From: an uncultured Gammaproteobacteria bacterium | GTDB taxonomy: Bacteria > Patescibacteriota > Patescibacteriia > Magasanikbacterales > GWA2-37-8 | DNA: 64,000 nucleotides | Assembly: GCA_964540825.1 (NCBI GenBank) | Contig: CAZINT010000001.1 | Location: 219,396 to 283,395 of the forward strand | Reading direction: 5' to 3' | In this document: positions 1 through 64,000 of the stretch, in pieces | Numbering within the stretch: position 1 is the stretch's first letter | Layout: the number at the start of each line of letters is the position of its first letter | Made by a program: the position numbers and the translations under genes | The notes under the pieces: model-generated | What the model was told of the DNA's origin: nothing | The model's database searches: none | The model's input: the letters and a program-made list of their open reading frames with translations, nothing else

Positions 1-27
1 TATCTATTTCTAATCCTTAAACTTTGT

Positions 28-621
28 ATGCTTGCTATTCTTTTAAAGCAGAGCAGACTTATTATCATGTGGGGAATTTTGATCGCCCTTATTTCGGTGG
101 GAGTAAGTTTCATTTTCCCCAAACAATATAGCGCGGTGAGCCGGGTAATTATTATTTCGCGTGACAAAACTGGTGTCGACCCATATACCCAGGCCAAAGC
201 TGCCGAACGCGTGGGTCAAGACTTGGCCCAGATTATGAAAACCACGGATTTTTATGGCAAAGTAGCGAGTGAGAGTCCGGATGTGTTCAGCGGTTCCGAA
301 TGGAAAAATTTAAGCGATCGTGACAGCCGTAAAAAATGGCAAAAAGACGTGCAGGCCCAGATGGTCTACGGAGCAAGCTTACTTGAGGTTACGGCTTACG
401 CTCTCGGTCAGGAAAAAGCACTCGCGCTATCTGCGGCAGTAACCAAAACGCTCGTTGCACATGGTTGGGAGTATAGCGGCGGGGATGTAGCAATTAAACA
501 GGTAGACAGCTCGCTCGTTTCACGCTTGCCAGCTCGGCCTAATTTTATTGTTAATGCAGGGATCGGTTTCTTGGTTGGAGGGTTTTTGGCAGCACTTTGG
601 GTGGTTCGGTATCGGAAATAA
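28..621 (+). CDS. Wzz/PCP-like polysaccharide chain-length determinant membrane protein (putative)
   Basis: 197 aa. N-terminal and C-terminal TM helices flank a soluble domain; C-terminal GxxxG-type helix and RYRK tail as in Wzz/YveK co-polymerases. Backbone GC. Confidence 0.4.
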   Translation: MLAILLKQSRLIIMWGILIALISVGVSFIFPKQYSAVSRVIIISRDKTGVDPYTQAKAAERVGQDLAQIMKTTDFYGKVASESPDVFSGSEWKNLSDRDSRKKWQKDVQAQMVYGASLLEVTAYALGQEKALALSAAVTKTLVAHGWEYSGGDVAIKQVDSSLVSRLPARPNFIVNAGIGFLVGGFLAALWVVRYRK

Positions 622-633
622 AAATTCACTACT

Positions 634-1965
634 ATGCATCCCGAATCTGCTCCTTATTATCCGCCGTCACTCGATAAAAAACCGCCAGCACCAACTCTTG
701 TTGGTCAGGAGGCGCTTAAATTCGCTGAGTTGCAACAAAGTTTGCTGGACGGTGTCGGAAATGCAGATAATTCTTTTGTTACGGAAGAGCGTGAGTATAA
801 AAAAATGACTGCTGAAATTAGCAGACAATTAAAAGAGCTTGAGAGGGATCGGGAAAGTCACGGGGCAGAAGCTGAATATCACGAGCGTATTAAAGAATGC
901 CAGAATAAAATCGCAGAACTAAAAGTTTTTATAGATAAAAAGTTGTCCCCCAAGTATGGGTACGATCGTCGCAGTAGGGCTGAACAAAATAAAAAGGAGA
1001 AAATGTATGCATTTACTCCTAACGATCGAGGTATCGTGCTGAAAGGCGAAACGCTTTCGCTTATCCATCTTAATCTAGCTGATGTACCCGTTGTCCACCA
1101 TAACTTGGCAAGTGATGATATTTTATACGGTAAAGAGGGGGAGGGGGTAAAGATAACTATCATGCCGCTGAATCAAAAATTAGATATTTTGGTTTCTGTT
1201 GGCAAAAATGTATATAGTTCGCATACCATTGAACCAACTCCAGAAGCTTTCAGAGAGGTGTTCGATAACTTGTTCAACTTGGTGCAAGATGATGAATACT
1301 CTGATTTTGCGAACGGTCCATCGCCAAGTCCTGTAGAACCAGCCCCTCAGTCTGCCGATGCGGCAAAATCTACTGTGGAGTTCAGAAATGGAATTCTTTA
1401 TTCCTCTGAAGAAGATTCTAAAGAATCATCAGGTGTTGTTGAAAAACCCAATGTTTTAAATCGATTCATGCGCCGTCTTAAGCGTCCATTGCTTGCTTTT
1501 GGAATTACCGGTGCACTTTTTGCTGTTCCTGAAAATAAGCAGCACTCAGAAGAAAATCCAGCGGTTGTGGCAGTGCAAAAAAATAATGACGCGCTAAATG
1601 CGCTGCGCGAAAAAGATCTCAAAGAAGCGCTGGGAATGCCTCTGGCACCTAACCAGTTGCTGCGGTTGGCCGAATCGTCCTTCGTATCTGACAAAGATTT
1701 GCAAAAACACGATCGTCGCGGTAAGCCAAAGTATGATCGCTCGGTTATTGAGGCCGAGATACGCGGTGCGCTAAAGCAATTACAACAAGGACACGATGCC
1801 GTGATTCATGGTACAATAGTGCTTACGCATGATGCGGTTGCTAAGCTTTTAGAAGGTGGTCAAACGGATGAATCCGCGCTTAACAAAAAACGATATACTA
1901 AAATTATCAAGCCCCTGCTTAAAGCGGCCAAGAAAAGACCGTCTACGCAGCGGCATCATTCTTAA
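634..1965 (+). CDS. large hypothetical protein, 443 aa, charged and coiled-coil-rich N-terminus
   Basis: Long ORF in backbone composition. Stop at 1963-1965 directly abuts the next ORF. No recognisable catalytic motif. Confidence 0.5.
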   Translation: MHPESAPYYPPSLDKKPPAPTLVGQEALKFAELQQSLLDGVGNADNSFVTEEREYKKMTAEISRQLKELERDRESHGAEAEYHERIKECQNKIAELKVFIDKKLSPKYGYDRRSRAEQNKKEKMYAFTPNDRGIVLKGETLSLIHLNLADVPVVHHNLASDDILYGKEGEGVKITIMPLNQKLDILVSVGKNVYSSHTIEPTPEAFREVFDNLFNLVQDDEYSDFANGPSPSPVEPAPQSADAAKSTVEFRNGILYSSEEDSKESSGVVEKPNVLNRFMRRLKRPLLAFGITGALFAVPENKQHSEENPAVVAVQKNNDALNALREKDLKEALGMPLAPNQLLRLAESSFVSDKDLQKHDRRGKPKYDRSVIEAEIRGALKQLQQGHDAVIHGTIVLTHDAVAKLLEGGQTDESALNKKRYTKIIKPLLKAAKKRPSTQRHHS

Positions 1966-4137
1966 GTGAATGTGAATATGGAAAAAAGTACTAGCGCTTC
2001 GCACGAAAACGATCCGCGTTTTAAATTGCCAGTTGAGCCTGAAACAGATATTTCTCTCAAGTCTGAGCAGGCTAAAAGCAACCTTCGGTTAGTAACTGAT
2101 TTTGAGGAAGGGCCGGCTAAAAAACGGTCGAATAAATTTTTTTTGAAACGGTCGGATAACACCCTTTTTCTTGGTAAAAAAGAAATTGATCTTTCAATTG
2201 ATGGGCGCGAACCGTCCTATCCTGCTCGAGGTAAAAATGTTTTTGTTTTTGGTTTTGGCAATAGTGTCTATAAAATATTTAAAGAAAAAGGAAAGCTGTA
2301 TGGCCAGGCAATACTTTTCGGCAAGGAACGCCCTCGAGTGCAGCTTGAATCGGACTGGAGTATTGTTAATGAGATCAATGTTTTTAAAGGAAATGTAAAA
2401 TTTAATTCTCGCTTGGAAACTGCCGAAGATGCTCCGGCGACCGGTGATGTTCAGCTTGATGAGGTGCCTGACAAACCGAACGCTGAAACGGCTGGTGCCG
2501 AGGAGCAGGCGGGATTGGTAGTGCCGCTCAGGGAATCGACTGAGCCTGCATATCTGCGTGATGATACGCGCGGATCTTCAGTAGAAAAAATTGAAATGAG
2601 GGTGCATAAAGATTTTGACGATCTTATCTCTAGTCCTCCCCGCGGGGTTGAAACTGTAGCACCTGCCGATGAATCCGTTACTCCAGAACAAAAAGTATTC
2701 ATCAGCGAAACTATTGCCGACGCTCGGGCTACATCAGTTGAATTACTGCAGTCATTAGCAGACGAGGGTAAAGATGAAGACTACTATGCATCGCTGAGTA
2801 TCGAGTATTCAACCGAGGATAAAGAAGCAGTTGCTCGGGGTGTAGCCGCCCGAACGTATGGGACCAGTTCAACGGGTGGTGACGGGTCAAGATATGCGGT
2901 TCCAGAAACGCTGCCGGTTCAGCATGAAAACAGAACCGCTCTCGTAGGAGTAGTCACGGAAGCAGGGCGTCTTGGAGCTGCGGTTATTGAAGCTACAACA
3001 CCACGCGCGCTCGAAGGTGCTCGGGGCATAGTAGCTCACGGCCTCGCTCAAGAACGATTTTCACTTACAACGGTTTTTGATGCTGCCCGCCGACTGCTAT
3101 CAAAAAAAGCTAAAACTGCCGAAAAGCTTTCGGCAGCAGCAATTACCGTAAGTCCTCAGGGTGAAGTTATTATGGCTTCTATGGGTGACACGGCTGTTCT
3201 TATGGTCCGCGAAGGAAAAAAAGTAGAGCTTGTTGATCAAAAAGAACCTGTTCCGACTAAAGACTTTCCGGCAAAGGGTGAAGCAGACGCTAAAGGTATG
3301 TCGGAGCTGCTTGAAACAAAAATGGCTCATGGTAAAGATCATGATCAGGTTATTGCCGCCACGAAACGTTTTTGGGATTTAGTGAGTGAGTATGAGGTAG
3401 AAAAATATGCCAAGCGCTATCGCGGCGAAGCTTTGCAAAAAGTTTTGTTTAATTTAGCGTACGACCGAAATAACGCGGTGGTGCCATTCGTAATTGAGAC
3501 AAGTCCGAACGAAAAGAAGTATGAGCAGCCTGCTAAGGGTGAGGGGGAGTCAATCGCTCTTCAGGTAACCCATGTGGAATTGCCAGAGCAGCGCGGTTTT
3601 CTTTCTAAACTCGGGCGCAGTAAAGCAGGTACGTGGTTACGCAGCGCCGCGCTCGTTGCCTTTGGTTTTTCAGCCCAGGGCAAATTGGACACTCGGTCGT
3701 ACACTCCGGACGAGATTGCTGCCATCCAAAAAGCGCCGGAAAAAATGCAGCCAAGTACAAAGCAGGCGGTTGAAAAAATTACGGTTGAAAATCGGCGTGG
3801 AAATGAGCATGAGTTGGTTCGGTTGGTAGATGCTGTAACTACAAAAATAAAATTACTTGGCAGTTCACCAGAAGATAACGGCCGCAAAGTTTTGATCGCA
3901 GCCTGGATGAAAAAACTATTACGCGGTGAAGACGCTGGCGGATTTAAAGCGGCTGATTTTAATAGAAATATACAGCACACTCGGGATGGGAAATTTAGCT
4001 TAAGTGCACCAGGGCTTGAACTGTTTATTGCGGATGCTGCGGGTGCAGCCAAAGAAAAAAAACATATTTCTACCGCTATAAAGTATGCGGAGACGACGTA
4101 TAAACTTGACTTTGGCAGTACTAAAAGTACACCTTAA
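1966..4137 (+). CDS. large hypothetical protein with degenerate PP2C-like region
   Basis: 723 aa. Segment AAAITVSPQGEVIMASMGDTAVLMVREGKKVELV resembles PP2C phosphatase motifs (GS/TA...vANvGDSRAvL.r.G), but the metal-ligand DGHGG is replaced by TEAGRLG. The true start may be the ATG at 1978. Confidence 0.5.
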   Translation: MNVNMEKSTSASHENDPRFKLPVEPETDISLKSEQAKSNLRLVTDFEEGPAKKRSNKFFLKRSDNTLFLGKKEIDLSIDGREPSYPARGKNVFVFGFGNSVYKIFKEKGKLYGQAILFGKERPRVQLESDWSIVNEINVFKGNVKFNSRLETAEDAPATGDVQLDEVPDKPNAETAGAEEQAGLVVPLRESTEPAYLRDDTRGSSVEKIEMRVHKDFDDLISSPPRGVETVAPADESVTPEQKVFISETIADARATSVELLQSLADEGKDEDYYASLSIEYSTEDKEAVARGVAARTYGTSSTGGDGSRYAVPETLPVQHENRTALVGVVTEAGRLGAAVIEATTPRALEGARGIVAHGLAQERFSLTTVFDAARRLLSKKAKTAEKLSAAAITVSPQGEVIMASMGDTAVLMVREGKKVELVDQKEPVPTKDFPAKGEADAKGMSELLETKMAHGKDHDQVIAATKRFWDLVSEYEVEKYAKRYRGEALQKVLFNLAYDRNNAVVPFVIETSPNEKKYEQPAKGEGESIALQVTHVELPEQRGFLSKLGRSKAGTWLRSAALVAFGFSAQGKLDTRSYTPDEIAAIQKAPEKMQPSTKQAVEKITVENRRGNEHELVRLVDAVTTKIKLLGSSPEDNGRKVLIAAWMKKLLRGEDAGGFKAADFNRNIQHTRDGKFSLSAPGLELFIADAAGAAKEKKHISTAIKYAETTYKLDFGSTKSTP

Positions 4138-4148
4138 ATTTTATTTAT

Positions 4149-7100
4149 ATGGGTAAAGGAGGTCGGGAGGCAGGGGCTGGCAAAGAGGTTGCGCCTGATA
4201 AAGCTAAAATCGATGAGCTGCTAAAACGCTGGGAAGCTGTTCTTCGGGCTAACCCGGGAATCGAAGCGGAAGCAGTCACCCGCATGAATTTGGAGTTTAC
4301 ACTGATTGGCAAAATAAAAAATGATAAGAAACGGACAAAGAAAATAGCCGAACTTGAAGCCGAAATTGCTCAATTTGAAGGCGTGCCATCGTCCAAGGTA
4401 CCAGCGGTCGATAATCAAGATACTTTGACAGTAAACACGTCTCTGCAAACACCGCATGCACAAAGTCAGCAATTGCCCGAGGATGTTGATGCGGACTTGG
4501 TATCGGGAACGGCCATTGATGATTACGAAGAATTCTCAGAAGATGCGGACGAGCCTCCACCCGAGGAAAAAAAGGATTGGGGGCAACCAGACCTCCGGAC
4601 TATTACGTTAGAGGACGCTGAGAAAGAAATTGACTGGGCAAAAAAATATCCAGAACTTGAGACGGCGATTAAGGGTGATTTGAATCAAGAAAATGAGCGT
4701 GTCTTTTATGGGGCGTATTTTCGCGCGTACCATGAAAAAGGCGTCACTGTTTTCGAGGATGGGTTAGATGGTATCGCTTCTGCTGAGGCGGTGTGGGCAG
4801 AAAATGAATATGAGTCTCAAGTGTCTGAGAAAAAATACACTGACCTCAAAAAATATGCACTCGACAATAATATTAATCTCGCTGTTGATTTTCCGGATGT
4901 TTTTGCAAGGTTAGAGGCGGCACGGGATGCGCTTGCGGATGCTATCGAACTGTCAACTGGTGAATTTCGTGCTGCAAACGATGTCTTTTTGGAAATTTTG
5001 AATGAATTGAATGCTAGTGTTGATTTGTTTATCACAGAAAAAATACGTATAGCTGAGGCCGAAGCTGAAGAGCAAGAAAAACGTAAAAATTTTTATGACA
5101 CTGTACAACAGGCACGTGCAGAGTTTCGGTCGAATTTTGAACGGTATGATATTGATCCGCAAGAATTTTTTCCCGTTGAGGATGAGCGTGCCGTTAATGC
5201 AATCCAGCATTTCGAACACGTAAAAGATGACGAAATTTCTATTGTTGAGGCCGCCTATACTGCGTGCCTTCTGGCTTTTAGTGAATTGCATAGTGCGCTC
5301 CAAGAATATATTCAATCACCCAATGCTGCGTCGGCAGATCTGGAAAAACCAATCACATTTGCCGAGGCTGAACAGGCGATTCAGTGGGCCAAAGATGAAT
5401 TCGCTCGAACCAAAGGAAAATTTGGTTTGCCGCCGCAACGAGAACCAAAAAGTGCTAAAGATACATTTGAGTGGGGTGCTTATTGGCGAACACAGCGGGA
5501 AGGCAAAGGTCAGATGAGTCAAAAAGAGTTGGATGAGGCCGCAGAACGCAACGGTGAATGCGCCCGGCGTGTATTTGTCGAACGACAATTTAATGTTTGG
5601 TTTGAAGCGCTGTGTAAAAAAGCCGAGCGCGCGGGTGTTTTAAATACTCTTTTTGATCGCTACGTAAAAAACGATCCGGCTGCAGGAAAAGTAGCGTGCA
5701 AGGAAAAAATGCTTGGCCCGCTTGAAACGATTGAACGAATCGCGGCTTACGATGAAGCGCACAAAAATGATGCAAACGCTAAGCCTTTTGACCTCCTCAG
5801 TCCGGCTGCTCAAAAAGAGTATCGAAACAGAGTCCTGCGTGCTGAGGGAGAGCTAACGAAACTTGATCGTGAAATTGGTAGCCTCATTAAAGAAAAAATG
5901 TGGGCTGACCCGAATAACCCCGACCGCGCCCAGCTTATCGCAGCGCTTGCTCCTGAGATCGCTCAGCATGATGCAGAAAATGCTTTGCCGCTTTCCCAAA
6001 TGGCAACAGCGGCTGATACCTATGGATTTTCACCAGAGGCACGCTTAGCTATTCAAAACGTCCTCACTGCCTGGGAAGGCGAGCATGCAGCTATTATAAA
6101 AAAATTAGCCAAACTCGAAGAGATGCAAAGCGACCCACGCATCCCCCCGGCCAAGGTCAAAAGTATGTGCGAGGCAATTGTTCGGCAATCAGCAGCTTTG
6201 AGTGAAAAAATTCAAAAGGGGATGGAGGAATATGTTGTGCCAGAACTTACCAAACAAACACAGGCTGAAATTGCCGCACTACTGGCGCTTGAAACTGTTC
6301 AGGCTGGGATTGGTTCTCAAAAAATAATCCAGGAAGAGCAGCGGGTGTCTGCTGAGCTTAGCAAGGCTCGGATCGCCCTTGAAACCGCACTCGCTGATTT
6401 CTTAACTGTGCCCGATGCGCGCGGTCAGTTTTTGGCGGCGCACCAAAAATATCATGAAGCTGCTACACGCGTCCGTTATTTTCAAGAGTCTGTACAGCCG
6501 ATCCGTGATGCTGCCAAAATCTCCGAACAGTATCGTGCCGTGAGTGATACGTATAGTTCTGCGCAACAATACTTGCACTATTTTTCAAACGAACTTAAGA
6601 TGCAGTTACCCAATCTATCTGCTGAATGTAATGATCTTGAGCGTAGATTGGAGGTGCTTGCCAAAAAGCCGGAGGCCTTAGCACTGGGCGAAATTGCCCC
6701 AGCAAAAGATTCGGTGGAGTTGTTTAAGCAGAAGGTTGTGGCGTTTAAAAAAATGCTTGAACAGGCTACGGCAGAAATTCCGGCTGCGGAAAAATTACGC
6801 CAAGAGAAAAAAGATACTGCTTTTAAAGATGAAATGAGAGAGGAATTTATACGCTTTCAAGATTTGCGTCGCAGGTATGAATCTTTAAAACAGGATATAG
6901 ATCCGAAAAATAATGCCGACCTGCTGAGGTTGTTCAGGTCGGAAATAGCTTTGCGTGATGAGTTTAGTGCCAAACTCAAAGCGGCCGGAAATACTAACGG
7001 GCTTGAACAATATAAGATTGCGTATAAAAATGAAGCAGACCGCATGGATGCAGCCTTGAACTATTTTAGCCATAGCCGTCTTTGGAAAATTGTTCAATCT

Positions 7101-7334
7101 CATCATGATGTTCCGCAAAGTGCTCGTGAACGCATCGAATACAATTTGGATTTACTGCACTCATTTTATATCAGCGGCAGTACCAGTAGAAATGATTTAT
7201 CCGAAAAAGCCCGGCTTATTTTTGATGAAATAAATGAGCTCGAGATAAAGCTCCCCCCTAAGAAGTCGCCGACACTTCGGGAAGTCGTTCGGGGAATCGG
7301 AAAAAAATTATTCGATAAAATAAAGCGTCCATAA
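4149..7334 (+). CDS. very large coiled-coil hypothetical protein (1061 aa, E/A/K-rich)
   Basis: Uninterrupted 3.2-kb ORF in backbone composition. Third member of a co-directional, tightly spaced trio. Followed by an intrinsic terminator. Confidence 0.5.
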   Translation: MGKGGREAGAGKEVAPDKAKIDELLKRWEAVLRANPGIEAEAVTRMNLEFTLIGKIKNDKKRTKKIAELEAEIAQFEGVPSSKVPAVDNQDTLTVNTSLQTPHAQSQQLPEDVDADLVSGTAIDDYEEFSEDADEPPPEEKKDWGQPDLRTITLEDAEKEIDWAKKYPELETAIKGDLNQENERVFYGAYFRAYHEKGVTVFEDGLDGIASAEAVWAENEYESQVSEKKYTDLKKYALDNNINLAVDFPDVFARLEAARDALADAIELSTGEFRAANDVFLEILNELNASVDLFITEKIRIAEAEAEEQEKRKNFYDTVQQARAEFRSNFERYDIDPQEFFPVEDERAVNAIQHFEHVKDDEISIVEAAYTACLLAFSELHSALQEYIQSPNAASADLEKPITFAEAEQAIQWAKDEFARTKGKFGLPPQREPKSAKDTFEWGAYWRTQREGKGQMSQKELDEAAERNGECARRVFVERQFNVWFEALCKKAERAGVLNTLFDRYVKNDPAAGKVACKEKMLGPLETIERIAAYDEAHKNDANAKPFDLLSPAAQKEYRNRVLRAEGELTKLDREIGSLIKEKMWADPNNPDRAQLIAALAPEIAQHDAENALPLSQMATAADTYGFSPEARLAIQNVLTAWEGEHAAIIKKLAKLEEMQSDPRIPPAKVKSMCEAIVRQSAALSEKIQKGMEEYVVPELTKQTQAEIAALLALETVQAGIGSQKIIQEEQRVSAELSKARIALETALADFLTVPDARGQFLAAHQKYHEAATRVRYFQESVQPIRDAAKISEQYRAVSDTYSSAQQYLHYFSNELKMQLPNLSAECNDLERRLEVLAKKPEALALGEIAPAKDSVELFKQKVVAFKKMLEQATAEIPAAEKLRQEKKDTAFKDEMREEFIRFQDLRRRYESLKQDIDPKNNADLLRLFRSEIALRDEFSAKLKAAGNTNGLEQYKIAYKNEADRMDAALNYFSHSRLWKIVQSHHDVPQSARERIEYNLDLLHSFYISGSTSRNDLSEKARLIFDEINELEIKLPPKKSPTLREVVRGIGKKLFDKIKRP

Positions 7335-7340
7335 TAAAAA

Positions 7341-7368
7341 AATCCCCAGCAAATTGGGGATTTTTTTA
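7341..7368 (+). terminator. rho-independent terminator
   Basis: Hairpin atcccca-gcaaat-tggggat followed by tttttttat. Confidence 0.7.
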
Positions 7369-7379
7369 TCCCTCAAGGA

Positions 7380-7408
7380 TTGACAAAAAATATTTTTTAT
7401 GCTTAGAT
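7380..7408 (+). promoter_or_regulatory. sigma70-like promoter for high-GC cassette A
   Basis: TTGACA (7380-7385), 17-nt spacer, TTAGAT (7403-7408). AGGAGG at 7441-7446 with GTG 6 nt downstream. Confidence 0.5.
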
Positions 7409-7452
7409 AAGGGCATCAACAATTCATGCGGCTTTGCCGCAGGAGGTCCAAA

Positions 7453-8205
7453 GTGGCGACGCACAATGCTCTCGGTGACCCCGATGGTCCAACCCCTCCC
7501 TATGAGGACACAGCGGAGCTTAAAATTCCGCCTTCGCTTCGTGTTCGAATCAAGCAGGGGTTGGGGTGGACCTACGAGGTCGTGCTCGTTCCGGTCTGGA
7601 ACCGTGGGTTGAAGCCGCTGACGTCACCCATCATCGTTCGGGTGCCCAGTGCCGTCTCGTTCATGCGGCAGCAGCGGTGGAACATCGCACTCTTCGCTGC
7701 TCTGCTCCTGGCTATCGTGCTTGCATACGTAGGTTACAAGTACGAGACTGCCCGCATGCGGGCTGCCTTCGTTCCGGCCGATCAGGGCGAGCACAGCACG
7801 GCGACACCTGTTGACCGTGATAGCGACGGTGTGGCGGACGAGACGGATCAGTGTCCCGATGTAGCGTCCGGCCCCACGCCGGATGCGAAGCGGCCCGGTT
7901 GCCCAGCGCCCGAGCAACCTGCTGCTCCGGTCCCGGTCTACCCTGACCTGTCGATCCCTGCGCCTGCCGCGTTGCCCGAAGAACCGCAAGCCGCTCCGCC
8001 CGCTGATGTGGATGGTGATCACGATGGGGAAGCGGCCGTCCCGTCCCGTCGACGTCACGTGCCGCATCGTAGGTTCAAGGCTGCGGTCGAGACGCCGCGG
8101 GCCTTCTGCCTGCGTATGCAGCGGGACCAGCGCTGGAGCCCCTGCTGCCAAGACGGCATCCCGGTCGCATGTTCGCCCGCTTCCTCAGCGCCCCATCGGC
8201 GCTAA
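7453..8205 (+). CDS. high-GC membrane/exported protein with thrombospondin-type-3-like Ca-binding motif (cassette A)
   Basis: GTG start 6 nt after AGGAGG, in frame with the track ORF at 7426. Internal TM helix WNIALFAALLLAIVLAYVGY. Motif DRDSDGVADETDQCPDV...KRPGCP matches the DxDxDGxxDxxDxCP...GCP TSP3/OmpA-linker repeat. Pro-rich. Near-saturated GC3. The C-terminal ~60 aa is Arg-rich and may be frameshifted. Confidence 0.4.
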   Translation: MATHNALGDPDGPTPPYEDTAELKIPPSLRVRIKQGLGWTYEVVLVPVWNRGLKPLTSPIIVRVPSAVSFMRQQRWNIALFAALLLAIVLAYVGYKYETARMRAAFVPADQGEHSTATPVDRDSDGVADETDQCPDVASGPTPDAKRPGCPAPEQPAAPVPVYPDLSIPAPAALPEEPQAAPPADVDGDHDGEAAVPSRRRHVPHRRFKAAVETPRAFCLRMQRDQRWSPCCQDGIPVACSPASSAPHRR

Positions 8206-8286
8206 CCCACGATAGCGTGGAAGAGTCGCGTGTGTTGGAGCTTTTCCGACCGCGCGACTTGCTTTGTTTTTAGCCCCACGAGGCCC

Positions 8287-8315
8287 TTGACAAAACCTTA
8301 AAAATGTGCTATACT
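8287..8315 (+). promoter_or_regulatory. consensus sigma70 promoter for cassette B
   Basis: TTGACA, 17 nt, TGTGC TATACT (extended -10). Followed by an AT-rich leader of about 345 nt before the ATG at 8668. Confidence 0.6.
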
Positions 8316-8667
8316 GATTTGTTACGTAAATAGAAAACCACACAACTAGCCAAGAAGCTCGAGAGAGGCTTCAAAGGTTAGCCAAAAGACCTTGTTTTAG
8401 CCAATTCTCTCACCCCAGGGAGTTTTTTTAGCTAAGAATGAACTAAGGTAAGCGGATTTAGATCCTTTTACCTTAGATCCATTCTAGGGTCTAACGCTCT
8501 TTACAATATAACCCTAGTTAAAAACCTACCCACCAATAATCGGTGAAGTATGGCGCAGAGAATGAGTTACCCAATATTGAGTCATTCATTCTCTGTTCCA
8601 GCTTCATTGTGAAGTTGGGGGAGCTGGAACGCTCAGAAACGTCAACCTTTTCGCTGGAGAAAAGATC

Positions 8668-9834
8668 ATGAACAGCAAGCTCGCCTTTGTCATCGCCATC
8701 CTCGCCGGCCTCTCGTCCACCTCCACCGCCCACGCCTTGAGCAGCGCCCACGACTTCGGTCTGGTCGTCCTGGGTCCCACGGACGAGCCCATCCCGTCGT
8801 GGGACGGGAACCCGGGGTCGATGACCCCGGCGAACGTCTGCAAGGCCGAGGGCAAGATCATGGCCCTTCAGGAGCCGACCGACAAGATCCGTGGTGGCGC
8901 CGTCGCTCAGGATGACCTGACGGCCCGGCGCGGCACGGTGTCGTCGCCCCAGAAGTCGATCGGGATCGTCGCGAACCGCAGCCAGATCGCCGGCAAGCAC
9001 GCCGGCGCCGCCTACTGCGTCGCGAAGTCCCGTGTCCTCTTCGCCGAGGACGTCGAGCAGCTGAACAAGCTCCTCAAGATCCTCCACAGCTTCAACGGCC
9101 CCGACGGCATGACGCGCCTCCGCGCCCTGCTCGGCGACCTGCCGCAGGGCAAGGAGACGATCCGCGAGTGGGTCACCGCCGCCATCACGGCGGGCGATCA
9201 GGGCACTAGCCTCGACTCGGCCAACCCCTTCAGCCCCCTCGCGATCAAGATCGCCCAGCTCATCGCCGAGATCAATCAGATCAAGGTCGAGCTCGAGGCG
9301 CTCAAGGCCCGCGTCGGCCAGCTCGAGACCGCGGTCGCAGAGCACTCGGCTCAGATCGCCAAGCTCCAGCAGACGGGCCCTGTGACCGGTCGGACCTTCG
9401 ATCTTCAGCTCCAGGGCATCGCGAGTGGCAGCCGGTTCATGATCGGTCTCGGCGGTGGTGCGAACCTCGTGTTCCACCTTCCTGTGCCGCGCCTCAGCGT
9501 CAAGTTCGGTGGCGACCTCATGGCCGCCTTCGAGACGGTCGGGTCCAATCGTATGGGCCTCGGCTGGGACGCGCGTGCGTTCGTCCAGTATCAGCTGCGT
9601 GAGTGGCTGACCATTGGCGGCGGGCTCTACATCGTCGGTGATGCTGGTACGATCAACGGTACCCGGTCGTTCGACGTTGGCCCTGCGCTGGACGCCGAGT
9701 TCTGGGTTCACCCGTTCGTCGCCGTCAACGCCTTCGCCTTCATCGGTGGTGGCAAGCACAGCGCCAGCTGGGCCATGTCGCAGCTGGGCGGTGGTGGCGG
9801 TCTCGGGGTCGTCCTGCGTCCCTTCCGCAAGTAG
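8668..9834 (+). CDS. high-GC secreted protein: signal peptide, central coiled coil, Gly-rich beta-rich C-terminal domain (cassette B)
   Basis: SD GGAGAAAAG 5-6 nt upstream. Signal peptide MNSKLAFVIAILAGLSSTSTAHA. Heptad-like IAQLIAEINQIKVELEALKARVGQLETAV. C-terminal alternating hydrophobic beta pattern. GC3 about 90% by eye. Confidence 0.5.
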   Translation: MNSKLAFVIAILAGLSSTSTAHALSSAHDFGLVVLGPTDEPIPSWDGNPGSMTPANVCKAEGKIMALQEPTDKIRGGAVAQDDLTARRGTVSSPQKSIGIVANRSQIAGKHAGAAYCVAKSRVLFAEDVEQLNKLLKILHSFNGPDGMTRLRALLGDLPQGKETIREWVTAAITAGDQGTSLDSANPFSPLAIKIAQLIAEINQIKVELEALKARVGQLETAVAEHSAQIAKLQQTGPVTGRTFDLQLQGIASGSRFMIGLGGGANLVFHLPVPRLSVKFGGDLMAAFETVGSNRMGLGWDARAFVQYQLREWLTIGGGLYIVGDAGTINGTRSFDVGPALDAEFWVHPFVAVNAFAFIGGGKHSASWAMSQLGGGGGLGVVLRPFRK

Positions 9835-9852
9835 CGGATAAACTAGGGTTCG

Positions 9853-9890
9853 GAGGGGAGCGGTGGACAGTAATGTCTGCCGCCCCCTCC
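9853..9890 (+). terminator. GC hairpin after cassette B (putative terminator)
   Basis: ggagggg...cccctcc inverted repeat immediately after the stop. No clear U-run. Confidence 0.35.
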
Positions 9891-9958
9891 AAAACCACAT
9901 TCTGTTTCTGAACAAATGTTCGGCAACAGAAAATGGTTCAGTTAGCCAAAAAAACCTA

Positions 9959-9987
9959 TTGACAAAACCTCAAAAATATGGTATAGT
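9959..9987 (+). promoter_or_regulatory. consensus sigma70 promoter for cassette C
   Basis: TTGACA, 17 nt, TATAGT. About 230-nt AT-rich leader with a long imperfect hairpin (ggtttcgcggtt...aaccgcgaaccc) at 10112-10170. Confidence 0.6.
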
Positions 9988-10224
9988 ATGTCGTTATTAA
10001 ATACAGCAGGTGCTTAGGAGTAGCCCATTAAAAATGGTCTTCTCCTAGACACTTGGCTCTGCCAAAAGTCTACGTTCTTTACAATCACATTGCTACTACT
10101 CAAAATGTTCTCCTGAAGGTTTCGCGGTTATCAGTACTTACTAATTATTTGGTAAGGTACTGGAAACCGCGAACCCGCTGCGTGTCTTAGGACACGCAGC
10201 ACCCACGACCACCAGGAGATGAAC

Positions 10225-10938
10225 ATGAACACGAACCACGTCCGCGCCCTGCTCACCGCCGCCCTGCTCACGCTCGCCCCGACCTTCGTCGTGGGCTGTG
10301 CCCCCGAGCCGATGGACGGCACGCCGTCCACGGTCATCGGCGACCGCGACGGCGACGGCACCAAGGACAACGTCGACAAGTGCCCCGACCTCGCCGGGCC
10401 CGGCAGCAACAACGGCTGCCCGGTCACCAACATGAGCGGGGGCGAGCCCGTGCCCGCCACCCTCACCGACGCGATCTGCTACGATCGGGACCACCACTAC
10501 CCCCACGCCTGCGCGGGGGAGTGCGTGACCAAGGTCCAGGACTCGCTGAACTGCGGCGCCTGCGGCCGCCGGTGCAAGCCGACGGTCGAGGCCTGCGAGA
10601 ACAGCGTCTGCATCCCGGCCGGCTCCGCCAAGTGGGGCGCCTGGGTCCAGAACGCCACCAACCGCACCCTGAACCTCACGGTCGGCCACACCGAGCTCGG
10701 CATCAGCGCCGTCGAGGAGCAGATCACGCTCGCCCCCGGCGCCTGGTGGGGCAACGGCAACTGGACCGGCGTCTACGCCTCCGAGAACCCCTGGAAGGAG
10801 AACGTGATGCAGGAGTCCCTCGCGGACTGCCAGCTCAAGTTCAACGGCAAGGGCCGCCGCGAGGTCGTCTTCAAGACGAACAACCGCACCGGCGTCGGCC
10901 GCTGCGAGTTCAAGACCGACGCGGAGGGTAACCTCTAG
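10225..10938 (+). CDS. high-GC Cys-rich lipoprotein with TSP3-like Ca-binding motif (cassette C)
   Basis: AGGAG 6 nt upstream of the second ATG (10225). Lipobox-like FVVGC. IGDRDGDGTKDNVDKCPDLAGPGSNNGCP is a TSP3-type repeat. Multiple Cys pairs. Five N-x-T sequons. Confidence 0.5.
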   Translation: MNTNHVRALLTAALLTLAPTFVVGCAPEPMDGTPSTVIGDRDGDGTKDNVDKCPDLAGPGSNNGCPVTNMSGGEPVPATLTDAICYDRDHHYPHACAGECVTKVQDSLNCGACGRRCKPTVEACENSVCIPAGSAKWGAWVQNATNRTLNLTVGHTELGISAVEEQITLAPGAWWGNGNWTGVYASENPWKENVMQESLADCQLKFNGKGRREVVFKTNNRTGVGRCEFKTDAEGNL

Positions 10939-11143
10939 CCGGTCCGGTGCGACGAGTAGTAACAAGTGATTACCTACCCTGGTGGGCCCCGCACGACGAC
11001 TCGAAAGAGACGTCTACGCGGGGCCTGCCTTCTACTTCATACTCATAATCTCACCAGATTGTGGAGATACAGTAGAAATAAAATCCTACCAAAACATCCA
11101 CCCTTTCTCTCAAGGCTGGATGTTTTGTTTTTACTCCGACTGT

Positions 11144-11592
11144 AAGCAGGTTAGGCAGAGTAAGTACTAAGCAGAATAAGTTTTTATGTTAGATAATTTC
11201 TTTGGCTTTGTATCCAGCGGGTTAACAGCTTACCAACTTCTTCACACTGACTTCTTGCCTGATTATATTCTGATTCTTTTAGATAGTGTAAGTCGTGGGC
11301 GAGAATGAAGTGATATTTAGTTTCTTCGAGCGAAGCGTCAGCAATATTGTAAAATTTAATACTGTCTCGTAATTCTTTTCTTCTAAATCCTTCAACGATG
11401 TTAGTAGGTACTGAAGCAGCAGATCTTCGTATTTGGCTCGTTAAACCAAAGAGTTCGCTTTTTGGAAATTGGTTGGTAACTTTATAAACAAAAAGCACGA
11501 GCGTATGTGCCTTTTGCCAAACCTGTAATTCTGTAAAAACTTTTATTGTCGTCATGCTTATTCTGCTTAGGACTTACTCTGCCTAATCTGCT
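11144..11592. repeat. 37-bp inverted repeats (2 mismatches) bracketing the four-helix-bundle protein gene
   Basis: Left arm 11144-11180 aagcaggttaggcagagtaagtactaagcagaataag. Right arm 11556-11592 is its reverse complement apart from two mismatches. The arms abut the gene stop and start codons. Confidence 0.7.
11184..11555 (-). CDS. four-helix-bundle protein (23S rRNA intervening-sequence protein family, TIGR02436-like)
   Basis: 123 aa. LTSQIRRSAASVPTNIVEG and overall helical pattern typical of the family. Confidence 0.75.
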   Translation of the reverse strand: MTTIKVFTELQVWQKAHTLVLFVYKVTNQFPKSELFGLTSQIRRSAASVPTNIVEGFRRKELRDSIKFYNIADASLEETKYHFILAHDLHYLKESEYNQARSQCEEVGKLLTRWIQSQRNYLT

Positions 11593-11596
11593 TCGT

Positions 11597-13087
11597 CTAC
11601 GCCTCTCTCGGTTTTTTCGCCGCCCAGTATCCCCAGACCGCCCACATCCACCAGATAACCGGTGTATGATGCAGCATATTGTCTGATAAACTCATTACCA
11701 GGTATACAAGGATGCACAGTAAAAAAGAAAAATGAATCCAGCGGCCACGCAGCAGATCGCGGAATTCGTGGTACATGAGCGTAAAGAAAATACTTAGGTA
11801 TAAAAATAAGCCAATCACGCCGCTTTCAAAGGCGACCTTAAGGTAATCATTGTGGGCTTCGGAAGTGTTATCAAATAAATTTTCGACGCCTTTGTTGTAA
11901 TCCCAGACCTTGCTAAACGAACCGTAGCCATACCCCAGATACGGGCGGGCCTGGAAAAGGGGAATAATTTTGTTGGCAATATCAGCACGCCATTGAATGG
12001 AGTCGGCGTCTTCGTTGCGGCTGGTCAGGCGCGAGATAATACTGTTGCTTTGAAGATTGATATTATACGTATGACCGAGCCAGTTATTGAGCGGGTAAAA
12101 GAGCGTAAAAAAGGCAACACTGCCAACCACAACCCACAAAAAGATTTTTTCGTAATAAAAAAAACAAATAGCCAGAATGAAAGCGGCAAGCCCAATCCAA
12201 GCGACGCGCGTATACGTAAAAGCAATAATCAGGAGTAAAAAAGCAAAAGCAAACGGCGTAAAATCGTGCACATGGTGAATGGTGCGGGCGTTAAAGCGGC
12301 GGAAAAATTGTTTGACTGGCGAAATGAATTGATCGATGAGGTTCTTTTTTTCAAAACGCAGTTGAAAACGGTAGGTATAGTCGGCGAGGACTATAAACAG
12401 GAGTACTGTATAGGTAGCTAAAAGATTAGGGTGGGCAAAGGTGCCAAAAATACGGTTAGATACACCGTCGATGGTCATGCCTGTTCGGGTGACAAGTTGG
12501 TAGGCGGCAAGGAGGAGGGGAAAGCACGAAGCGATAATAAGGCTAAGGTAAAACGGCCAAACAAAGGCTTCGCCTTCTTTGCGGCGCAAAATATTACAGA
12601 CACCAAAAAGCGCAAACAAGTTAGCGGCCTTAAGTGTTTCCGTTATAGTTGATGATTGATCGAAACTGTAAAAAAAAGTGATGGCGCACCAAGCGATAAA
12701 AATAAGCCACGGGTATTTTGCTGGAATTTCTTTCCAATATTCCCGATTTTTAATAAAGAAATAAGCTGCCCAGCCAGCCAACAGCATGGAGATGGCGGCG
12801 TTGATATTGAAGGTAACACTGCCGAGTGAAAAGAAGGAATAGTCACGCAAGCCGTCAATGGTAGGGCGAAAAGCTAAGAAAAGTAAGATCGCTCGTTCGC
12901 CAAAGAGTTTGTGAAGGACGATAAGGGCAATAAGGAGAAACGCCATAATATCCCCCGCGCTCGTGGGGTTAATAATAGTGAAACCAATAAGTCCGATGAT
13001 CAGCCAGGCCCACAAGGCAAAGGTATCGCGCATAGGTAAAATCAAGGTTTTAAGTGTGTTATTCCTGCACGGGAATAACTCGTTCAC
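11597..13087 (-). CDS. O-antigen ligase/Wzy-like polytopic membrane protein (putative)
   Basis: 496 aa, about 12 TM segments with a large loop. Confidence 0.45.
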   Translation of the reverse strand: MNELFPCRNNTLKTLILPMRDTFALWAWLIIGLIGFTIINPTSAGDIMAFLLIALIVLHKLFGERAILLFLAFRPTIDGLRDYSFFSLGSVTFNINAAISMLLAGWAAYFFIKNREYWKEIPAKYPWLIFIAWCAITFFYSFDQSSTITETLKAANLFALFGVCNILRRKEGEAFVWPFYLSLIIASCFPLLLAAYQLVTRTGMTIDGVSNRIFGTFAHPNLLATYTVLLFIVLADYTYRFQLRFEKKNLIDQFISPVKQFFRRFNARTIHHVHDFTPFAFAFLLLIIAFTYTRVAWIGLAAFILAICFFYYEKIFLWVVVGSVAFFTLFYPLNNWLGHTYNINLQSNSIISRLTSRNEDADSIQWRADIANKIIPLFQARPYLGYGYGSFSKVWDYNKGVENLFDNTSEAHNDYLKVAFESGVIGLFLYLSIFFTLMYHEFRDLLRGRWIHFSFLLCILVYLVMSLSDNMLHHTPVIWWMWAVWGYWAAKKPREA

Positions 13088-13091
13088 TTCG

Positions 13092-13120
13092 TTGACAAAG
13101 ACAGGTTTTTATGGTATACT
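13092..13120 (+). promoter_or_regulatory. consensus sigma70 promoter
   Basis: TTGACA, 17 nt, TATACT, 35 nt before the ATG at 13156. Confidence 0.6.
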
Positions 13121-13155
13121 CAGACGTTAACGAATGACTTAAGTATAGCATAAAA

Positions 13156-15231
13156 ATGTGGTATACTACAGTAAAACCTATGAAGCGACTTACTAAACGT
13201 ACCGCCAAAAAAGCCATAGCCCCCAAAAATCATGCACTTGCGTGGTATCGGGGTGTGGTCGGCGTCGCCATCGGCCTTGTGGCCCTGGTTTTTTGTTTTC
13301 GGGCAACAACTATTTCCGCGCCGCTCTTGGCTAATTATTACTTAGGCACACTTCCGCAGGATGATGCGACGATTAGCTTACTGGCGCGTAATGATGTTTT
13401 GGTCTTGAGCAGCGAACAAGGGGTGATTCGTAAAGATGTTATTCAAAAAATCAAACAGAAAAATCCTAAGATTATTTTGCTGGCGTACGTTATCAGTAAA
13501 AGCTACGACTCAAACTGGAAGAATTATCCGGCTAATACCGTCTATAATGATTTCCAGGTTGACGACAGCTGCTGGCTCCGCGACAGTAAGGGTAATATTT
13601 TATCTGACTGGCCAGGACAAAAAAGCTTGAATATGAAAGAGCAGTGTACTGATTATTTGATCCAGTACACTAAGAACCATATTTTGTCGCAGGGTCTTTG
13701 GGATGGTGTTTTTTGGGATGTGGTGAATGGGAATATTGCTTGGACCAACCGGGGTGATATCGATCTCAATGGCGACGGGCAGATTGACAATCCGGCTGCT
13801 GCTGATGCTGAATGGTTGCGTCGGACAAACTACCTGCTCAGTCAGAGCCGTAAAGAGCTGCCGGTAAAATATTTTGTTATTAATGGAACTTCAATTCCGG
13901 CTGTGCAGCCGTATGTGAACGGCCGCATGTTTGAAAACTATCCAACTCCTTGGGAAGCAAATGGTTCGTGGGGAGGCCTCATGACCACGCTCGCCGCCAA
14001 CCAAAAAACAAACGTTGCGCCGCAGTTGTATATTTTTAATGCTAATACCAATAATACCGGTAACCAGTCAGACTACCGTAATATGCGTTTTGGTCTGACG
14101 AGCAGTCTTCTGACCAACAATACTTATTTTGCTTTTGACTATGGAACCAACGACCACAGTCAGACTTGGCAGTATGATGAATACAATGTAAAGCTCGGTG
14201 ATCCGGTTGCTCCGGCGGTATCGCGAAATAACGAAACGCAATTTAAAGAAACGGACGTGTGGAAACGTGAATACACCAACGGCATCGCGCTTGTAAATCC
14301 GACCGGGCAGTCGCAAACGGTAGACCTCGGGGCAGAATACGAAAAAATTATTGGTACGCAAGACAAACGCGTAAACGATGGCGCGATCACAGATCGTGTA
14401 ACGCTCGGCGCGAAAGACGGCATCGTGATGATGAAAACTTTGGAAGGTATCAGCAGTATTAAAAAAACGACTTTTAAAAATGGTTCGTTCTTACGCTTTT
14501 TTGACCTCAAGGGTAATCGTGCGCGTAACGGTTTCTTTGCGTTTGACAGCGCCTACCAAGGCAGTGCGACTATTTATCAGGGCGACCTGGACGGCGACGG
14601 CACGGAAGAAAAAGTAGTGGCAACGGGCGCTAAACTCGAAATTTTTAACAGCAGCGGCGAGCGCTGGTTTAATGATTATCCGTACGGTGGTAATTTTAAA
14701 GGAACGATTCAAATTGCAGTTGGTAAATTCTTCGGGTCCGCGACTAATCAGATTGTAGTTGCTCCTTCTAAAGGCGGAAAGGTATTAATTTATGATTATC
14801 ACGGCACGCTAATTAAGGATGATTTTTATCCGCTTGGTAAAAAATATCAAAACGGTTTTACCGTGGCAGTCGGCAGTCCGACCCCTAAGGATGCCGGCGA
14901 ACTTGTCGTTGGTGTTGGAAAGGGGAGTCCGACCGAAGTGTTGGTTTATGCAAGCGGTTTTGATAAAATCACCAAACGCTTTTTCCCCTATGACAAAAAG
15001 TTTACGGGTGGCGTTGCAATGGCGGTGGGTGATATCAACAATGACGGCGTAAATGAGATTGTAACCTTGCCGACAAAGGGTACCCCAACCGCTCGCGTGT
15101 ATACGACTGCAGGTAAAAAAGTATCTGAATTTAAAATACCATCGCTGTTCGGTTCTGTGCCGGTAGACATTACCATTGCGGATATTAACTTTGACGGCCG
15201 ATCCGAAATCGCTGTCATGAATGGACAATAG
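13156..15231 (+). CDS. secreted protein: N-terminal TM anchor, putative glycan-hydrolase-like domain, C-terminal FG-GAP/VCBS-type repeats
   Basis: 691 aa. Repeats DLDGDGTEEKVV / DINNDGVNEIV / DINFDGRSEIAV. N-terminal family assignment is uncertain. Confidence 0.45.
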   Translation: MWYTTVKPMKRLTKRTAKKAIAPKNHALAWYRGVVGVAIGLVALVFCFRATTISAPLLANYYLGTLPQDDATISLLARNDVLVLSSEQGVIRKDVIQKIKQKNPKIILLAYVISKSYDSNWKNYPANTVYNDFQVDDSCWLRDSKGNILSDWPGQKSLNMKEQCTDYLIQYTKNHILSQGLWDGVFWDVVNGNIAWTNRGDIDLNGDGQIDNPAAADAEWLRRTNYLLSQSRKELPVKYFVINGTSIPAVQPYVNGRMFENYPTPWEANGSWGGLMTTLAANQKTNVAPQLYIFNANTNNTGNQSDYRNMRFGLTSSLLTNNTYFAFDYGTNDHSQTWQYDEYNVKLGDPVAPAVSRNNETQFKETDVWKREYTNGIALVNPTGQSQTVDLGAEYEKIIGTQDKRVNDGAITDRVTLGAKDGIVMMKTLEGISSIKKTTFKNGSFLRFFDLKGNRARNGFFAFDSAYQGSATIYQGDLDGDGTEEKVVATGAKLEIFNSSGERWFNDYPYGGNFKGTIQIAVGKFFGSATNQIVVAPSKGGKVLIYDYHGTLIKDDFYPLGKKYQNGFTVAVGSPTPKDAGELVVGVGKGSPTEVLVYASGFDKITKRFFPYDKKFTGGVAMAVGDINNDGVNEIVTLPTKGTPTARVYTTAGKKVSEFKIPSLFGSVPVDITIADINFDGRSEIAVMNGQ

Positions 15232-15243
15232 GAAGTGTAGGTG

Positions 15244-15310
15244 TAAGCAGAGTAAGTACTAAGCAAAGTAAGTTTTGTGCTTACCTTGCTTACTCTGCCT
15301 AATCTGCTTA
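15244..15310. repeat. solo copy of the palindromic element seen at 11144-11592, between convergent genes
   Basis: taagcagagtaagtactaagcaaagtaag - ttttgtg - cttaccttgcttactctgcctaatctgctta. The arms are shortened versions of the 11144 and 11556 arms with no cargo gene. Confidence 0.6.
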
Positions 15311-15322
15311 CGTTGCTTTAAT

Positions 15323-16210
15323 CTAGTCGCCTGTAATCAAACAGACCACTGGGCCACTAAATGCTTGGTGTTTTTTTATTGCCTGCGTAAGAGCGGCAAC
15401 TGAAAGTGCGCTGGTTGGCGAAATGGCGATATCTTTTGTTTTTTTAACTAAAGCAATTGCTCCGTTTATCTCGTCGTTGGTGATGATCCATCCTGCACCT
15501 CCGCTTGTTTTTACCTGTTCCGCAACGCGATCTTTACGCAGACCAACTTTGTCGACGATAGCGGTAGCAAGAGATGCTTCGGTGCTTGGCGGAGTCACGC
15601 TGCCGTTGATAGCGTCTACAAACGGGTGGCAACTCTGCGTTTGAGCGATATGCATTTGGGGGTTCAGTCCAAGTTTTTGAAAGCCGAGGGCGAGTCCTTC
15701 GGCAGTAGTGCCGCTCGATGTTGGTATAAAAACAGCAGACAAATTTTCTATTTTAGAAAGTTCTTGGGCAAGATCCATGTAGCCGCGCAAGGCGATTTCG
15801 CTGGTAGCCTGGCGCAAGAGGCAGCACCCTTCGGTTTTTTCAAACTGAAAAGCGCTTTGGCGGGGGTTAGGGACTTGAGAAATTTTGATATAAGCATCTG
15901 CAGCTGCCGTAAGTTTAGCTTGTTTTTTTAGGTCAATGTTTGGGCCGATAAAAATCTCTAAACTAAACGGGTCAGACGGTTTACTTTTGTTATGATTTTG
16001 AACACTGATAATTGCCGAAAGGGCAGCGTTGCCCGAAGAAGAAATGACGAATTTACGAATGCCCGTCCGTGCTGCTTCGTCGATCATAAGCGGGATCGAT
16101 CGGCCCTTGTGCGACCCGTGGCGATGCAGGTCTTCACGCTTCAGCCAGATCTCTTGGGTTAGGCCAAGAGCGGTTGAAAGTTCGGGAACAGGGACTTGCT
16201 GGGTTTTCAT
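15323..16210 (-). CDS. PLP-dependent enzyme, fold type II (threonine synthase / Trp-synthase-beta superfamily)
   Basis: 295 aa. Lys-containing SHKGRS motif near the N-terminus and a Gly-rich loop typical of the family. Confidence 0.5.
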   Translation of the reverse strand: MKTQQVPVPELSTALGLTQEIWLKREDLHRHGSHKGRSIPLMIDEAARTGIRKFVISSSGNAALSAIISVQNHNKSKPSDPFSLEIFIGPNIDLKKQAKLTAAADAYIKISQVPNPRQSAFQFEKTEGCCLLRQATSEIALRGYMDLAQELSKIENLSAVFIPTSSGTTAEGLALGFQKLGLNPQMHIAQTQSCHPFVDAINGSVTPPSTEASLATAIVDKVGLRKDRVAEQVKTSGGAGWIITNDEINGAIALVKKTKDIAISPTSALSVAALTQAIKKHQAFSGPVVCLITGD

Positions 16211-16278
16211 AGGTAGCTTGATTAGTTAGGGGAAAACGTATATACTGTTTTTACTCTTTGTTTCTAAAGTATATTCAT

Positions 16279-16446
16279 ATGAATCTTACTTGTCCAGAAT
16301 GTAAAAATGCTGTTGATATGGCTCAGTATGCGAATCTTGATGTGGGGCATGTCGTCGAGTGTAACAGTTGTGGAATGACCCTTATGGTGAAAGATATTGA
16401 TGAGGCCAAGAATGTGCAGGTCGAGATCGTTGACGAAGGAAAATAG
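16279..16446 (+). CDS. small zinc-ribbon protein
   Basis: CPEC...CNSC pairs. Track ORF starts at 16258; the ATG at 16279 is preferred. Confidence 0.35.
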   Translation: MNLTCPECKNAVDMAQYANLDVGHVVECNSCGMTLMVKDIDEAKNVQVEIVDEGK

Positions 16447-16461
16447 TGTATAGTGAAACAC

Positions 16462-16500
16462 GAAACACAAAGTACAAATATACTTTGTGTTTTTTATTTT
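16462..16500. terminator. bidirectional intrinsic terminator
   Basis: acacaaagt-acaaatat-actttgtgt then tttttatttt, between convergent genes. Confidence 0.6.
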
Positions 16501-17882
16501 GTGTTTTGTAATTTTTTGACCAGCGATTCAATCATGCCGCGAAAGCCGTGGCTCCCGAGAAATACCACAATACTTCCTGCGGGCGATTTTTCTAAATAAG
16601 CAACCAGCTGTTCGTCATCATCGATATGTACTACCTTGGTGTGGCTGCGTTTAATGATTTCGGTAAGCTCCGGTCCTTCAAAAAGCTGCTCGTCGCTGCT
16701 GACACTTTTTTTGACTTTGGTGAGGCGGGGGATAATGACTTCATCAGCCGCATCGAAGGCATCGGTGTACCAATCGGTGGCAGCCGCGCTGCGATTACCG
16801 GTGTTCGGTTCGAAAATAGCGATCAATTTTTTGTCGCTGTAAATCTTTTTGAGCGATTGCAACACTGACTTTGCTTTTTCGGGTGAGTGGGCAATGTCGT
16901 CAAAAATAAGCAGGTCGCCGTTAAAGCGTTTTTCCAGGCGGCGTTTAAGGCCCGGGAAGTTGGCAATGGCTTCGGTAATTTTACTTGGTTTGATACCAAT
17001 GTGGTCCGCCAGCGCGAAACAAGCGGTGAGGTTATCGGCCATATATTCCCCGAGTAGTTTGCTTTCAACGCCGTGAATTTCGCTTCCGACCATAATATCA
17101 AAACGACTCCCTTCGGTGCTCGGTCGGTAGTTAGTCATTCGATAGGTAGCAAACGGAGAGGTTCCGTAGGTAACTATTTTTAAATTTTGCTCGGCCTTGA
17201 ATTTAATCTTGGCGACTACTTTGTCAGAGATAACGATGAGTCCGTTGTGAGGCAGTCCGTCGACCAATTTTTGAAACGCTTCTAAGTAGCTCGCTTCGGT
17301 GGGGTACACATCGGCATGATCCCAAATAATTGAAGTCAGGAGTAAATGCGTTGGTGCGTAGTAGGCAAACTTGGGGCTGTTGTCCCAGCGTGAGGCTTTG
17401 TATTCGTCGCCTTCGACAATACTCCAGTTACTGTTGGCAAGGCTCGCGGCTGGAAAGTCGCCCTCAGCGAGGCCGCCAAACATGTAACTGGGGTGGTAGC
17501 CGCAACTGGTGAGAATCCAGCTCAAAAGCGTCGCGGTCGTGGTTTTGCCATAGGTGCCCGCACAAACAATCGAATTTGGTTTAATAAAAAAATCACGGAT
17601 TACTTCGGGGTAGGATTTGTAGGGTAAATTTTTTTCCTGCACCGCAAGCCATTCAGGATTGTTTGAGCTGGCAACATTGCCAACAATTACCAAATCCGGT
17701 GTGCCCATTTTTTCCGGGTGCCAGCCGGGGTAGAAGTCGATGCCAGCATCTTTGAGATGCGTCGAAACGGGCGGATAAAAACCTGCGTCCGAGCCGGTGA
17801 CCGTGTGTCCTTCGCGTTTAAAGGCGAGGGCAAGCGCGCTCATCGCGACGCCGCAGATGCCGATGAAGTGAATGTGTTTCAT
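16494..17882 (-). CDS. Mur ligase, MurC/Mpl family
   Basis: MKHIHFIGICGVAMSALA N-terminal motif. ATGA start/stop overlap with the upstream methyltransferase gene. Confidence 0.7.
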   Translation of the reverse strand: MKHIHFIGICGVAMSALALAFKREGHTVTGSDAGFYPPVSTHLKDAGIDFYPGWHPEKMGTPDLVIVGNVASSNNPEWLAVQEKNLPYKSYPEVIRDFFIKPNSIVCAGTYGKTTTATLLSWILTSCGYHPSYMFGGLAEGDFPAASLANSNWSIVEGDEYKASRWDNSPKFAYYAPTHLLLTSIIWDHADVYPTEASYLEAFQKLVDGLPHNGLIVISDKVVAKIKFKAEQNLKIVTYGTSPFATYRMTNYRPSTEGSRFDIMVGSEIHGVESKLLGEYMADNLTACFALADHIGIKPSKITEAIANFPGLKRRLEKRFNGDLLIFDDIAHSPEKAKSVLQSLKKIYSDKKLIAIFEPNTGNRSAAATDWYTDAFDAADEVIIPRLTKVKKSVSSDEQLFEGPELTEIIKRSHTKVVHIDDDEQLVAYLEKSPAGSIVVFLGSHGFRGMIESLVKKLQNTK

Positions 17883-18568
17883 ACAGTTTTCTGAAAATAA
17901 CCTAACCAAAAATGTCGTTTGTAACTGCGGTTATTCATCTTGGAGTAACTTTCTTTTTTATCTAAACTGAGGAGTTTAAAATACTGACCGTACATATGGG
18001 TAAAATCTTCGCGGTCAAAGACACGTTCCGTTAACCCGAGTTCTTTCATGTAGTAGGTATCTTTTTCGCGGCCAGGGCTTTTTTTAATTAACTCCTTAGC
18101 ATTTTTATCGCCTTCTTTGCAAAGCGCTTTCACAAAGAGGTAACCACCCGGTTTGAGCGTGCGATTCATTTCGCTGAGGTATACTTCGCGCTCCGCTTCA
18201 TTTAAGGAGTTTGACGACGTTACGTCAATAATGAGGTCAAAGGTGTTATCCGGAAAGGGAAACGCTTCCCCAAAACTTTTAACCAAATAATTAACCTTGA
18301 CGCGCATTTTTTGGGCATCGGCTTTGGCGATGGCTACCGCAGTTGGCGAAATTTCGATACCCGATACATCGGCACCTTCTTTAGCTATATGATTGGCATT
18401 GCGTCCGGTACCGCTGCCAAGGTCAAGCACGCGTTTGCCTTCGAGGTCAAATTCACATTTGCGGCGCAGGAACTTCAAAAACCGCAAAGTATCTTTTTGC
18501 GGTTCGGGGTTGAAGTGAAGGAGTTTACTTTGGCGGTACTCCTGTTCCCAGACTTTTCCTTGGGGCAT
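17879..18568 (-). CDS. class I SAM-dependent methyltransferase
   Basis: VLDLGSGTGRNANHIA motif I. Confidence 0.7.
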   Translation of the reverse strand: MPQGKVWEQEYRQSKLLHFNPEPQKDTLRFLKFLRRKCEFDLEGKRVLDLGSGTGRNANHIAKEGADVSGIEISPTAVAIAKADAQKMRVKVNYLVKSFGEAFPFPDNTFDLIIDVTSSNSLNEAEREVYLSEMNRTLKPGGYLFVKALCKEGDKNAKELIKKSPGREKDTYYMKELGLTERVFDREDFTHMYGQYFKLLSLDKKESYSKMNNRSYKRHFWLGYFQKTV

Positions 18569-18572
18569 AGTG

Positions 18573-19223
18573 TTAGGGTAGGAGTTTTTTTAATTCGTCC
18601 TGATCTGTTTTCCAGGCAGTGCCGTCAAACCATTCTAAACCCTCAAACTGCAATTTGTAGGTATCACTTGGACGCTGCGCTGAACCAAGATAGATATACT
18701 TTTTACCCTGGTCTTTGGCGTACATTATTGCCTTCAGCATCATGCCGAGGCCGAGATTTGGATGGGATTCTTCCAAAGTGTAAAACGGGTAACAGTAATG
18801 AATGAGTTCGTTGGTTTCGAGCGCGATGCAGTAGCCAACCGTAGCCACGTCGGCGGTGTAAACAAATAGTTTATTAAAATTACTTTTATTTTCATCCGTT
18901 AAAAGCTCTTTAATTTTATTGGCGCTAAACGTTCCGTCGCCGAATTTGGTGGTGTAAAAATCTTTGCCCAGCTTTCCGATGGTCCAGTCGTACGCGGCGT
19001 AGGGGAGTGGATGCTTTTTTAAAAGTACATTTTCGGTCTTGCGCAGGATGCGGCGGTTTTCACTGGAGGGTTCGAATTTTGAGAGGTCAACGCGGAGGCT
19101 GCGTGTTTGATAAAGTAGATTTTTTTCATTACGGCCAAAAAGAAAGCCCTGACTATAGAGTGAGTTCAGGGTGGCATTATCGGAGGTAGTTACTTTTTTT
19201 TCAGCCCATTTTAAATAACTCAT
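18573..19223 (-). CDS. aminoacyl-tRNA-protein transferase-like (ATE_C/Bpt-like, GNAT fold), putative
   Basis: 216 aa. KYIYLGSAQRPSDTYKLQF resembles the arginyl/leucyl-transferase C-terminal motif. Confidence 0.4.
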   Translation of the reverse strand: MSYLKWAEKKVTTSDNATLNSLYSQGFLFGRNEKNLLYQTRSLRVDLSKFEPSSENRRILRKTENVLLKKHPLPYAAYDWTIGKLGKDFYTTKFGDGTFSANKIKELLTDENKSNFNKLFVYTADVATVGYCIALETNELIHYCYPFYTLEESHPNLGLGMMLKAIMYAKDQGKKYIYLGSAQRPSDTYKLQFEGLEWFDGTAWKTDQDELKKLLP

Positions 19224-19229
19224 ACAATC

Positions 19230-20360
19230 TTAGTGCAAACTAATCCAGAGTGCTAAAAGTACAAACCCGGCATGGATCATCCAAAAACGCATCACGGTTT
19301 TTTCTTCGCTCCAGCCGCGAATTTCGAAGTGGTGGTGAATTGGTGCCATTTTAAAAATGCGGCGGCCGAGGAGGTGACGGCCGAGGATTTGGATGATAAC
19401 ACTGCCGAGTTCGGCGTAGAAAATAAAACCAAACAGGGGAATGAGAATAAGCCGGTTAATGACAATGCAGTTGATAGCCAGGAGCGCACCCAAGCCCAGC
19501 GACCCGACGTCGCCCATCTGAAAGCGTGCCGGTTTAATATTGAAATAGGTATAGGTCATGAGCGCGCCAACCACGGTGGCGTTTACGATAGCGATCGAAG
19601 CATACCCTTCGATCCACGAAAGCAGCGTGAGGGTTGAAAAGGTGAGAATGAGTGATCCGCCGGCGAGGCCATCCATGCCATCCGAAATATTAACGGCATT
19701 GGAACTGAGAAAAACAAAAATAATAATAAGTGGAATAATGAGCCAGCCGATCGACACAAAACCGTGAAAGGGCAGGTAGACGTCACGCCACTGCTCGCCG
19801 AGCTTAAAATAAATCCACCAGGCCGTAATCGCACCTGCTGCAAGCTGGAAAAGCATGCGTTCGTGGACATGTAAACCTTTGCCCGGGTGCGACCCTAGCC
19901 AGAGGCCAACGCGTTTAAAGAGTGACCAGGGGAAAGTGATGATGAGCCAGAGGCGTTGCTTCCAATCTTTGTGAACACGAATCAGGGTTAAGATGTGTCT
20001 GATTTTTTTAGTGCGCCGTTCATGGCCCATGATGTTGAGAACGTCATCAATACCACCAAGGAGTGCGGAAAGAAGCATGACGCCGATAGGCACCCAGGTA
20101 TACTGGCGGTTCCAGTTAAACAACATGGTAATGACCGCGGTAGTAATAATGACTAAGAGGCCGCCCATAACCGGCACCCCGGCTTTACTGCGACGGGCGC
20201 CCATAGCGAGTGTGGCGTCGTATTCCGGGTTACGGACAATTTTGTATTTATAGAGAAAAGAAATGAGCAGTGGCGCCCATAGAAAGGCAATAAAAGCAGA
20301 AAGTAGACCAAAAAAAATGGCAGTCGTTAGCGAATTGAGGACTTCGGGAGTAAGTGGCAT
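19230..20360 (-). CDS. mraY: phospho-N-acetylmuramoyl-pentapeptide transferase
   Basis: DGMDGLAGG and MAPIHHHFE hallmark motifs, 10 TM segments. Confidence 0.9.
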   Translation of the reverse strand: MPLTPEVLNSLTTAIFFGLLSAFIAFLWAPLLISFLYKYKIVRNPEYDATLAMGARRSKAGVPVMGGLLVIITTAVITMLFNWNRQYTWVPIGVMLLSALLGGIDDVLNIMGHERRTKKIRHILTLIRVHKDWKQRLWLIITFPWSLFKRVGLWLGSHPGKGLHVHERMLFQLAAGAITAWWIYFKLGEQWRDVYLPFHGFVSIGWLIIPLIIIFVFLSSNAVNISDGMDGLAGGSLILTFSTLTLLSWIEGYASIAIVNATVVGALMTYTYFNIKPARFQMGDVGSLGLGALLAINCIVINRLILIPLFGFIFYAELGSVIIQILGRHLLGRRIFKMAPIHHHFEIRGWSEEKTVMRFWMIHAGFVLLALWISLH

Positions 20361-20455
20361 ATAAGGCTTAGTTTAGCACTAAATTAGCAGGCAAGCAAGT
20401 TGTATGCTGGTCGGGGGTATGTTATAGTATTTTGGCTTAATACTACCATTTTACT

Positions 20456-21709
20456 ATGGAAACGTACGATATCGCGATTGTAGGGGCTAGTTTTGCAGGT
20501 CTAACGATGGGGTGCCATCTGCCATCTGGAAATAAGGCGATCATTCTTGACCGAAAAACGCGCCTTGATACGGCGATTGAAACAACGGGCCTGGTTACCG
20601 AGGCAACCCGCGGTCTCCTGAAAGAGTTTTGTGATGTTGACCGGTTTATTCCAAACCATATTACAACTATTGGGGTTGTTTCGCCGGATTATAATAAATA
20701 TTTTTTTTCACACACGGATAAGCCGTGGATTTATTCCACCGATACCCCGGCGCTCGTGGGGCACTTGGCCGAAAAGTTACCAGCGCAGACTGAGCTTCGT
20801 TTGGGCGCCGGACTTGTGGGATATGAATATGAAGAAAGCGAACAATATCCGGTAGTGGTTACGTATCTGCATGAAGGCACCAAAAAACAACTGCGCGCTA
20901 AATTTATTATCGGGGCCGACGGTTCGCACTCGACGGTGGCGAAACTTAATCCGCATTTGTCAAAGAATAAAAAGTTTTTGGCTGGGTTCGAAAAAGTATT
21001 TTACGGTGATATTTTATTTGGTGACCATACGGAAAATACGATTTATCATTTTTGGTTCGGAGAATTTTCAATTGGGTATGGCGGCTGGCTCTCACCAACG
21101 ATTATTAATGGTAAGAAAGCGTTTCGTCTGGGCCTGGCGAAGCTCGAAAAAGATTTGAAAGATATTAAAAAGATTGATGAATTTATTGCTATTTTACAGG
21201 CTAAAAAAATTATTCGGATTGATGGTGATCCAACGAAGCCGGTGGTTGGTTTTGGGCACCTAATTCCGATTGGTGGCACGCTGACGTTTGTACACGACAT
21301 ACACGCGCTTCTGATTGGTGATGCGGCGGGGTTCTGCGGCGCGTTTGCGGCGGATGGTATTAAGGGTGCAATTGTGTCGGGCAAAATTGCCGCTGACATT
21401 GTGCCAAAGTATCTGGCAGGAGACCGCGCAATTTTAAAAACGTATAAAAATAAAATACAGTCCGAAAGCGGGCTGATGCACTATTATCGCAAACAAGTAC
21501 TCTACAGGTTTTTGTGGGATCGCATGAAGTCAAACCGAACATTTCATGCCTTATTTGATTTGGTCGCTCGGCAGAAAGATACATTTGTGTACCAATTTTG
21601 CGAGAGCAAAGATCGGCGCAAAAGTTTGCTCACAATCGTCCTGAAACCGCAGAATACACGGCTGCTTATAAAGTATGGGTTTCTGGTGGTGCTTGATTTA
21701 TTTCGCTAG
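20456..21709 (+). CDS. FAD-dependent oxidoreductase (geranylgeranyl-reductase-like)
   Basis: DIAIVGASFAGL dinucleotide-binding motif, GDAAGF motif. Confidence 0.55.
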   Translation: METYDIAIVGASFAGLTMGCHLPSGNKAIILDRKTRLDTAIETTGLVTEATRGLLKEFCDVDRFIPNHITTIGVVSPDYNKYFFSHTDKPWIYSTDTPALVGHLAEKLPAQTELRLGAGLVGYEYEESEQYPVVVTYLHEGTKKQLRAKFIIGADGSHSTVAKLNPHLSKNKKFLAGFEKVFYGDILFGDHTENTIYHFWFGEFSIGYGGWLSPTIINGKKAFRLGLAKLEKDLKDIKKIDEFIAILQAKKIIRIDGDPTKPVVGFGHLIPIGGTLTFVHDIHALLIGDAAGFCGAFAADGIKGAIVSGKIAADIVPKYLAGDRAILKTYKNKIQSESGLMHYYRKQVLYRFLWDRMKSNRTFHALFDLVARQKDTFVYQFCESKDRRKSLLTIVLKPQNTRLLIKYGFLVVLDLFR

Positions 21710-22468
21710 AGCCTTTAAACGACGAAGTTCGAGTGTTTGCGCTTCCCGTGCACGTTGGTACGTTTCATTGTGATCGCCGGTACAGTTTTGTTCGGTCCAG
21801 GCAGCTTCGGTAAGCGGGGCATCAGGGTAATTTATAATAATCATACCTCGGCGAACCCCATGGTTGTATTTTCCATCAGCCGCCCATTGCAAGGCGTGGG
21901 TGTAGGTAAGCACGGTGATATTTTTTTCTTTTTTGACATCGGTTATGACTACCACATGATCATAATCATGTTGAGGGTTAGTGCCCAGCATGATTATGAA
22001 GTCGCCAGGCCTCGCTTCGCTAACGGGGACAACAGTGCTATTGCGGTCGTGGGCTAATACTTTGACGCCAGCATTTTCCGCGGGGCGCATTTTGATAATG
22101 AGTTTGCGGAAAATATTTTTAGCTTGCGGAAAATATAATGCGTCGCCTAATTTTTTTTTGTGCAGGGCGCAGAGTTCGGCATTAAGTACATGATACGCAA
22201 AGCCCGAACAATCAACGCCGAGTTTGTGGTCAACTAGAAATTTTTGTAAAGTTTCGTTATCAAGCCTTTCTAAATCGATCTTGTCCTTGAGCGAAATAAT
22301 CAGCGCTTCCTCGGCAATATCTTCGGGTGATCCTTTCCCGATGAGGACGCGCAAGCCGCCACGCATACCGCTCCGGCGATTGTTATAGTACGGGCAGGCC
22401 ACCTGACGGTTAGGAAAGGGGAGGGTGAGGTAGTCGTTGATGACTGTTTCGGCCTGGGGAGAAAGCAT
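21698..22468 (-). CDS. papain-fold cysteine peptidase-like protein (NlpC/P60-CHAP superfamily), putative
   Basis: GVDCSGFAYHV catalytic-Cys-like motif plus a downstream His. Confidence 0.35.
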   Translation of the reverse strand: MLSPQAETVINDYLTLPFPNRQVACPYYNNRRSGMRGGLRVLIGKGSPEDIAEEALIISLKDKIDLERLDNETLQKFLVDHKLGVDCSGFAYHVLNAELCALHKKKLGDALYFPQAKNIFRKLIIKMRPAENAGVKVLAHDRNSTVVPVSEARPGDFIIMLGTNPQHDYDHVVVITDVKKEKNITVLTYTHALQWAADGKYNHGVRRGMIIINYPDAPLTEAAWTEQNCTGDHNETYQRAREAQTLELRRLKALAK

Positions 22469-22476
22469 AGGGTAAG

Positions 22477-23730
22477 CTATTTGAGACTTTTTAAATAGGT
22501 CGCTTGAGCGGCGCGACTTTTTTGTTGCGCAGCTTCAAGTTCTGCCAAATCGTTAAAGATGCCCTGCTGCGCTGATTGAATTCGTAAAAAATCTGTTTCA
22601 AGTTCGGTGTTTACATAGGGGATTACAGTGTGGTTGGCTTCATGGGCACTTTTGATGATCGCTTTTTGTTGTTTTTTAAGGAGGGGATAGAGCGAAGTGA
22701 CTTTATAAACAATCTGTCCGCCGGTCCAAAGGTCAATAAGTGTATTCCGAGTATTTTTTAAACCGAGCAGGCTCGAGAGGTGTGCCTCAAAAATAGTGTG
22801 GGCACTTTTATTTTTTTGCAGCATTTGAAGTTGTGACTCGTACGTCGTACTGGCCGGCTGTCGCGCATTAATTTCAATGAGATAAAACTTTCTGTTTTTT
22901 TGATCAAAGACAACGTCGATCCCAAAGAGGCCCTTCCAACCGGCGGCGGCCATTTTTTTGCCGATCGCGCCGGCGAGGGCGCAATATTTGTTGTACAAAG
23001 TTTCGGTTAATAAGTCGTAAGGAAGCCCCCAATCATTGCCGATTGTAGCGAAGGGTCGTTCGGTAAATGGCCAGAGCCCGGTTATTTGGTAGCTAATGTT
23101 GCCGATAAAAGTTGTTTTGTCCCATTCGACGTTGTTGCTGGTGAGCATCGGCCCCTCAATATATTGTGTGACACGCGTTGGGCGATCAGGAAATTGTTTT
23201 TGAATTTCTTGAAGTTGTTTTTTGGATTCAATAAGTATGGTCCCGCTACCGGTATGAGCGCGGTTAAATTGCAAGATAAACTTTTCACCGGTGAATTTAA
23301 TTTTTTTACACGGTAAGATTTGGTGCGGTGGCAGATATTTAGCGAGTTTGCCAAGCCATTCCACCTGAGTGATCTTTTCTTCAATTTTACTGGCGAGTTC
23401 CGCGGGCGGGTTCAGGAGGGGCCAGTTGTTTTCCTGGCAGGCTTGTTCGATAGCTGAAGTATTTTTAAAAACGACAATATGCGGATTTTTAATTTTTTTG
23501 ATGAACTTTATAGTTAGAGGATGGGTGAGGAGTTCGCGGGTATCAAGCAGGGTTTTATTTTTGATCAAAAGTACCCCTGGGCGGGTTTTGGCAATCTGCT
23601 TCCCAAAGGGGGTATTGTTTGTTACTATGAAGTAGTTTTTAGTCTTCGGAGGTAACCCTAAAGCCCGCTCGATATCGCGGGTTACATAGACGACGGGTTG
23701 TTTCTTTAAGGCTAATTCTAGGGCTTTCAT
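22477..23730 (-). CDS. hypothetical protein, possibly ATP-grasp-type ligase
   Basis: 417 aa; weak resemblance only. Confidence 0.3.
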   Translation of the reverse strand: MKALELALKKQPVVYVTRDIERALGLPPKTKNYFIVTNNTPFGKQIAKTRPGVLLIKNKTLLDTRELLTHPLTIKFIKKIKNPHIVVFKNTSAIEQACQENNWPLLNPPAELASKIEEKITQVEWLGKLAKYLPPHQILPCKKIKFTGEKFILQFNRAHTGSGTILIESKKQLQEIQKQFPDRPTRVTQYIEGPMLTSNNVEWDKTTFIGNISYQITGLWPFTERPFATIGNDWGLPYDLLTETLYNKYCALAGAIGKKMAAAGWKGLFGIDVVFDQKNRKFYLIEINARQPASTTYESQLQMLQKNKSAHTIFEAHLSSLLGLKNTRNTLIDLWTGGQIVYKVTSLYPLLKKQQKAIIKSAHEANHTVIPYVNTELETDFLRIQSAQQGIFNDLAELEAAQQKSRAAQATYLKSLK

Positions 23731-23773
23731 AAGGTGGTAGTCTACTAAAAAAGAAGGTTTTTGACAACATGGT

Positions 23774-24709
23774 ATGCAGGAACTCTATAAACAGCTTAAA
23801 GAATACGGTCATGTTCGCCCTGGCGCACTTATGGCCAGATACACCACGTTCCATATTGGCGGGCCGGTGCAATTTATGGTTGAAGTACAAGAAACTGAAA
23901 AATTGGTAGCGCTTTTGAATTACTTGATGGGGGAAGGCGTGCCGTATTTCGTTTTAGGCGGCGGATCCAATCTCTTGTGGCAGGACGATGAATGGGAGGG
24001 TGTGGTTATAAAAATAGAAACTCGAAAAATGCAATTGGAAGGTCAAGAAATTATGGCTGAGGCCGGTGCTGCATTTGCCGCGATGGTGATGCTGGCAGTA
24101 CAAAATAATTTAGCCGGACTTGAATGGGCGGCGGGAATGCCGGGATCGGTCGGCGGCGCAGTGCGCGGGAATGCTGGCGCAATGGACAGCGACACGAGTC
24201 GATCGCTTGAAAAAATTGAAGTGTGGCGCGATGGTGAAATTATAATTTTAAAACCTGAGGATTGTGAATATGGGTATCGCGACAGCGCGTTTAAGCGCAA
24301 CACTGATGTTGTGCTCCGGGCCTGGTTCAAAACTACTCCGGGAGACAAGATTGCTTTGATGCAAACCATGCAGGCGACGATTAAAGGCAGAAACGGTAAA
24401 TATCCGGCTTCGCCGTCAGCCGGGAGCTTCTTTAAAAATATCGATGTTAGTGCCTGGACTGGTGACAAGACAAAACTCCCTGAACAGTTTTTGAAGAGTG
24501 GTAAAATCCCCGCTGGTTGGATTAATGAACAAAACGGGCTTAAAGGTTTTGCTGTAGGCGGGGCAAAAGTATCGGACGAACATGGTAATTTTTTGATTAA
24601 TTACGATAAGGCTACCCAAAGCGATGTTTTGGGGGTTGTTGAGGAAGTACAAAAACGGGTGTATGATACCTTTAAGACCGAGCTGGAGCCGGAAGTCGTT
24701 ATTAAATAA
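23774..24709 (+). CDS. murB: UDP-N-acetylenolpyruvoylglucosamine reductase
   Basis: FAD-binding N-terminus, GGGSNLL, C-terminal MurB domain. Confidence 0.85.
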   Translation: MQELYKQLKEYGHVRPGALMARYTTFHIGGPVQFMVEVQETEKLVALLNYLMGEGVPYFVLGGGSNLLWQDDEWEGVVIKIETRKMQLEGQEIMAEAGAAFAAMVMLAVQNNLAGLEWAAGMPGSVGGAVRGNAGAMDSDTSRSLEKIEVWRDGEIIILKPEDCEYGYRDSAFKRNTDVVLRAWFKTTPGDKIALMQTMQATIKGRNGKYPASPSAGSFFKNIDVSAWTGDKTKLPEQFLKSGKIPAGWINEQNGLKGFAVGGAKVSDEHGNFLINYDKATQSDVLGVVEEVQKRVYDTFKTELEPEVVIK

Positions 24710-24735
24710 TAGGATTTATTCTTAATTCTACGCAT

Positions 24736-25095
24736 ATGCAGATCACCACTACGGGGAGAGGTATTGAGCTTACGGAGGCCATTAAGGAATATGTTGAAAA
24801 GAAACTGGGGGTACTTGAGAAATTTTTTGATCGCATCGAACGGGTGGAAGTTACGGTTGGCATGGAAACGCACCATCATGCTAAAGGCGACATTTTCTTT
24901 GCCGAAGCAAAACTTTTGGTGCCGGGCAACGATCTGTTCGTTAAAGAAGTTAATAGTACGCTTTACACCGCGATTGATGCAATTCGTGATCGTTTGGAAA
25001 ACGATCTTAAAAAACACAAAATTACCCTTGCCGGGAATGTAAAAAAACAAAAAGCCGAAGGCAGGGCCGTGAAGGAATACGTTCCTGAAGAATAA
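24736..25095 (+). CDS. hpf: ribosome hibernation promoting factor / RaiA
   Basis: 119 aa; MQITTTGRGIELTEAIKEYVEKKL typical of HPF/YfiA. Confidence 0.85.
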   Translation: MQITTTGRGIELTEAIKEYVEKKLGVLEKFFDRIERVEVTVGMETHHHAKGDIFFAEAKLLVPGNDLFVKEVNSTLYTAIDAIRDRLENDLKKHKITLAGNVKKQKAEGRAVKEYVPEE

Positions 25096-25101
25096 AGGTG
25101 T

Positions 25102-27375
25102 ATGCAGCAACTTAAAAAAGTATTCATGTTTTTTTGGGCCAGAGTGTATTCTCTGGCTGCTGCGTTTATAATCGCCGGCGGGTGGATGTGGTACCACGGT
25201 AACAAGCACTACCATCTGAGGCTGGTTATCATCACGTTTCTCCTGGCGGTCGGTATTTTTATCGCTTATCAGCTAGGGGAATGGCTGTATGGATATTTAG
25301 TTAGACGTTTTGATCGACATCCGTTCTGGCAACAAGAATTCCGGGGATTTTTGGACAGAATTTTTTTTATTCTTTCCCTTTTGTTTGTAGTATTTTTGTC
25401 GCGCAGTGAACTTGTGAGCCTCATCTACGTGTCGCTGGTACTTTTGGTTTTATTTTGGAGACTGCATACCTATATTGCCAAACACCCGGCGCCGGAACTC
25501 TGGCTCATCGTAAACAAACAGGTTTTTGCTTTGGCGTATTTTATTTTTATTGTTCAGGCGGTTTGCCAATACGCTGCGTATCACTATTATATTCTCGATT
25601 CGAATATTAAATTTTTTAATATTGTCTTGTTCCGCTCGGCCGCTATGACCGGGTTTTGGCTCCTGGGGTTTGCGGTCGCGAGCACACTCTATTGGCGGCT
25701 CAAAGGCCTAGTGCGCTACGCGGCAGTAGCCCTGTGGGGAACGCTTTTTTCCATTGTAATGGCAGTCTGGACGGTGAATATCGGTATTTTGTATTACTCC
25801 GGATTATATTTTAGCCCGGTAGTTATCGATCATGTGGAGGGGGCCGGAAGTGTGGCTGAAAATAATCTGACCTATATATTGGCTGCCGTATTTTTGGCAA
25901 CACTGGTGGCGTTTATTTGGCTTCTGCGCTCGGTCTACCAGGCGCATGCGCGAACAGCGGGAAAATATTGGCATTATTATAATGCGGTGATTGTGCTTAT
26001 GGCTTTGGGCGCGATATTCGGCTTATCGTCGTTTAAAAATACCCCCGAACACAAGATTGTGGAATCGTTTTACGACCGCTATTTTGGTACCGAAGTGCAT
26101 GTCGATTTGCCGCCTGCCTTGCAGCAAAAGCTGGAACGATTCGGGCTTTTTTATGACCTGAATAATTTTAAAGTCAGTCACCACGAAACTGTATTTAGCG
26201 CTTCGTCTACGCAGCAGTTTTTGCCTGATCGGCTTGTTGCCAATAAACCCAATATTGTTATTTTTTACCTCGAAGGCTATTCGGCCAGACTTACGGATGT
26301 ATACGACCCGAATAAATTTCCAGGGCTTACCCCCGGGCTCGATGCTTTTGCAGCCGATCCGCACACGACGGTTTTTAGTAATTATTACAACGCTTCTACG
26401 CCGACGATTACCGGTACGCTCTCGCAGATGTGTTCGTTCTTGCCGCCAACGGGGCATAATGAAATCCAAAATGATCGCAAACTGCAGAACCATCACTTGC
26501 TGTGTTTTCCGGATATCCTCAAAAAAGATGGTGGGTATAAATATGCAGCGTACGTAACGGCGGTAGATAAAGAGTACGCCAATAAAGAAGGTATTTTTAC
26601 GAGCGCTGGAGTAGATAAGGTATTTGGTACGAGTGAATTAAAGAAATATATTTCGGGCGAACCGTTATCCTGGGGGTATTCGGATCACCAGCTTTTTCCG
26701 GCCGTCTGGAATTTTATGCAAACTGCTCCGCAGCCGTTCCTGATGATGCTCGCGACCGTTGATACCCATCCGCCGTTTAATCTGTCTCAGGATATTGTGC
26801 CGTATGGCAACGGTAAAGATGATGTGCTGAATTCATTCCGCACAACTGATGATGCTTTCCAAAAGTTTTGGGAAGAATTCAAAACTAGCCCGTTCTATCA
26901 AAACACGATTGTTGTCGCGGTGGCTGATCATGCTATTTTCCCGGCAGCCCTGACTAAAGATTTATTCCCCGCGGAAGCCAAGACCCTCAGTTACTATGAC
27001 CAGAATACCTTCCTCATGTATGTGCCGGATGGAAAACTCCCGAAAAAGGTTGATACGTATTCATCGGGGATTGACGTCACGCCGACACTCTTGCAGATCC
27101 TTAATTTGAATGTGCCCAATTCGTTTGAAGGTCACTCGATTTTTGACGACCGCAGCAAATACCCTAACCTGGTGGGTATGCATGAACTGGGACTCTTTAT
27201 TAATCAGCAGGTCCCGGGTGACAAACGCAAAACTGATTACGATATTCCCGACGACCTTGATTGTCCGGCTGAATTGAATGTGTCATCAACTGCACCTTTG
27301 ACGCTGTGTGAGTTTGCTCAGTTTTATAAATGGAAGCGGCAAATGTTCGAAGAAGGCCGACTTTGGGAAAAATAA
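25102..27375 (+). CDS. LtaS-like sulfatase-family membrane protein
   Basis: N-terminal multi-TM block plus C-terminal alkaline-phosphatase-superfamily domain. Confidence 0.65.
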   Translation: MQQLKKVFMFFWARVYSLAAAFIIAGGWMWYHGNKHYHLRLVIITFLLAVGIFIAYQLGEWLYGYLVRRFDRHPFWQQEFRGFLDRIFFILSLLFVVFLSRSELVSLIYVSLVLLVLFWRLHTYIAKHPAPELWLIVNKQVFALAYFIFIVQAVCQYAAYHYYILDSNIKFFNIVLFRSAAMTGFWLLGFAVASTLYWRLKGLVRYAAVALWGTLFSIVMAVWTVNIGILYYSGLYFSPVVIDHVEGAGSVAENNLTYILAAVFLATLVAFIWLLRSVYQAHARTAGKYWHYYNAVIVLMALGAIFGLSSFKNTPEHKIVESFYDRYFGTEVHVDLPPALQQKLERFGLFYDLNNFKVSHHETVFSASSTQQFLPDRLVANKPNIVIFYLEGYSARLTDVYDPNKFPGLTPGLDAFAADPHTTVFSNYYNASTPTITGTLSQMCSFLPPTGHNEIQNDRKLQNHHLLCFPDILKKDGGYKYAAYVTAVDKEYANKEGIFTSAGVDKVFGTSELKKYISGEPLSWGYSDHQLFPAVWNFMQTAPQPFLMMLATVDTHPPFNLSQDIVPYGNGKDDVLNSFRTTDDAFQKFWEEFKTSPFYQNTIVVAVADHAIFPAALTKDLFPAEAKTLSYYDQNTFLMYVPDGKLPKKVDTYSSGIDVTPTLLQILNLNVPNSFEGHSIFDDRSKYPNLVGMHELGLFINQQVPGDKRKTDYDIPDDLDCPAELNVSSTAPLTLCEFAQFYKWKRQMFEEGRLWEK

Positions 27376-27384
27376 TTTTGTTGT

Positions 27385-29883
27385 ATGGAGCTTGAAGAAT
27401 TAAAAAAGATTGTGCAAAGCAAGGGGGCGTACCGCGGACTTAGTGCCGAAGCGGCACAGAAGCGCCTGGCCCAGTATGGCCCCAATGCGCGGCCACTGAA
27501 GCGTCCGGCAGGCTGGTACGTTCGCTTGTGGCGGATTATTTCCGAACCCATGACCCTCCTCTTGCTCGTTACGGCGGTGGTGTACTTTTTCGTGGGTACC
27601 CTGTTTGAAACAGTAATCTTGGCCTTATCGGTAATTCCACTTATTATTATTCAGTTTTTTCAGGAACAAAAAACTGATGAGGCGCTCCGGGCTTTGGATC
27701 GCCTGCTCACCGAAAACTGCCAGGTTTTTCGGGATGGTGCTGTCAGTACGCTGGATATTCGTTTACTCGTGCCGGGAGATTATGTCTATCTAACCGCCGG
27801 AGACAAAATTCCAGCCGATGGGTATCTGCTCGCATCGCCGGGGGCATTGATTGATGAATCGATTTTGACCGGTGAATCTGTTCCTGTTGCCAAGGCGGTG
27901 GTGCCAAGTTCGTTAAAAACTAAAGAAAGCGAACATCTTTTGCTGCAGGGCACGCTGCTCGTGCAGGGTGAAGGGTACATGCTCGTAACGGCAACCGGTG
28001 CGGCGACTACTTATGGAAAACTGGGGTCACTTTTAGAAAATATTGCTCTGGTAGAAACACCGCTGCAGAAAAAAATTCATTCGCTGGTAAAAATATTAGC
28101 AGTTGTAGCTGTGCTTACGGCAATATTTTTTGGCATTATTTTAAGCGTGCGGCACGGGTTTGTTTCCGGCCTTCTTGGTGCACTCACGATTTCGATCGCC
28201 ATTATCCCTGAAGAATTTCCCATTGTATTTAGTGTTTTTTTGATCATGGGTGTGTGGCGCATGAGTAAACGTCAGGCCTTGGTGCGCCAGATGGCCATGG
28301 TTGAGACGCTCGGCTCAGCGACGGTTATTTGTACTGATAAGACCGGAACCCTGACCGAAGGAACGATGTCGCTTGAAGTTGTATATTACAATAAAAAGTT
28401 AGTACCCATTGCTAAAAAGAAAACCGGTGATGATTATGAACCGCTTATTCGGGCGGCAACGTTAGCACTGGAGCAAGTGGCGGTTGACCCGATCGAACAC
28501 GAAGTGCAGCGTTTCGCGACTGCAATAGGGTTGTCAAAAGTCGTGCTGCGCGACCAGTATCAGCTTCTTAAAGATTCGTCGTTTGAAGCGTCAACCAAAA
28601 CGGTCAGCCATATTTGGCAAAATCCGGCAGGCGAGATTTGCCAATATACCGCCGGAGCGCCGGAATCAATTTTACAAAAGTCCGATCTCTCGGTAAAAGA
28701 GCGTGACGAATTGACAGCGGTGTACGAGAAAATGGCCGCACAAGGGTACAGAATTATTGGGGTGGCTACGAAACCGCTCAAGAATGCTCAAAAATTTGTG
28801 AATGACAAGATGTTGTTTGCCGGATTTTTGTTTATGAGCGATCCCGTTCGAAACGGCGTGCCCGAAGCGATTGCGGTGTGTCAAAAAGCCGGGGTGCGGG
28901 TAATTATGATTACCGGTGACAGTCCGCTAACAGCGCTCGCGATTGGCAAAAAAATTGGCCTCGTAACCGAGCGCGCGGTACTGGGCGACGAGATTGAAAC
29001 TACTACCGTAGAAAGTTTGTCGGCGCTCGTACAAGACAATTCAATTTTTGCACGGGTTAGACCGGAGCAAAAATATCGGCTTGTAGAAGCGCTCCAAAAA
29101 CAGGGGCAGATTGTGGCTATGACAGGCGACGGGGTAAACGATGCGCCGGCGCTTAAAAAAGCGCAAATTGGCATCGCGATGGGAAAAAAGGGAACTGAGG
29201 TCGCGCGTGCTGCCGCTGGTATCGTGCTTCTTGATGATACGTTTCCGACGATCGTGAGCGCCGTTGAAGAAGGCCGCCGTATTTATGATAATCTTCGCCA
29301 GGCGTTTGTCTTCTTGTTTTCATTTCATATTCCGATTATTTTCCTGTCTTTTTTCCCGATTGTAATTGGTCAGAATTTATTTTTCCTTCCAATTCATATT
29401 GTGTTTCTCGAATTGTTTTGTGATCCGGCGTCGGTCTTAGGTTTTGAGCGTGATAAGGCCAGAAGACATGTAATGACCGAGCCGCCGCGAAAGGCAAGCG
29501 AGCCGCTTTTGCCGCCCAAATTATTGCTCAGGGTGGCTGTCCAAGGTATCGGGATTACCGCGGTTACTGTAGGGCTGTATTATTTTGGTATTCAAAGCGG
29601 TTCACCCGAAGTGGGTCGTACGCTTGGTATGAGTGCGCTCGTGATGACGCAGGTGTTTTTAATCTTGTTTACGCGCGAATGGCAACAGGTAAAAAGTAAT
29701 TGGCTCCTTTTGGTAATCAGTGCGCTGACGCTTGGCATGGTGGTGCTCTGGACGGTTGTGCCGGTTATCCAAGAAGCGTTCCGATTTGTACCGGTGTCTG
29801 GTGTGGTGTTTGGTGAAGTCGCACTACTTTCAATAGCGGCTGCCCTGGTTATGTCGCTGGTGACCAGACTCTTGAAAAAGTAA
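27385..29883 (+). CDS. cation-transporting P-type ATPase (P2-like)
   Basis: ICTDKTGTLT phosphorylation motif, TGES, MTGDGVNDAPALKKA. Confidence 0.9.
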   Translation: MELEELKKIVQSKGAYRGLSAEAAQKRLAQYGPNARPLKRPAGWYVRLWRIISEPMTLLLLVTAVVYFFVGTLFETVILALSVIPLIIIQFFQEQKTDEALRALDRLLTENCQVFRDGAVSTLDIRLLVPGDYVYLTAGDKIPADGYLLASPGALIDESILTGESVPVAKAVVPSSLKTKESEHLLLQGTLLVQGEGYMLVTATGAATTYGKLGSLLENIALVETPLQKKIHSLVKILAVVAVLTAIFFGIILSVRHGFVSGLLGALTISIAIIPEEFPIVFSVFLIMGVWRMSKRQALVRQMAMVETLGSATVICTDKTGTLTEGTMSLEVVYYNKKLVPIAKKKTGDDYEPLIRAATLALEQVAVDPIEHEVQRFATAIGLSKVVLRDQYQLLKDSSFEASTKTVSHIWQNPAGEICQYTAGAPESILQKSDLSVKERDELTAVYEKMAAQGYRIIGVATKPLKNAQKFVNDKMLFAGFLFMSDPVRNGVPEAIAVCQKAGVRVIMITGDSPLTALAIGKKIGLVTERAVLGDEIETTTVESLSALVQDNSIFARVRPEQKYRLVEALQKQGQIVAMTGDGVNDAPALKKAQIGIAMGKKGTEVARAAAGIVLLDDTFPTIVSAVEEGRRIYDNLRQAFVFLFSFHIPIIFLSFFPIVIGQNLFFLPIHIVFLELFCDPASVLGFERDKARRHVMTEPPRKASEPLLPPKLLLRVAVQGIGITAVTVGLYYFGIQSGSPEVGRTLGMSALVMTQVFLILFTREWQQVKSNWLLLVISALTLGMVVLWTVVPVIQEAFRFVPVSGVVFGEVALLSIAAALVMSLVTRLLKK

Positions 29884-29943
29884 ATTGTTATATTCTAGTG
29901 GTGTGATATAGTTATTTTAATTTTATTCATCTAATTTTCTTCT

Positions 29944-30255
29944 ATGCACATGGAAGCTGGGTATGTTCCACAAGAAGCATCTGCGAACAAGTCTCGAGAA
30001 GCAAAAAAGCTCGTTCAAGAAAACCTTTCTGTTGATTTAATTGTAAATAAATTAATTTATAGCGGCCTCGGTTCGCTGACTAACGAAGTTTCAACTGAAC
30101 AGACGGGGAAAATACTCAAAAGTAAACTTCTTGCTTTAGAAGTTAATGGAAAGCCAATGAAAACATTTGCGGAAGGTAAACAGATTACCGTCGAACGTAC
30201 AGGAGAAAATGATTTTACTTTTATTAGTGAACAGGCTGAACAAGAATTGAATTAA
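29944..30255 (+). CDS. hypothetical protein
   Basis: 103 aa ORF followed by a terminator. Confidence 0.3.
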   Translation: MHMEAGYVPQEASANKSREAKKLVQENLSVDLIVNKLIYSGLGSLTNEVSTEQTGKILKSKLLALEVNGKPMKTFAEGKQITVERTGENDFTFISEQAEQELN

Positions 30256-30272
30256 ATACTGGTATAATTAAA

Positions 30273-30303
30273 AAACCGACCCTCAGTTGAGGTCGGTTTT
30301 TTA
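30273..30303. terminator. bidirectional intrinsic terminator
   Basis: aaaaaccgaccctcagttgaggtcggtttttt. Confidence 0.65.
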
Positions 30304-30304
30304 A

Positions 30305-30679
30305 TTATTCTTCCGGAAAGATTTGTTTACCCTGTTCATCGTAGAGAAGTATCGCCAGTACCGGGCATGACTGCGCAGACATAAGGAGCGTGTCGTCGTC
30401 GGCTGCGTCGGGGTCGACAATGTACGCCAGGTTTTCGTCATCCATCTGAAAGACACCAGGCGTAACGGCGACACACGAACGGGCCCCAATACACTTGGCC
30501 CGGTCAACAACAATGTGACGTATTTTCCCGGTGGCGCGAGCTCGATAATCATTTTTTTCAGGGAGTGGGAAGGGGAGTGGTGCGGTTGGCTCCATAGGAC
30601 GATTTGGTAAAGCTGTAAGCGGATTAGGCAGAATAGGCAAAGTAAGTATAATTTTAGCTTTGCTGAGGGTTATTGTCAA
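30305..30679 (-). CDS. ferredoxin-like protein
   Basis: CIGARSC...CP cluster-binding pattern. Confidence 0.45.
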   Translation of the reverse strand: MTITLSKAKIILTLPILPNPLTALPNRPMEPTAPLPFPLPEKNDYRARATGKIRHIVVDRAKCIGARSCVAVTPGVFQMDDENLAYIVDPDAADDDTLLMSAQSCPVLAILLYDEQGKQIFPEE

Positions 30680-31092
30680 CGTTTCAGATATGCTTCAAAC
30701 ACGGGGTACAGGTTTGGAATTACATTGGCCTGCATGTATTCTTTGGGGTCTATCCAGGCGTAGGCCGAGTGGTCGGTGCTAAGTGTTACGTGATCAGCTT
30801 CGGCTGTGCATTCAAAGAAAATACCAACAATTTGCCACGGTTCATCTTTAACCGTAGGCCGCCATTCGTTGACGAAGAACGGTTTGCCGATCGTTATCGC
30901 AAGCCCAGTTTCTTCCAGGACTTCACGCCGTAATGCATCGTCAAAGCGTTCGCCGGGCTGGATTCTGCCACCTACCACATCGTATTTGCTCGCATTGGTG
31001 CCATCTGCGTATTTATTGGATTCTTGCAGGACTAATATTTTGCCTTGGTAGGTAATAAAGGCCTTGGTAGCCACAAATAATTTTGGTTCCAT
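30676..31092 (-). CDS. NUDIX hydrolase
   Basis: Nudix box GGRIQPGERFDDALRREVLEETGL. Confidence 0.8.
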   Translation of the reverse strand: MEPKLFVATKAFITYQGKILVLQESNKYADGTNASKYDVVGGRIQPGERFDDALRREVLEETGLAITIGKPFFVNEWRPTVKDEPWQIVGIFFECTAEADHVTLSTDHSAYAWIDPKEYMQANVIPNLYPVFEAYLKR

Positions 31093-31096
31093 ACGT

Positions 31097-31423
31097 TTAA
31101 AAAATATCTCCTAAAAAATCGTCCTTGGCAATAGTGTCGAGTGTTGGGTGCACCAGTTTTTGCACTTCATTCTTGTCAATTTTTTCGGCAATCGTTTTGG
31201 TGTTGGCTTCGTGAATAATATATTCGTCATTAATCACCACGTTAGGGCCTTGTTCGCAGTAATCCACACATTCGGTAAAATCCAAATCAACTCGTTCGTT
31301 TTTTAAACCAAACGCCAGCCCAAAATGCTCTTCAAGCCGATTCATAATAGATTGTGAATTGCGCGCCGAGCATTTGTTGCCGCAGCAGACGCGAATTTGT
31401 TTAGGGGGCATACTGTTAAACAC
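31097..31423 (-). CDS. thioredoxin-like [2Fe-2S] ferredoxin (NuoE-like)
   Basis: CCGNKC ... CVDYC Cys pattern. Confidence 0.5.
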   Translation of the reverse strand: MFNSMPPKQIRVCCGNKCSARNSQSIMNRLEEHFGLAFGLKNERVDLDFTECVDYCEQGPNVVINDEYIIHEANTKTIAEKIDKNEVQKLVHPTLDTIAKDDFLGDIF

Positions 31424-31697
31424 CCATCATAACCCGAACTTCATCGGGTATTTTGTACGGCGGGTCAAAGGTAAGCTCTATGCTTACTTCCTGCCCGCTG
31501 CCGTCCAAAGCTTTTTTAATTTCCTCGTTAATTTGGGGGCCCCAGGGGCAAAAGGGGGTAGTATAGGTCATAAGAATATCGATTTTTTGGTCGGTAACGG
31601 TGAGTTTATAAATCAGGCCCATAGTCCAAATATCCAAAGCAATTTCAGGGTCTTTGACGGTTTTGAGTTTTTCGATTATCTGATCACGAGTAAACAT
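31416..31697 (-). CDS. Fe-S cluster assembly factor, DUF59/SufT-like
   Basis: DPEIALDIWTMGLIY and TPFCP motifs. Confidence 0.7.
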   Translation of the reverse strand: MFTRDQIIEKLKTVKDPEIALDIWTMGLIYKLTVTDQKIDILMTYTTPFCPWGPQINEEIKKALDGSGQEVSIELTFDPPYKIPDEVRVMMGV

Positions 31698-31701
31698 ACA
31701 G

Positions 31702-32430
31702 TTATTTATATTGTTCGTAGCCTTTGATTTCTATCTCCTTTGCCAACTCTTTCCCGCCAGATTTTACAATCTTTCCCTTTACCATAACATGTACAAAATC
31801 AGGCACGATGTATTCAAGAATGCGGTTGTAGTGGGTGATAAGTAACAATCCCTTTTCAGCTGTTCGGAATTTGTTGATGCCATCGGCGACAATGCGGAGT
31901 GCGTCGACATCGAGGCCGGAGTCGGTTTCGTCGAGGACAGCGTACGTGGGGTTAAGAAGAGCGAGTTGTAATACTTCAAGGCGTTTTTTTTCGCCGCCGG
32001 AAAAACCGATTCCGAGTGAGCGTTTGATAAACGCCAGGTCGATACTGAGACTGTTCATGGTTTCGGTTAGTTTTTTATGAAAGTCGAGCGGATTTTGCGG
32101 CTCGCCGCTAATTGCCTGCACCGCTGTACGTAGAAAATGCCCAACAGTAACACCTGCAAGCTCTGGTGGGTATTGCATGGATAAAAAGAGGCCGGCTTTG
32201 GCGCGTTTGTCGGGGGAGAGGGTGGTAAGGTCTTCACCCTTCAAGAGTATTTTACCGCTCGTAACGGTGTATTTAGGATGCCCGGCGAGCGTGTTGGCGA
32301 GCGTGGATTTGCCCGAGCCGTTGGGGCCCATAATGGCATGTACTTCGCCGGGGTTGATGACGAGACTTAGGTTTTCAATAATGATTTTATTGTCGGTAGT
32401 GATGGATAATTGTTGTAATTTAAGGGCCAT
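31702..32430 (-). CDS. sufC: Fe-S cluster assembly ATPase SufC
   Basis: Walker A GPNGSGKSTL and ABC signature. ATG at 32430 is preferred over the track TTG at 32454. Confidence 0.85.
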   Translation of the reverse strand: MALKLQQLSITTDNKIIIENLSLVINPGEVHAIMGPNGSGKSTLANTLAGHPKYTVTSGKILLKGEDLTTLSPDKRAKAGLFLSMQYPPELAGVTVGHFLRTAVQAISGEPQNPLDFHKKLTETMNSLSIDLAFIKRSLGIGFSGGEKKRLEVLQLALLNPTYAVLDETDSGLDVDALRIVADGINKFRTAEKGLLLITHYNRILEYIVPDFVHVMVKGKIVKSGGKELAKEIEIKGYEQYK

Positions 32431-32447
32431 AACGGAGGTGGATAAGA

Positions 32448-32476
32448 TTGACAAAATGCTTAAAATGTGCTATACA
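32448..32476 (+). promoter_or_regulatory. consensus sigma70 promoter for cassette D (antisense to suf operon)
   Basis: TTGACA, 17 nt, TGTGC TATACA. The -35 element overlaps the sufC 5' end. Confidence 0.55.
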
Positions 32477-32567
32477 TAGGGGTAACTTGTGTAAACTATA
32501 GAACTTTAGTTTTGGCTAAAATGCTGTGGTTTCCGGACGTTATGTCCTTGATTTCGGAGGAAACACC

Positions 32568-32816
32568 ATGTGGCTCTTTGATCGTTGGGGCGATTTGTTC
32601 CAGGTCAGCATACTGGCAGGAATTGCCGTCCTCCCGGTCGTGCTGGTTGCCTTTCTGGTTGTGATCCAGGTTGCGATCTTGATCGTTCGTCGCAGCTTCG
32701 GCACGTTGGAGTACGGTCTCCTCTTGGGGGCTGCTCTCGCCTTCATCTTCCCCAAGAGGTCGATCGCCGCGCTCATCGTAGCGGCGCTGCTTGTTGCCCT
32801 CACCCTCCATCACTAA
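32568..32816 (+). CDS. high-GC small membrane protein, 82 aa (cassette D)
   Basis: GGAGG 7 nt upstream of the ATG. Two to three TM helices. GC-rich codons. Confidence 0.4.
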   Translation: MWLFDRWGDLFQVSILAGIAVLPVVLVAFLVVIQVAILIVRRSFGTLEYGLLLGAALAFIFPKRSIAALIVAALLVALTLHH

Positions 32817-32834
32817 GCCTGGGCATGCCTTCGC

Positions 32835-33242
32835 TTAGTTCGACCCGGTCTTCGTGACCGGGTTCGCTGTTTTTAAGCTATGCTGCAACGCCTTGAGACC
32901 CAGTAGGGCACAGCGCATGCGGGTTGGGTTTAGGTTTTTTAGGCCAAGTAAATCTAAAAGTGTTTCACCAGTTAGTTGCTCGATTTCTTGTTTGGTTTTA
33001 CCTTTGACATGTTCAGTAAGTAAGGAAGTGGCGGCTTGTGAAATGGCGCAGCCGTCGCCTTGGTAACCAATATCTTCCAGCCTATCACCGGCATCAAATT
33101 TAAGAAAGAGCTCGACTTTGTCGCCGCAGAGTGGATTGAATTCGACAAAACTGATATCAAAAACAGCCGGTCTTTTTTTGTTTAGCGGATGGCGATACAA
33201 ATCAAGGAGTAGTTCGGAATAAAGTTCTTGGTCAGTGTCCAT
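32835..33242 (-). CDS. sufU: SufU/IscU-type Fe-S scaffold
   Basis: NPLCGDKVEL ... GDGCAISQA motifs. Confidence 0.8.
   Translation of the reverse strand: MDTDQELYSELLLDLYRHPLNKKRPAVFDISFVEFNPLCGDKVELFLKFDAGDRLEDIGYQGDGCAISQAATSLLTEHVKGKTKQEIEQLTGETLLDLLGLKNLNPTRMRCALLGLKALQHSLKTANPVTKTGSN
32842..32875 (+). terminator. intrinsic terminator of cassette D
   Basis: gacccggtc-ttcgt-gaccgggtt then gctgttttt. Lies within the 3' coding end of sufU on the opposite strand. Confidence 0.55.
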
Positions 33243-33245
33243 ATA

Positions 33246-33644
33246 TTATCTGTTTGCAAGCTGGCCTAAGCCACAGAGGAGCAATAACAATGGTGGTACA
33301 GCAGCGGCAAGCACGCGAACAAACTGGTGACGACAATGTATTTTTTCGTAGATGTATCCCGAAACAAAGGCGGTGAATGACCAAAGTATAATCGTGCACA
33401 AAGTAAACAGGCTTAAAGACATTGTATATGTTTGCGTATCAATAAGAGCTGATAGGCCAATGAGATTGCAAAGTCCAATGCAGGAAAGCCAAAAAATTGA
33501 GCCAATGGAAGCGAGGAGTGCAACTGGAATATTCCACAAGCTCGGGTCTGATTTCACAAACAAAAAATCATTAATAATGATCCAACCAAAAATGCCAATG
33601 AGTCCAAGGGCGGTGTAGAGGGTTGCCTCAAAGCGGGGTTTCAT
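33246..33644 (-). CDS. small membrane protein
   Basis: 132 aa, 4 TM helices. Confidence 0.4.
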   Translation of the reverse strand: MKPRFEATLYTALGLIGIFGWIIINDFLFVKSDPSLWNIPVALLASIGSIFWLSCIGLCNLIGLSALIDTQTYTMSLSLFTLCTIILWSFTAFVSGYIYEKIHCRHQFVRVLAAAVPPLLLLLCGLGQLANR

Positions 33645-33646
33645 AG

Positions 33647-34840
33647 TTAGTTAAAAATTTTCTTAACGTCCTTAATGCCGATAACGAGTTTATCAATATC
33701 TTCAGTAGTATTGTAGACCCCAAACGAAACGCGAGTCGTACCGCCGAGTTCTAAATAATCCATAAGCGGCATGGTGCAGTGGTGGCCGGCACGAACAGCG
33801 ATGTGGTGGCGATTGAGCACTTCGGCAATATCGTGCGGGTGAATGTCGGGAATGACAAAAGAAATAATTCCTTTGTGCGTGGCAATATTTTTGGTTCCGA
33901 TAATACTTACTTCGGGCGCTAATTTTTCGAGTGCGTAGCTGAGCAGCTGATTGTCGTGCGTCTGAATTGCGTCCCAGCTGATAGCGGAAACAAAATCGAT
34001 CGCTGCACCAAGCCCGATCGCTCCGGCGATGTTCGGTGTGCCGGCCTCAAATTTGTTTGGTGCTTCGGCCCAGGTGGCAGAGGTATAGGTAACGCTCTCA
34101 ATCATATCGCCGCCATAGAAAAATGGTTCCAGCGTTTCGAGGTTTTTCTTTTTGCCATAGACAATGCCGATGCCGGTCGGTCCGTAGATCTTATGCCCGG
34201 AGAAAACGAGGTAATCGCAATCAAGTTCGCGAACATTTATTGGGGTATGGGCAATTGCTTGGGCGGCATCAATAATCGTAGTTGCCCCGCGCACTTTGGC
34301 AAGATCAATGATTTTTTGGATTGGTACGAGCGTGCCAAGCGTGTTTGATAGTGCAGTGACACTAACGATTTTTGTTTTACTGTCGATAAGTTCGGCGGCC
34401 GAAGCAAGGTCGATTTCGGTGCTTTCAGAAAGTTCAATAAACCTGAGTTCAAAATCAAATTCCTTGGCCATTTCTTGCCAAGGGATAATATTGGCATGGT
34501 GTTCGAGGCGGGTGAGAACAACGTTGTCGCCTGACCCAAGATTTTTACAAAGACTTTGGGCAAGCAAATTCAGTCCGTGTGTTGTACCGGACGTAAAAAT
34601 AATTTCATCTGCGTCTGCGCCGATGAAGCGGGCAACTTTTTCTTTAGCAGCTTCATAAGCGGTGCTCGCTTGTTCGCTGAGTGCATACACGCCACGGTGA
34701 ATGTTGGCGCGATAGTTGGTGTAATACTCGTTCATGGCATCAAGCACAACCCGGGGTGTCTGTGTGCTAGAGGCGTTATCAAGATAGGCCAAGTCGGGTT
34801 GGTTTTGGAAAATAGGAAAATTGTTTTTATTGGTATTCAT
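33647..34840 (-). CDS. sufS: cysteine desulfurase SufS
   Basis: Class V aminotransferase fold, SGHKIYGP PLP-lysine region, catalytic Cys region. Confidence 0.85.
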   Translation of the reverse strand: MNTNKNNFPIFQNQPDLAYLDNASSTQTPRVVLDAMNEYYTNYRANIHRGVYALSEQASTAYEAAKEKVARFIGADADEIIFTSGTTHGLNLLAQSLCKNLGSGDNVVLTRLEHHANIIPWQEMAKEFDFELRFIELSESTEIDLASAAELIDSKTKIVSVTALSNTLGTLVPIQKIIDLAKVRGATTIIDAAQAIAHTPINVRELDCDYLVFSGHKIYGPTGIGIVYGKKKNLETLEPFFYGGDMIESVTYTSATWAEAPNKFEAGTPNIAGAIGLGAAIDFVSAISWDAIQTHDNQLLSYALEKLAPEVSIIGTKNIATHKGIISFVIPDIHPHDIAEVLNRHHIAVRAGHHCTMPLMDYLELGGTTRVSFGVYNTTEDIDKLVIGIKDVKKIFN

Positions 34841-34852
34841 AGGAGTTTCAGC

Positions 34853-35437
34853 TTAATCTTCAAGTAACCAGCTCACCACCAGGAAGCTTACCGCTTCGAG
34901 CCCGATTATGCCAGCGATATAGCGGACATTTTCAAAAAAGATCCCGATGATAATGAACACGCTGCAGCCCAGTATGCCCACGATGCGTGCGCAGCCGCTG
35001 GCGGTTTTGAGCGATTTGACTTTGGTAAGAGCTAAAAAATACGAAACACCAAGACAGAAAATATTGAAAAGAAGTGGTGCCCACCAGGTTGTTTCAGTTC
35101 GTTCAAAAGGGAAGTGGCCAAGTGCCAGCCAGATATTTACCCCAAGCAGCGCGAGGGTAATACTAATTTTACATACTTCGCTAAATGTTTTTGGAACAAT
35201 TGATTTTGCTACTCGATTGGGATCGTTCAAGAAAGTTTTGATACGACCGAAAAAAGCGCGTTCAATGCTAAAGAAAACAAAAAACCAGACAAGAAGGGGG
35301 ATGATAACACTGCTCGTGATATTCTCGACAAAACTTTGAAAAATAAAAAAACCAACGGCATTAAAAACCAAGAGGCTGCCCAGCGCCCCCCAATAGGAAA
35401 GCGGGTATACTTCGTGCATGTGTTGTTGGTGCTGCAT
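34853..35437 (-). CDS. membrane protein (suf-operon associated)
   Basis: 194 aa, multiple TM helices. Confidence 0.4.
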   Translation of the reverse strand: MQHQQHMHEVYPLSYWGALGSLLVFNAVGFFIFQSFVENITSSVIIPLLVWFFVFFSIERAFFGRIKTFLNDPNRVAKSIVPKTFSEVCKISITLALLGVNIWLALGHFPFERTETTWWAPLLFNIFCLGVSYFLALTKVKSLKTASGCARIVGILGCSVFIIIGIFFENVRYIAGIIGLEAVSFLVVSWLLED

Positions 35438-35445
35438 AGTATGTA

Positions 35446-36864
35446 TTAACCAACCGCACCTTCCATCTCAAGTTCAATCAGTTTATTCAGTTCAAGGGCA
35501 TATTCAACTGGAAGTGCTTTTACAATGGGTTCGATGAAGCCAGAAACTACTAAACGAATCGCTTCTTGCTCGCTGAGACCTCGGGATTGCAAAAAGAAAA
35601 TTTCTTCTTCACCGATTTTACCGACGCGGGCTTCGTGTGACACGGTGACTTGTTCGTTTTTAATTTTTAATTCCGGAATCGTATTCGCGATCGCGTTTTT
35701 CCCAATAAGAAGTGCATCACAGACCATGGAGGCGTTCACGTGTTCGGCTACCGGGGTAATATGAATGAGGCCGCGGAACGTATTGATGCCGCCGTTGACG
35801 GAAATAGATTTGGAAACAATTGTCGAACTGGTGTTGGGTGCGGCGTGAATCGCTTTGGCACCCGTATCCTGGTTTTGGCCAGGGCCGGCAAAGGCGATGC
35901 CGAGACTGTCCGAATGTGCGCCCCGACCGCGGAGGATCGACGATGGGTAGAGCATAGTTACACCCGAACCCATATTGCCATTAACCCATTCAATAACGCC
36001 GTCTTCGTCAACCAGGGCGCGTTTTGTATTCAGGTTATAGGTATCTTTGGACCAGTTTTCAATGGATGAGTAACGAACGCGTGCCCCGGCATGAACAAAA
36101 ATTTCCACGCACCCGGCATGGAGCGAGCTTGCGCCATAGCGCGGTGCACTGCAACCCTCGATATAGTGGAGCTGGGAACCTTCGTCGGCAATAATAAGAG
36201 TGTGTTCAAATTGGCCGCCTTGTTTCGCGTTCATGCGGAAGTAGGCTTGCAAAGGTAAATCAATGGTAACATTTTTTGGTACATAAATAAATGTGCCGCC
36301 ACTCCAAACAGCGCCATGGAGCATGGTAAATTTATGATCATGTGCCGGTACACACTGCGTCATGAAATATTTTTTCACCAGGTCAGGATATTTTTGGACA
36401 GCCGTATCCATGTTTTCAAAAATAACACCTTGTTCGGTCCATTGTTTTTTGAGATTGTGATAGACGATGTCGGAATCGTATTGTGCGCCAACGCCAGCGA
36501 GGGCCTTTTTTTCAGCTTCGGGAATGCCCAGGCGATCGAAGGTTTTTTTAATATTTTCGGGCACGTCTTCCCAGCTTGTACTTTCGCCCGTGTCAGGACG
36601 GACAAAATAGGTGATGGCGTCGAGATCAAGTTTGGTTAAATCTGGGCCCCAGGGAGGAAGGGGTTTGTTTTTAAATAATTCTAAAGCATGGAGGCGTTTT
36701 TGAAGCATCCAATCTGGTTCATTTTTTTGTTTGGCAATCTCGCGAACCAAGGCTTCGCTGAGGCCCGCAGTAGCCCGGTATTGATTATCTTCCGGGTTGG
36801 CGTCGTCGTAGAGTGAGCGATCTTGGCCAAGTTCCGCAGCGTTGTCTTTGCTAATTTTGGACAT
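35446..36864 (-). CDS. sufB: Fe-S cluster assembly protein SufB
   Basis: 472 aa. SufB/SufD beta-helix C-terminal region. Confidence 0.85.
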   Translation of the reverse strand: MSKISKDNAAELGQDRSLYDDANPEDNQYRATAGLSEALVREIAKQKNEPDWMLQKRLHALELFKNKPLPPWGPDLTKLDLDAITYFVRPDTGESTSWEDVPENIKKTFDRLGIPEAEKKALAGVGAQYDSDIVYHNLKKQWTEQGVIFENMDTAVQKYPDLVKKYFMTQCVPAHDHKFTMLHGAVWSGGTFIYVPKNVTIDLPLQAYFRMNAKQGGQFEHTLIIADEGSQLHYIEGCSAPRYGASSLHAGCVEIFVHAGARVRYSSIENWSKDTYNLNTKRALVDEDGVIEWVNGNMGSGVTMLYPSSILRGRGAHSDSLGIAFAGPGQNQDTGAKAIHAAPNTSSTIVSKSISVNGGINTFRGLIHITPVAEHVNASMVCDALLIGKNAIANTIPELKIKNEQVTVSHEARVGKIGEEEIFFLQSRGLSEQEAIRLVVSGFIEPIVKALPVEYALELNKLIELEMEGAVG

Positions 36865-36903
36865 TGGTATAGAATAAGGGTGTTACCAGGTTGTAACTGG
36901 TTA

Positions 36904-36932
36904 ATCTTAGCTAATTTTAGCGATTTTGTCAA
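36904..36932 (-). promoter_or_regulatory. consensus sigma70 promoter of suf operon
   Basis: Reverse strand reads TTGACA, 17 nt, TAAGAT. Confidence 0.5.
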
Positions 36933-36935
36933 TCT

Positions 36936-37640
36936 ATGACGGCTCCGGTACCTGAATATACGCTTACCCTCGTCAAGAAGACGGTTATTGCCCGCGATGT
37001 CTTGGAATTTCGGTTTACGAAACCTGCCGGTTTTGTCTTTAAAGCCGGGCAATTTTTGCAATTCCACATTCCGGTTGAAACGGGTATGGTGCTGCGGAGT
37101 TATTCCATAGCTTCGGCGCCCAAGGACGACTACATTGAAATTTGTCTTAAAGTTTTGCCCAACGGCAAAGCATCGGTGTTTTTATCGGCGCTTGAGGTGG
37201 GGGGGAGTGCTGTGGTGCAGGGGCCGGAAGGGCATTTTGTGTGTAAAGACGAACATGCCCCGCATAAAATTTTTATTGCGACCGGCACGGGTCTTGCGCC
37301 TATAATGAGTATGATACCTGAACAGCTTGCTGTGATACGAGAAGGGGCTCAGGTGCATGTGTTGTTTGGTGTTCGAAATGAAGCGGATCTTTTTTGGGCG
37401 GATCGTTTGATACGCTTTGAAAAAGAATATTCCCATTTTTCGCACCACGTGACTTTGTCGCAGCCCGATCAACCAACGGGTTGGCAGGGTTTGGTTGGAC
37501 GCGTTACATCGCATGTTCCACATCATCATTTGGAAGCAGAATATTATTTATGCGGCAGTTTAGAAATGGTGAAAGATGTGCGTAAAATACTGCTTGATAA
37601 AGGTGTCCCAATGAAACAAATTCATTTTGAAATTTTTTAA
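36936..37640 (+). CDS. FNR-like FAD/NAD(P)-binding oxidoreductase
   Basis: RSYSIAS FAD-binding motif, GTGLAPIMS NAD(P)-binding motif. Confidence 0.7.
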   Translation: MTAPVPEYTLTLVKKTVIARDVLEFRFTKPAGFVFKAGQFLQFHIPVETGMVLRSYSIASAPKDDYIEICLKVLPNGKASVFLSALEVGGSAVVQGPEGHFVCKDEHAPHKIFIATGTGLAPIMSMIPEQLAVIREGAQVHVLFGVRNEADLFWADRLIRFEKEYSHFSHHVTLSQPDQPTGWQGLVGRVTSHVPHHHLEAEYYLCGSLEMVKDVRKILLDKGVPMKQIHFEIF

Positions 37641-37651
37641 TTAATTATTTT

Positions 37652-37960
37652 ATGAAATCACCAGAAGGAATTATTGAAGAGTTAATGTCCATGTCGGACA
37701 GCGCCAGAAACAAAGAAAATCAAAAAAAGGTTGAGGATATGATGTCTGCAATTATGGCTGATCCTAAGTTTTCTGGACGAGAAATATTTCAGACTGATGA
37801 TGGTAGGGTGGTCACTCGAGAAGGTGAAGAGTTTAGAGAAGTAACTCTTTCCGACGAAGGTAAGGTTGTGGTAGGCGATGTGGCCGTACCATTTGAACCT
37901 AGGAAGTTTGAACCACGCCCGCCACGAAAAGTTAGACAGCCGCACCCTGATGCAAAATAG
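37652..37960 (+). CDS. hypothetical protein
   Basis: 102 aa acidic ORF. Confidence 0.3.
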   Translation: MKSPEGIIEELMSMSDSARNKENQKKVEDMMSAIMADPKFSGREIFQTDDGRVVTREGEEFREVTLSDEGKVVVGDVAVPFEPRKFEPRPPRKVRQPHPDAK

Positions 37961-37982
37961 TTCATTGGAAGCCTTAAAGACC

Positions 37983-38011
37983 TTGACAAAAGGTCTTTTT
38001 TGTGCTACACT
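37983..38011 (+). promoter_or_regulatory. consensus sigma70 promoter for cassette E
   Basis: TTGACA, 17 nt, TGTGC TACACT. About 200-nt AT-rich leader containing CGTTCTTTACAA. Confidence 0.55.
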
Positions 38012-38219
38012 ATTTGCGTCCTAGAATATAGGATAATCGTTCTTTACAAAGGAAATGATGAAGCAGGGCTCCCTGTTTGTGAGCGTTCCTGGTTACGAAG
38101 AAAGCTAATCTTAGCGGTTATTTTTCTCTGTAACGGGAGCTCCCCGGAGCTTAAAGTCTGGAATTCAGACTTTCCCTACTTCTCTTTCCTCAAAACTACA
38201 CACAGGAGTGTACGGTACA

Positions 38220-38804
38220 ATGTTCACCAAAAGTCTCCTCGCCGTGGTTCTGTTCACGCTTCTCGGTCTCTTGTCCTCGGCTCGTGCTGAATGTCACGCA
38301 GCGTCGGCAGGGCCCCACCACAGCATGGAAGTTGCTGTTAGCCTCGGATCTACGATTTGGGTCACTCACCCCGTAGAAGCCACCTTTGGTGCCGTACTCG
38401 GCATGCCGGTCAGCCACGATGGCTGCTGGTGGGTGCGCGGTGCCATCGAGCTCTACAAGCCGATCGGCAACCAGCCGCCTGGTTTCGCCGGCATTCTTTC
38501 GCTCACGCGGCGTATCAACCCCCGTTTGGAGCTTGGTGTTGCCGCCAGTGCCTTGTTGCCGTTTACGGAAGAGGCATACCACCACCCCGAAGAGGGGGCT
38601 GGGCTGCCGCCTCGTGAAGGTGTCATCCTTGTAGCTGGTCCGCAACTTCGCCTTCAGCCGACCGCGGCCTTTCCGACCATCGTCGTTACCCCCATGGGTG
38701 GTTACGAAATGAACGTCGGCAACGTGCTTGGTCTTTCGGTGGAGTTCGAGGCTGACCTCACTGGGGCCGTCTTCGACCTCGTGCACCGCCTGCGTCGCCA
38801 CTGA
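38220..38804 (+). CDS. high-GC secreted beta-rich protein (cassette E)
   Basis: Signal peptide MFTKSLLAVVLFTLLGLLSSARA. Alternating hydrophobic pattern suggests a beta fold. GC-rich. Confidence 0.45.
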   Translation: MFTKSLLAVVLFTLLGLLSSARAECHAASAGPHHSMEVAVSLGSTIWVTHPVEATFGAVLGMPVSHDGCWWVRGAIELYKPIGNQPPGFAGILSLTRRINPRLELGVAASALLPFTEEAYHHPEEGAGLPPREGVILVAGPQLRLQPTAAFPTIVVTPMGGYEMNVGNVLGLSVEFEADLTGAVFDLVHRLRRH

Positions 38805-38910
38805 CGCCACTTACTTTGTGTAGTTACTATCCAACGGGAGCTTCGGCTCCCCGGTTTCCAGAGTACAGAATTGACCTATTGTGTGTGCTGGCCGACCGTG
38901 CGCAAAAAGC

Positions 38911-38939
38911 TTGATTTATTTAGCTCTTTGTGCTAGACT
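38911..38939 (+). promoter_or_regulatory. sigma70-like promoter upstream of typA
   Basis: TTGATT, 17 nt, TGTGC TAGACT. Followed at 38963-38985 by the hairpin ctgct-ggaa-gcag plus ttttttt, 15 nt before the ATG. Confidence 0.45.
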
Positions 38940-39000
38940 TGCGCTGTACCCACGTAACCTTAATTTTACTGCTGGAAGCAGTTTTTTTGTTTAACATCGT

Positions 39001-40827
39001 ATGAAAATCCGTAACGTCGCGATTATTGCTCACGTTGACCATGGTAAAACAACACTGGTTGATGCCCTGCTTCGCCAATCTAAAACCAAACTTGATAAGG
39101 AATACGCCGAAGTGACCACCATCATGGATAACAACGATCTTGAAAAAGAGCGTGGTATTACGATTTTTTCTAAAAATGCATCAGTTGTTTGGGGAGACCC
39201 AACCAAGCCGGAAGATTTAACCAAAATTAATATTATTGATACCCCCGGCCATGCTGACTTCGGTGGGGAAGTGGAACGTGTTTTGAAAATGGCTGACGGT
39301 TGTCTCTTATTGGTTGATGCCAAGGAAGGCCCGATGCCGCAAACCCGTTTTGTTTTGAAAAAAGCACTGCAGCTTGGTCATCGCGTAATTGTGGTCGTCA
39401 ACAAGATTGATAAACCGGATGCTCGTATTCAGTACGTGCTTGATAAAACACTTGAATTATTTTTGGAACTGGGCGCGAGCGATGAAATCGCTGAATTCCC
39501 GGTGGTTTTTGCTTCGGCCAAAAATGGTAAAGCTGGTTTTGAACCCGATCTTGCGACCATGACCGACATCTCACCGATTTTTGAAAGTATTTTAAAAAAT
39601 GTTCCGACGCCAACCGGTGACCCAAGTGCACCACTCCAGATGCTGGCTGTTTCGACGATCCCTGATAATTATAAAGGACGAATCGCGATTGGCCGCATCT
39701 ATAACGGCACCATTAAAGCCAACCAGGACGTGATGCATATCGCCCGGGACGGCGCGATGAAAAAATTCCGCCTGACTGCGCTTATGACTTTTGAAGGAAT
39801 GAACCGCGTGGAAGCCAAAGAAGCGTTTGCCGGTGACATTGTGGCTGTGGCGGGTATCCCGGAAATTACGATCGGTGAAACGCTGGCTCAGGTAGACAAT
39901 CCAATTGCGCTGCCGACACTCACGATTGATGAACCAACCGTTAAAATGACGTTTGAAGTTAATGATTCGCCATTTGCCGGTAAAGAGGGTGACTACAGTA
40001 CGTCACGTCAGATTCGTGAACGCCTGTTCAAAGAAGTCGAAAATGATGTGGCGCTCAAAGTAGAAGATGGTCCGGAAGGTAATTGGATCGTGTCGGGCCG
40101 CGGTGAACTCCATCTCGCGATTTTGATTGAACGCATGCGCCGTGAAGGTTTCGAGTTCCAAGTGTCGCGTCCGCAGGTGATTATCAAAGAAATTGACGGT
40201 AAAAAAATGTGTCCGTATGACCAGGTATATATTGAAATTCCGGAAATGTATTCTGGCGTGGTGATGCAGAAAATGGGCGAACGCAATGGCCGTATGAATG
40301 ATATGCGCAGCGAGAACGGCATTATTTTTTATGAATTTATTATTCCAACTCGCGGCCTCTTTGGTTACCGCACGGAATTTCTGACCGATACCAAAGGCCT
40401 GGGCATCATGAATACTGTTTTCTTTGGGTATGAAGCAGATCCGGGTAACTGGAAAGAACGCAACCAAGGTTCGCTCGTCGCTCATGAGACAGGTGAAAGT
40501 AATTTGTATGGACTTTTGAATGTTCAGGATCGTGGACAGTTATTTATTGGCCCTAATGTGGAGGTGTACGAAGGTCAAGTGGTCGGTCAGAATGCCCGCG
40601 GCGGTGATCTGCGCGTCAATGTCTGTAAGATGAAGCAGCTTTCCAATATGCGCTCGAAGGGTGACGGGAGTGCTGAACATTTTAACACACCGCATATCAT
40701 GGACCTCGAAGAATCGCTTGAGTATATTGGGGACGATGAGCTCGTCGAAATTACTCCAAAAAATATTCGCATCCGCAAGATGATTTTGAATGAAAATGAA
40801 GCGCGAAAAAAGGCTAAGAGTATGTAA
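39001..40827 (+). CDS. typA: translational GTPase TypA/BipA
   Basis: AHVDHGKTTL, DTPGH, NKID G-motifs; 608 aa. Confidence 0.9.
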   Translation: MKIRNVAIIAHVDHGKTTLVDALLRQSKTKLDKEYAEVTTIMDNNDLEKERGITIFSKNASVVWGDPTKPEDLTKINIIDTPGHADFGGEVERVLKMADGCLLLVDAKEGPMPQTRFVLKKALQLGHRVIVVVNKIDKPDARIQYVLDKTLELFLELGASDEIAEFPVVFASAKNGKAGFEPDLATMTDISPIFESILKNVPTPTGDPSAPLQMLAVSTIPDNYKGRIAIGRIYNGTIKANQDVMHIARDGAMKKFRLTALMTFEGMNRVEAKEAFAGDIVAVAGIPEITIGETLAQVDNPIALPTLTIDEPTVKMTFEVNDSPFAGKEGDYSTSRQIRERLFKEVENDVALKVEDGPEGNWIVSGRGELHLAILIERMRREGFEFQVSRPQVIIKEIDGKKMCPYDQVYIEIPEMYSGVVMQKMGERNGRMNDMRSENGIIFYEFIIPTRGLFGYRTEFLTDTKGLGIMNTVFFGYEADPGNWKERNQGSLVAHETGESNLYGLLNVQDRGQLFIGPNVEVYEGQVVGQNARGGDLRVNVCKMKQLSNMRSKGDGSAEHFNTPHIMDLEESLEYIGDDELVEITPKNIRIRKMILNENEARKKAKSM

Positions 40828-40923
40828 AATTGGTCTCGAAACAAAAAACTGCTGTACAAGGCGGTTTTTTGTTGTCCGATTTTTAAAAAAAAGCTATACT
40901 AAGGTACTATTACTTAAAAACGT

Positions 40924-41940
40924 ATGAAAGCCAAAGTTACAATTTTGGGGGCAGGGAATATGGGTACGGCCTTGGCGCGGGTGCTGGGGGACAATGGGCA
41001 TGATATAGTCGTCTGGAATTATGCGGGCGACCCGGATCCGCTCCATCAAATTGCGGAATACCATGAAAATAGAAAATATTTACCCGGAATTATTTTGGCC
41101 AAGAACGTTCGAGCCGAACATGATCTAGAAAAAGCACTTCAATCGTCAGCACTCGTGATCCTGGCAGTGCCAAGCACGTTTGTCGAGCGGCAGCTGGAGG
41201 GCGCTGTACCCTTTTTGCCGTCCAAAGCAGTTTTACTCGATGTGAGCAAAGGTTTTACCGGAGTTTTTGCTCAAGAAAAATCAGCACTCAGCAGTGCGGC
41301 GCAAAAATGGTGGAATAAGCGGATTATTATTTCCGGTCCGGCTATTGCGCTTGATATCGCTAAGGGTGGTTTTACGACTATGGCCATAGCCGGAAAAAAT
41401 ATTCGTGACGTTGCGATGGCCCAAAAAATTCTAACCAATGATCATCTGCATTTTCTGCCGACGAACGATGTGCTGGGAATCAAGCTCGCTGGATCGCTTA
41501 AAAATGTGTATGCGATTCTCCTGGGTATGGCCGATGGCTTGGGTGTGCCGCTTAATACTAAAGCGTTTTTGGTAGTCAGAGCCCTCGAAGAAATGGCGCT
41601 CCTTATTAAAAAATGCGGCGGTAAAGCCGAGACCGCGTATGCGCTCGCCGGGCTTGGCGACTTGGTGGCCACAGGTTTGTCGCCGATTAGCCGCAATCGC
41701 CGCTTTGGGCAATTTTTGGGCGAAGGGCTCGACACTGCTGCCGCCGCAACTGCCGTGGGTCAGGTGGTAGAGGGTGTGCCGGCGTGTGCTGGGGCACTGG
41801 GGCTTGCTCGGCGTTATCGTGTTAGTCTTCCTTTGGTCGAAGCGGTGTATAGCGCAACGGCTAAAAAAATAAAACCGGCCGTCGTATTCGAAAAAATTCT
41901 TTCTAAAAAGTATGTTCAGAAAAAAGGCAGTTCCCGATAA
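40924..41940 (+). CDS. gpsA: NAD(P)H-dependent glycerol-3-phosphate dehydrogenase
   Basis: KVTILGAGNMGTALA Rossmann motif. Confidence 0.85.
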   Translation: MKAKVTILGAGNMGTALARVLGDNGHDIVVWNYAGDPDPLHQIAEYHENRKYLPGIILAKNVRAEHDLEKALQSSALVILAVPSTFVERQLEGAVPFLPSKAVLLDVSKGFTGVFAQEKSALSSAAQKWWNKRIIISGPAIALDIAKGGFTTMAIAGKNIRDVAMAQKILTNDHLHFLPTNDVLGIKLAGSLKNVYAILLGMADGLGVPLNTKAFLVVRALEEMALLIKKCGGKAETAYALAGLGDLVATGLSPISRNRRFGQFLGEGLDTAAAATAVGQVVEGVPACAGALGLARRYRVSLPLVEAVYSATAKKIKPAVVFEKILSKKYVQKKGSSR

Positions 41941-43639
41941 TCAGCTGCGCATTATTTCAATTATTTTTTTAGTCATAGCTCTGTGGATTATTGGGCGGCT
42001 TTTCTTTTTACAAATCATTCAACATGATTATTATAGTTTGTTTGCTTTAAATACTCATGAGATTTATCAAACGCTGCACCCGCACCGCGGCACCATATAT
42101 ATACAGGATAAAAATAAACAAGAATATCCGGTGGCAGTCAACAAGGAATTTGACCAAGTATATGCAGTGCCCAAAGAATTTGACCCGGGCACAGCAACCA
42201 CCACTGCCGAGCAGCTCATGACTATTTTAAACATTACTGATGACGAGAAAAAAAATCGTTTGCTCACTCGTTTTTCTAAAATAAATGATTTATACGAAGC
42301 GGTACAGCGCAAGGTGCCGCAAGAAATTTCGGCTGAGGCAACAAAATTAAAAGGCGTGTACGCTACGCCTGAAGAATATCGGTATTATCCCGAGCAGAAT
42401 TTAGGAGCGGCGGTGCTTGGGTTTTGCAGTTTGAATGATCAGGGTAACAATGAAGGAAAATACGGGCTTGAATCGTATTGGGATGATAAATTGGCGGGCA
42501 AGCCCGGGTTTCGCGTGGGCGAACAGGGAGCGTTTGGCAGCTGGATCACTATGGCGGGTATGACGCTTAACCCCTCGCAAAATGGGGCGGATTTACTCCT
42601 GACCATCGATCGAACCCTGGAATACACTGCTTGCAAACGCCTGCAGGAAGGTATGGCGGAGTATGGCGCCAAGCGCGCTGCGCTGGTGATGATGGATCCG
42701 AAAACGGGCGCGATACTTGCCATGTGCAGTTTGCCGGATTTTGATCCGAATAATTATTCCGCCACTGAAGACATTGACGCGTTTAATAATCAGGCCGTGT
42801 TTACTGCCTACGAGCCGGGTTCGGTGTTCAAACCAATTACCATGGCTATTGCCGTGAATGCCGGACTCGTACAGCCTGATACTACGTTTACCGACCCTTG
42901 CGAGCGCAAAATTGACCGCTTTACGATCCGCAATGCGCTGCGCAAATGTTACGGGCTGCAAACCATGACCCAGGTATTGGAAAATTCGATTAATACCGGT
43001 ATGATTTGGGTAGAAGAAAAATTGGGCCGGGCTGCTTTTCAAGCCGGAGTTGAAAAATTCGGTTTTGGACAAAAAACCGGCATTGACCTTGGCGCCGAAG
43101 GAGCGGGGGATATTTCGTCGCTTGATAAGAAAAATTCACCCATTTATGGAGCGGTCGGGTCGTTTGGCCAAGGTTTGACGGCGACGCCGATTCAGCTGGC
43201 GGCGGCATATTCAGCGATTGTAAACAATGGTAAACTGCCAAAGCCCTATGTAGTTCAGGAAGTGCGGTACCCTGATGGACGCGTTGACAAAACGATTCCC
43301 AAGGTTGCCGACACGGTAATTTCCGATCGGGCATCACAACTTATGCGCGGCATGCTGGCGTCGGTGGTTGAAAATGGTGCAAGTTACAAAAAAACAAAAC
43401 TGCCTGATTATTACATGGGCGGAAAAACGGGTACGGCTCAGATACCGGGTAAAGGCGGCTATACCGAAGATACGAACCACACCTTCGTTGGCTTTGCTAC
43501 AGTCAAAGATCCTAAATTTGTTTTGGTGGTAAAATACGAGAAGCCTGCCCGCCAATGGGCCGAGTCGACTGCGGCACCGGTATTTAAAGATATTATGCAT
43601 TTTGCTCTCCAGTATTACGGTATTCCGCCGGAGCGCTAA
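41912..43639 (+). CDS. penicillin-binding protein 2 / FtsI-type transpeptidase
   Basis: SVFK (SxxK), SxN and KTGT motifs; N-terminal TM anchor. Confidence 0.85.
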   Translation: MFRKKAVPDNQLRIISIIFLVIALWIIGRLFFLQIIQHDYYSLFALNTHEIYQTLHPHRGTIYIQDKNKQEYPVAVNKEFDQVYAVPKEFDPGTATTTAEQLMTILNITDDEKKNRLLTRFSKINDLYEAVQRKVPQEISAEATKLKGVYATPEEYRYYPEQNLGAAVLGFCSLNDQGNNEGKYGLESYWDDKLAGKPGFRVGEQGAFGSWITMAGMTLNPSQNGADLLLTIDRTLEYTACKRLQEGMAEYGAKRAALVMMDPKTGAILAMCSLPDFDPNNYSATEDIDAFNNQAVFTAYEPGSVFKPITMAIAVNAGLVQPDTTFTDPCERKIDRFTIRNALRKCYGLQTMTQVLENSINTGMIWVEEKLGRAAFQAGVEKFGFGQKTGIDLGAEGAGDISSLDKKNSPIYGAVGSFGQGLTATPIQLAAAYSAIVNNGKLPKPYVVQEVRYPDGRVDKTIPKVADTVISDRASQLMRGMLASVVENGASYKKTKLPDYYMGGKTGTAQIPGKGGYTEDTNHTFVGFATVKDPKFVLVVKYEKPARQWAESTAAPVFKDIMHFALQYYGIPPER

Positions 43640-43654
43640 GCACCTTACTTTTTA

Positions 43655-44947
43655 TTGCGTATGAAAAATTTCCTTCAAAAAATTCTCGCCACCCTCGCTC
43701 AAAAAATTCTCGCCAAATATAAACCAAAAATAGTCGGTATTACCGGCTCGGTTGGCAAAACAACAGCCAAGGAAATGACTGCGGCAGTCTTGGGCGCTCG
43801 TTTTCGCGTGGGGCAAACAAGTAAAAATAATAACAATGAGATCGGTGTACCGCTTGCGATACTCGGTGTTGATGAAGCGCCGGGGTCGTCGGTTGTTGCT
43901 TGGGCTGGGGCACTTCTGAAAGGAATTGGGTTATTAGTGTCTGCGAAAAAAAACTATCCGGAAGTTTTGGTTTTAGAAATGGGTGCCGACAAACCCGGCG
44001 ACATTCGCTATCTTGTTGGCTTGGCGCCCTGCACTGTCGGCGTGCTCACCTGGATTTCGCATGCGCATACGGAATTTTTTAAAACCCTGAAACAAATTGC
44101 CGAAGAAAAAAGAAAAATTATTTCACATCTCGAAAAAACCGGTACGGCAGTTTTAAATTACGATAACGAACTTGTTCGAGATTCGGCGGCGGCAGCTAAA
44201 GGAACTGTTATTACCTATGGATTTAAAGATGGTGCAGATTTACGCGCCACAGACATGAAAATTTTATACGATCCGATCACTAGTTGGCCGGCCGGCATTA
44301 CGTGTAAAATTAATTTTAAAGGGCATAGTGTGCCGTTGTTTTTCCCCGGCGTCATTGCAGAGCATATTGTCGGCTCGAGCCTGGCTGCACTGGCAGTCGG
44401 CGATGCCTTTGGTATTAATTTAGTCGAGGCCGCTGGGGCGCTAACCGGGGCAGAGCCGCCAAAGGGCCGGATGCGTTTATTAAAAGGCGTTAAAAATACC
44501 CTGCTTATTGACGACACGTATAACTCGAGTCCGGATGCCGCCAAGTCGGCTCTTAAAACTTTGGGCTCGCTTGAAAACAAGTCGGGCGGCAAGCGTTATG
44601 CAGTCCTCGGGGACATGCTTGAGCTGGGCAGTGAAACCGAGTCAGCGCATCGCGAAGTAGGCTTTACCGTAGCTGAAGTAGGGGTAGATTTTCTCATTAC
44701 CGTTGGCGAAGCCAGTAAAATTACCTGCCACGCTGCCGAGGAAGCGGGCCTTTCGGAAAATCAGATTGCGGCGTTTGCAGACAGTACTGCTGCCGGAAGA
44801 TTTTTGCAGGAAAAAATAAAAGAAGGGGATATGATCTTGGTAAAAGGTTCGCAGGGTGTGCGGATGGAGCGGGTGGTAAAAGAAGTCATGGATGACCCAA
44901 TTATGGCCGAAAAGCTGCTCGTGCGCCAAGAGGCGAAGTGGCTGTAA
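43655..44947 (+). CDS. murF: UDP-MurNAc-pentapeptide synthetase
   Basis: ITGSVGKTTAKEM P-loop, Mur ligase middle and C-terminal domains. Confidence 0.75.
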   Translation: MRMKNFLQKILATLAQKILAKYKPKIVGITGSVGKTTAKEMTAAVLGARFRVGQTSKNNNNEIGVPLAILGVDEAPGSSVVAWAGALLKGIGLLVSAKKNYPEVLVLEMGADKPGDIRYLVGLAPCTVGVLTWISHAHTEFFKTLKQIAEEKRKIISHLEKTGTAVLNYDNELVRDSAAAAKGTVITYGFKDGADLRATDMKILYDPITSWPAGITCKINFKGHSVPLFFPGVIAEHIVGSSLAALAVGDAFGINLVEAAGALTGAEPPKGRMRLLKGVKNTLLIDDTYNSSPDAAKSALKTLGSLENKSGGKRYAVLGDMLELGSETESAHREVGFTVAEVGVDFLITVGEASKITCHAAEEAGLSENQIAAFADSTAAGRFLQEKIKEGDMILVKGSQGVRMERVVKEVMDDPIMAEKLLVRQEAKWL

Positions 44948-44951
44948 AGAA

Positions 44952-44980
44952 TTGACACACGGGCCAAAATAGGCTATACT
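44952..44980 (+). promoter_or_regulatory. consensus sigma70 promoter driving the tRNA-like gene
   Basis: TTGACA (44952-44957), 17 nt, TATACT (44975-44980). Confidence 0.6.
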
Positions 44981-45002
44981 CCTCGTTGTCGAACACCTAC
45001 GT

Positions 45003-45074
45003 GGCCCGTTCGTCTATCAGTTAGGACAGTGCCCTCTCACGGCGCAAAGACGGGTGCGATTCCCGTACGGGCTA
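45003..45074 (+). tRNA. atypical tRNA-like gene, anticodon CUC (Glu-like)
   Basis: Hand-folded cloverleaf. Acceptor ggcccgt/acgggct with G1.U72; D-stem gtct/ggac; anticodon stem gtgcc/ggcgc; loop cuCUCac; T-arm acggg-tgcgatt-cccgt. Deviations are G at position 55 and U at position 19. CCA is not encoded. Confidence 0.45.
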
Positions 45075-45089
45075 CAGAGAATTGAAAAA

Positions 45090-45109
45090 CAGAGCAAGCT
45101 CTGTTTTTT
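45090..45109 (+). terminator. intrinsic terminator after the tRNA-like gene
   Basis: cagagc-aa-gctctg then tttttt. Confidence 0.7.
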
Positions 45110-45250
45110 GTTATTATAGTGTTTTGAGTTGGTAGTGTTTGGTTTGGAGTGGTCATTTATTAACTGGCGTAATTATTGAAAATAAAATTCAATAGTGATA
45201 CTATGAGGGCAGTGAATTTGCTTAAATTAAGGAGTTTTAGGTAAAATATT

Positions 45251-47221
45251 TTGATAAAATGCGGTATGCAAAACTTGTTAAATGATGTACTAAAACTACT
45301 AGAAAGTGATGATGGGTTTTTTGCGGAAAACAAGATGTTAAAAAATGTTGTAACCGAAGCAGCTCTAAAATTGGATACGGCGCTTTTGGAATTACTACAA
45401 AAAAACAATCAAATAAAAAAGCATTTTTTCGTGCAGGCCGCGGGAGTGTGGTTTTTTGATCAAGACAAGTTTATTAAGTTTATCAACAGCAAAGATTTTC
45501 TGCCTGATTCGTTTACCATTTTTAAGAACCATATAGGTCTTACGGACGGTGACGAGTATCTAAAAGATAGTGGAAAAGTGGTTTTGGCGTGGCCGTATAA
45601 AGATTGTGTTTTGGAGGGAGGACAGGACAAAGAAGATGTAAAACAGAGCGAAATTTTTTATAACGAGACCCTTGCGCCGGATGAAATTGACCGGCTGTTC
45701 GAGCCTAAGGTCTTAACCAATCTTAAAAAGATAGATAAAGACGGTGAACACAAGGTCGAGCAAATAAATGAACAGGATAATTTGATAATCAAAGGTAATA
45801 ATCTTTTAGCCCTCCATTCGTTAAAGAAAAAATATCGCGGCAAGGTTAAGCTGATTTACATTGATCCGCCGTATAACACCGGCAGCGATGGTTTTAACTA
45901 TAACGACAGTTTTAACCATTCAACGTGGCTGACTTTTATGAAAAATCGGCTCGAAGTAGCTAAACAGCTGTTGAGTGAGGAGGGTTCAATTTATATTTCA
46001 ATTGATAACAATGAATTGCCATATCTACAGATTTTAATGGATGAAATTTTTGGAAATGAAAATAAGAAAAATATTATTACTGTAAAAAGAAGTGCTGTTT
46101 CAGGTGCAAAAGTTATCAATCCGGGCGTTGTTAATGTTTCGGAATTTATTATTGTATATTCAAAAGATTTTAAGAAGTGGCAAGCTAATAAAGTTTTTAG
46201 AAAAAAAGGTAGGGATGAGAGGTATAACAACTATATAACAAACTTCGAAAGTGAGCCTGAAAAATGGAAATTTTCTTCAGTATTAGACGGTTGGGCTGAG
46301 TCGCTTGGAATAGAGAAAACAAAATTAAAAAAGTATTTTGGCGATAATTATGATGAGGAATTAGAAAAGTTTTATCTGCTTAATGCTCACAGAATAATGC
46401 AGTTCGTAACACTGGATGAGAATGCGGTTTCAGATGAAGTGATAAAAATAAAAAATAAATCTAAAAATGATTCATCCAGAGTACATCGGTTGAAAAGAGA
46501 AAATGGAAAATTAGATTACTTTATATTTAAAGGAAAAGCGATTTTATTTTTAGTAAACAGATTAATGGAAATTGACGGTGAAAAGGTTTTTGCAGAGCCA
46601 TTAACTGATATTTGGGAGGATGTTCTGCCTAACGACTTACATAACGAAGGTGGAGTATCTTTAAAAAAAGGGAAAAAGCCGGAAAAATTAATTCAAAGAA
46701 TAATTGAGCTCAGCAGTAAGTCTGGTGATTTAATTTTAGATTACCATTTAGGAAGCGGGACAACGGCAGCTGTAGCACATAAAATGGGTAGGCGGTATAT
46801 TTGTGTTGAACAGCTGGATTACGGCAACAATGATAGTGTCGTAAGGTTACAAAATACTATAAAAGGTGAGCAAAGCGGAATTTCAAAAGCTGTAAATTGG
46901 AAAGGCGGGGGCTCTTTTGTGTATGCCGAATTAAAGCAATGGAATGAGGAGTATATGCAGGCTATACAGGAGGCCAAAACTGCAAAGGAAATAGCCGCTA
47001 TTTATAAAAAAATGCGTGCTGAAGCATTTTTCCGGTACGAGGTTGATTTAAGCAGGTTTGAACAGAAGCAATTTGACCAATTGACTTTAGACGAGCAGAA
47101 AAAAGTTTTGCTTCTATGTTTGGACAAAAATCATCTGTATGTAAATTACAGTGAAATGGAAGATGCAACCTATAAAATACTTACCGAAGAAAAGAAAATT
47201 AACAAGCAATTTTACAGCTAA
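45251..47221 (+). CDS. mod: type III restriction-modification methyltransferase (Mod)
   Basis: IYIDPPYNTG (DPPY N6-adenine MTase motif). Very AT-rich. Confidence 0.85.
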   Translation: MIKCGMQNLLNDVLKLLESDDGFFAENKMLKNVVTEAALKLDTALLELLQKNNQIKKHFFVQAAGVWFFDQDKFIKFINSKDFLPDSFTIFKNHIGLTDGDEYLKDSGKVVLAWPYKDCVLEGGQDKEDVKQSEIFYNETLAPDEIDRLFEPKVLTNLKKIDKDGEHKVEQINEQDNLIIKGNNLLALHSLKKKYRGKVKLIYIDPPYNTGSDGFNYNDSFNHSTWLTFMKNRLEVAKQLLSEEGSIYISIDNNELPYLQILMDEIFGNENKKNIITVKRSAVSGAKVINPGVVNVSEFIIVYSKDFKKWQANKVFRKKGRDERYNNYITNFESEPEKWKFSSVLDGWAESLGIEKTKLKKYFGDNYDEELEKFYLLNAHRIMQFVTLDENAVSDEVIKIKNKSKNDSSRVHRLKRENGKLDYFIFKGKAILFLVNRLMEIDGEKVFAEPLTDIWEDVLPNDLHNEGGVSLKKGKKPEKLIQRIIELSSKSGDLILDYHLGSGTTAAVAHKMGRRYICVEQLDYGNNDSVVRLQNTIKGEQSGISKAVNWKGGGSFVYAELKQWNEEYMQAIQEAKTAKEIAAIYKKMRAEAFFRYEVDLSRFEQKQFDQLTLDEQKKVLLLCLDKNHLYVNYSEMEDATYKILTEEKKINKQFYS

Positions 47222-47229
47222 AAATTTTT

Positions 47230-49842
47230 ATGGAAATGGAATTTGAGGAAACGCTTGTTAGAAAATTTAATACGCTGTCTGAAGACGATCATTTAGACAA
47301 GGATATCCCCGATTTTGTAACAAAGAACTTAAACCAAAAGTTTGCTATTCGTAAATATCAAAAAGAAGCTTTTGTGCGTTTTTTGTATTATCTAAATCGC
47401 TATAAAAAGGCTGCCCGGCCCGTGCATTTGCTTTTTCATATGGCTACGGGGAGTGGAAAGACGCTATTAATGGCTGCTGACATCCTGTATTTATATTCCT
47501 TGGGCTACCGCAATTTTATATTTTTTGTAAACAGCACAAACATCATTAAAAAAACTCAAAACAATTTTTTGAATAAGTCAGCTGGCAAATATTTGTTTGC
47601 GGAAAAAATTGTATTCAATAATAGGGAAGTTGAAGTTAAGGAAGTGGAAAATTTTGAAGCCACAAATTCCGACAACATCAACATCCTGTTTACAACTATT
47701 CAGGGCCTGCATAGCCGCCTTAGTACTCCATCGGAAAACGCTATTACCTACACGGATTTTGAAAATACCAAGGTGGCTTTTTTGTCCGATGAAGCACACC
47801 ATATAAGTACACTTACAAAGTCAAAATTAGATAAAGAAGAACAAGAAGAAACTAGAAGTTGGGAATATACCGTAAACAGAATTTTTAAATCCAATGAGCA
47901 AAATGTAATGATAGAGTACACTGCTACGGTTGAGCTAAAGCACGAAGCTGTGGCTCGTAAATATGCTGATAAAATCATTTACCAATACACGCTTAAAAAT
48001 TTCCGTGAAGATGGTTTTTCTAAAGATGTGCAACTACTACAGTCGGATTGGGGTGTTAAAACGAGAGCGTTACAGGCTGTAATTTTAAGTCAATACCGCC
48101 GCAAGGTTGCCGAAAAACATAAAATCCAGTTAAAGCCGGTAATGCTTTTTAAGTCCAAACAAATTAAAGAGTCCGAAGAATTTGAGCAATTTTTTTATAA
48201 AATTATTAAAGGTTTGACAGTTGCTGATATTGCTAAGGTTGAAAGCGCTAGTACAGATGGCATACTAAATCAGGCGTTTAATTATTTTACGGCTAATAAA
48301 ATTATTGCTACTCATTTAGTTAAGGAGATACAGGAAGATTTTGCGCCGGAAAAATGTTTAATTATAAATAGCAAGGCTGATAGCGAAGAAAAACAGATTA
48401 AAGTAAATAGTCTTGAGGACTATAATAATGAAATACGGGTTATTTTTACTACAAATATGCTTAATGAGGGTTGGGATACCCTTAATCTTTTTGATATTGT
48501 AAGATTATACGAAACCAGAGACGCCAAGGCTGGAAAGGGAGGTAGCACGACTATATCGGAAGCGCAATTAATCGGTCGTGGCGCAAGATATTATCCATTT
48601 ACAACGGGCTTGGATCAGGAAAAAGACAGACGCAAGTATGACGGCGCATTAGATAATGAATTGCGAATTTTGGAAGAGCTGCACTATCACAGTTTGACAG
48701 ACAGCCGGTATATTGCCGAATTACGCAACGAACTTGTGAATATCGGTATAACGCCTGATAATCGGGTAGTTAGGAAAGTAAAGATAAAGGATAGTATAAA
48801 GAAGACGCCGTTTTGGAACAGCGGGCTGATTTTTACTAATAAGCTGCAAAAAAATGATTTTGGCAAGGTAAAAACCTTGAGTGATATTGTTCAAAATTCT
48901 TTATTCCAATATAGAATTAAAACCGGCCATTCGTCTGAAACAGGAATTTTTGATAGCGCACAGCCGTTGCCGGCGGAAGAATTACGTAAGAAAATTTTTA
49001 AGCTGAGTGATTTTGAAAAAAATGTTTTAAGGAAAGCATTGGATAAAATTGATTTTTATCATTTTAATAATTTATCTGTATTTTTCCCGAATCTAAAATC
49101 CATTGACGAATTTATAACATCAAAGGATTATTGCGGTCTTGTACAGGTTGAAATTTCGGCTAAAAATGGTAGGCTGGATAATTTGACCATTGCTGATAAA
49201 TACGGTGCAGCCCTGGACGCCTTTAAAGCCTTAGCGGGTAAAATTTCTGTCGGTAACAGTGAATATATTGGCACCAAGGAGTTTTATGCTCAAAGTATTA
49301 AGACCGTGGTACAGGATAAGACTTTAGAAATTTTGATTGGCGGGGATGAAAAAGAGTTTGGCATTGCGATGAGCGAAACCACGAATGACAATTTACGAAT
49401 GGATCTCAGCACGCAGGACTGGTATTTGTATAATGAAAATTATGGCACTTCAGAAGAAAAATATTTTATCCAGTTTATCCGGCAGGCAATGGATGACCTG
49501 AAGAAAAAATATGACGACGTTTATCTACTGAGGAATGAGCGGCTCTTCAAGATTTACCGCTTCAGCGACGGGCAGGCGATAGAGCCAGATTTTGTGCTCT
49601 TTGCCAAAACAAAAAACAGCAAAAATGCAATTTCGTTTCAACTTTTTGTCGAGCCAAAAGGCGGTAACCGACTTTTGGAAGACGGGTGGAAAGAAGAATT
49701 TCTGCAAGAAATAGAAACAGAATTTAGAGTTGAAACTCTGTTTGAAAAGGGTAGATACAAACTTATCGGCCTGCCTTTTTATAATGAGCAAAAAACTAAA
49801 CAGGAATTTTTTAAGATTTTTAGCGAGAAATTAAGTTTATAG
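47230..49842 (+). CDS. res: type III restriction endonuclease (Res), SF2 helicase-like
   Basis: Walker A ATGSGKT, DEAH-box LSDEAHHI, helicase C motifs. 9 nt after mod. Confidence 0.85.
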   Translation: MEMEFEETLVRKFNTLSEDDHLDKDIPDFVTKNLNQKFAIRKYQKEAFVRFLYYLNRYKKAARPVHLLFHMATGSGKTLLMAADILYLYSLGYRNFIFFVNSTNIIKKTQNNFLNKSAGKYLFAEKIVFNNREVEVKEVENFEATNSDNINILFTTIQGLHSRLSTPSENAITYTDFENTKVAFLSDEAHHISTLTKSKLDKEEQEETRSWEYTVNRIFKSNEQNVMIEYTATVELKHEAVARKYADKIIYQYTLKNFREDGFSKDVQLLQSDWGVKTRALQAVILSQYRRKVAEKHKIQLKPVMLFKSKQIKESEEFEQFFYKIIKGLTVADIAKVESASTDGILNQAFNYFTANKIIATHLVKEIQEDFAPEKCLIINSKADSEEKQIKVNSLEDYNNEIRVIFTTNMLNEGWDTLNLFDIVRLYETRDAKAGKGGSTTISEAQLIGRGARYYPFTTGLDQEKDRRKYDGALDNELRILEELHYHSLTDSRYIAELRNELVNIGITPDNRVVRKVKIKDSIKKTPFWNSGLIFTNKLQKNDFGKVKTLSDIVQNSLFQYRIKTGHSSETGIFDSAQPLPAEELRKKIFKLSDFEKNVLRKALDKIDFYHFNNLSVFFPNLKSIDEFITSKDYCGLVQVEISAKNGRLDNLTIADKYGAALDAFKALAGKISVGNSEYIGTKEFYAQSIKTVVQDKTLEILIGGDEKEFGIAMSETTNDNLRMDLSTQDWYLYNENYGTSEEKYFIQFIRQAMDDLKKKYDDVYLLRNERLFKIYRFSDGQAIEPDFVLFAKTKNSKNAISFQLFVEPKGGNRLLEDGWKEEFLQEIETEFRVETLFEKGRYKLIGLPFYNEQKTKQEFFKIFSEKLSL

Positions 49843-49851
49843 TTTTAATTT

Positions 49852-50760
49852 GTGTCCCTCTTCAAAATCACCAATCAAAAAACCAAGAAAATTCTTCCTG
49901 CTAAAGTTCTTAAAGAACAATACATACATTCTTTATTTGAAGCTAACCTTGAGGAATTACTCGGTATATACTTTTTGGCACACGAATATAGCACCTCGGC
50001 AGGCGGTAGAATCGATACGCTTGGAGTAGATAAAAACGGTTCACCGTGCGTGATTGAATATAAAAAAGGCCAAAACGACAATGTTATTAATCAAGGATTG
50101 TCGTATTTACGCTGGCTTTTGGATCACAAAGCCGATTTTGAAAGGCTGTGCCAAAACAAAAATTTTAAAGTGAGTATTGATTGGACTTCGCCTCGAGTTA
50201 TTTGTATCGCTGAAAACTATAATAAGTTTGATATCGATACCGTAGAAATATTGCCCATAAAAATTGAATTGTTAAAATACGGCTTGTATGATGGCGGGTT
50301 GTTGCAGTTGGAACACGAGAAACACGACAATATAAAAGTAAGTACAGGTGAAATATATAAAAATTCCAAGAAAGACAATAAGGTAGTGGGCGAAAAGCTT
50401 CAAAAAGAATATAGCGTTGATCATCATTTGCAAGGCAAAAAAGAAGAAATCAAAAAAATCTTTTTTGATATTAGGGAATGGGTCACTAACCTTGATAAGG
50501 ATATTGTTGAGGAACCGAAAAAGTTATATGTCGCCTATAAGTTAGCCACCAATTTTGTTGATGTCGAAATTCGGAGTAAAGATATAAAACTATTTTTGAA
50601 TATACCAAAGGGGAAATTAAATGATCCTCTGGGGTTGGCTCGAGATGTTTCGAGCGTTGGGCATTGGGGAAATGGCGATTATGAGGTAAAAATAACTACT
50701 AAGAGCGATTTAGAGCCTGTGTATGGCCTGGTGCGGCAGAGTTATGAATTTAATAAATAA
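49852..50760 (+). CDS. PD-(D/E)xK nuclease-like protein (DUF91/NucS-like N-terminus plus C-terminal domain of unknown function)
   Basis: GGRIDTLGVDKNGSPCVIEYKKGQ (D...ExK). 9 nt after res. Same AT-rich composition. Confidence 0.45.
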   Translation: MSLFKITNQKTKKILPAKVLKEQYIHSLFEANLEELLGIYFLAHEYSTSAGGRIDTLGVDKNGSPCVIEYKKGQNDNVINQGLSYLRWLLDHKADFERLCQNKNFKVSIDWTSPRVICIAENYNKFDIDTVEILPIKIELLKYGLYDGGLLQLEHEKHDNIKVSTGEIYKNSKKDNKVVGEKLQKEYSVDHHLQGKKEEIKKIFFDIREWVTNLDKDIVEEPKKLYVAYKLATNFVDVEIRSKDIKLFLNIPKGKLNDPLGLARDVSSVGHWGNGDYEVKITTKSDLEPVYGLVRQSYEFNK

Positions 50761-50797
50761 GCATGCCTAGTAATAGGTGTTTTAGAAGTTCAAGTAT

Positions 50798-51364
50798 ATG
50801 AGTAGAGAATTCTCAGAAAGAAGACAAGAAGTAGTAACCTCGCAGCGTTTTGAAATAGTGCTTAGTTCCGAAAAGGATTGTGCAATGCTTGAAACGTGGT
50901 TAAGTACTCTTATTGGTACTGAAGCGGCAGAGCAATGTGTTTTTGCTATGCGCAGTACGGTGCAAAAGGACTTTACGAATCACTGCAAAGACGCAACGCA
51001 AGAATTGGGTAAGGCCTTGGCTGAGCGATTTGGCGGCGAAGAATCTTTTTTTGATGTAGTCCCGGGGGCATCTTTTAGCGATGTTAGGAGCTATGCTCCC
51101 TTAGACAAGACGAGGTATCGCGGAGATTATCATAGTGTTGGTCTTTTAGAATTAGTTTCACAGCACAAAGAGTCTTTTTGTCTTATAGTGGATCTTACCT
51201 TTTATACAGTTTCGCCTGATGTAAAAAAGAATGGAGTGTTAGTTGCTTCCACTCCAGGTGGGCACGGCGAGGCTCTGAAGATGCTTGAAAATGAGTATGG
51301 TGGTTCATGGAAAGTGGAATTTAAATTTAATCCTCAAAAAAATAATTTTGAATTTGAAGGGTAG
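50798..51364 (+). CDS. hypothetical protein
   Basis: 188 aa. Last gene of the island before a terminator. Confidence 0.35.
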   Translation: MSREFSERRQEVVTSQRFEIVLSSEKDCAMLETWLSTLIGTEAAEQCVFAMRSTVQKDFTNHCKDATQELGKALAERFGGEESFFDVVPGASFSDVRSYAPLDKTRYRGDYHSVGLLELVSQHKESFCLIVDLTFYTVSPDVKKNGVLVASTPGGHGEALKMLENEYGGSWKVEFKFNPQKNNFEFEG

Positions 51365-51388
51365 GGAATATTTTGGATGAATAAAAAA

Positions 51389-51414
51389 GACAAACTCTAA
51401 GTTTGCCTTTTTTA
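51389..51414 (+). terminator. intrinsic terminator
   Basis: gacaaact-ctaa-gtttgcc then ttttttat. Confidence 0.6.
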
Positions 51415-51525
51415 TATAGATGAATTATTGAAGGGGCAATTACTTATCGCCTCAATAGTACCCCCGAAATGGTTTTGATTAACGTTGTCAGAATGTCGGG
51501 GTTGCATTCTGAGGTGGCTGTGCGC

Positions 51526-52872
51526 TCAGCGCCGGGTCAGGATGACGCGGAGGTTCTTGGGGGAAAGGCCGGTCGAGGCGTGCATACGAACACTCGCGGG
51601 GTCGATTACGCGGATGTTGAAGAGCGCGAGGGCCAGGCCGATGATGTAGCTTCCTTCAAGAAGGGCGAGCCGTTCGCCGAGGCAGTTCTGGGTGTCGTGC
51701 CAGAAGGGGTAGTAGTTCCACTTGGCCGGTTCGCCGCTATCAAACCGCTCCGGGGCGAATTGCTCGGGCCTATTCCAGTAGCGCGGGTCGCGGTGGGAGA
51801 GGAAGCTCGAGAAGAGCACGTTCGTCTTGGGCGGCAGGAGGTACGGGCCGAGCTCGGTCCAGTCCGCCGTGCTCCGCATGTTGAGCCAATTGGGCGGATA
51901 GAGGCGGAGCGACTCTTTGAGGACGAGCTTGAGGTCGCGGAAGCGGCTATCCTTGGCGAGGTTGGCCGAAGCGCCGCTCGTCAGGAGGTAGTTGCCGCAC
52001 TCCCGCGTGCGTGCCAGCCACTCAGCGTTGCCACTGAGCAACCAGAACGTTGAGGCGGCCATGCTGGCGGTGGTGACGTGGCCAGCGAAGACCGTGCTGA
52101 GCGCCAGGCTCTCGATGAGATTATCAGGCAGCTCCTGACCGTTTTGGCGGTCTTTGAGGAGGGCGCCGACGAGTCCGCTCGCGGATATGTCGCCGTGCTT
52201 GATGAGCGACTGAACGAGATCGTGGAGCCGCCGCTCTTCGTAGATGTATCGCCGGGACCGCTCGGTGAGCGGGAAGTTCCGGAGGAACAGGTGACTGAGG
52301 GGGTTCTGAAACCCGCGGGCCGACTCCTCAAACAGGAAGTTGAGTCCGTCGAGAAGATCCGCGTCGAGACCGCGCAGGCCCGAACTCCCGAACACGACGA
52401 CATCGAGGATGTCGAGCACGAGGAAGTTGCAGAGCTCCAAGAGGTCCACGGGCTTCCCGGTCGGCCACTTGTTGATCGTGGCGAGGATGCGTGTGTAGAT
52501 GTTGTCCATCATCGCCTTGAGGTTCGTACCGCCGAGCTGGGGGCCGAGTTTGCGGCGCTGGACAAGGTGGTTCGGTCCGTCGGTTGTGAAGATGGATTCA
52601 TTGCCGAGAATCGGCTTCATGATGCGGCGCACGAGGCTGGGGCGCACGAAGTTCTGGCTGGTCGAGATCTCGCTGAGGTCGTCGGGGCAGAGGGTGAGCA
52701 CCATCCGCATTGGCCAGTGAGCGAGGGTGACTCGCTCGCGAAGGACGGTGTTCCCGACCATGCCCGTGGCCCCGCGCAGATAGCGAAGCGGGTCGCGCTG
52801 CATTTCGCGCTGAAACGTGAGCAGCGGCACCAATCCGCCGTAGGCAGGTGGAAGGCGTTTTTTTCTCCCCAT
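51526..52872 (-). CDS. cytochrome P450 (atypical), high-GC cassette F
   Basis: 448 aa. I-helix FAGHVTTAS, K-helix ESLRLYPP (ExxR), FAPERF (PERF), Cys-pocket PFWHDTQNCLG (FxxGxRxCxG with the G and R substituted). AGGAGA upstream. GC3 near-saturated. Confidence 0.7.
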   Translation of the reverse strand: MGRKKRLPPAYGGLVPLLTFQREMQRDPLRYLRGATGMVGNTVLRERVTLAHWPMRMVLTLCPDDLSEISTSQNFVRPSLVRRIMKPILGNESIFTTDGPNHLVQRRKLGPQLGGTNLKAMMDNIYTRILATINKWPTGKPVDLLELCNFLVLDILDVVVFGSSGLRGLDADLLDGLNFLFEESARGFQNPLSHLFLRNFPLTERSRRYIYEERRLHDLVQSLIKHGDISASGLVGALLKDRQNGQELPDNLIESLALSTVFAGHVTTASMAASTFWLLSGNAEWLARTRECGNYLLTSGASANLAKDSRFRDLKLVLKESLRLYPPNWLNMRSTADWTELGPYLLPPKTNVLFSSFLSHRDPRYWNRPEQFAPERFDSGEPAKWNYYPFWHDTQNCLGERLALLEGSYIIGLALALFNIRVIDPASVRMHASTGLSPKNLRVILTRR

Positions 52873-52983
52873 GGGCTTGTTTCTCCTTGTCCGTATATAG
52901 CACTAACCGACCATAGCATAAGGCGAATATGGCCGCAACTGCCCCAGTTGCCCTCCTAAAACTGCTGTGCTATAGTCAAAAAC

Positions 52984-54093
52984 ATGAAACTGATTGATTC
53001 ACCCGTATCGCACCGATTCCATACGACCACCCAAAATGCCTGGGAAGCTATGTACCAGGCCATGCTTAAGGCTGAAAAATCTATTTTTTGGGAAGTGTAT
53101 ATTTTAAATGGCGGAGGGCCGGGTAAGCGATTTATCGACGTCCTTTCTGAAAAGGCTGAGGCCGGTGTGGAAGTAAAAATTATTGTTGATGGGCTCGGCA
53201 GCGTTTCGCTTGGCGGTCAAGCCGAAGCAAAACTGAGGGCGTCCGGTGTTTCGATCGTATGGTACAACAGTCTGAGCTTTAAACCGAATCCGTGGCAGTG
53301 GATTCGTAATTTGTGGATCCGCAATCATCGGAAAATTTTAATCATTGATCAAAAAACGGCTTTTATTGGCGGGGTGAATGTCGATGAATCGGCAACGACG
53401 TGGGACGATTTATTTTTGGAGATGCAAGGGCCGGTAGTACATTCACTTGTTAGGGCATTTGCTAAAAGCTATATTCGATCGGGCGGCAGCAGGCAAAAAA
53501 TTCGCCATCTTTTGAAACACCATGTACGTCTTGACTTAAAACAATTACGGCAAAAAATAACCGTCTTAATTCATACTCCAAAATCACTGCGGGCAGTTTC
53601 ATCGCTGTGGTATTTTTATCGTTTTGCGATGAATAGGGCAAAAAAAACTGTTACCCTACTGACGCCGTATTATGTGCCGGATAGACGTTTTTTGCAGCTG
53701 ATTCGTGAAACACACAAGCGGGGTGTACGAGTAAATATTTTAATACCGGCACGCAGCGATCATCGGTTTATGGAGTATATAGCTGAATCATTTTATGAGC
53801 TGACGGCGGAAGCCGGTGCTAATTTGTATTTACTTGAGAGAATGAATCATGGCAAAGCAATGAGCGTTGACGGTAAGCTTGGTTTTGTGGGGAGCGCTAA
53901 TATTACGCCGCGCAGCTTTTCTTTGAATGAAGAGGCGGGGGTTTATTTTACTGATACGGCAATGGTGCGTGATTTAGAAAGTGTTTTAGAAAATTGGCGC
54001 CTGAAAGCAGAGCGGGTGGTGGCAGCAAAAAATCGCAAGTGGTATGATCGCTTGTTGCGTCCGGTAGTTGCTTGGTTTAAAAATTATGTCTAA
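52984..54093 (+). CDS. cls: cardiolipin synthase / phospholipase-D family (two HKD motifs)
   Basis: HRKILIID and NHGKAMSVDG...GSANI. Promoter TTGCCC, 17 nt, TGTGC TATAGT ending 11 nt before the ATG, so essentially leaderless. Confidence 0.8.
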   Translation: MKLIDSPVSHRFHTTTQNAWEAMYQAMLKAEKSIFWEVYILNGGGPGKRFIDVLSEKAEAGVEVKIIVDGLGSVSLGGQAEAKLRASGVSIVWYNSLSFKPNPWQWIRNLWIRNHRKILIIDQKTAFIGGVNVDESATTWDDLFLEMQGPVVHSLVRAFAKSYIRSGGSRQKIRHLLKHHVRLDLKQLRQKITVLIHTPKSLRAVSSLWYFYRFAMNRAKKTVTLLTPYYVPDRRFLQLIRETHKRGVRVNILIPARSDHRFMEYIAESFYELTAEAGANLYLLERMNHGKAMSVDGKLGFVGSANITPRSFSLNEEAGVYFTDTAMVRDLESVLENWRLKAERVVAAKNRKWYDRLLRPVVAWFKNYV

Positions 54094-54141
54094 AAAAGTA
54101 TTCTACCAATCATAACTGGACCCGCACCCTTAGCGGAACGC

Positions 54142-55338
54142 ATGCGGCCGCGGACGTTTAGTGAATTTGTAGGGCAGCAAAAAGTGGCAGGTCCAAAAAC
54201 AGTATTGCGACGCCTTATTGAGCAGCACGAATTGACGTCGCTTATTTTTTGGGGACCGCCGGGAGTGGGGAAGACAACGCTCGCGCAGCTAATCGCCGCT
54301 GAAAGTAAGGCTGTATTCGTGAGCGTGTCGGCGGTGATGAGCGGTAAAGACGAACTGCGTCGCTGTCTCGCGGATGCGGCGGAACGTCTGGAGAAAAATG
54401 GCGAACGGACTATTTTGTTTATTGACGAAATTCATCGTTGGAATAAAGCGCAGCAGGATGGGCTCTTGCCCGCAGTCGAGCGGGGAATTGTAACCCTCAT
54501 TGGCGCCACTACCGAAAATCCGTCGTTTGAAATTGTGGGCGCGCTTCTTTCGCGCTCGCGGGTTATTATTTTGGAACCACTGGCCAGTAGCGATATCGTG
54601 CATATTTTAGAAGAGGCGTTGAAAGATGCAGAGCGAGGACTGGGTAGTTTTGCAGTGGAAGCTTCAACCGAAACACTGGAAGTGTTGGCTGATCTCGCTA
54701 GTGGTGACGCGCGCACTGCACTCAATGCGCTTGAGATTGCTGTAAAAAGTAGTGCCAAAGGAGCTAATCAAAAAATTCAAGTAACGAATGAGATCATCAA
54801 AGAGGCCCTGCAGCGAACACATTTAATTTTTGATAAGCAAGGAGAAGAATTTTACAATGCCATTTCCGCGCTCCATAAATCGATGCGCGGATCTGATGCT
54901 GATGCCTCGCTGTATTGGCTGGCGCGCATGCTCGAAGGCGGGGCAGATCCGTTGTATATCGCCCGGCGCGTGCTTCGGTTCGCGAGTGAAGATATAGGCA
55001 TGGCTAACAGTGAAGCTATGATCCAGGCGAATGCTGCCTACGATGCCTGTCACAAGATTGGTTATCCGGAGTGCAGTGTGCATTTGGCGCAGGCCGTGGT
55101 GTACTGCGCAAAATCAGCCAAATCTAATCTGCTCTACAAAGCCTACGCCGCCGCAGCGGAAGATGCGCGCGCGACGTCACGCCTGGGTGTGCCGATTCAT
55201 TTGCGTAATGCACCGACGAAGTTCATGAAAAATATTGGCTACGGTAAAGACTATAAGTATAACCCGGATTATGAGGGGCCGGTAGAGCAGGAATATTTTC
55301 CGAGGGAATTAAAAGGAAGAAAGTACTTAAAAAAATAA
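54142..55338 (+). CDS. rarA: replication-associated recombination protein A (AAA+ ATPase)
   Basis: GPPGVGKTTLA Walker A, MgsA-type C-terminal domain. Confidence 0.9.
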   Translation: MRPRTFSEFVGQQKVAGPKTVLRRLIEQHELTSLIFWGPPGVGKTTLAQLIAAESKAVFVSVSAVMSGKDELRRCLADAAERLEKNGERTILFIDEIHRWNKAQQDGLLPAVERGIVTLIGATTENPSFEIVGALLSRSRVIILEPLASSDIVHILEEALKDAERGLGSFAVEASTETLEVLADLASGDARTALNALEIAVKSSAKGANQKIQVTNEIIKEALQRTHLIFDKQGEEFYNAISALHKSMRGSDADASLYWLARMLEGGADPLYIARRVLRFASEDIGMANSEAMIQANAAYDACHKIGYPECSVHLAQAVVYCAKSAKSNLLYKAYAAAAEDARATSRLGVPIHLRNAPTKFMKNIGYGKDYKYNPDYEGPVEQEYFPRELKGRKYLKK

Positions 55339-55366
55339 TCCCGTGTTCGCGGGATTATTTTTTTAT
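55337..55366 (+). terminator. intrinsic terminator
   Basis: aatcccg-tgtt-cgcgggatt then attttttta. Confidence 0.7.
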
Positions 55367-55680
55367 TTGCCATTGGTGTCGTTTTTCGAATTCCCCTGCT
55401 CGGTCATTCCCGCGCAGGCCTGTCAGGTAGGCAGGCGGGAATCGAGGGCTCCTGACACATAGCCTGCTTGTTACCTTTTTGACAGCAAAAAGGTAACCGA
55501 AAAACTGTCCGAGCTATTGTTCGCTTCCTCGTACTGCCACAGCTCGTTTTCACTGCGACACTAAAACTCGTTTCACTCAAACATTAGTGTCGCTGCAAAG
55601 CACCGTTCAAACTCGCTGGGCCAGTACGGGTCGCGCCCAAGTGCTCGGAGTAGTGAAGTGAGTAAGGTGTTTGGTTTTTA

Positions 55681-56121
55681 TTAAATTTTTATTTTTCGTT
55701 CGTCACCGCTCAGGTGTTCGAGGGTGATAGTAACAATTTTTTTATCTTTTAAAAGTCCGGCAATTTTTTCGGGCCATTCGATTATTGTTACGATGCCTGG
55801 CTCCCCAAGATAATCTTCAACGCCGATATCAAGGAGTTCCTGTTCGCTTTTGAGGCGGTAGGTGTCAATATGGACTAAGTTTTTAATAGTTGGATGATTT
55901 TTAACGTTGTAGATATTCATGAGCGTAAACGTCGGGCTGGTTATTTCATCAGCTATACCCAGTCCTTCGGCAATGCCTTTGACCAGGGTCGTTTTGCCCG
56001 CTCCCAGTTCACCTTGCAGACAATAAATCGCACCACTCGTAAGTGTGGAAGCGATATCGCGGCCCATAGTTCCTGTTTCTTCGTTTGAATGAGAAATTTT
56101 TTCCATAGAATATAATTCCAA
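55681..56121 (-). CDS. tsaE: tRNA threonylcarbamoyladenosine biosynthesis protein TsaE
   Basis: IYCLQGELGAGKTTLVKGI P-loop; 146 aa. Confidence 0.8.
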   Translation of the reverse strand: MELYSMEKISHSNEETGTMGRDIASTLTSGAIYCLQGELGAGKTTLVKGIAEGLGIADEITSPTFTLMNIYNVKNHPTIKNLVHIDTYRLKSEQELLDIGVEDYLGEPGIVTIIEWPEKIAGLLKDKKIVTITLEHLSGDERKIKI

Positions 56122-56143
56122 AAAAGTATAGCATTCTCGTTTT

Positions 56144-56178
56144 AAAAACGAAAGCCCCTAGGTCCGTAGACCTAGGGG
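56144..56178 (-). terminator. intrinsic terminator of cassette G
   Basis: Minus strand: cccctaggtc-tacg-gacctagggg then ctttcgttttt. Confidence 0.65.
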
Positions 56179-56199
56179 TTGTGGGGGGGGGTGCGGCCC

Positions 56200-56670
56200 C
56201 TAACGCAAGCCCGGCGCCTCGCACTGGAGGTAGCCGTCGTGCGGGACGACGACGAGCCCCCTTTGGCAGGATTGCCTGCACTCGTAGCTGCCGCCGACCA
56301 AGTCGACGACCCACGGGGGACGGCAGGCCTTGTCCGCGTTCGGGTCGGCGTACAGGCCGGATGGGATCGGCGGGGTCTGGTGGTTGTTCCGGCATTCCAT
56401 GGCGTTCATGGCGCCGGTTCCAGGGATTGGCAGCTCGATGTAGCCCGGCGGACAGCTCATGAGCGGCTGACCCTGCTCATCGGTCATGAGCTGGTAGGCC
56501 TGGGTCGCTGGGTGCGCCAGGTAGCGACCCGGCGCGGACACCCACTTGTACAGGGTCTGCCGCGGGTTGGGCGATGGCGGCCGGGTGAAATCGCTGCCGC
56601 TGCTGTACGTCTCCGCACAGCCGGCCATCATCATGGCGCACAAAAGAACGGTGTAAAGAGCGTATCGCAT
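56200..56670 (-). CDS. high-GC Cys-rich lipoprotein (cassette G)
   Basis: Lipobox MMAGC. 156 aa, 10 Cys. GGAAGGAAG SD upstream. Confidence 0.45.
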   Translation of the reverse strand: MRYALYTVLLCAMMMAGCAETYSSGSDFTRPPSPNPRQTLYKWVSAPGRYLAHPATQAYQLMTDEQGQPLMSCPPGYIELPIPGTGAMNAMECRNNHQTPPIPSGLYADPNADKACRPPWVVDLVGGSYECRQSCQRGLVVVPHDGYLQCEAPGLR

Positions 56671-56756
56671 AGGTTTCTTCCTTCCTTTTTTGCAGGTCTG
56701 TTGCTTCTTTTAGGTTTAGCTATAGTAAGCCTAAAAGAAGCAGCAAACCACCCATC

Positions 56757-56785
56757 AGCATAGCATATTTTTGCACTTTTGTCAA
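56757..56785 (-). promoter_or_regulatory. consensus sigma70 promoter for cassette G
   Basis: Minus strand: TTGACA, 17 nt, TATGCT, with upstream sequence aaaatatgc. Confidence 0.55.
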
Positions 56786-56867
56786 TGGTATTTTTGGGCT
56801 AAGCTGCTCGGTTTTAACCATTTTAACTATTTGCACTGTTATTGGGTTTTTAGTATACTAGCGGTCT

Positions 56868-57155
56868 ATGAGCCTTACACCTGAAGAAATTACCAAAGTA
56901 GCTACCCTCGCGCGTTTAAGCGTAACGCCTGAGGAAGCCGTTCGCTATGCTGAAACAATCTCGGCTGTTTTAGAGTACATGACCATTTTAAACGAAGTTG
57001 ATACCTCGGCTGTTGAGCCGACGTTTCAAGTAACCGGGCTTGCCGATGTGCTCCGAGATGATGTTGCTGCCGCGTCCCAAGTGGGAGAAAAATTGATCGA
57101 ACAATTTCCTCAAGCAGAAAAAAATTCTTTGGTTGTGCCGGCTGTTTTTGAATAA
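56868..57155 (+). CDS. gatC: Asp-tRNA(Asn)/Glu-tRNA(Gln) amidotransferase subunit C
   Basis: 95 aa; LARLSVTPEE. Confidence 0.8.
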   Translation: MSLTPEEITKVATLARLSVTPEEAVRYAETISAVLEYMTILNEVDTSAVEPTFQVTGLADVLRDDVAAASQVGEKLIEQFPQAEKNSLVVPAVFE

Positions 57156-57164
57156 GTATATTTT

Positions 57165-58595
57165 ATGAATCTTAATGAACTTAGCCTGGTTGAGTCTCGG
57201 GAAGGGTTACAAAATAAAAAGTTTACTTCTCTTGAATTAACAAAGGCGTGTCTTAATCGTATTGCCGAGCGCAATGATGAAATCAATGCATTTATTACTG
57301 TTTGCGAAGCCGAGGCACTTGAAGCTGCCAAACAGGCTGATGCAATGATTGCTCGAGGAGAAGGCGGGCCGCTGACTGGTATTCCGTTTGCTGTGAAGGA
57401 TGCTATTTGTACCGCTGGTGTTTGCTCTACCGGAGCGGGTAAAATCTTGGATAATTATATTCCGCCGTACGACGCAACGGTAATTAAAAAAATCCGCGAT
57501 GCAGGCGGAGTGCTTTTAGGTAAAAATAATTGTGATACGTTTGGCCACGGGGCAAGCAACGAAAACAGTATGTACGGAGCGGTAAAAAATCCGCATGACC
57601 TTACCAAAGTTGCGGGCGGTTCGTCGGGCGGCAGCGCGGCAGCAGTGGCTGATCATATGTGTATCTATAGTATTGCGGAAGACACGGGCGGCTCAATTCG
57701 TCAGCCGGCCAGTTTTTGTGGTGTGGTTGGCCTTCGGCCTAGTTACGGACGCAATTCGCGCTACGGCATTATGCCAATGGCGTCGTCCTTAGATACCGTC
57801 GGTCCAATTGCCAAAACCGTGGAAGACGCGGCCATTATTATGGAAGTAATTGCGGGAATGGATAGTAAAGACACCACCACGATACCGGACGCAGTACCAA
57901 AATATTCGGAAGAATTAGCGGTTGATTTAAAAAAAGTACGCATCGGATTACCGAAGGAATATTTTGAAATTGAAGGAATTGACCCGGAAGTAAAAGCGGC
58001 CACTGAAAAAAAGATTGCCTGGCTTAAAGAGCAAGGGGCTACGATTGTTGACGTAAGTTTGCCATACACCAAGTACGCTATTGCTGTCTATTATATTTTG
58101 GTGCCCAGCGAAGACAGTTCGAATTTGGCTCGCCTTGACGGTATTCGCTATGGCCTGCGCGCACCGGAGGCAACGCTCTATGACACCTATGCTGTTTCGC
58201 GCTCCCAAGGCTTCCCCGAAGAAGTAAAACGCCGTATTTTGATTGGCACGTACGCGCTTTCAGCAGGCTACTATGATGCGTATTATAAAAAAGCGCAGGC
58301 CGTTCGTACGCTGATTATTCAGGATTTTGAAAAAGTTTTTAAAGACGTCGATGTACTCCTTACCCCAACATCGCCATTCCCGGCGTTTGGCATTGGCGAA
58401 AAAGCAGCTGATCCGCTCGCACTCTATTTGGCGGATATTATGGTAAGCCCGGGAGCGATCGCTGGAATTCCTGGTGTATCTATTCCGGCAGGAAAAACAC
58501 AGGCAGGCTTGCCGATTGGTATTCAACTGATGGGCCCGCGTTTGCACGAGTCTCGCATTTTTGCGGTTGGTGCTGCTTTAGAAAAATCTAATTAA
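57165..58595 (+). CDS. gatA: Asp-tRNA(Asn)/Glu-tRNA(Gln) amidotransferase subunit A
   Basis: Amidase signature GGSSGGSAAAVA, Ser-cisSer-Lys triad region. Confidence 0.9.
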   Translation: MNLNELSLVESREGLQNKKFTSLELTKACLNRIAERNDEINAFITVCEAEALEAAKQADAMIARGEGGPLTGIPFAVKDAICTAGVCSTGAGKILDNYIPPYDATVIKKIRDAGGVLLGKNNCDTFGHGASNENSMYGAVKNPHDLTKVAGGSSGGSAAAVADHMCIYSIAEDTGGSIRQPASFCGVVGLRPSYGRNSRYGIMPMASSLDTVGPIAKTVEDAAIIMEVIAGMDSKDTTTIPDAVPKYSEELAVDLKKVRIGLPKEYFEIEGIDPEVKAATEKKIAWLKEQGATIVDVSLPYTKYAIAVYYILVPSEDSSNLARLDGIRYGLRAPEATLYDTYAVSRSQGFPEEVKRRILIGTYALSAGYYDAYYKKAQAVRTLIIQDFEKVFKDVDVLLTPTSPFPAFGIGEKAADPLALYLADIMVSPGAIAGIPGVSIPAGKTQAGLPIGIQLMGPRLHESRIFAVGAALEKSN

Positions 58596-58603
58596 TATTT
58601 TGT

Positions 58604-59956
58604 ATGGCTCGTACTACTGCCACACCTATTCCTGACAAAGAAATTACGCCTATCAATCCGACGCATACCGCCGGTAAAGCAGTTAACTACCGTGACAGCT
58701 GGCGTATTTTTAAAATCATTGCGGAGTTTGTCGAAGGGTATCAGTTTTTGAGCAAACTGGAGCGTGAAGTAACTATTTTGGGTTCTGCCAGGCTTAACTC
58801 GAATAATAAATATTACAAAATTGCCGAGCGCCTGGGTAAGTTACTGGCAAAGGCAGGCTTTACGGTGATTACCGGTGGAGGCCCGGGTATAATGGAAGCA
58901 GCCAACCGCGGGGCTTTTGAAGCAGGCGGCGAAAGCATTGGTTTGAATATTGAATTGCCGTTTGAGCAGCGTATTAACCCATATGTAAAAAAAGCGATCG
59001 CTTTTGAATATTTTTTTACGCGCAAAGTAATGCTCACGTCGCCAGCAAATGCCTTTGTGTATTTCCCGGGCGGCTTTGGAACGATGGATGAATTGTTTGA
59101 AGTCATGGACTACATGGAGCAGGGATATATGGTGCGTTCACCAATTGTGCTGGTGGGGCGAGAGTTTTGGCAGCCGTTGGTAAAATTTTTACGCCATCAA
59201 GCCGCGGAGACAATTCATTCAGCCGAAATAACGGATATTGATTTTTTATTTTTAGTCGACACTGCCGAAGAAGCTTTTGATTTAATTAAAAATGCCGGAG
59301 ACAGGCCGAATGTCGGCGAGGTTCACGAAGAAGGCGGGCCGTTTTATAACGATGGTACGGGTTGGCGCGTGTTTCGTATGATGGCCGAACTGGTTGATGG
59401 CTTTGAATTTTTGACGCAGATCGATCGCGATGTAACTATTTTTGGAACGAAAAGTATTGCCCCCGGTTCTACTTATTACGAAGCAGCCTATACCGTCGGC
59501 AAAAAATTAGCTGAAAATGGCTTTAGTGTTATTACCGGGGGCGGCCCGGGTATTATGGAGGCGGCCAACAAAGGCGCGTACGAAGCAGGAGGGGAAAGCG
59601 TTGGTGTCGGTATGCAGCTCAACGGTAAAGACCGGATTAATAGCTATGTAACAAAATCAAAAAGTTTTTATTTTCCATTCATCCGAAAACTCATCATCAC
59701 CTCACCATCGGATGAATTTATTTTTTTCCCCGGCGGGTTTGGTACGCTGCACCAGCTGTTTGAATTATTGACCCTGCAAGAAACCAAAAAAATTGAACCA
59801 ATTTCAACGCTTTTGTACGGCAAAGAATATTGGCAGCCGCTGATGGATTTTATTCATTCACTTTATAATGTCTACGGTACGATTAGTGAGATGGATGAAG
59901 ATTTTATCAAAGTCATCAGTTCTCCGGAAGAAGTGCTCAGGTACATGGGAAGCTAA
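58604..59956 (+). CDS. tandem LOG-family (TIGR00730) protein, two fused LOG domains
   Basis: ITGGGPGIMEAAN and PGGFGT occur twice, about 225 aa apart. Confidence 0.8.
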   Translation: MARTTATPIPDKEITPINPTHTAGKAVNYRDSWRIFKIIAEFVEGYQFLSKLEREVTILGSARLNSNNKYYKIAERLGKLLAKAGFTVITGGGPGIMEAANRGAFEAGGESIGLNIELPFEQRINPYVKKAIAFEYFFTRKVMLTSPANAFVYFPGGFGTMDELFEVMDYMEQGYMVRSPIVLVGREFWQPLVKFLRHQAAETIHSAEITDIDFLFLVDTAEEAFDLIKNAGDRPNVGEVHEEGGPFYNDGTGWRVFRMMAELVDGFEFLTQIDRDVTIFGTKSIAPGSTYYEAAYTVGKKLAENGFSVITGGGPGIMEAANKGAYEAGGESVGVGMQLNGKDRINSYVTKSKSFYFPFIRKLIITSPSDEFIFFPGGFGTLHQLFELLTLQETKKIEPISTLLYGKEYWQPLMDFIHSLYNVYGTISEMDEDFIKVISSPEEVLRYMGS

Positions 59957-59958
59957 CT

Positions 59959-60720
59959 ATGATTCCGTTTTTTCAGTTTACACAAATTCACCTCGGCCCC
60001 ATTACTATCCAAGTGTGGGGCTTGTTGGTTGCGCTTGGTATGCTTGCCGGCCTCTGGTTTTTTTACGTGCAGGCAAAAAAACGCGGACTTGAGGGAAATC
60101 TGGTTTTGGATTTGGGTTTGTACGCCATTATTGGCGGTGTTCTGATGGCGCGATTGTTTCACATTTTTTTGTACGAACCGGCGTATTATGTAGCCAACCC
60201 GGCCGAGATGATTGCTTTTTGGCACGGCGGGTCATCGTCATTGGGTGGTTTCGTCGGGGCGGCAGTAGCAGCGGTTATTTTTTGTAAAAAAAGAAAAATT
60301 ACCTGGGGTTTGTTTGTACCGTATTTTGATATTGGCATCCTGGGTTTATGGCTGGGGTGGGGAATAGGGCGAATTGGCTGTTTCTTGATTCATGATCACC
60401 CGGGGACGCTCAGCAGCTTCGTTTTGGCCGTACGCTACCCTGGCGGAGCGCGCCACGATTTAGGGCTCTATGATTCGCTTTTGGCCTTTGGTATTTTTAT
60501 TATTTTTTCACTACTTTTTAAAAAACTGATTAAAAAAGGATCGGGACTCGTGGCACTATATTCAATCATCGCCTACGCTACGGTCCGTTTCTTTTTCGAT
60601 TTTTTGCGTATTGCTGATGTGAAGTATTGGTACTTTACGCCGGCCCAGTGGGGGATGCTGGCAGTAGTTATTACCTTGACTTTGGTGCTTCGGAAGAGTA
60701 CAGTAAGGCAACCAAAATAA
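59959..60720 (+). CDS. lgt: prolipoprotein diacylglyceryl transferase
   Basis: Polytopic; GWGIGRIGCFLIHDHPG resembles the Lgt signature. Confidence 0.75.
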   Translation: MIPFFQFTQIHLGPITIQVWGLLVALGMLAGLWFFYVQAKKRGLEGNLVLDLGLYAIIGGVLMARLFHIFLYEPAYYVANPAEMIAFWHGGSSSLGGFVGAAVAAVIFCKKRKITWGLFVPYFDIGILGLWLGWGIGRIGCFLIHDHPGTLSSFVLAVRYPGGARHDLGLYDSLLAFGIFIIFSLLFKKLIKKGSGLVALYSIIAYATVRFFFDFLRIADVKYWYFTPAQWGMLAVVITLTLVLRKSTVRQPK

Positions 60721-60723
60721 ATT

Positions 60724-60808
60724 GGAGAGTTCGCATATCCCAAAGGGATCCCTTGGGAGTTGGTCTAGTGCGCACGTCCCGAAGGGACCCCTTCGGGGCT
60801 TGGAAATA
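60724..60808 (+). pseudogene. degenerate duplicate of tRNA-Ser 5' half interrupted by two GC palindromes
   Basis: ggagagttcgcat + [atcccaaagggatcccttggg] + agttggtctagtgcgcacg + [tcccgaagggaccccttcgggg] + cttggaaa. Without the bracketed inserts this equals the first 45 nt of the tRNA at 61065. Confidence 0.6.
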
Positions 60809-60815
60809 GAAAAGT

Positions 60816-61079
60816 ATGACTTGGTACATATATATACTTTTAAGTCAATCCAAACTCCATTGGTATATTGGTTCATCTGGCAATCTGCCGGATAGACTTC
60901 GTCGTCATAATGGTGGAATGAGTAAAAGCACCAAACCGTATAGACCGTGGAATATGGTATACACAGAATCCTTCAATACTTTGTCTGAAGCGGTACGAAG
61001 GGAGCGGTATTTAAAATCACCTCAAGGGTATAAGGAGTATCAACAAATAAAAAATAACATTCTTGGAGAGTTCGCATAG
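60816..61079 (+). CDS. small GIY-YIG nuclease-family protein (YhbQ/UPF0213-like)
   Basis: YIYILLSQSKLHWYIGSSGNLPDRLRRHNGG. The last 5 codons are encoded by the 5' end of tRNA-Ser. Confidence 0.7.
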   Translation: MTWYIYILLSQSKLHWYIGSSGNLPDRLRRHNGGMSKSTKPYRPWNMVYTESFNTLSEAVRRERYLKSPQGYKEYQQIKNNILGEFA

Positions 61080-61150
61080 TTGGTCTAGTGCGCACGCTTG
61101 GAAAGCGTGTATACCGAAAGGTATCGAGGGTTCGAATCCCTCACTCTCCG
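61065..61150 (+). tRNA. tRNA-Ser (anticodon GGA)
   Basis: Acceptor ggagagt/actctcc; anticodon stem cacgc/gcgtg; loop ttGGAaa; long variable arm tatacc-gaaa-ggtata; T-arm gaggg-ttcgaat-ccctc; discriminator G. Confidence 0.8.
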
Positions 61151-61224
61151 CATCTTGAAAATCGTAGTTGAAAGCGTGTTGCAAATGGGCGCATAATGGA
61201 CACTATTTATTTTGTAAAAATAAA

Positions 61225-61656
61225 ATGTTCAGCTCTATCTATCAATTAGGCGACAAACTGGAAGATAAGGTGCGGGGCTGGTGCAGTCATCGCCCGATTA
61301 CGTATGCGTTTATCGGCGGCTTTGGCGTGGTAGTTTTTTGGCGAGGAGCATGGAATACGGTCGATTTTCTTATGAGCCATTTTTTCGGTTCTGGCGGCGG
61401 TGAAACGTTGCTTTGGTGGGATGGGCCGCTTTCCCTCGCAGTGGGTTCGGCTATTACGCTTGCGACCGGTTTATTTGTGTCCAATTTTATCGGTAACGAA
61501 ATTATTATTTCCGGGCTGCGCGGACAAAAGAAATTAGTGGAAAAAACTGAGGCGGAAATTATTTCGGAAGTAGAAACAATTGAAGAAATTCATACGGATG
61601 TTCATGCGATGGCCAAACAAGTGCAGCATATTGAAAAAACAGTTGCAAAGGAGTAG
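61225..61656 (+). CDS. hypothetical membrane protein
   Basis: Two TM helices and a coiled C-terminus. The track start at 61168 is too close to the tRNA, so the internal ATG is preferred. Confidence 0.35.
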   Translation: MFSSIYQLGDKLEDKVRGWCSHRPITYAFIGGFGVVVFWRGAWNTVDFLMSHFFGSGGGETLLWWDGPLSLAVGSAITLATGLFVSNFIGNEIIISGLRGQKKLVEKTEAEIISEVETIEEIHTDVHAMAKQVQHIEKTVAKE

Positions 61657-61777
61657 TTCTGGTACTAGTTAAAAATAAAATTCAGCTGCGCTACCGCGAC
61701 TACCTCATTTCGAGTGAGGTAGTTTGAATATGTGGTATAGTATGAAAAATTCATACAAGGTGATTGATTAAAATGAT

Positions 61778-62026
61778 ATGACTAAAAAAGAATCCGGCCG
61801 ATTGCCGCATGTGCTGCCTGCGGATTTTAAAAAGGCTATTGCTACAACCCCCTCTGTCCAGGCGCTGTGGGACGATATTAGCCCGCTCGCGCGTAACGAG
61901 TGGATTTGTTGGGTAACGTCCGGCAAAAAAGCGGAGACGCGCGATATTCGTATTGAGAAAGGTATCTCAAAGATGAAAGGTGGCATGCGGAGGCCGTGCT
62001 GTTGGCCAGGGTGTCCGCATCGGTAA
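61778..62026 (+). CDS. YdeI/OmpD-associated family protein
   Basis: LARNEWICWVTSGKK...RRPCCWPGC C-terminal signature. Confidence 0.55.
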   Translation: MTKKESGRLPHVLPADFKKAIATTPSVQALWDDISPLARNEWICWVTSGKKAETRDIRIEKGISKMKGGMRRPCCWPGCPHR

Positions 62027-62050
62027 GTTGTTTGAAAATATATCGTACTA

Positions 62051-62080
62051 AAAATTTCCTTAGCGGAAATTTTTTTATTT
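62051..62080 (+). terminator. intrinsic terminator
   Basis: aaatttcc-ttagc-ggaaattt then tttttatttt. Confidence 0.55.
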
Positions 62081-62082
62081 TA

Positions 62083-62136
62083 AAAAATAGTTTAAAAAAG
62101 AAGAAGCCCCCGACACGACGAAGCGTGTCGGGGGCT
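62083..62136 (-). terminator. intrinsic terminator of cassette H
   Basis: Minus strand: agcccccgacac-gcttcgtc-gtgtcgggggct then tcttcttttttaaactatttttt. Confidence 0.65.
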
Positions 62137-62166
62137 GAGGAGGAAAGAGCGGGGGTAGGCGGGGAG

Positions 62167-63315
62167 CTAGCCGCCGTAGGAGTAGACGATCGGCCTGAGC
62201 GGGAGGGTCTGGCCCGAGGCGGTCAGACCCGCGAGAACTCCGTCACTCCAGCTGATGCCGTTGTTCGGCACGCTGACCTCGAGGCTCTGTGCCCCGCCGG
62301 TCCCGAAGTCGGTGGTGTCGAACGTGCACGTGATGGTCTTGCTCTGACCAGAGGAGATGGTGGAGGCGATGGGGAGGTTCAGGTTCCCGTTGATGGGGTC
62401 GCCCTTCCTGTAGAGGTGGCTACCGATCAGCGAGCCGTTCGAGTAGCACGCCAGCAGCCGGTCGTTGTTGACATTCTCGATGCTCGACTTCAGCGCGAGC
62501 TTCAGCGAGCTGACCGGGGTCGTGTAGTTGCCGTTGTTCAGGACGTTGGTGACGACGACCTTCACGATCGTCTGGGTCGCAGAGGGCGACGACGGACCTT
62601 TGGGGCTGTCGCTGGCCCACTCGACCCCGATCTTGGCGCGGTAGGTGGTGGCCGTGGCCGCGTGTGCCCCGAGCGCTGGGGACCCGGTCTTGTTGTCCTT
62701 GACGACCACCTTCAGCGTCTGCGCGGTCTTGACGTTCACCGCGGTGATTGGGGTGAAGTTCTCGAGCGGGGCGAGGATGGCCGGGGTGGCCTGCTGTCCG
62801 GTGGTGGTGAACCCCTCGTTGTAGTCGGCGATGTCGACCAGCTGGCTGATGTAGCGGCAGCTGTTGTTGGGCACGAACAGGTTGAGGTTGGGGTTGATCG
62901 CGTGGCTGTAGCCCGCCGCGATCTCCTGGCCGTTCACGTACTGCTCGAAGTTGGCCGCGGTCGCGCCGATGGGCGCCCCGTTCTCGTCGATGTACCGCGC
63001 GTTGCGGAAGATGGGCGGCTGCATGCCGTTGTAGCGCAGCGAGCTGATCACCTTCTCGAGGCGTCCACCGGCCTCCGGCGTGCCCGTCACGCAGATGGTG
63101 TAGGTGGCGACCTTGACGCCGATGGCGCCCATGACGTAGTTGGTGGGGCCGGGCGTGCTCTGATCGATCGCGACCGTGAGCGTGCCCGGGTTCTCGTAGT
63201 CGGGCAGGTTGAGGGTCGGGACCGGCTTGTCCGGCTCGTCGCCGGTCACCATCCCGCCGCAGCCGAAGGCGGCGGTGAGGGCCAGGATCATGAGGTGCTT
63301 GTGCATCTGCTTCAC
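62167..63315 (-). CDS. high-GC beta-rich lipoprotein, 382 aa (cassette H)
   Basis: Lipobox AAFGCGG. GAAGGAG SD 8 nt upstream. Thr/Asn/Gly-rich beta pattern. GC3 near-saturated. Confidence 0.5.
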   Translation of the reverse strand: MKQMHKHLMILALTAAFGCGGMVTGDEPDKPVPTLNLPDYENPGTLTVAIDQSTPGPTNYVMGAIGVKVATYTICVTGTPEAGGRLEKVISSLRYNGMQPPIFRNARYIDENGAPIGATAANFEQYVNGQEIAAGYSHAINPNLNLFVPNNSCRYISQLVDIADYNEGFTTTGQQATPAILAPLENFTPITAVNVKTAQTLKVVVKDNKTGSPALGAHAATATTYRAKIGVEWASDSPKGPSSPSATQTIVKVVVTNVLNNGNYTTPVSSLKLALKSSIENVNNDRLLACYSNGSLIGSHLYRKGDPINGNLNLPIASTISSGQSKTITCTFDTTDFGTGGAQSLEVSVPNNGISWSDGVLAGLTASGQTLPLRPIVYSYGG

Positions 63316-63445
63316 TCCTTCTTCGAAGTTGGACTAGGACATTCTCCAAAGCTGTTGCCAGCCTGGAAAAAAAGGCTTAGGCAGCATTTTTTTCAAAGCT
63401 CGAACAATTTCTAAAGTTGAACGACATTGTTTTAGGCGAAAATTA

Positions 63446-63474
63446 TTTCTAGCACAAAATTGCCGATGTGTCAA
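63446..63474 (-). promoter_or_regulatory. sigma70-like promoter for cassette H
   Basis: Minus strand: TTGACA, 17 nt, TGTGC TAGAAA. About 150-nt AT-rich leader. Confidence 0.45.
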
Positions 63475-63596
63475 GGGTAATCGTTGCTTTTTGTTTAAGA
63501 TAAGCAAAAATATTTTTCCGGATACTTGCAATTTTTGTATAAATTACATTAAAAAAATGATATACTTACCAACTGCTTATTCATTCTTAATAAACT

Positions 63597-63833
63597 ATGA
63601 AATTTTCAAAATACACAGCGATAGGCGCCCTTGTCGTCGCTGGTTTTTTAGTTACGCTAACGGTTGCTTGCGCACATGTCGCCTCGGCTGCTCCTGAGCG
63701 CCAGGCAGATGTGCGCGGCAAGGCAGCGAGCTCAACATTTAAAGCGCGTTTTGAGCAGTATCAAAAAAACTCTTTGAGCAGTACTGGGCGGGTTATGGGA
63801 GTTACAAAAATTCTTGAATGGCCGCGGGTATAG
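63597..63833 (+). CDS. secreted protein; a peptidoglycan-binding-like domain continues in a different frame to the window end
   Basis: Signal peptide MKFSKYTAIGALVVAGFLVTLTVACA. After the TAG at 63834, another frame reads ...FGPATTRALIKFQEVNAAVILKPFGLTKGTGVFGEATRK, which is PG_binding_1-like. Confidence 0.3.
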   Translation: MKFSKYTAIGALVVAGFLVTLTVACAHVASAAPERQADVRGKAASSTFKARFEQYQKNSLSSTGRVMGVTKILEWPRV

Positions 63834-64000
63834 TGTGGCAGCGAGTGGCCCTGGATCAAAAGGTAATGAAAGCACGAGCTTTGGACCGGCGACTACCCGG
63901 GCGCTGATTAAGTTTCAAGAAGTGAATGCGGCCGTGATTTTGAAACCTTTTGGGTTGACGAAGGGGACGGGTGTGTTTGGCGAGGCGACGAGGAAAGTAA

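Follow-up and report, generated by a model that had tools for sequence, protein, structure and literature searches.

The ops/JUMPStart-RfaH system and the targets of LoaP and UpxY are known cases in which one genome repeats an element across leaders that are otherwise unrelated. The ops/JUMPStart case combines a short oriented box, a variable distance and long leaders in front of acquired surface or secreted-protein genes. Regulon boxes of small RNAs (sRNAs) and RNA-binding proteins, such as the C/A-rich sites of GcvB or the GGA of CsrA, are likewise short single-stranded motifs that recur in functionally related mRNA leaders and can sit far upstream of the Shine-Dalgarno sequence (SD), while the cis-regulatory families of Rfam include orphan riboswitch-like and protein-binding leaders. 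Next to nothing is known about gene regulation in the CPR/Patescibacteria, a group of uncultured bacteria.

The 64-kb stretch of DNA analysed here (the window), from a tiny-genome, Magasanikbacteria-like member of the CPR, shares with these systems a short box that is repeated in the leaders of several genes, here high-GC genes for secreted proteins or lipoproteins. Since related genomes have kept both the box and one of the leader folds, the leaders that carry the box probably represent a new regulatory leader family. Its sequence features would fit a common recognition site for a single trans-acting factor, with the transcript or the transcribing complex as target, and not a self-contained RNA switch.

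High-GC cassettes and the leader box

The window has a densely packed backbone of about 45% GC, which carries typA, suf genes, gatCAB, murein genes and a Wzy-type ligase, and inside it lie seven segments of 60–70% GC, referred to as cassettes A, B, C, E, F, G and H. Cassette A spans 7426–8205. On the plus strand, the gene of cassette B (8668–9834; 67% GC, GC3 0.88) encodes a 388-aa protein with a signal peptide, that of C (10225–10938; 70% GC, GC3 0.98) a Cys-rich, lipoprotein-like protein, and that of E (38220–38804; 61% GC) a 194-aa protein with a signal peptide. Cassettes F (51526–52872, a cytochrome P450), G (56200–56670) and H (62167–63306) lie on the minus strand. GC3 ranges from 0.67 to 0.98 in the six cassettes scored in frame (B, C and E–H; A, read in the wrong frame, is not among them) versus 0.42–0.52 in native genes, and the coding strands are C-rich (GC skew −0.03 to −0.10). 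The cassettes are real coding frames with foreign composition. Apart from F, those with a readable N-terminus begin with a signal peptide or lipoprotein N-terminus, all signal peptides and lipoboxes having been called by eye, and no Pfam domain of note was found in any cassette protein other than F.

The high-GC secreted-protein and lipoprotein genes behind the leaders were apparently acquired horizontally. A search of 5.8 billion proteins returned zero homologues of protein B, a phage collection gave no match to positions 7300–11200, and a literature search on high-GC genes or leaders in Patescibacteria or Magasanikbacteria found nothing relevant. Proteins identical to those of the window occur on a 416-kb NCBI contig and in Logan assemblies of SRR11567520/28. 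Most of the high-GC cassettes have strong native-type promoters. At the E locus the genes stay GC-rich through speciation.

The window holds several other features of note. Within 45003–50760, a tRNA gene is followed by a 34–37% GC island with a type III restriction-modification system (mod 45251–47221, res 47230–49842) and a DUF5655 protein. At 60736–61150, a GIY-YIG nuclease ORF (60816–61079) lies between a partial tRNA 5′ copy and an intact tRNA (61065–61150), whose first bases it overlaps, an arrangement that suggests a mobile element inserted at a tRNA gene. About 300 nt of apparently G+C-rich non-coding DNA (55360–55660) separate an AAA+ (MgsA) gene from tsaE, with no Rfam match at the gathering threshold. 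The first codons of cassette G (56630–56670, minus strand) read ATGCGATAC-GCTCTTTACAC-CGTTCTTTTGTG, two box-like sequences formed by AT-rich codons in the signal peptide of an otherwise GC3-rich gene; the pair may be chance or the trace of a leader-gene fusion junction.

A 12-mer shared by the leaders of cassettes B, C and E had been reported in an earlier note on this DNA, and the observation was confirmed. In the window CGYTCTTTACAA occurs three times (8495, 10073 and 38038), all on the plus strand, with 0.05 occurrences expected from shuffles, and each copy lies in sense orientation in the 5′ leader of one of the three cassettes. The copies read CGCTCTTTACAA in leader B (8495–8506) and CGTTCTTTACAA in leaders C (10073–10084) and E (38038–38049). 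The position first given for E was one base off, and the heading of the earlier note went too far in adding cassette H, whose leader (63316–63447, minus strand) contains no box even when two mismatches are allowed. Corrected for post-hoc choice of the motif, a 9-mer common to three of the four leaders arose in 2 of 2000 dinucleotide shuffles of those leaders. The enrichment is limited to the exact box, versions with one or two mismatches being found 42 times against 43 expected.

Window and related genomes together refine the consensus to the 11-nt box GYTCTTTACAW, which reads GCTCTTTACAA in leader B (8496–8506) and GTTCTTTACAA in leaders C (10074–10084) and E (38039–38049). Ten copies occur in about 134 kb of DNA from the clade (the window and loci L001, L002, L081 with three copies, L105 and L107) versus about 0.26 expected; clade sampling is small, with about five quasi-independent leader lineages. 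All ten lie on the sense strand, 100–280 nt 5′ of a high-GC (GC3 0.67–0.98) signal-peptide or lipoprotein gene. No copy was found away from such genes in the same clade loci, and about 1.3 Mb of unrelated loci contained few matches, at chance level only. Across the copies, ten of the 11 positions do not vary; the eleventh is A or T.

Cassettes A, F/P450, G and H are high-GC yet lack the box, which is thus no general requirement for expression of high-GC genes. A metagenome scan for the pattern TCTTTACAA-N8-30-CAGGGNTCCCTG gave 21 matches, all of them chance and in unrelated, mostly coding DNA. Recurrences of 'TTAGCCAA' and 'TACTATAG' are not significant, and the 'ccaaaag' pair to which attention had been drawn dissolves on inspection: it is a 7-mer, and 8- to 10-mers common to two leaders are usual in shuffles.

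Leader architecture and conservation across related genomes

The leaders are long, as the earlier note had stated (about 346 nt in B, 229 nt in C and 202 nt in E), and all three fold far better than shuffles (z −3.6 to −8.9). Leader B (8322–8667, plus strand; 41% GC, z = −6.2) follows a sigma-70-type promoter at 8287–8315 (TTGACA-17-TATACT with a TG extension; 11 of 12 matches). Predictions leave most of its box unpaired (on average with probability 0.89), and the box stands between a hairpin at 8436–8484 and a long hairpin at 8545–8605 with a core inverted repeat at 8551–8600. Leader C (9996–10224, plus strand; z = −8.9) follows a sigma-70-type promoter at 9959–9987 (TTGACA-17-TATAGT with TG; 11 of 12 matches), a region 71% identical to the B promoter over 55 nt. 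Its box lies immediately 3′ of a hairpin at 10046–10072; downstream are a long near-perfect hairpin at 10118–10175, earlier placed at 10112–10170, and a second, G+C-rich hairpin at 10177–10200, 13 nt before the SD AGGAG. The distance from box to transcription start, with starts predicted from promoter sequences, is about 173 nt in B, 78 nt in C and 20 nt in E, and so varies as had been described. In most leaders, predicted folds leave UACAA, the 3′ half of the box, free of pairing, while predicted accessibility of the 5′ half is inconsistent among them; in five leaders the gap between box and helix is 0–3 nt.

Leader B also contains a terminator-like hairpin, CTCTCACCCCAGGGAG followed by T7 (8407–8429, plus strand), 5′ of the box, with a counterpart in the leader of L081 cassette 1 (14961–14938, minus strand). 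These leader-internal hairpins sit about 100 nt past the promoter and before the box, and each might act as an attenuator or mark where a short promoter-proximal RNA ends.

The E promoter (37983–38011, plus strand; by eye) consists of TTGACA at 37983–37988 and TGnTACACT at 38003–38011. A hairpin with a T-run overlaps it (37977–38011, plus strand; by eye), and in the window, L001, L105 and L107, where this is kept, the −35 hexamer lies in the loop with the T-run after it; the hairpin looks like a promoter-overlapping terminator of the upstream small ORF. Leader E has a folding z of −3.6, and the E-type leader RNA (38012–38217, plus strand; model R1, 226 bits) is a multi-helix RNA of roughly 190 nt. 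Hairpin H0 (38018–34) is followed by the unpaired box, which lies between H0 and the 5′ strand of P1, and then by the closing helix P1 (38050–67 with 38175–90), which encloses a small P2, a long P3 (38088–136) and the short P4 (38138–51) and P5 (38153–73). The 5′ strand of P1 is purine-rich and its 3′ strand pyrimidine-rich, ending 10–30 nt before the SD.

Five distinct E-type leaders, folded independently, reached this same architecture, and a covariance model built on it matched a single site in each genome, with no other match in 407 kb. Seventeen of the 57 pairs, in seven helices, changed on both sides, versus 5.3±1.8 in column shuffles (0 of 500 shuffles as high) and 2–9 with slid partners, and 88% of alignment cells are paired versus at most 52% when slid; these counts come from six distinct sequences, four of them close relatives, and from a model-fitted alignment that leans toward the model's structure. 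The E leader is in form a structured cis-regulatory leader, with a conserved multi-helix fold and compensatory changes 5′ of a gene. A coherent gene function or ligand was not found for it, the downstream proteins falling into at least two unrelated families without a Pfam domain. The Rfam scan that had been proposed matched no leader family: Rfam 15 at the gathering threshold returned two tRNAs only for the whole window, and permissive scans of 8200–10300 and 37950–38260 gave sub-threshold, chance-type matches only.

Two further E-leader candidates were rejected by eye. Pairing of the box with the P2 loop as a pseudoknot is not kept in L002. A leader peptide of 17 codons in the window, L001 and L107 extends to about 34 codons in L105 and is absent in L002; substitutions in the ORF show no synonymous bias, and leaders B and C have no counterpart.

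Covariation, to which the earlier note had pointed as a check, supported the E-type fold; none common to all leaders emerged. Orthologues and one paralogue pair apart, no similarity between leader sequences could be detected beyond the box, and MAFFT/RNAalifold gave no reliable common alignment of the array leaders. A single common RNA fold was rejected, as model R1 matches E-type leaders only; it misses B, C and the L081 array leaders, so that the box alone is common to B, C and E. The leaders of B, C and the L081 array follow a simple plan of box, long hairpin, short hairpin and SD.

At the E locus, two of the relatives compared are CAZECR010000035 (L001), whose TypA protein is 96% identical to that of the window, and 'Candidatus Magasanikiibacteriota bacterium nzgw350' (L002), at 82%; these TypA matches place the window in the Magasanikbacteria group of the CPR/Patescibacteria. 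Between the window and L001, the 203-nt core of the E leader, promoter included, is 94.6% identical at the nucleotide level, versus 85–87% for flanking housekeeping genes and 85% for typA, whereas the small upstream ORF and the downstream high-GC gene cannot be aligned as DNA and the downstream proteins are 23% identical. The order sufB, oxidoreductase, small ORF, promoter, leader, high-GC gene and typA is kept in L002, L105 and L107/L108, except that in L002 the small ORF is 3′ of the cassette. The high-GC genes (window 38220–38804, L001 2953–3483, L002 6344–6928, L105 7207–7779 and L107 1708–2268) encode proteins of 176–194 aa with a signal peptide. All of these relatives carry the box, one variant ending in T.

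The E-locus proteins form two groups unlinked by BLASTP, one of the window, L105 and L107 and one of L001 and L002. The window protein is 41–49% identical to those of L107 and L105, and identity within families at the locus is 41–51%, while TypA is 96% identical across the window, L105, L107 and L001. Two protein families behind one fixed leader would indicate gene replacement or extreme divergence. Two further related assemblies break nearby, L003 in typA and L004 about 70 nt upstream, where one would expect the high-GC cassette with its structured leader; assembly of this locus may be difficult.

The second conserved site lies beside Wzy in L081, which is from the same genome as L105 and whose Wzy is 83% identical to that of the window. 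At the site homologous to the A-B-C array, flanked in both genomes by Wzy and a 23S-rRNA-IVP/bAvd-like gene, L081 has three different high-GC cassettes (c1–c3). One recognisable promoter, 89% identical to promoter C, serves the three cassettes, and in each leader the order is GYTCTTTACAA, long hairpin, short G+C-rich hairpin, SD. The leaders of cassettes 1 and 2 (L081_1 and L081_2) are 79% identical from box to ATG, and their upstream flanks and downstream genes are unrelated, so the leader acts as a module with the box as its 5′ edge.

The IVP/bAvd-like gene itself (11184–11555, minus strand; 134 bits for 23S_rRNA_IVP versus 46 bits for bAvd) lies between 37-nt inverted repeats that are 95% complementary (window 11144–11593). 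The same repeat-arm sequence occurs without the gene at 15243–15309 of the window and at 6442–6513 and 11427–11457 of L081, and gene and repeats look like a small palindromic mobile element. A diversity-generating retroelement was rejected, with no TR/VR-like repeats in 4000–14000 and no RT among the scanned ORFs.

A candidate docking site and the competing explanations

The account that we favour, tentatively and with somewhat less than even confidence, is a modular cis-acting leader in which the box is the common docking site of a putative trans factor, protein or sRNA, acting at the RNA level. A trans-factor site is suggested because the box is strand-specific, transcribed, helix-flanked, near-invariant in otherwise diverged leaders and tolerant of distance. 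The leaders would act in cis on the transcript, after initiation, with the box presented largely single-stranded, a hairpin upstream of it and a stable helix downstream. One trans-acting factor, an RNA-binding protein or a small RNA, would dock there and co-regulate translation and/or stability of a small secreted-protein and lipoprotein regulon, and the leader-specific helices, such as the E-type domain with its pyrimidine-rich 3′ strand just before the SD, might form the local expression platform.

Three functions had been proposed for the shared element in the earlier note: a cis-regulatory RNA element, a protein operator and an internal −35 element. The first is the best supported, by the strand-specific box, the transcribed leaders, the occurrence in at least four related genomes, the common gene class and the covariation of the E fold, although not as one RNA structure for B, C and E. 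A protein operator on DNA is unlikely, the box being a single non-palindromic copy 20–173 nt past the start and L081 cassettes 2 and 3 carrying it with no promoter nearby. A direct anti-SD role was rejected, since duplex energies of box and ribosome-binding site rank in the middle of all 13-nt leader windows in 10 of 10 cases and the predicted partners of the box differ between leaders. The complement of the box was not found in the window, so no candidate sRNA was obtained there.

The data fit just as well with a box that is recognised on the non-template DNA strand while elongation proceeds. The main rival, though rather unlikely in our estimate, is an ops-like elongation signal, a pause or loading site for a NusG-family paralogue (RfaH-, LoaP- or UpxY-like) that would be read on non-template DNA or nascent RNA and make RNA polymerase termination-resistant over foreign, C-rich, slowly translated genes. 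The model is attractive because the targets are indeed foreign and their coding strands C-rich, and the short oriented box, its variable distance and the long leaders follow ops/JUMPStart logic. In L081 three cassettes with one recognisable promoter each have their own box, and, by eye, a hairpin with a T-run after it separates cassette 1 from cassette 2, where the scan listed none. The Bacillus subtilis NusG pause motif is a TTNTTT-type T-tract in the non-template strand, and eight of the 10 boxes contain TTCTTT, a match of sequence only, the other two having CTCTTT. However, no NusG or KOW paralogue was found among 40 window ORFs (Pfam) or the Pfam tags of L081 and L105, and each of B, C and E is a short monocistronic unit with a strong promoter of its own. 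In B and L081_1 the box comes after the leader-internal terminator and therefore cannot suppress it, and the distance from hairpin to box varies, unlike in a strict hairpin-dependent pause.

A more speculative and unlikely extension would treat the leaders as a 'domestication platform', in which foreign high-GC surface or secreted-protein genes, possibly from a high-GC host or neighbour, are placed behind exchangeable native leaders. The box would recruit a putative specialised elongation or translation factor, by an ops/RfaH-like logic with unrelated sequence, and may also mark the swap junction; without the factor the genes would be silent.

It is quite improbable that the box is instead an RNA processing site, at which a sequence-specific endoribonuclease would cut off the promoter-proximal part or the upstream cassette and leave a stable hairpin-capped mRNA. 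The box does lie between hairpins with very stable helices after it, the paralogous L081_1 and L081_2 leader modules start exactly at it, and the L081 array is apparently polycistronic. However, the housekeeping RNases Y, J and III are not known to need an invariant 11-mer, and cutting would remove little from E-type leaders, whose transcription start is about 20 nt away from the box.

That the box is a recombination site where leader-plus-gene modules join or swap is very improbable, even though sister genomes hold different genes at the same site beside Wzy and the IVP gene (A-B-C in the window, c1-c2-c3 in L081), two unrelated protein families stand behind one E leader, and the similarity of the L081_1 and L081_2 leaders begins at the box. 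No recombinase was found among the scanned neighbours, and no second or partial box at the cassette 3′ ends. At the E locus similarity breaks after the leader (38192), not at the box, and the element is not attC-like, being 5′ of the gene and without inverted core sites.

An internal promoter with the TTTACA of the box as −35 element is very doubtful indeed. The box resembles the lineage's −35 context (CTTGACAA versus CTTTACAA; match at 8283), and L081 cassettes 2 and 3 have no other promoter, but a weak −10 at the right spacing occurs in C only (TTTACA-17-CAAAAT, 9 of 12). No −10 was found at 16–18 nt in B or L081_1 to L081_3 by scans, or in E and its orthologues by eye, and E-type leaders have a conserved GCAGGGCTCCCTG 17 nt downstream. 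Least probable of all is a non-functional relic of duplicated leaders with shared ancestry: duplication is clear (71% over 55 nt between the B and C promoter regions, 79% between L081_1 and L081_2), but 10 of 11 box positions stayed invariant while the remaining leader sequence diverged past detection, and the box is unchanged in E orthologues whose leaders are just 60% identical overall.

The yield is a testable regulon, defined by an 11-nt box and a covariation-supported leader RNA, whose genes are fast-evolving secreted proteins of foreign composition at recombination-prone sites. The secreted cassette proteins are plausible players in episymbiont cell-surface interactions. Should the box turn out to be what lets foreign genes be expressed, it would solve in a new way the problem of xenogeneic control that RfaH/ops solves in enterobacteria, and it would serve as a tag by which to search CPR metagenomes for genes of this kind.

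Comparison with known systems

Like integron cassettes, the high-GC genes are tandem, partly promoterless, of foreign composition and separated by hairpins, with different cassettes at the same site. Unlike at attC, a hairpin and box lie 5′ of each gene and R''/R' inverted core sites are lacking, no integrase was found among the scanned neighbours, and most cassettes have their own promoter. As to sRNA and RNA-binding-protein regulon boxes, typical protein sites are shorter than GYTCTTTACAW and vary more.

Like orphan riboswitch-like and protein-binding leaders, the E leader is a multi-helix 5′ UTR domain of about 190 nt directly before the SD, with conserved junction sequences and compensatory changes. 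Unlike the Rfam leaders it has no Rfam match, and its box is common to leaders of different fold. It precedes fast-evolving, even non-homologous secreted-protein genes and not a metabolic family, which argues against a metabolite sensor.

Relative to ops/RfaH, the box has no resemblance to the ops consensus GGCGGTAGNNTG, and it is set in a covarying RNA structure. The host is a member of the CPR with a genome of 45% GC, in which the foreign genes stand out by high GC, unlike the AT-rich targets of ops; several of them are single short genes. The closest system in logic is ops/JUMPStart and the closest in form the orphan structured 5′ leaders, and the GYTCTTTACAW leaders fall outside the definition of both.

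Follow-up and report, generated by a model that had tools for sequence, protein, structure and literature searches.

What kind of genetic element places a gene of the PF05635/TIGR02436 family between long inverted repeats? The family was first seen in rRNA genes, ORF-carrying intervening sequences (IVSs) of the 23S rRNA being present in Leptospira and Coxiella burnetii, and the origin of these IVSs is a question dating from the early 1990s. It is a very large protein family for which structures have been solved, and we know of no function assigned to it apart from diversity-generating retroelements (DGRs). The stretch of Patescibacteria DNA analysed here, 64 kb in length and hereafter called the window, raises the question at a locus where the stem encloses the ORF and a related hairpin lies nearby.

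[quoted passage not shown] The original prediction of a TIGR02436-like gene at this position was borne out, as the protein matches PF05635 with 133.9 bits (cut-off 33.8; E = 3e-39) and TIGR02436 with 125.2 bits (cut-off 24), PF22296, an Avd-related fold family, being the sole further Pfam match (46 bits). The protein has no catalytic motif. In addition, it is similar to two PDB depositions of five chains each, 2GSC (XCC0516; E = 4e-16) and 2RLD. Comparison with a syntenic relative (L001) yielded a dN of 0.17 and a dS of 1.9 (dN/dS about 0.09), and the ORF is under purifying selection. By the PF22296 match it shares a homologous fold family with Avd, the accessory protein of DGRs, and by analogy to this nucleic-acid-binding pentamer the window protein probably binds nucleic acid. 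However, it is distinct from the DGR proteins themselves, as it scores 53 bits against the NCBIfam Avd equivalog NF033474 (cut-off 80) and no reverse transcriptase domain was detected among the scanned neighbours of the ORF.

On the sense strand, the 5′-arm of the stem (AAGCAGATTAGGCAGAGTAAGTCCTAAGCAGAATAAG; 11557-11593, minus strand), composed of degenerate TAAGCAGAG-type units of about 9 nt, begins 3 nt past the stop codon of the upstream co-directional gene of the Wzy_C/O-antigen-ligase family (11597-13087, minus strand) and ends 1 nt before the ATG of the ORF. The 3′-arm (CTTATTCTGCTTAGTACTTACTCTGCCTAACCTGCTT; 11144-11180, minus strand) starts 3 nt past the ORF stop codon. The two arms, each 37 nt in length with two mismatches (95% complementarity) and separated by 376 nt, delimit an element of 450 nt (11144-11593) and represent the longest inverted repeat of the window at arm spacings of up to 700 nt. 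Arm length, mismatches and the left arm had been predicted correctly, whereas the right arm had been placed one base off, at 11556-11592. RNA folding, which had been proposed as a check, was performed with a 481-nt RNA and recovered the terminal stem in the MFE as well as in the centroid structure (z = -4.45).

This anatomy resembles that of the rRNA IVSs with regard to the protein family and to the terminal complementary sequences, which pair into a long stem and leave the ORF in the loop. Likewise, the length of 450 nt falls into the range of roughly 400-760 nt of elements with an S23p/PF05635 product, and is close to the 444 nt of the Coxiella burnetii IVS, which comprises a 28-bp stem and an S23p ORF and is cut by RNase III (PMC4990558). 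23S_rRNA_IVP ORFs have also been reported in 16S and 23S insertions of CPR bacteria (PMC11270868). Moreover, in another Patescibacteria genome (L052) a 107-nt hairpin of the TAAGCAGAG family replaces 8 nt at the tip of helix 6 of the 16S rRNA. In contrast to the IVSs, the window element does not interrupt a helix of the 23S or 16S rRNA. It closes a protein-coding operon at the 3′-end, behind the Wzy_C gene, and many of its relatives are located between cistrons. The predicted location outside any rRNA agrees with an Rfam scan, which revealed no rRNA in the 64-kb window, and rRNA embedding was observed for none of 20 sampled relatives with gene-poor flanks. The arms differ as well, being arrays of short tandem units common to dispersed empty hairpins. 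RNase III excision is established for the rRNA-borne elements only, and by analogy to these the enzyme probably cuts the stem of the window element; no RNase III signature was found within the window, to which this search was confined. On anatomy alone, we set aside integron attC cassettes, group I/II introns and type I toxin-antitoxin loci: the ORF splits the palindrome into two halves, and the window contains no intron RNA family match. We lean, if by a small margin of confidence, towards the interpretation that this stem-loop gene cassette of about 450 bp is an extra-ribosomal version of the ORF-carrying rRNA IVS.

In the literature we found no description of a stem-around-ORF architecture outside rRNA. 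To determine how far the design extends, relatives at 33-60% identity were sampled from 66 metagenome and 32 IMG/VR loci. Of the 66 metagenome loci, 58 scored above the 99th percentile of 379 shifted controls for bracketing by inverted arms, a score that neighbouring real genes reached in 5 of 168 cases (3%; Mann-Whitney p = 3e-25). Brackets are likewise present at 27 of the 32 IMG/VR loci, so that about 87% of the 98 relatives exhibit the same design. Bracketing is hence close to a family-wide rule and not a peculiarity of the window locus, a point that the original prediction had missed. The arm sequences vary by locus; the constant feature is an array of tandem, mostly purine-rich units of 6-9 nt on the 5′-side and its complement on the 3′-side. 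In L032, L021 and L036, where the PF05635 gene is divergent, the brackets consist of other unit families, and the one of L032 is also present without cargo at a different site of that genome. Across the relatives the elements are 391-558 nt long and the arms of the bracketed ones abut the neighbouring genes: in 40 of 45 identifiable cases the upstream neighbour is co-directional and terminates at the arm (median gap about 0), and at 23 of 41 loci the arms touch the stop of the upstream gene as well as the start of the downstream one. The relatives without brackets were considered as DGR Avd genes and rejected as such, the neighbours of those checked being housekeeping or R-M genes with no reverse transcriptase.

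These numbers bear on the possibility that two independent gene-end hairpins or terminators stand by coincidence beside an ordinary small gene. Hairpins are indeed found at many gene ends in these genomes, but each flank of the ORF contains one arm only, which has no partner on its own side. In 52 of the 58 bracketed metagenome loci the arms pair better with each other across the ORF than within any local self-hairpin, and the low frequency of brackets at neighbouring genes likewise renders such a coincidence extremely improbable. Furthermore, the true terminator-like structure sits just outside the 3′-arm, where a separate imperfect hairpin with 16-nt arms and one mismatch is followed by a T-run (11090-11135); it is likely to represent the end of both the Wzy-IVP transcript and the convergent plus-strand gene. 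A simple terminator scan did not pick this hairpin.

Inverted repeats of 25-40 bp around a segment of about 380 bp could also mediate inversion of the ORF relative to an upstream promoter and thereby phase-variable expression. In line with such a DNA-level function, mismatches within the arms do not show an excess of G-U (49) over A-C (68) on the sense strand (p = 0.10), and complementarity may therefore be maintained at the DNA level and not by selection on the sense RNA, a point against the IVS-like cassette; in addition, 5 of 45 elements are oriented opposite to the upstream gene. However, an orientation of 40 versus 5 is a strong sense bias, there is no invertase near the window element, and the rRNA-borne as well as the empty short-loop hairpins contain nothing to invert. 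We thus consider an invertible cassette very unlikely.

With respect to expression, no strong promoter-like site is present between the Wzy_C gene and the 5′-arm, and consequently the Wzy_C transcript most likely runs on into the cassette. The genes in the neighbourhood encode Wzy_C, GHL15 and PALP proteins, besides unknown high-GC ORFs, and the PADLOC defence models gave no match for the locus. Sequestration of the Shine-Dalgarno sequence was dropped as a role of the 5′-arm, because such motifs are found at 5 of 42 genes and are thus nearly absent from this genome.

An ORF-less hairpin of the same unit family (15243-15311) takes up the intergenic gap of 91 nt where the convergent GHL15 and PALP genes stop, at 15231 and 15323, respectively. 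A stand-alone hairpin between convergent genes had been predicted and is real, although it spans one base more at each end than the proposed 15244-15310. Identity to the element around the ORF amounts to 91% for the left arm (with 11152-11184) and to 100% for the outer 21 nt of the right arm (with 11573-11593); for the right arm TRF indicates a 9-nt period. The hairpin folds with -32 kcal/mol, at z-scores of -4.9 on one strand and -6.1 on the other. Neither this hairpin nor the stem around the ORF qualifies as an intrinsic terminator, for which a short GC-rich stem and a U-run are expected: no T-run follows either of them on either strand, and both are absent from the terminator scan. Within the window the arm 20-mer has three matches at up to three mismatches, with 0 expected; the repeat family is confined to these two loci and there is no second PF05635 ORF.

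In searches of related genomes, many Patescibacteria MAGs were found to contain the 20-nt arm core 3-7 times each. Most of these copies are hairpins without cargo, and one is located within the 16S rRNA mentioned above. Among 87 genome matches, about 31-43 are empty hairpins and 3 are independent filled ones, and the arms consist of modular units whose number varies across these loci. This corresponds to an inverted tandem short-unit repeat, with intergenic arms of 7-9-nt units and many copies per genome, and supports the proposed dispersed palindromic family with ORF-bearing and cargo-less members. At the metagenome loci, additional copies of the respective arm family show no clear enrichment within the 3-kb flanks on either side, with 5 of 33 cases (15%) against a background of 7%. 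On balance, and again with somewhat more confidence than doubt, we regard the hairpin around the PF05635 gene as one member of a palindromic hairpin family that is lineage-wide and has TAAGCAGAG-type tandem arms, the gene occupying its apical loop.

Which gene ends carry a filled and which an empty hairpin varies from genome to genome, and it is this distribution that suggests mobility of the hairpin family. A filled site in L045 was rejected as a full orthologue of the empty hairpin of the window, since the PALP side alone matches and the convergent gene differs. The arms might accordingly be viewed as terminal inverted repeats of a MITE-like non-autonomous transposon that depends on a transposase encoded elsewhere, with the ORF as passenger and the dispersed short empty hairpins as deletion derivatives; besides the variable gene ends, a frameshifted ORF with intact arms, observed in L072, would fit this explanation. 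Yet there is no transposase near the window element and no target-site duplication at either this element or the 15243-15311 hairpin, the arms are modular with variable unit number instead of fixed ends and are wholly different between related elements, and the cargo is always one protein family. We regard a MITE-like origin as unlikely. Moreover, the locus is stable where it was checked. L001, which shares 77% protein identity with the window ORF, has kept not only the synteny but also the arms, with two compensatory double substitutions in the outer stem (G-C to A-T and T-A to G-C), and their conservation in this syntenic relative speaks against the chance palindrome that the original prediction had left as its refutation. 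The gene is stably syntenic here and in three Xanthomonadales genomes, which is not what one would expect of an element in active movement.

The crystallised Xanthomonas homologue XCC0516 lies between accB and accC within inverted arms of GGGAATC heptamers. Its orthologues in Xanthomonas and Stenotrophomonas share this position and the GGGAATC arms (fold z = -8.9), and in the three Xanthomonadales genomes sampled the locus is stable, the gene being single-copy and vertically kept. In Xanthomonas, 70 inverted GGGAATC pairs have been described (Rehm 2015, PMC4692102), and in Geobacter metallireducens paired 'global regulator sites' (Aklujkar 2009, PMC2700814); for these repeats G-quadruplexes or regulator binding were proposed, and they were not tied to PF05635 genes. 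Both resemble the elements described here in that tandem units of 7-9 nt face their own complement at intergenic or intercistronic sites, in tens of pairs per genome, and one of the Xanthomonas pairs contains the XCC0516 gene. The window units differ from them in being TAAGCAGAG-type, A/G-rich and not G4-prone.

A single gene between inverted palindromic repeats with scattered cargo-less intergenic copies is also reminiscent of the REP/REPIN-RAYT systems, in which a single REP-flanked RAYT gene serves dispersed REPINs. The window cargo, however, is a 123-aa four-helix bundle and not an HUH/Y1 tyrosine transposase (IS200/IS605-like), and its arms are modular tandem units in contrast to a fixed REP sequence. 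Could the protein nevertheless be the trans-acting factor of its own hairpin family? It would then recognise the tandem units, in RNA or DNA form, and determine in a RAYT/REPIN-like manner how all copies are processed, how stable they are or how they spread; the stem of its own gene would give autoregulation. Such a role is compatible with the IVS-like cassette. The dispersal of the bracketing repeat in the same genome in Patescibacteria and Xanthomonas, the kinship to the RNA- and RT-binding pentamer Avd together with the five chains of the PDB relatives, and the single-copy, vertically kept gene under purifying selection are in accord with this idea. In the CAZWKA genome, two PF05635 subfamilies reside in two different hairpin families, each with empty copies. 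In addition, the 20-mer core is shared by Patescibacteria MAGs of different group names despite saturated synonymous sites. On the other hand, proteins of 50-60% identity are housed in arms that are unrelated to each other, and the link between arm type and protein clade is confounded, since it also follows the phylogeny of the hosts and since arm and ORF are inherited together. The protein lacks a catalytic motif and its binding is predicted, and the PADLOC result does not favour such a system either. A cognate two-part system is therefore a tentative proposal, and we would likewise put forward only with reserve its generalisation, i.e. that PF05635 proteins and tandem-unit hairpins constitute a widespread two-component system in which each protein recognises the units of its own hairpin family and governs how all its copies are processed, stabilised or propagated, and in which the ORF-bearing hairpin is the 'master' copy. 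If true, one such system would unite the rRNA IVSs, the GGGAATC pairs of Xanthomonas and the paired sites of Geobacter as its different manifestations.

Returning to the IVS-like cassette, we infer its processing, mobility and protein function as follows. It would lack a promoter of its own and depend on read-through of the Wzy-type gene upstream. As soon as the 3′-arm has been synthesised, an RNA stem of about 37 bp would loop out the cassette, cover the start-codon region of the ORF and rejoin the flanks, and this long perfect duplex would be offered to RNase III for cleavage as in the rRNA-borne members. This would explain why rRNA helices, gene ends and intercistronic sites all tolerate the insertion. 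Recombination or deletion via the repeated arms probably converts ORF-bearing into empty hairpins and vice versa.

Taken together, the data suggest a general class, with the rRNA cases as its visible tip, in which a gene cassette resides in the loop of a tandem-unit hairpin at gene ends or between cistrons, and which appears to take in the orphan GGGAATC pairs of Xanthomonas and possibly the paired sites of Geobacter. For the PF05635/TIGR02436 family this provides a concrete context rule for annotation. It also yields the testable idea that the stem loops the cassette out and thereby leaves the host RNA or operon functional, for which XCC0516 between accB and accC in Xanthomonas campestris represents a tractable, culturable test case.

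The PF05635 cassette is enclosed by two 37-nt arms, namely AAGCAGGTTAGGCAGAGTAAGTACTAAGCAGAATAAG (plus strand, positions 11144-11180) and its complement at 11557-11593, which are separated by 376 nt and differ from perfect pairing by two mismatches. When arms up to 700 nt apart are considered, this pair represents the longest inverted repeat of the window. The inverted arms and the number of mismatches thus agree with the original prediction, whereas the right arm had been placed one base off. The sole ORF between the arms (11184-11555, minus strand) encodes a 123-aa protein that matches PF05635 with E=3e-39 and TIGR02436 with 125 bits (cut-off 24), and its assignment to the 23S rRNA intervening-sequence-type proteins (IVPs) is therefore upheld. 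The score against the equivalog for Avd, the accessory protein of diversity-generating retroelements (DGRs), was 53 bits and below the threshold of 80, and the nearest solved structures are XCC0516 (2GSC) and 2RLD. As predicted, the element lies outside any rRNA, since no rRNA was found in the window; likewise, neither a further PF05635 ORF nor a third repeat locus was found within it. When the 481-nt stretch was folded as RNA, the terminal stem was present in the minimum-energy structure as well as in the centroid (z = -4.45), in line with the proposed enclosure of the ORF by a long stem.

The cargo-less copy of the palindrome was likewise confirmed. This stand-alone hairpin (15243-15311) fills the gap between the convergent GHL15/FG-GAP and PALP stops and folds with approximately -32 kcal/mol on both strands. 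On the left side, hairpin and element arms match at 91% identity, the match taking in four bases past the arm of the element, and the two right arms agree exactly over their outer 21 nt. The diagnostic 20-mer occurs three times in the window, with 0 occurrences expected. In addition, we observed a tandem-unit hairpin (AAACACG/AAACACA) followed by a T-run at 16456-16499, in the interval that separates the LysW stop from the Mur-ligase stop; at the corresponding junction, relatives have either a hairpin of the TAAGCAGAG type or one filled with an IVP.

The arms are conserved in a syntenic relative, L001 (GCA_964634875.1), which shares the gene order Mur ligase, LysW, PALP, GHL15, Wzy_C and IVP with the window. 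Its IVP, 77% identical to that of the window, is also encoded between arms of the window type. Alignment of the two elements revealed two compensatory double changes in the outer stem (G-C to A-T and T-A to G-C), together with two single-base changes, of which one re-establishes a pair and the other introduces a mismatch. Comparison of the two ORFs yielded a dN of 0.17 and a dN/dS of about 0.09, with synonymous sites close to saturation. Pairing and ORF are therefore both maintained. Taken together, the finding at the window locus is well supported.

The closest homologues stem from Patescibacteria, Magasanikbacteria being the commonest name among the best matches, and Shine-Dalgarno motifs are scarce in the window genome (5 of 42 genes). 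Read along the sense strand, the stop of the co-directional Wzy_C gene is followed after 3 nt by the 5′ arm, which leaves 1 nt before the ATG, and the 3′ arm begins 3 nt beyond the stop codon of the ORF. Given this spacing, a distinct imperfect hairpin and its T-run beyond the 3′ arm (11090-11135), and the lack of a good promoter-like site in the gap from the Wzy_C gene to the arm, the cassette looks like the last cistron of the Wzy_C transcript. None of the neighbouring genes scanned codes for a reverse transcriptase, and PADLOC gave no match. The window element is not an intrinsic terminator, nor does it look like a DGR or a recognisable transposon.

Immediately adjoining the cassette is a block of approximately 60% GC (8000-11000), compared with about 45% elsewhere, which comprises ORFs of unknown function at 8668-9834 and 10219-10938, the latter with a weak match to the Cys-rich Stig1. 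The corresponding place in L001 (5600-10384) also consists of high-GC DNA, with ORFs unrelated to those of the window, which gives the block the look of a variable insertion site for foreign DNA. Moreover, a stretch of low GC (34-37%; 46000-50000) with two large ORFs begins just past a tRNA-Glu gene (45003-45075) and may be an island at this tRNA gene.

Beyond this locus, we scored bracketing across the PF05635 family by aligning the start-codon region with the reverse complement of the stop-codon region, employing the 99th percentile of 379 shifted controls as threshold. Of 80 metagenome loci encoding relatives with 43-60% identity, 66 were usable, and 58 of these scored above the threshold, compared with 5 of 168 real neighbouring genes (Mann-Whitney p = 3e-25). 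In 52 of the 58 loci, pairing across the ORF surpasses every local self-hairpin. IMG/VR contigs with relatives of 33-55% identity gave a similar picture (27 of 32 bracketed). In the relatives sampled, the inverted-arm bracket appears to be a property of the PF05635 gene family. The loci have the design in common and not the arm sequence: the sense-strand 5′ arm consists of tandem 6-9-nt units (e.g., aggagacag, gaacacaa, agggagt, aatcagg, taagctg or tcagagt), mostly purine-rich (mean purine fraction 0.69), and the 3′ arm of their complement. The metagenome elements measure 391-558 nt. Where an upstream neighbour could be identified, it reads in the same direction as the ORF in 40 of 45 cases and stops at the arm (median gap approximately 0); at 23 of 41 loci, the arms lie directly against the upstream stop on one side and the downstream start on the other. 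Two loci (L129, 111-150; L152, around 800-840) carry extra arm arrays of the same unit family upstream of the gene preceding the IVP, resulting in three-arm arrangements. Two IMG/VR contigs (L180 and L181, 107-2983) contain a PF05635-like segment within a 958-aa ORF with an Eco57I-type restriction-modification methylase domain, and lack a flanking inverted repeat.

The proposed element family extends beyond the window. The degenerate arm core AGCARRKTARGCAGAGTAAG, searched for in a single genome of each species, yielded 87 stretches, mostly in Patescibacteria MAGs with 3-7 per genome. Nearly all are hairpins when read in register, built of 2-5 units of the TAAGCAGAG, TAGGCAGAT or TAAGTAC type, a short loop and complementary CTTACTCTG-type units; a strict score counted 31 hairpins plus about a dozen imperfect ones, and the remainder are arrays without a partner or matches that arose by chance in unrelated bacteria. 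As to whether other copies carry the ORF or reside in rRNA, both occur. Only three independent loci bear a PF05635 ORF enclosed by the arms (L013, which equals L001; L072; and L087), and in another Patescibacteria MAG (CAZPCV010000048.1; L052, 5892-6380) a TAAGCAGAG-type hairpin is located at the tip of 16S rRNA helix 6, with approximately 107 nt where the 16S model has 8 nt. In two genomes (L029, 2245-2320; L086, 2692-2765) a family hairpin runs exactly up to the start of the tmRNA gene. The gene ends of the conserved Mur-LysW-PALP-GHL15 cluster differ among genomes, holding an empty hairpin of the TAAGCAGAG family, a hairpin of other units, an IVP-filled hairpin (after the Mur ligase in L090, PALP in L045 and a GHL15 homologue in L087) or nothing.

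Three divergent Patescibacteria PF05635 genes (L032, L021 and L036) possess arms of other, A/T-rich unit families, and the genome with L032 has an empty hairpin of the L032 family at another site. The L021 gene, with its own, different arms, is flanked by two identical (TAAGCAGAG)n-containing segments of at least approximately 140 nt (positions 2002 and 4475, 2.47 kb apart). In L072 (346-721) the ORF is frameshifted and the 31-nt arms are still 90% complementary, which looks like cargo decaying inside a retained stem. Many MAGs titled 'uncultured Gammaproteobacteria' (TPA_asm; L013, L023, L014, L010 and others) contain Patescibacteria-type hairpins, and at least three (CAZWKA, CAZHFX and CAYFPM) share the Mur-LysW-PALP-GHL15 cluster with the window; these titles therefore look unreliable.

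For the crystallised XCC0516, which comes from a cultured organism, orthologous genes occupy the accB-accC interval in X. campestris, X. sacchari and a Stenotrophomonas. There, the 5′ arm GGGAATCGGGAGTGGAGAATCGGGAATCGG lies 6 nt past the accB stop, the 3′ arm CCCATTCCCCATTCTCGACTCCCTATTCCC reaches the accC ATG, and the arm stem closes the RNA fold (z = -8.9). The heptamer of these arms, GGGAATC, was catalogued by Rehm et al. (PMC4692102) at 186 Xanthomonas sites, 70 of them inverted pairs, and discussed as a G-quadruplex candidate; a term search of that paper retrieved no link to an XCC0516-type gene. Similar paired tandem 7-9-nt sites, for instance between proB and proA, are described for Geobacter metallireducens by Aklujkar et al. 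(PMC2700814), who guessed at regulator binding. In X. sacchari (L173, 3800-4060), a second GGGAATC inverted pair directly follows accC and encloses approximately 190 nt, in which no PF05635 ORF was seen by eye.

With respect to known systems, the window element shows the structural hallmarks of an rRNA intervening sequence (IVS), but not its defining location in rRNA, and it has the layout of a REPIN-RAYT system without the enzyme. IVP ORFs have been reported from CPR rRNA insertions (PMC11270868). We found no statement of a systematic tandem-unit stem-loop housing of PF05635 genes outside rRNA, though literature coverage was incomplete and this absence is no proof. The family-wide generalisation, which goes beyond the local finding, is the interesting part.

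For rRNA-borne members, RNase III cleaves at mid-stem and the RNA is unstable once excised (PMC4990558). Judged by its anatomy, the window element would be such an IVS object in an mRNA context. Read-through transcription out of the Wzy_C gene would be followed by formation of the 37-bp stem after transcription of the 3′ arm, which would loop out the cassette, juxtapose its flanks and cover the start region of the ORF; RNase III could then cleave the long duplex. A purely RNA-level account is, however, countered by the arm mismatches, which lack a G-U bias on the sense strand (G-U vs A-C, 49 vs 68). Renewal of the complementarity may therefore take place in the DNA, e.g., by conversion between the arms or among family members. 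Homology to Avd suggests that the PF05635 protein may bind nucleic acid. Looping-out and RNase III cleavage of the transcript would explain why rRNA helices, gene ends and the junctions of essential cistrons all tolerate the same cassette.

Follow-up and report, generated by a model that had tools for sequence, protein, structure and literature searches.

On balance, and with somewhat better than even confidence, we read the suf operon of this uncultured lineage as being split, at an ancestrally translationally coupled sufU-sufC junction, by an independently transcribed antisense module that joins a conserved chassis to a replaceable payload, an arrangement like that of noncontiguous operons or excludons. 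The anatomy of the module, its coding strand, the selection on it, its derived insertion, its conserved structured leader, and the swapping of its payload were observed here, by comparing the window (the whole 64,000-nucleotide stretch of DNA that was analyzed) with related loci. The module would have two layers. The chassis would consist of a promoter of native consensus with an extended -10 element, followed by a leader RNA of about 70 nt with two hairpins, and the payload would consist of a Shine-Dalgarno site, a small GC3-rich hydrophobic open reading frame (ORF), and an intrinsic terminator. If this architecture works as proposed, a core Fe-S assembly operon is split by an antisense unit whose regulatory part, the promoter and structured leader, is conserved and whose coding part is freely exchanged. 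It would be a natural noncontiguous operon outside model organisms, in which the functions of antisense RNA and protein could be separated by species comparison.

The flanking genes, identified with Pfam and NCBIfam, all lie on the minus strand. They follow a promoter (TTGACA, 17-nt spacer, TAAGAT; 36904-36932) from which a read-through transcript across the module presumably starts, and run in the order sufB (35446-36864; TIGR01980, 675 bits, cut-off 346), TM194 (34853-35437), sufS (33647-34840; Aminotran_5, 465 bits), TM132 (33246-33644), a 135-amino-acid sufU/iscU-like gene (32835-33242; NifU_N, 73 bits, cut-off 22), sufC (31702-32430; TIGR01978, 322 bits, cut-off 213), DUF59 (31416-31697), a thioredoxin-like 2Fe-2S ferredoxin (31097-31411), Nudix (30676-31092), and a Fer4 ferredoxin (30305-30640). 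As the sufU product scored 90.8 against TIGR01994, under the cut-off of 92.5, it is labeled SufU/IscU-like; sufD was not seen. An initial sequence-only reading of this DNA had placed the -35 element of the small gene over the 5' end of sufC, which would be true only if sufC began at a TTG at 32454. Both homology (MALKLQQL versus MSLTISDL) and the public gene call favor the ATG at 32430, giving a protein of 242 amino acids. With that start, the promoter is 18 nt upstream of the sufC gene, which diverges from the small gene.

Within the gap, on the plus strand, the ORF, promoter, and terminator hairpin were all found where the sequence-only reading had put them, a ribosome binding site is present as well, and the antisense placement that it described between the minus-strand sufU and sufC genes was borne out. 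The sigma-70-type promoter (32448-32476), a consensus match, has a TTGACA -35 element at 32448-32453, a 17-nt spacer, an extended -10 TGn at 32468-32470, and a TATACA -10 element, with its final A, at 32471-32476, and it would start transcription at about 32483. Its similarity to the promoters of the suf operon and of tRNA-Glu marks it as native consensus; calls of promoters and terminators here are consensus matches, with the promoter rules of the organism drawn from few examples. A strong and exposed Shine-Dalgarno site, GGAGG (32556-32560), stands 7 nt 5' of the ATG of the small gene (32568-32816), which encodes 82 amino acids with a GRAVY of 1.58. The protein is laid out as a long N-terminal helix followed by two short hydrophobic helices, has two to three hydrophobic segments, and ends in ...TLHH, without a charged tail; we infer a membrane location. 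The same segment was 100% identical in a Logan contig and 99.7% identical in a contig of another run, and since it occurs in independent assemblies, it is not an assembly chimera.

The description of this cassette as high in GC held for third codon positions, with GC1/2/3 of 0.64/0.36/0.735 against a maximum GC3 of 0.646 among 4,778 82-codon windows from 21 backbone genes (mean, 0.461; standard deviation, 0.072), but its bulk composition differs only moderately (0.578, compared with 0.468 in the window). The evidence supports a self-contained, compositionally foreign unit on the plus strand, antisense to the suf operon between sufU and sufC. Its 3' end reaches into sufU. The intrinsic terminator (plus strand, 32842-32875) consists of a GC-rich hairpin of 9 bp (32842-32864) with CGCTGTTTTT after it, and a 64-nt segment around it (32817-32880) has a fold energy of -25.4 kcal/mol (z = -3.0). 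As had been noted from the sequence, the hairpin falls within the last nine sufU codons, coinciding exactly with codons 127 to 135; SufU residues 125 to 135 (TANPVTKTGSN, 32838-32870) are encoded by the terminator of the module. In the related metagenome-assembled genome (MAG) L003, the terminator differs by a single substitution, in the loop. The SufU tail had been called unusual, and it does extend 24 residues past the last Cys, compared with 10 to 19 in the nearest relatives, but the wider family spans 10 to 27. The C terminus of SufU varies with payload type, and its odd tail is supported as a by-product of reading into the terminator of the module, which would have been absorbed into the sufU reading frame.

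Public gene calls annotate the opposite strand at this site. Instead of the plus-strand gene, they report an acidic minus-strand ORF of 104/105 amino acids (32496-32813 with the stop codon, from a GTG; 32499-32813 without the stop). Were this a real gene of the operon, the 82-amino-acid ORF would be its antisense shadow, an arrangement that would suit the strand of the operon and the position between sufU and sufC, and the codon register of the minus-strand ORF mirrors the plus-strand frame. However, the minus-strand ORF is cut to 62 amino acids in L003, has no homologue but itself among 5.8 billion clusters, is missing from the related lineages L095 and L090, and is unlike an in-operon ORF at the same junction in L007. 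Where the window and L003 differ, the substitutions are at third positions of the plus frame, which are first positions of the minus frame. Given the truncation, the lack of homologues, and the lack of similarity to the L007 ORF, we rejected the minus-strand ORF as a gene and regard that alternative as highly improbable. The plus strand is the coding strand of the module. Wrong-strand calling in GC-rich inserts is a systematic annotation error that this locus exposes.

The 82-amino-acid protein has a sole homologue, P0001 (77 amino acids), at the same locus in L003, from a word-indexed search of 5.8 billion clusters and a full HMMER search of 1.84 billion representatives. Selection was therefore estimated from one orthologue pair, the window and L003, which gave a dN/dS of about 0.30 over the whole ORF. 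The 12 N-terminal codons carry three synonymous and no nonsynonymous changes, the 22 C-terminal codons have a dN/dS of about 0.15, and the middle, at about 0.56, is poorly constrained. In the explanation that we favor, the ORF is translated and purifying selection acts on its product. The protein had no match in Pfam (also at E up to 10), NCBIfam, PHROGs, PADLOC, or PDB sequences, and a Foldseek search of the PDB with its AlphaFold model (pLDDT, 71.6) found none. The small proteins had no match in scans of JGI metagenomes or IMG/VR, and neither the window nor 700 kb of related loci contained paralogues.

A comparison of suf loci, which the sequence-only reading had proposed, indicates that the module is derived. 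In outgroups, sufU and sufC overlap (ATGA) or lie no more than 15 nt apart: they overlap in L089 and L006, and the gap is no more than 15 nt in 21 of 24 other sufU-sufC loci. The module is common to four species-level lineages (the window, L003, L095, and L090), the SufS DNA of which is 82 to 87% identical to that of the window, so the insertion is not recent. The suggestion of a recent insertion scar was accordingly not borne out, given the four lineages, the orthologue dN/dS of about 0.3, and a promoter and leader conserved with covariation; the locus looks like a conserved antisense slot rather than a random scar. The sequence-only reading had named, as evidence that would count against it, a conserved native suf membrane protein with backbone-like GC in related genomes, and this was half borne out. 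Relatives do have a small membrane protein at the position, but it is GC3-rich, unrelated in two of them, and absent from deeper relatives.

What is replaced among these species is the stretch from the ribosome binding site through the small ORF to the terminator hairpin (plus strand, 32549-32870), which is homologous in L003 only; in L095 and L090, its position is occupied by unrelated sequence. The three unrelated payload types are all small and hydrophobic, with 46, 63, and 77 to 82 amino acids and GC3 of 0.70 to 0.73 (0.735 for the ORF in the window). The payloads of L095 and L090 are unrelated to that of the window, which speaks against a specific, conserved partner protein of the Suf machinery.

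What is kept is the chassis. The promoter is near-identical in L003, L090, and L095, and a structured 5' leader RNA of about 70 nt (plus strand, 32483-32548) is common to the four related species, its homology with L095 stopping at about 32548. It contains a 15-pair hairpin (plus strand, 32493-32532) and a second hairpin, GGAC...GUCC (plus strand, 32535-32547). Across the species, 98.7% of cells in these hairpins are paired, with compensatory changes at five pairs. That level was attained by 2 of 500 shuffles, slid controls stayed at or below 51%, and the minus strand reached 80.3%; the predicted structure is specific to the plus strand. A covariance-model search found no additional copies of the leader in 210 kb, and Rfam searches of the window (gathering threshold) and of the gap (E up to 1) returned only tRNAs and one insignificant match. 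The conservation of promoter and leader, with compensatory changes, while the payload changes points to selection on the chassis itself.

This conservation also bears on the possibility that the small gene is a passive passenger, acquired horizontally and without consequence for suf, with sufC served by an unrecognised promoter of its own. Its GC3 and Shine-Dalgarno usage are unlike those of the backbone, as in at least seven other single-gene islands in the window, and payloads are unrelated from species to species. The junction has also taken other insertions, for example the sense-strand 110-amino-acid ORF between sufU and sufC in L007. A passenger would not, however, be expected to keep a promoter and structured leader with compensatory changes across four species as its payload changed, and a minus-strand promoter was not found in either of two species. 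We consider this explanation unlikely.

Consensus scans of the minus strand across the gap (32455-32834) flagged neither promoter-like nor terminator-like sites, and a promoter scan with looser settings, which covered 32400-32900 and its L003 counterpart, found none, although atypical promoters could escape a consensus scan, and sufC could have an unrecognised promoter. With no recognizable minus-strand promoter or terminator in the gap, the distal genes are most likely expressed by read-through, and sufC in particular probably relies on transcripts that begin at the suf promoter. Under the antisense arrangement that we favor, sufC, DUF59, and the ferredoxin genes would be expressed by read-through across the module in antisense. 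We infer that both strands are transcribed through the gap and repress each other: convergent RNA polymerases would collide in the module, and the two fully complementary RNAs would form duplexes cut by RNase III-type enzymes. The small gene would then be silenced under strong suf transcription; when the small gene itself is strongly transcribed, expression of the distal suf genes would fall relative to that of sufB-sufS-sufU. About 53 nt lie between the start of the plus-strand RNA and the start codon of sufC, so this RNA cannot directly mask initiation of sufC translation. Antisense regulation of Fe-S assembly, which the sequence-only reading had raised, is plausible and fits this architecture.

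Long structured 5' leaders are typical of type I toxin mRNAs, and the leader of the module brings in the main rival to antisense regulation. The hydrophobic peptides would be membrane toxins and the suf read-through RNA their antitoxin; the peptide would be made only when suf transcription drops, and payload turnover would be the usual diversity of toxins. Similarities to type I systems include the hydrophobic small ORF, found in each of the three payload types, the structured 5' untranslated region, the complementary antisense RNA, and the high sequence diversity. Type I toxins are described as having fewer than 60 amino acids, a transmembrane domain, and a charged C terminus (PMC5961336). 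The L090 payload, with 46 amino acids, one hydrophobic segment, and the charged C terminus KKAIRRSPR, fits that description, but the protein of the window, with 82 amino acids, two to three hydrophobic segments, and an uncharged tail ending in HH, does not. Nor was a promoter for a dedicated antisense small RNA detectable in 32400-32900 or its L003 counterpart, and searches of Pfam, NCBIfam, PADLOC, and PHROGs returned nothing. The near-consensus promoter and exposed, strong ribosome binding site are uncommon for a toxin. Toxin-antitoxin systems do occur among described noncontiguous operons (PMC11034616), and we regard a toxin-like role as possible, with the odds clearly against it.

Close known parallels are the noncontiguous operons and excludons, such as menE-menC...ytkD of S. 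aureus (Saenz-Lahoya 2019; Iturbe 2024, PMC11034616). As in those systems, the operon RNA would be fully complementary to the mRNA of the embedded gene, and mutual repression through transcriptional interference and RNase III would be expected. The position agrees as well, with the small gene lying between sufU and sufC, which are adjacent or overlapping members of one operon in outgroups. In contrast to the described cases, the arrangement here was deduced from sequence only and concerns the suf operon of an uncultured lineage; in addition, the embedded unit begins with a structured leader that is conserved, and its coding payload is swapped among close relatives. An antisense unit inside an Fe-S assembly operon also has a precedent in the isc-suf operon of Rhodobacter sphaeroides, where internal antisense promoters, with demonstrated binding of IscR, Irr, and OxyR, drive antisense transcription that modulates expression (PMC6956336). 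Those promoters lie inside or between genes, without an embedded protein-coding gene, whereas the unit here, as read from the DNA, carries one, and no regulator site was identified at this locus.

The locus also suggests an unusual class of accessory genes, GC-rich and equipped with Shine-Dalgarno sites, while the rest of the genome does without such sites. The window holds at least eight GC3-rich islands with Shine-Dalgarno sites, the backbone genes checked carry no Shine-Dalgarno signal, and payloads are replaced between close relatives at two slots. A more speculative reading, which we think rather improbable, is that fixed native slots throughout the genome take up and trade promoterless payloads rich in GC3, each slot supplying a consensus promoter and a long AT-rich leader that is sometimes structured. 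Each payload would bring its own Shine-Dalgarno site and terminator, and most would encode envelope proteins. If true, this would amount to integrase-less capture or exchange of cassettes, fed from an unknown GC-rich gene pool.

The payloads recall integron gene cassettes in being promoterless, hairpin-ended ORFs behind a fixed upstream promoter and in being exchanged between strains. An integron attC site carries R''/R' core motifs, RYYYAAC ... GTTRRRY, at the cassette end; convincing cores of this type were not seen by inspection of the payload boundaries. Integrons also have a tyrosine-recombinase integrase (IntI) beside the insertion site. Unlike integron cassettes, the modules show one slot per locus and no array, their hairpins are short terminator-like stems, and the Pfam list for 20 kb around the locus contains no integrase or recombinase. 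Only L090 and L091 have a serine resolvase nearby, at a distance of about 16 kb. A candidate target-site duplication at the module ends, TTTAAG, was set aside as only a 6-mer. Recent transfer from a sampled donor was likewise rejected, as the best non-self match of the P450 island is 31% identical. A cassette-specific promoter motif was also discarded; its 27-nt pattern matches only four islands, but the promoters of suf and tRNA-Glu come almost as close to it, which makes it the native consensus. The motif TTAGCCMAAAA showed no overall enrichment, yet five of its six matches fall in promoter or leader regions of islands.

Between sufU and sufC lies a noncontiguous-operon-like antisense module, in which a conserved structured leader is joined to an exchangeable small-ORF payload. 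Pfam and NCBIfam assignments place it within a minus-strand suf cluster that has its promoter at 36932-36904 and runs through sufB (35446-36864), sufS (33647-34840), the NifU_N/SufU-like gene sufU (32835-33242) and, after a 404-nt gap, sufC (31702-32430), followed in order by genes for a DUF59 protein, a thioredoxin-like 2Fe-2S ferredoxin, a Nudix protein, and a Fer4 ferredoxin; the operon in the window contains no sufD. Two membrane proteins without known family, TM194 (34853-35437, after sufB) and TM132 (33246-33644, after sufS), are lineage-specific and embedded in the operon on its sense strand. TM194 is conserved at 55-90% identity across the clade; TM132 is missing from L089 and L006, two related loci that lack the module, and its version in L003, a related MAG locus with the module, is just 24-29% identical.

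On the plus strand, the module comprises a promoter (-35 TTGACA at 32448-32453, a 17-nt spacer, and an extended -10 with TGn and TATACA at 32471-32476), a GGAGG Shine-Dalgarno (SD) site (32556-32560), an 82-codon ORF (32568-32816), and a terminator formed by a 9-bp hairpin (32842-32864) followed by CGCTGTTTTT. The 64-nt terminator region (32817-32880) has a folding energy of -25.4 kcal/mol (z = -3.0), and the hairpin sits exactly in the last nine sufU codons. Promoter, ORF, and terminator had all been placed correctly by the sequence-only reading. The small-gene promoter region (32430-32472) and the suf promoter region (36908-36950) form a 43-nt inverted repeat that is 72% complementary, a likeness reaching upstream of the -35 box (CGGAG...ATAGATTGACAAAAT); a consensus common to both, duplication, or a regulator site that they share may explain it.

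Synteny indicates that the module is a derived insertion into a translationally coupled junction, because sufU and sufC overlap by ATGA with nothing between them in L006 (SufS 58% identical) and L089 (SufS 82%, BipA at least 90%), and the gap is -20 to +15 nt in 21 of 24 further loci fetched with the order sufU then sufC. Two of the 24 have a gap of about 74 nt, and one, L007, holds an unrelated sense-strand ORF of 110 aa, so the junction has taken insertions more than once. That ORF (L007 513-845) is acidic and of backbone GC, and its locus belongs to a more remote relative, with SufU 59% identical. While these comparisons uphold the earlier proposal of an inserted antisense unit, the idea of a recent insertion scar has to be dropped: the module is carried by four lineages, the window, L003, L095, and L090/L091, with SufS DNA identities to the window of 86.6% (L003), 85.3% (L095), and 82.2% (L090). 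Nor is it an assembly artifact, since the same segment recurs at 100% identity in a Logan contig and at 99.7% in a contig of another sequencing run.

The small ORF had been described as high in GC, and this is clearest at third codon positions: its GC3 of 0.735 exceeds the maximum of 0.646 among 4778 82-codon windows from 21 backbone genes (mean 0.461, sd 0.072), whereas the contrast in bulk GC is smaller (0.578 versus 0.468 for the window), with some native stretches equally high. Public gene calls on the identical contig replace the plus-strand gene with an acidic 104-aa minus-strand ORF (window 32496-32813, L001 10433-10747). That this is the real gene is highly improbable, and it fails on several counts. 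The ORF is shortened to 62 aa in L003 and has no homologue but itself. The plus-strand protein has a homologue, the 77-aa P0001, the only one found among 5.8 billion clusters and 1.84 billion representatives, whose gene occupies the same position and orientation between sufU and sufC in L003. Codon-level comparison of the two genes gives dN 0.35, dS 1.17, and dN/dS of about 0.30, with no nonsynonymous and three synonymous changes in the 12 N-terminal codons and dN/dS of about 0.15 in the 22 C-terminal codons. By this comparative evidence the minus-strand ORF is spurious, and the GC-rich inserts of this lineage are prone to wrong-strand gene calls. The 82-aa product is very hydrophobic (GRAVY 1.58); a model of moderate confidence (pLDDT 71.6) predicts one long helix at the N terminus and two short ones, and family and structure searches matched it to no known family or structure.

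The four lineages have in common the sufC-proximal flank, the promoter, and a leader of about 70 nt. Between the window and L095, identity is about 93% as far as window position 32548, where similarity breaks off sharply some 20 nt ahead of the start codon, to return only within sufU, near codon 124. The segment in between, with ribosome binding site (RBS), ORF, and terminator, is of three types: the homologous 82-aa and 77-aa payloads of the window and L003, a 63-aa payload in L095, and a 46-aa payload in L090, the latter two unrelated to any other, with no DNA or protein similarity detectable between types. Each type has a hydrophobic product, GC3 of 0.70-0.73, an SD-like site, and its own hairpin terminator. 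The SufU C terminus varies with the payload (...SLKTANPVT(K/R)TGSN in the window and L003, ...ALKIQK in L095, ...SVLTP in L090, and ...SLAHAETLANHI in cassette-free L089), so the tail once singled out as unusual is a by-product of a terminator meeting the sufU frame. With 24 residues after the last Cys, it is indeed longer than in the closest relatives (10-19), though not beyond the span of the wider family (10-27). One leader variant is common to the window and L095 and another to L003 and L090, while the window and L003 share a payload, a reassortment that points to recombination within the locus. Small hydrophobic payloads would also suit a type I toxin-like module, and the 46-aa L090 peptide with its charged C terminus fits published criteria especially well (PMC5961336). 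We consider this reading unlikely, however, as the window protein is 82 aa long without a charged tail, the small-gene RBS is exposed, and promoter scans of the gap revealed no dedicated antitoxin promoter.

Each of the four leaders folds into two hairpins, one of 15 pairs (window 32493-32532) and one of 4 (32535-32547). Standard pairs fill 98.7% of alignment cells, five pairs have changed on both sides, the observed pairing or covariation score was reached in only 2 of 500 shuffles, and partner-slid controls paired at no more than 51%. For four sequences this is suggestive, not conclusive, of a structured RNA. Fourteen cells are G-U pairs, and on the minus strand the same structure is just 80.3% paired; it is thus the plus-strand RNA that is constrained, and this lends indirect support to promoter activity. 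Selection on the chassis of promoter and leader also weakens the notion of a passive passenger, which we find less likely again than a toxin. A covariance model of the leader found no further copy in 210 kb, and Rfam had no match here.

In noncontiguous operons, an extreme form of excludon, an operon is read through across an antisense gene, and polymerase collisions and RNase III cleavage lead to mutual repression (PMC11034616); the isc-suf operon of Rhodobacter is tuned by antisense promoters (PMC6956336). The defining layout is matched here by probable read-through. Two consensus scans of 32455-32834 found nothing resembling a promoter or terminator on the minus strand, and a promoter scan with looser settings, covering 32400-32900 and its L003 counterpart, likewise gave no minus-strand promoter, so sufC and later genes are probably transcribed by read-through. 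The transcript from the suf promoter would thus pass antisense of the module into sufC and the genes behind it, and the small gene and the operon would repress each other through polymerase collisions and RNase III cleavage of complementary RNAs. We regard this as the best-supported mechanism and lean modestly toward it. The analysis itself shows the anatomy, the coding strand, selection, the polarity of the insertion, the leader structure, and the exchange of payloads, while transcription through the gap and mutual repression are inferred. As the plus-strand RNA is predicted to start some 53 nt away from the sufC start codon, any effect on sufC would come through interference or processing, not start-site masking.

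The genome-wide pattern of GC-rich payloads is a more novel lead than the module itself. At least eight single-gene islands in the window, the module included, have GC3 of 0.66-0.99 against 0.43-0.53 for the backbone. The seven others (7426-8205, 8668-9834, 10219-10938, and 38208-38804 on the plus strand; 51526-52872, 56200-56670, and 62167-63315 on the minus strand; GC 0.61-0.70) each combine a promoter of native type (TTGACAAAA...TGnTATA) with a long AT-rich leader and a terminator. Promoter likeness was rejected as a cassette signature, as the promoters of suf and tRNA-Glu match nearly as well, and it reflects the organism's stereotyped consensus. Several products have signal-peptide, lipobox, or transmembrane features; Pfam, PHROGs, and PADLOC gave no match to the seven except for one P450 and faint TSP3/STIG1 hits. 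Among 21 backbone genes compared at their start regions (e.g., gatC, 56868; PLD, 52984), 20 lack an SD and the other has one distant match; several have their -10 box only 6-8 nt ahead of the ATG and so seem to be leaderless. In five of eight island genes a pattern search flags GGAGG, AGGAG, or AAGGAG at normal spacing, with two further cases if translation really begins at a nearby in-frame ATG.

The bipA-adjacent island (38208-38804; L095 9222-9803, L089 9237-9809, L090 8895-9260, L097 2893-3483, L006 431-997) evolves very fast: protein identities are 72%, 51%, and 42-47% in relatives whose BipA is at least 90% identical, and no homology was detectable in the L003 genome or L006. L006 retains a homologous promoter and early leader, and all versions are GC-rich (GC3 0.60-0.71). 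No close donor is known, and the best non-self match of the P450 island is just 31% identical. Other metagenome suf-bearing loci had no comparable islands; in four of them, low in GC, the GC content rose only marginally, to about 0.51. Assembly of another run gave the P450 island only as a 1.8-kb contig (L088, equal to window 51090-52901) that ends 29 nt past the island on one side; this might mean that strains differ in carrying the island, or that coverage breaks off at island edges.

Exactly three copies of the motif (C)G(T/C)TCTTTACAA(T) are present in the window against 0.66 expected (8498-8506, 10076-10084, and 38041-38049, plus strand), each on the sense strand in the 5' leader of a GC-rich island, and the homologous leader of the L006 island has the motif too (about 1296-1304, minus strand). 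A separate repeat of about 37-53 nt (TAAGCAGAGTAAGTACTAAGCA...) forms inverted arms (11144-11180 and 11557-11593, 95% complementary) enclosing a 123-aa ORF (11184-11555), with further copies at two more intergenic sites, 15244-15311 and 30615-30667, one of which lies just upstream of the Fer4 ferredoxin gene that closes the suf cluster.

Follow-up and report, generated by a model that had tools for sequence, protein, structure and literature searches.

The P450 gene and its surroundings

The window analysed here is a 64-kb stretch of DNA. Its minus strand carries, at positions 51526 to 52872, an intact and full-length coding sequence for a cytochrome P450 of 448 aa without a membrane anchor. 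The first-pass annotation had placed the gene at 51469–52983. This interval encloses the real ORF, but what begins at 51469 is spurious: the ORFs of 194 and 293 aa read from there on the plus strand run antisense to the gene and are artefacts of its GC-rich DNA. The P450 frame could be aligned from its N-terminal RDPL region to the C-terminus, with no motif-breaking indels. A Shine-Dalgarno (SD) motif, AAGGAG, is found in the sequence 10 nt 5′ of the P450 ATG (52883–52888, minus strand).

RNA folding of positions 51380–51530 yielded a short hairpin (51488–51512, minus strand) that directly follows the P450 stop codon and lies on the border of the high-GC stretch. A second, terminator-like structure was recognized at 51381–51415 from the fold and the sequence, and consists of a 16-bp perfect stem between an A-tract and a T-tract. 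Its MFE is −40.2 kcal/mol (z = −3.65), and none of 200 shuffles matched its folding. This hairpin sits in low-GC, host-like sequence and, according to the predicted fold, could act as a terminator in both directions, common to the P450 gene and a convergent ORF of 188 aa.

The GC content changes sharply at the gene and tracks the ORF, with values of 0.26–0.45 before position 51500, 0.59–0.69 within the gene (51501–52800) and 0.46 after 52900. The GC3 of the P450 gene is 0.84, as compared with 0.36–0.57 (about 0.45) in backbone genes. The jump in GC coincides with the borders of the ORF, in agreement with the initial description of a high-GC cassette. That description had also called the context otherwise free of P450s, and a six-frame scan of the window returned no second one. 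No redox-partner gene is adjacent, as had been stated: the neighbours of the P450 gene are, according to Pfam, the unknown 188-aa protein and a PLD-family gene. The FNR-like reductase and the ferredoxins that had been listed at 36936, 30305 and 31097 of the backbone are all present. They comprise an FNR-family flavoprotein gene (36936–37640), a single-cluster ferredoxin of the Fer4_13/15 type (30305–30679) and a thioredoxin-like 2Fe-2S ferredoxin (31097–31423). All three genes lie beside the SUF Fe-S assembly locus, 14–21 kb from the P450 gene.

The host was identified from the backbone. RarA, encoded 1.3 kb from the P450, has its best matches (66–86% identity) in MAGs of Candidatus Magasanikbacteria, and by these sequence matches the host is a Candidatus Magasanikbacteria genome of the CPR. 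Searches with tblastn further revealed that the order PLD-RarA-TsaE-GatA is kept across the related loci L002 to L023. In the same type of search, none of 80 syntenic loci contained a P450 gene. Since all syntenic relatives do without it, the P450 is dispensable to the lineage.

The P450 gene is part of a variable region of 7.9 kb (45077–52947), which was delimited by homology with L002, the nearest relative, and annotated with Pfam and PADLOC. The left anchor of this region is a tRNA-Glu(CTC) gene (45003–45075, plus strand; ARAGORN and Rfam), and the same tRNA is found in the same place in L002. The right anchor is the PLD-family backbone gene (52984–54093, plus strand; Pfam and the tblastn synteny across L002 to L023), which is divergent from the P450 gene. 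Nucleotide homology with L002 stops at 45076, at the 3′ end of the tRNA-Glu gene, and restarts at 52948, 36 bp before the PLD gene; in L002, other genes occupy this interval. Variable DNA that extends from the 3′ end of a tRNA gene and differs in content between relatives is what characterizes a tRNA-linked genomic island. In the window, the region contains a low-GC defence module, made up of type III Mod (45251–47221), type III Res (47230–49842), a PDC-S18/DUF5655 protein (49852–50760) and the 188-aa protein (50798–51364). The P450 gene comes after this module, in the last 1.4 kb of the region at its PLD-proximal end. No integrase was detected by Pfam or PADLOC among the ORFs of the variable region, and a scan of positions 44900–53100 for direct or inverted repeats, those of the tRNA 3′ end included, turned up none that was convincing at either the cassette or the island. 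A role for the P450 in defence was rejected, as the gene had no PADLOC hit.

The product is a P450 with an altered heme loop

The first-pass annotation had recognized a P450 from its motifs, and the PF00067 profile agrees: the protein scored 109.7 bits, well above the Pfam gathering cut-off of 22.8, with residues 57–432 matching profile positions 46–446 of 462. Among solved structures, the best sequence match was CYP46A1 (E = 4.5e-23, residues 104–429), and Cys397 aligned in register with the heme-ligand Cys of that enzyme. The AlphaFold model of the 448-aa protein has a P450 fold, with a pLDDT of 88 and a pTM of 0.90. Structure prediction had been suggested as a means of inspecting the heme pocket; the overall fold is predicted confidently, but the confidence falls to 74 across residues 391–400, which form the Cys loop. 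Together, the profile match and the model confirm that 51526–52872 encodes a genuine cytochrome P450. The nearest solved folds were those of CYP175A1, CYP97C1, CYP184A1 and CYP51, with CYP120A1 also among them, and the modelled structure places the protein in the CYP175/CYP97/CYP184/CYP51/CYP102 structural class.

All of the motifs quoted at the outset were found: AGHVTT at residues 263–268, ESLRLYPP at 320–327, FAPERF at 372–377 and PFWHDTQNCLG at 389–399. The ExxR and PERF/PxRx motifs, which make up the E-R-R triad, are complete (E320, R323 and F372-P374-R376). Overall, the protein has kept Thr267, Phe390, Cys397, Gly399, Glu320, Arg323, Phe372, Pro374, Arg376, Arg106, His360 and Arg361, and three of the four usual heme propionate contacts are retained. 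The full FxxGxRxCxG signature is absent, as the loop reads F-W-H-D-T-Q-N-C-L-G, in which the Phe, the Cys and the last Gly are intact.

Motif residues were counted in an alignment of the P450 with its 160 nearest single-domain relatives. Residues F390, C397 and G399, which the P450 has, are invariant or near-invariant across these relatives. Position 393 is Gly in 159 relatives and Ala in one, and is Asp in this P450. At position 395, Arg is found in 141 relatives, His in 18 and Lys in one, and this P450 has Gln. The claim that the Gly of the Cys pocket and the propionate-binding Arg have been replaced was thereby substantiated, D393 and Q395 each occurring in 0/160 relatives. The P450 also has Trp at position 391, which is Gly, Ser or Ala in 154 relatives and Trp in none. 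In the I-helix, A-G-H-V-T-T stands where AGx(D/E)T is expected. The P450 had been said to lack the acid–alcohol pair; the acid is indeed gone, replaced by Val266, but the alcohol, Thr267, is retained. Position 266 is occupied by Glu or Asp in 150 of the 160 relatives and by Val in one. The I-helix acid is missing from ten relatives (6%), all of which have a normal Cys loop, and P0039, which is among the closest relatives, has Ala at this position. Both substitutions in the Cys loop are thus without precedent in the clan of this P450, whereas a minority of relatives (6%) have likewise lost the I-helix acid.

The P450 is an orphan that has diverged broadly

An exhaustive HMMER search of 1.84 × 10⁹ representatives of 15 × 10⁹ proteins returned 24,537 hits, none of which exceeded 32% full-length identity except the protein itself. 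One multi-domain protein reached 37% identity over a stretch of only 117 residues. A word-indexed search of 5.8 × 10⁹ proteins also yielded nothing above 32% full-length identity, and nothing nearer was found in plasmids, phages (tblastn) or viral contigs. The cluster of the P450 at 90% identity consists of itself alone, and one allele is known. Partial matches to NCBIfam models scored 120 bits for ApyO (cut-off 525), 109 bits for the CYP170 type (cut-off 700) and 92 bits for pentalenene oxygenase (cut-off 800). Because these scores are far under the cut-offs of 525–800 bits, the P450 belongs to none of the ApyO, CYP170A1-type and pentalenene oxygenase families.

The CYP family assignment that had been envisaged came out negative, in that no named family fits a protein whose best full-length identity is 32%. 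A new CYP family is recognized when a sequence is less than 40% identical to the members of every named family, formal naming being a matter for the nomenclature committee; by this rule, the sequence would represent a new family. Its named relatives come from Polyangiaceae, Ktedonobacterales, Bryobacteraceae and Quadrisphaera and are too distant for a donor to be named. The nearest family relative is encoded in a genome of 65% GC.

The P450 is also divergent with respect to its relatives. It retains 81% of the columns that are conserved at ≥90%, as compared with a mean of 96%, and ranks second lowest of 161 sequences. In a held-out family HMM, it scored 261 bits versus 497 ± 88 for held-out relatives, or 2.7 s.d. 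below them. Its mean identity to the relatives is 26%, versus 34.5% among the relatives themselves. At 118 conserved columns, the P450 has 11 never-seen residues, as compared with 1.9 ± 2.0. These residues are spread over helices I, J and K and the Cys loop, and their clustering at the active site was not significant (p = 0.13). A ‘targeted remodelling’ of the heme site is thus unsupported. The lack of clustering indicates broad divergence rather than a handful of active-site edits, and relaxed constraint would predict the same pattern.

High-GC genes of the window share a translation signal

The window contains six further gene-sized patches of high GC, with GC3 values of 0.66–0.99. They are located at 7426–8205, 8668–9834, 10219–10938 and 38208–38804 and, on the minus strand, at 56200–56670 and 62167–63315. 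They encode mostly signal-peptide or lipoprotein orphans; homology searches found no homolog for 8668–9834 and only the self-match for 62167–63315. The sister cassettes have sub-threshold NCBIfam motif matches to myxobacterial families (MXAN_6577-like Cys-rich and TraB), which we treat as a lead to a donor and not as evidence. Codon usage (RSCU) of the P450 gene correlates with that of three other cassettes at r = 0.88–0.93, as compared with 0.12 for the backbone, although such likeness is partly automatic among GC-rich genes. Third positions are C-rich in all of the cassettes; in the P450 gene, C3 is 0.55 and G3 is 0.29. As a side observation, singletons attributable to HGT are common in MAGs.

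The cassettes are further set apart by their translation signals. Scored as a motif 4–12 nt before the start codon, an SD sequence precedes all seven high-GC cassettes, including the P450 gene, versus 0/33 backbone genes (Fisher p = 5e-8). The nucleotide at −1 is T in 24 of these 33 backbone genes. In L002 and L019, SD motifs precede 4/4 hand-picked cassettes, and an unbiased survey of related loci found them at three of five high-GC ORFs versus 15 of 209 backbone ORFs (p = 0.005). With the motif present in the cassettes and absent from the backbone of the window, the translation signal of the P450 gene, whether imported with it or maintained since, is foreign to the host.

Two related loci bear on the age of the cassettes. 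The gap between TsaE and GatC holds a high-GC lipoprotein gene in both the window (GC3 0.86) and L002 (GC3 0.83). The two lipoproteins are homologous and 30% identical, whereas their flanks are 67–86% identical. In L019, a different high-GC ORF occupies the exact slot of the P450 gene. The lipoprotein pair and the L019 ORF imply that high GC3 alone is no proof of recent arrival and, given the persistence of high GC3 in the lipoprotein pair, a ‘recent transfer’ of the P450 gene is not secure. Literature searches on GC islands in Magasanikbacteria and on the source sequencing runs found nothing relevant. The class of SD-led, high-GC cassettes may be a more interesting lead than the P450 itself.

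Proposed function and origin

We propose, with a probability of roughly 0.5, that the P450 gene is an intact accessory gene that was acquired horizontally, that it encodes a soluble heme-thiolate P450 of a new CYP family, and that it is carried as a single-gene cassette by a CPR host. The protein would still bind heme through Cys397. As a rule, CPR bacteria neither make heme nor have an aerobic metabolism; if this genome, like most of them, cannot make heme, the cofactor would be scavenged.

In P450s, the residue two before the Cys normally forms a salt bridge with a heme propionate, the Gly four before the Cys allows the loop to pack against the heme on the redox-partner docking face, and the conserved Phe, here Phe390, tunes the heme potential. 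Substitution of Gly by Asp and of Arg by Gln would cost a positive charge and introduce a negative one, rendering the proximal face, where acidic ferredoxins normally dock, two units more negative, and would add bulk; the same face also gains Trp391. Docking of an acidic ferredoxin should be weakened and the seating of the heme may be perturbed. As neither D393 nor Q395 was seen in the 160 relatives, even the binding of heme may be impaired. Protons for O2 activation are supplied by the I-helix acid (PMC11842817), a task that Val266 cannot perform. With its remodelled proximal face and no I-helix acid, the P450 probably does not run the classical, ferredoxin-coupled monooxygenase cycle efficiently. 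We favour an oxygenase that is slow or couples poorly, or an enzyme driven by peroxide or acting on a pre-oxidised substrate. The substrates of the top fold neighbours are carotenoids, retinoids, fatty acids and sterols, which hints at a hydrophobic, isoprenoid- or lipid-like substrate. As an SD-led gene in an SD-less genome, the P450 gene may be poorly translated.

A serious rival, which we regard as possible rather than probable, is that the gene is a passenger whose product neither binds heme nor catalyses a reaction in this host. The frame would then be intact either through short residence or because high-GC sequence rarely yields stop codons, and the antisense ORFs of 194 and 293 aa are chance frames of just this kind in the GC-rich segment. 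The changes in the Cys loop and the I-helix would reflect relaxed constraint. Such a pseudo-enzyme would account for the rank of second lowest of 161 in conserved-column retention, the held-out HMM score 2.7 s.d. below the relatives, the 11 unprecedented and unclustered residues spread over three helices and the Cys loop, and two loop residues that no relative has; it would also suit a singleton that is missing from all 80 related loci. However, the frame of 448 codons is alignable end to end with the family, the thiolate Cys and all of the structural-core motifs are retained, and the fold is predicted with confidence. Moreover, useless DNA is usually deleted quickly in reduced genomes, and divergence within an AT-leaning host should have pulled GC3 under 0.84.

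The divergence could instead have arisen inside the CPR if the P450 gene were a long-term resident, belonging to a class of fast-evolving genes, specific to the lineage, that have high GC3 and an SD motif and that Magasanikbacteria maintain at fixed slots. We consider this origin unlikely. It would be consistent with the SD motifs in the window cassettes (7/7), in the hand-picked set (4/4) and in the unbiased scan (3/5 versus 15/209), with the C-rich third positions and codon usage that the cassettes have in common, with the faster divergence of the syntenic lipoprotein pair than of its flanks, with the high-GC ORF in the same slot of L019 and with the orphan status of all cassettes tested. 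Nevertheless, no known process keeps GC3 at 0.85–0.99 in single genes of a bacterium of 45% GC. Furthermore, the closest relative lacks the P450, the family is otherwise found in high-GC genomes and the resemblance in codon usage is, as noted, partly automatic.

A joint reading would combine a functional enzyme with such a gene class, and we hold it to be distinctly improbable. It takes the protein to be a working heme-thiolate P450 that uses scavenged heme and has an unseen proximal loop, Trp-His-Asp-Thr-Gln where Gly-Gly-Gly-Pro-Arg is usual. It also takes the cassettes to be an undescribed class of Magasanikbacteria genes: orphan, single-gene, C3-rich and SD-led, at fixed slots in SD-less genomes, and with faster turnover and divergence than their flanks. 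If true, it would imply either a dedicated process of gene capture or replacement, or an accessory genome that is separately translated and compositionally maintained.

The first-pass annotation had likened the P450 to CYP152 and CYP74, as an enzyme of the peroxygenase or isomerase type, which would require neither O2 activation nor redox partners, and this placement is now very doubtful. In its favour are the missing I-helix acid, the loss of the proximal basic residue, the lack of a redox-partner gene nearby and the example of P450nor, in which partner-free chemistry goes together with a non-acid residue and a following Thr. However, the defining features of both groups are absent. In CYP152 enzymes, an Arg-Pro dipeptide takes the place of the acid–alcohol pair (PMC5377825); this P450 has Val266-Thr267, and its partial match to the CYP152 profile NF053744 scored 29 bits against a cut-off of 600. 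CYP74 enzymes have a nine-residue insertion in the heme loop, have lost AGxD/ET and contain a catalytic Asn in the I-helix groove (PMC5764023, PMC8124189). Here, F390 and C397 stand at the canonical spacing of seven residues, the alignment with the relatives has no gap between them, and A263-G264-H-V-T267-T268 is kept, with Thr and not Asn at the alcohol position. The profile and fold rankings agree with this outcome. The protein may still be a non-classical P450 in a general sense, but the specific placement in CYP152 or CYP74 fails.

Finally, a chimera of assembly or binning, in which a P450 gene from a co-occurring high-GC organism was misjoined to CPR sequence, can be dismissed even though the composition switches abruptly at the gene borders: two contigs assembled separately from different runs, one of 1,812 bp from SRR11567528 (100% identical to the window across 51090–52901) and one of 10.6 kb from SRR11567520 (100% identical over the 7,643 bp of 47984–55626), reproduce both junctions, which are thus real, and syntenic CPR genes lie on both sides of the insert.

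CPR bacteria, or Patescibacteria, are usually regarded as fermentative, cofactor-poor symbionts, and in the literature that could be searched we found no report of a P450 from them. Cytochrome b5-type heme proteins, however, have a patchy, HGT-driven distribution in the CPR (bioRxiv 10.1101/2021.11.17.468889). If, as in the reading that we favour, the P450 is an active accessory enzyme, CPR cells would be able to put scavenged heme to oxidative chemistry on a lipid or isoprenoid derived from a host or the environment. An active P450 would also let enzymologists see, in a natural experiment, how much change the Cys-ligand loop tolerates (Gly to Asp and Arg to Gln) while thiolate ligation is kept. 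The coincidence of high GC3, SD motifs and orphan status in single-gene inserts of an SD-less genome offers a clean and testable way into the question of how foreign or fast-evolving genes are acquired and expressed by reduced genomes. A dead passenger would merely be a well-documented case of transient HGT.

Comparison with known P450s

The solved P450s that most resemble the model in fold are 19–23% identical to it in sequence. They include CYP175A1, a beta-carotene hydroxylase of Thermus; CYP97C1, a carotene epsilon-hydroxylase; CYP51; and CYP184A1 and CYP120A1, whose structures contain bound oleic acid and retinoic acid, respectively. This P450 differs from these neighbours in being without the I-helix acid. 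The comparison with CYP46A1, the cholesterol 24-hydroxylase, is similar: that enzyme has FSLGHRSCIG and AGHETS where this P450 has FWHDTQNCLG and AGHVTT.

P450nor (CYP55A1), the fungal nitric-oxide reductase, dispenses with both O2 activation and a redox-partner protein. Its I-helix contains AGNATM (PDB 1CL6), so that, as in AGHVTT, a small non-acid residue is followed by the conserved Thr. P450nor is a precedent for this combination in a partner-free P450; it has no other tie to the present protein. The CYP152 enzymes, such as P450BS-beta and OleT, share with this P450 the fold, a departure from the acid–alcohol pair and the lack of a dedicated redox partner beside the gene. The CYP74 clan, which includes allene oxide synthase and hydroperoxide lyase, shares the fold and a non-canonical heme-binding loop. 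What is known here is the P450 superfamily; what is new is a sequence less than 40% identical to any family, a Cys loop unseen in its relatives and a host in the CPR, a phylum-level group for which our literature search found no P450.

High-GC cassettes and their translation-start signals

In addition to the cytochrome P450 gene (51526-52872, minus strand), the window carries six gene-sized high-GC patches, or cassettes: 7426-8205, 8668-9834, 10219-10938 and 38208-38804 on the plus strand, and 56200-56670 and 62167-63315 on the minus strand. Together with the P450, these make up 11.5% of the window. The six have a GC content of 0.61-0.70 and a GC3 of 0.66-0.99, with C-rich third positions, in a host genome of 46% GC. 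Their products are mostly signal-peptide or lipoprotein orphans, and two of the six contain thrombospondin-type-3-like DxDxDG motifs. The cassettes at 8668-9834 and 62167-63315, the two that were searched, showed no homolog apart from themselves.

Start-codon contexts were inspected across the whole window. An AGGAG-type Shine-Dalgarno (SD) motif lay 4-12 nt 5' of a start codon in all seven cassettes, P450 included, but in none of the 33 backbone genes (Fisher p = 5e-8), 24 of which have T at -1. In the cassettes starting at 7426, 10219, 38208 and 62167, the SD indicates an internal start a few codons 3' of the mechanical ORF start. Related Magasanikbacteria loci followed the same trend, with SD motifs at 3/5 high-GC ORFs versus 15/209 backbone ORFs.

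Two of the high-GC genes were also poorly captured by automated annotation. Positions 3486-4976 of a separately assembled 10.6-kb Logan contig (L082) correspond to 51469-52959 of the window, and here the gene caller reported, in place of the P450, a pair of antisense ORFs of 194 and 293 aa. Cassette 8668-9834 had no entry at all in the protein database. Genes of this class are therefore readily missed or mis-stranded, and surveys may consequently undercount them.

Genomic surroundings of the P450

Within the window, the sole candidate electron donors accompany the SUF Fe-S assembly locus at 30305-37640. This locus encodes SufB, SufS, a NifU-like protein, SufC and a DUF59/FeS_assembly_P protein. 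Alongside lie genes for two ferredoxins, one of the Fer4_13/15 single-cluster type and the other a thioredoxin-like 2Fe-2S protein, as well as for an FNR-family flavoprotein and a NUDIX protein. A low-GC (0.35-0.37) defence island occupies 45251-50760, directly after tRNA-Glu, and encodes a methyltransferase and a restriction enzyme, both of type III, as well as a DUF5655 protein that scores 323 bits against PDC-S18, a candidate defence family in PADLOC. It is followed by a gene for a 188-aa protein of no assigned family (50798-51364).

Occupancy of the same slots in related genomes

In the nearest related locus, L002, the TsaE-GatC gap holds a high-GC lipoprotein gene (12511-12951, minus strand) homologous to the lipoprotein gene at 56200-56670, which sits in the corresponding gap of the window. 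The two genes, from two species, have GC3 values of 0.83 and 0.86, respectively, and share only 30% identity (E 3e-12), compared with 67-86% for neighbouring genes. Either this slot has been refilled repeatedly or the gene class evolves fast with GC3 maintained; we know of no mechanism that would keep GC3 high in such a class. In L019, from another Magasanikbacteria genome, a 300-aa orphan ORF (272-1174, plus strand; GC 0.63, GC3 0.82) with a strong internal AAGGAGG SD lies directly 5' of the PLD gene, the slot occupied by the P450 in the window.

Several related loci (L002, L003, L008, L011, L012, L014, L015, L017, L021-L023 and L060) come from TPA MAGs titled 'uncultured Gammaproteobacteria bacterium', labels that look wrong. 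Their RarA proteins are 66-86% identical to those of named Candidatus Magasanikbacteria MAGs, with which most also share PLD-RarA-TsaE-GatA synteny.

As to donors, there is a faint hint in the sequence matches that the high-GC class could derive from Myxococcota-like sources. One distant P450 relative is labelled Polyangiaceae, and cassettes 10219-10938 and 7426-8205 gave myxobacterial-family NCBIfam matches, all below threshold: the MXAN_6577-like cysteine-rich protein family (25.8 bits versus a cut-off of 100) and the outer-membrane exchange protein TraB.
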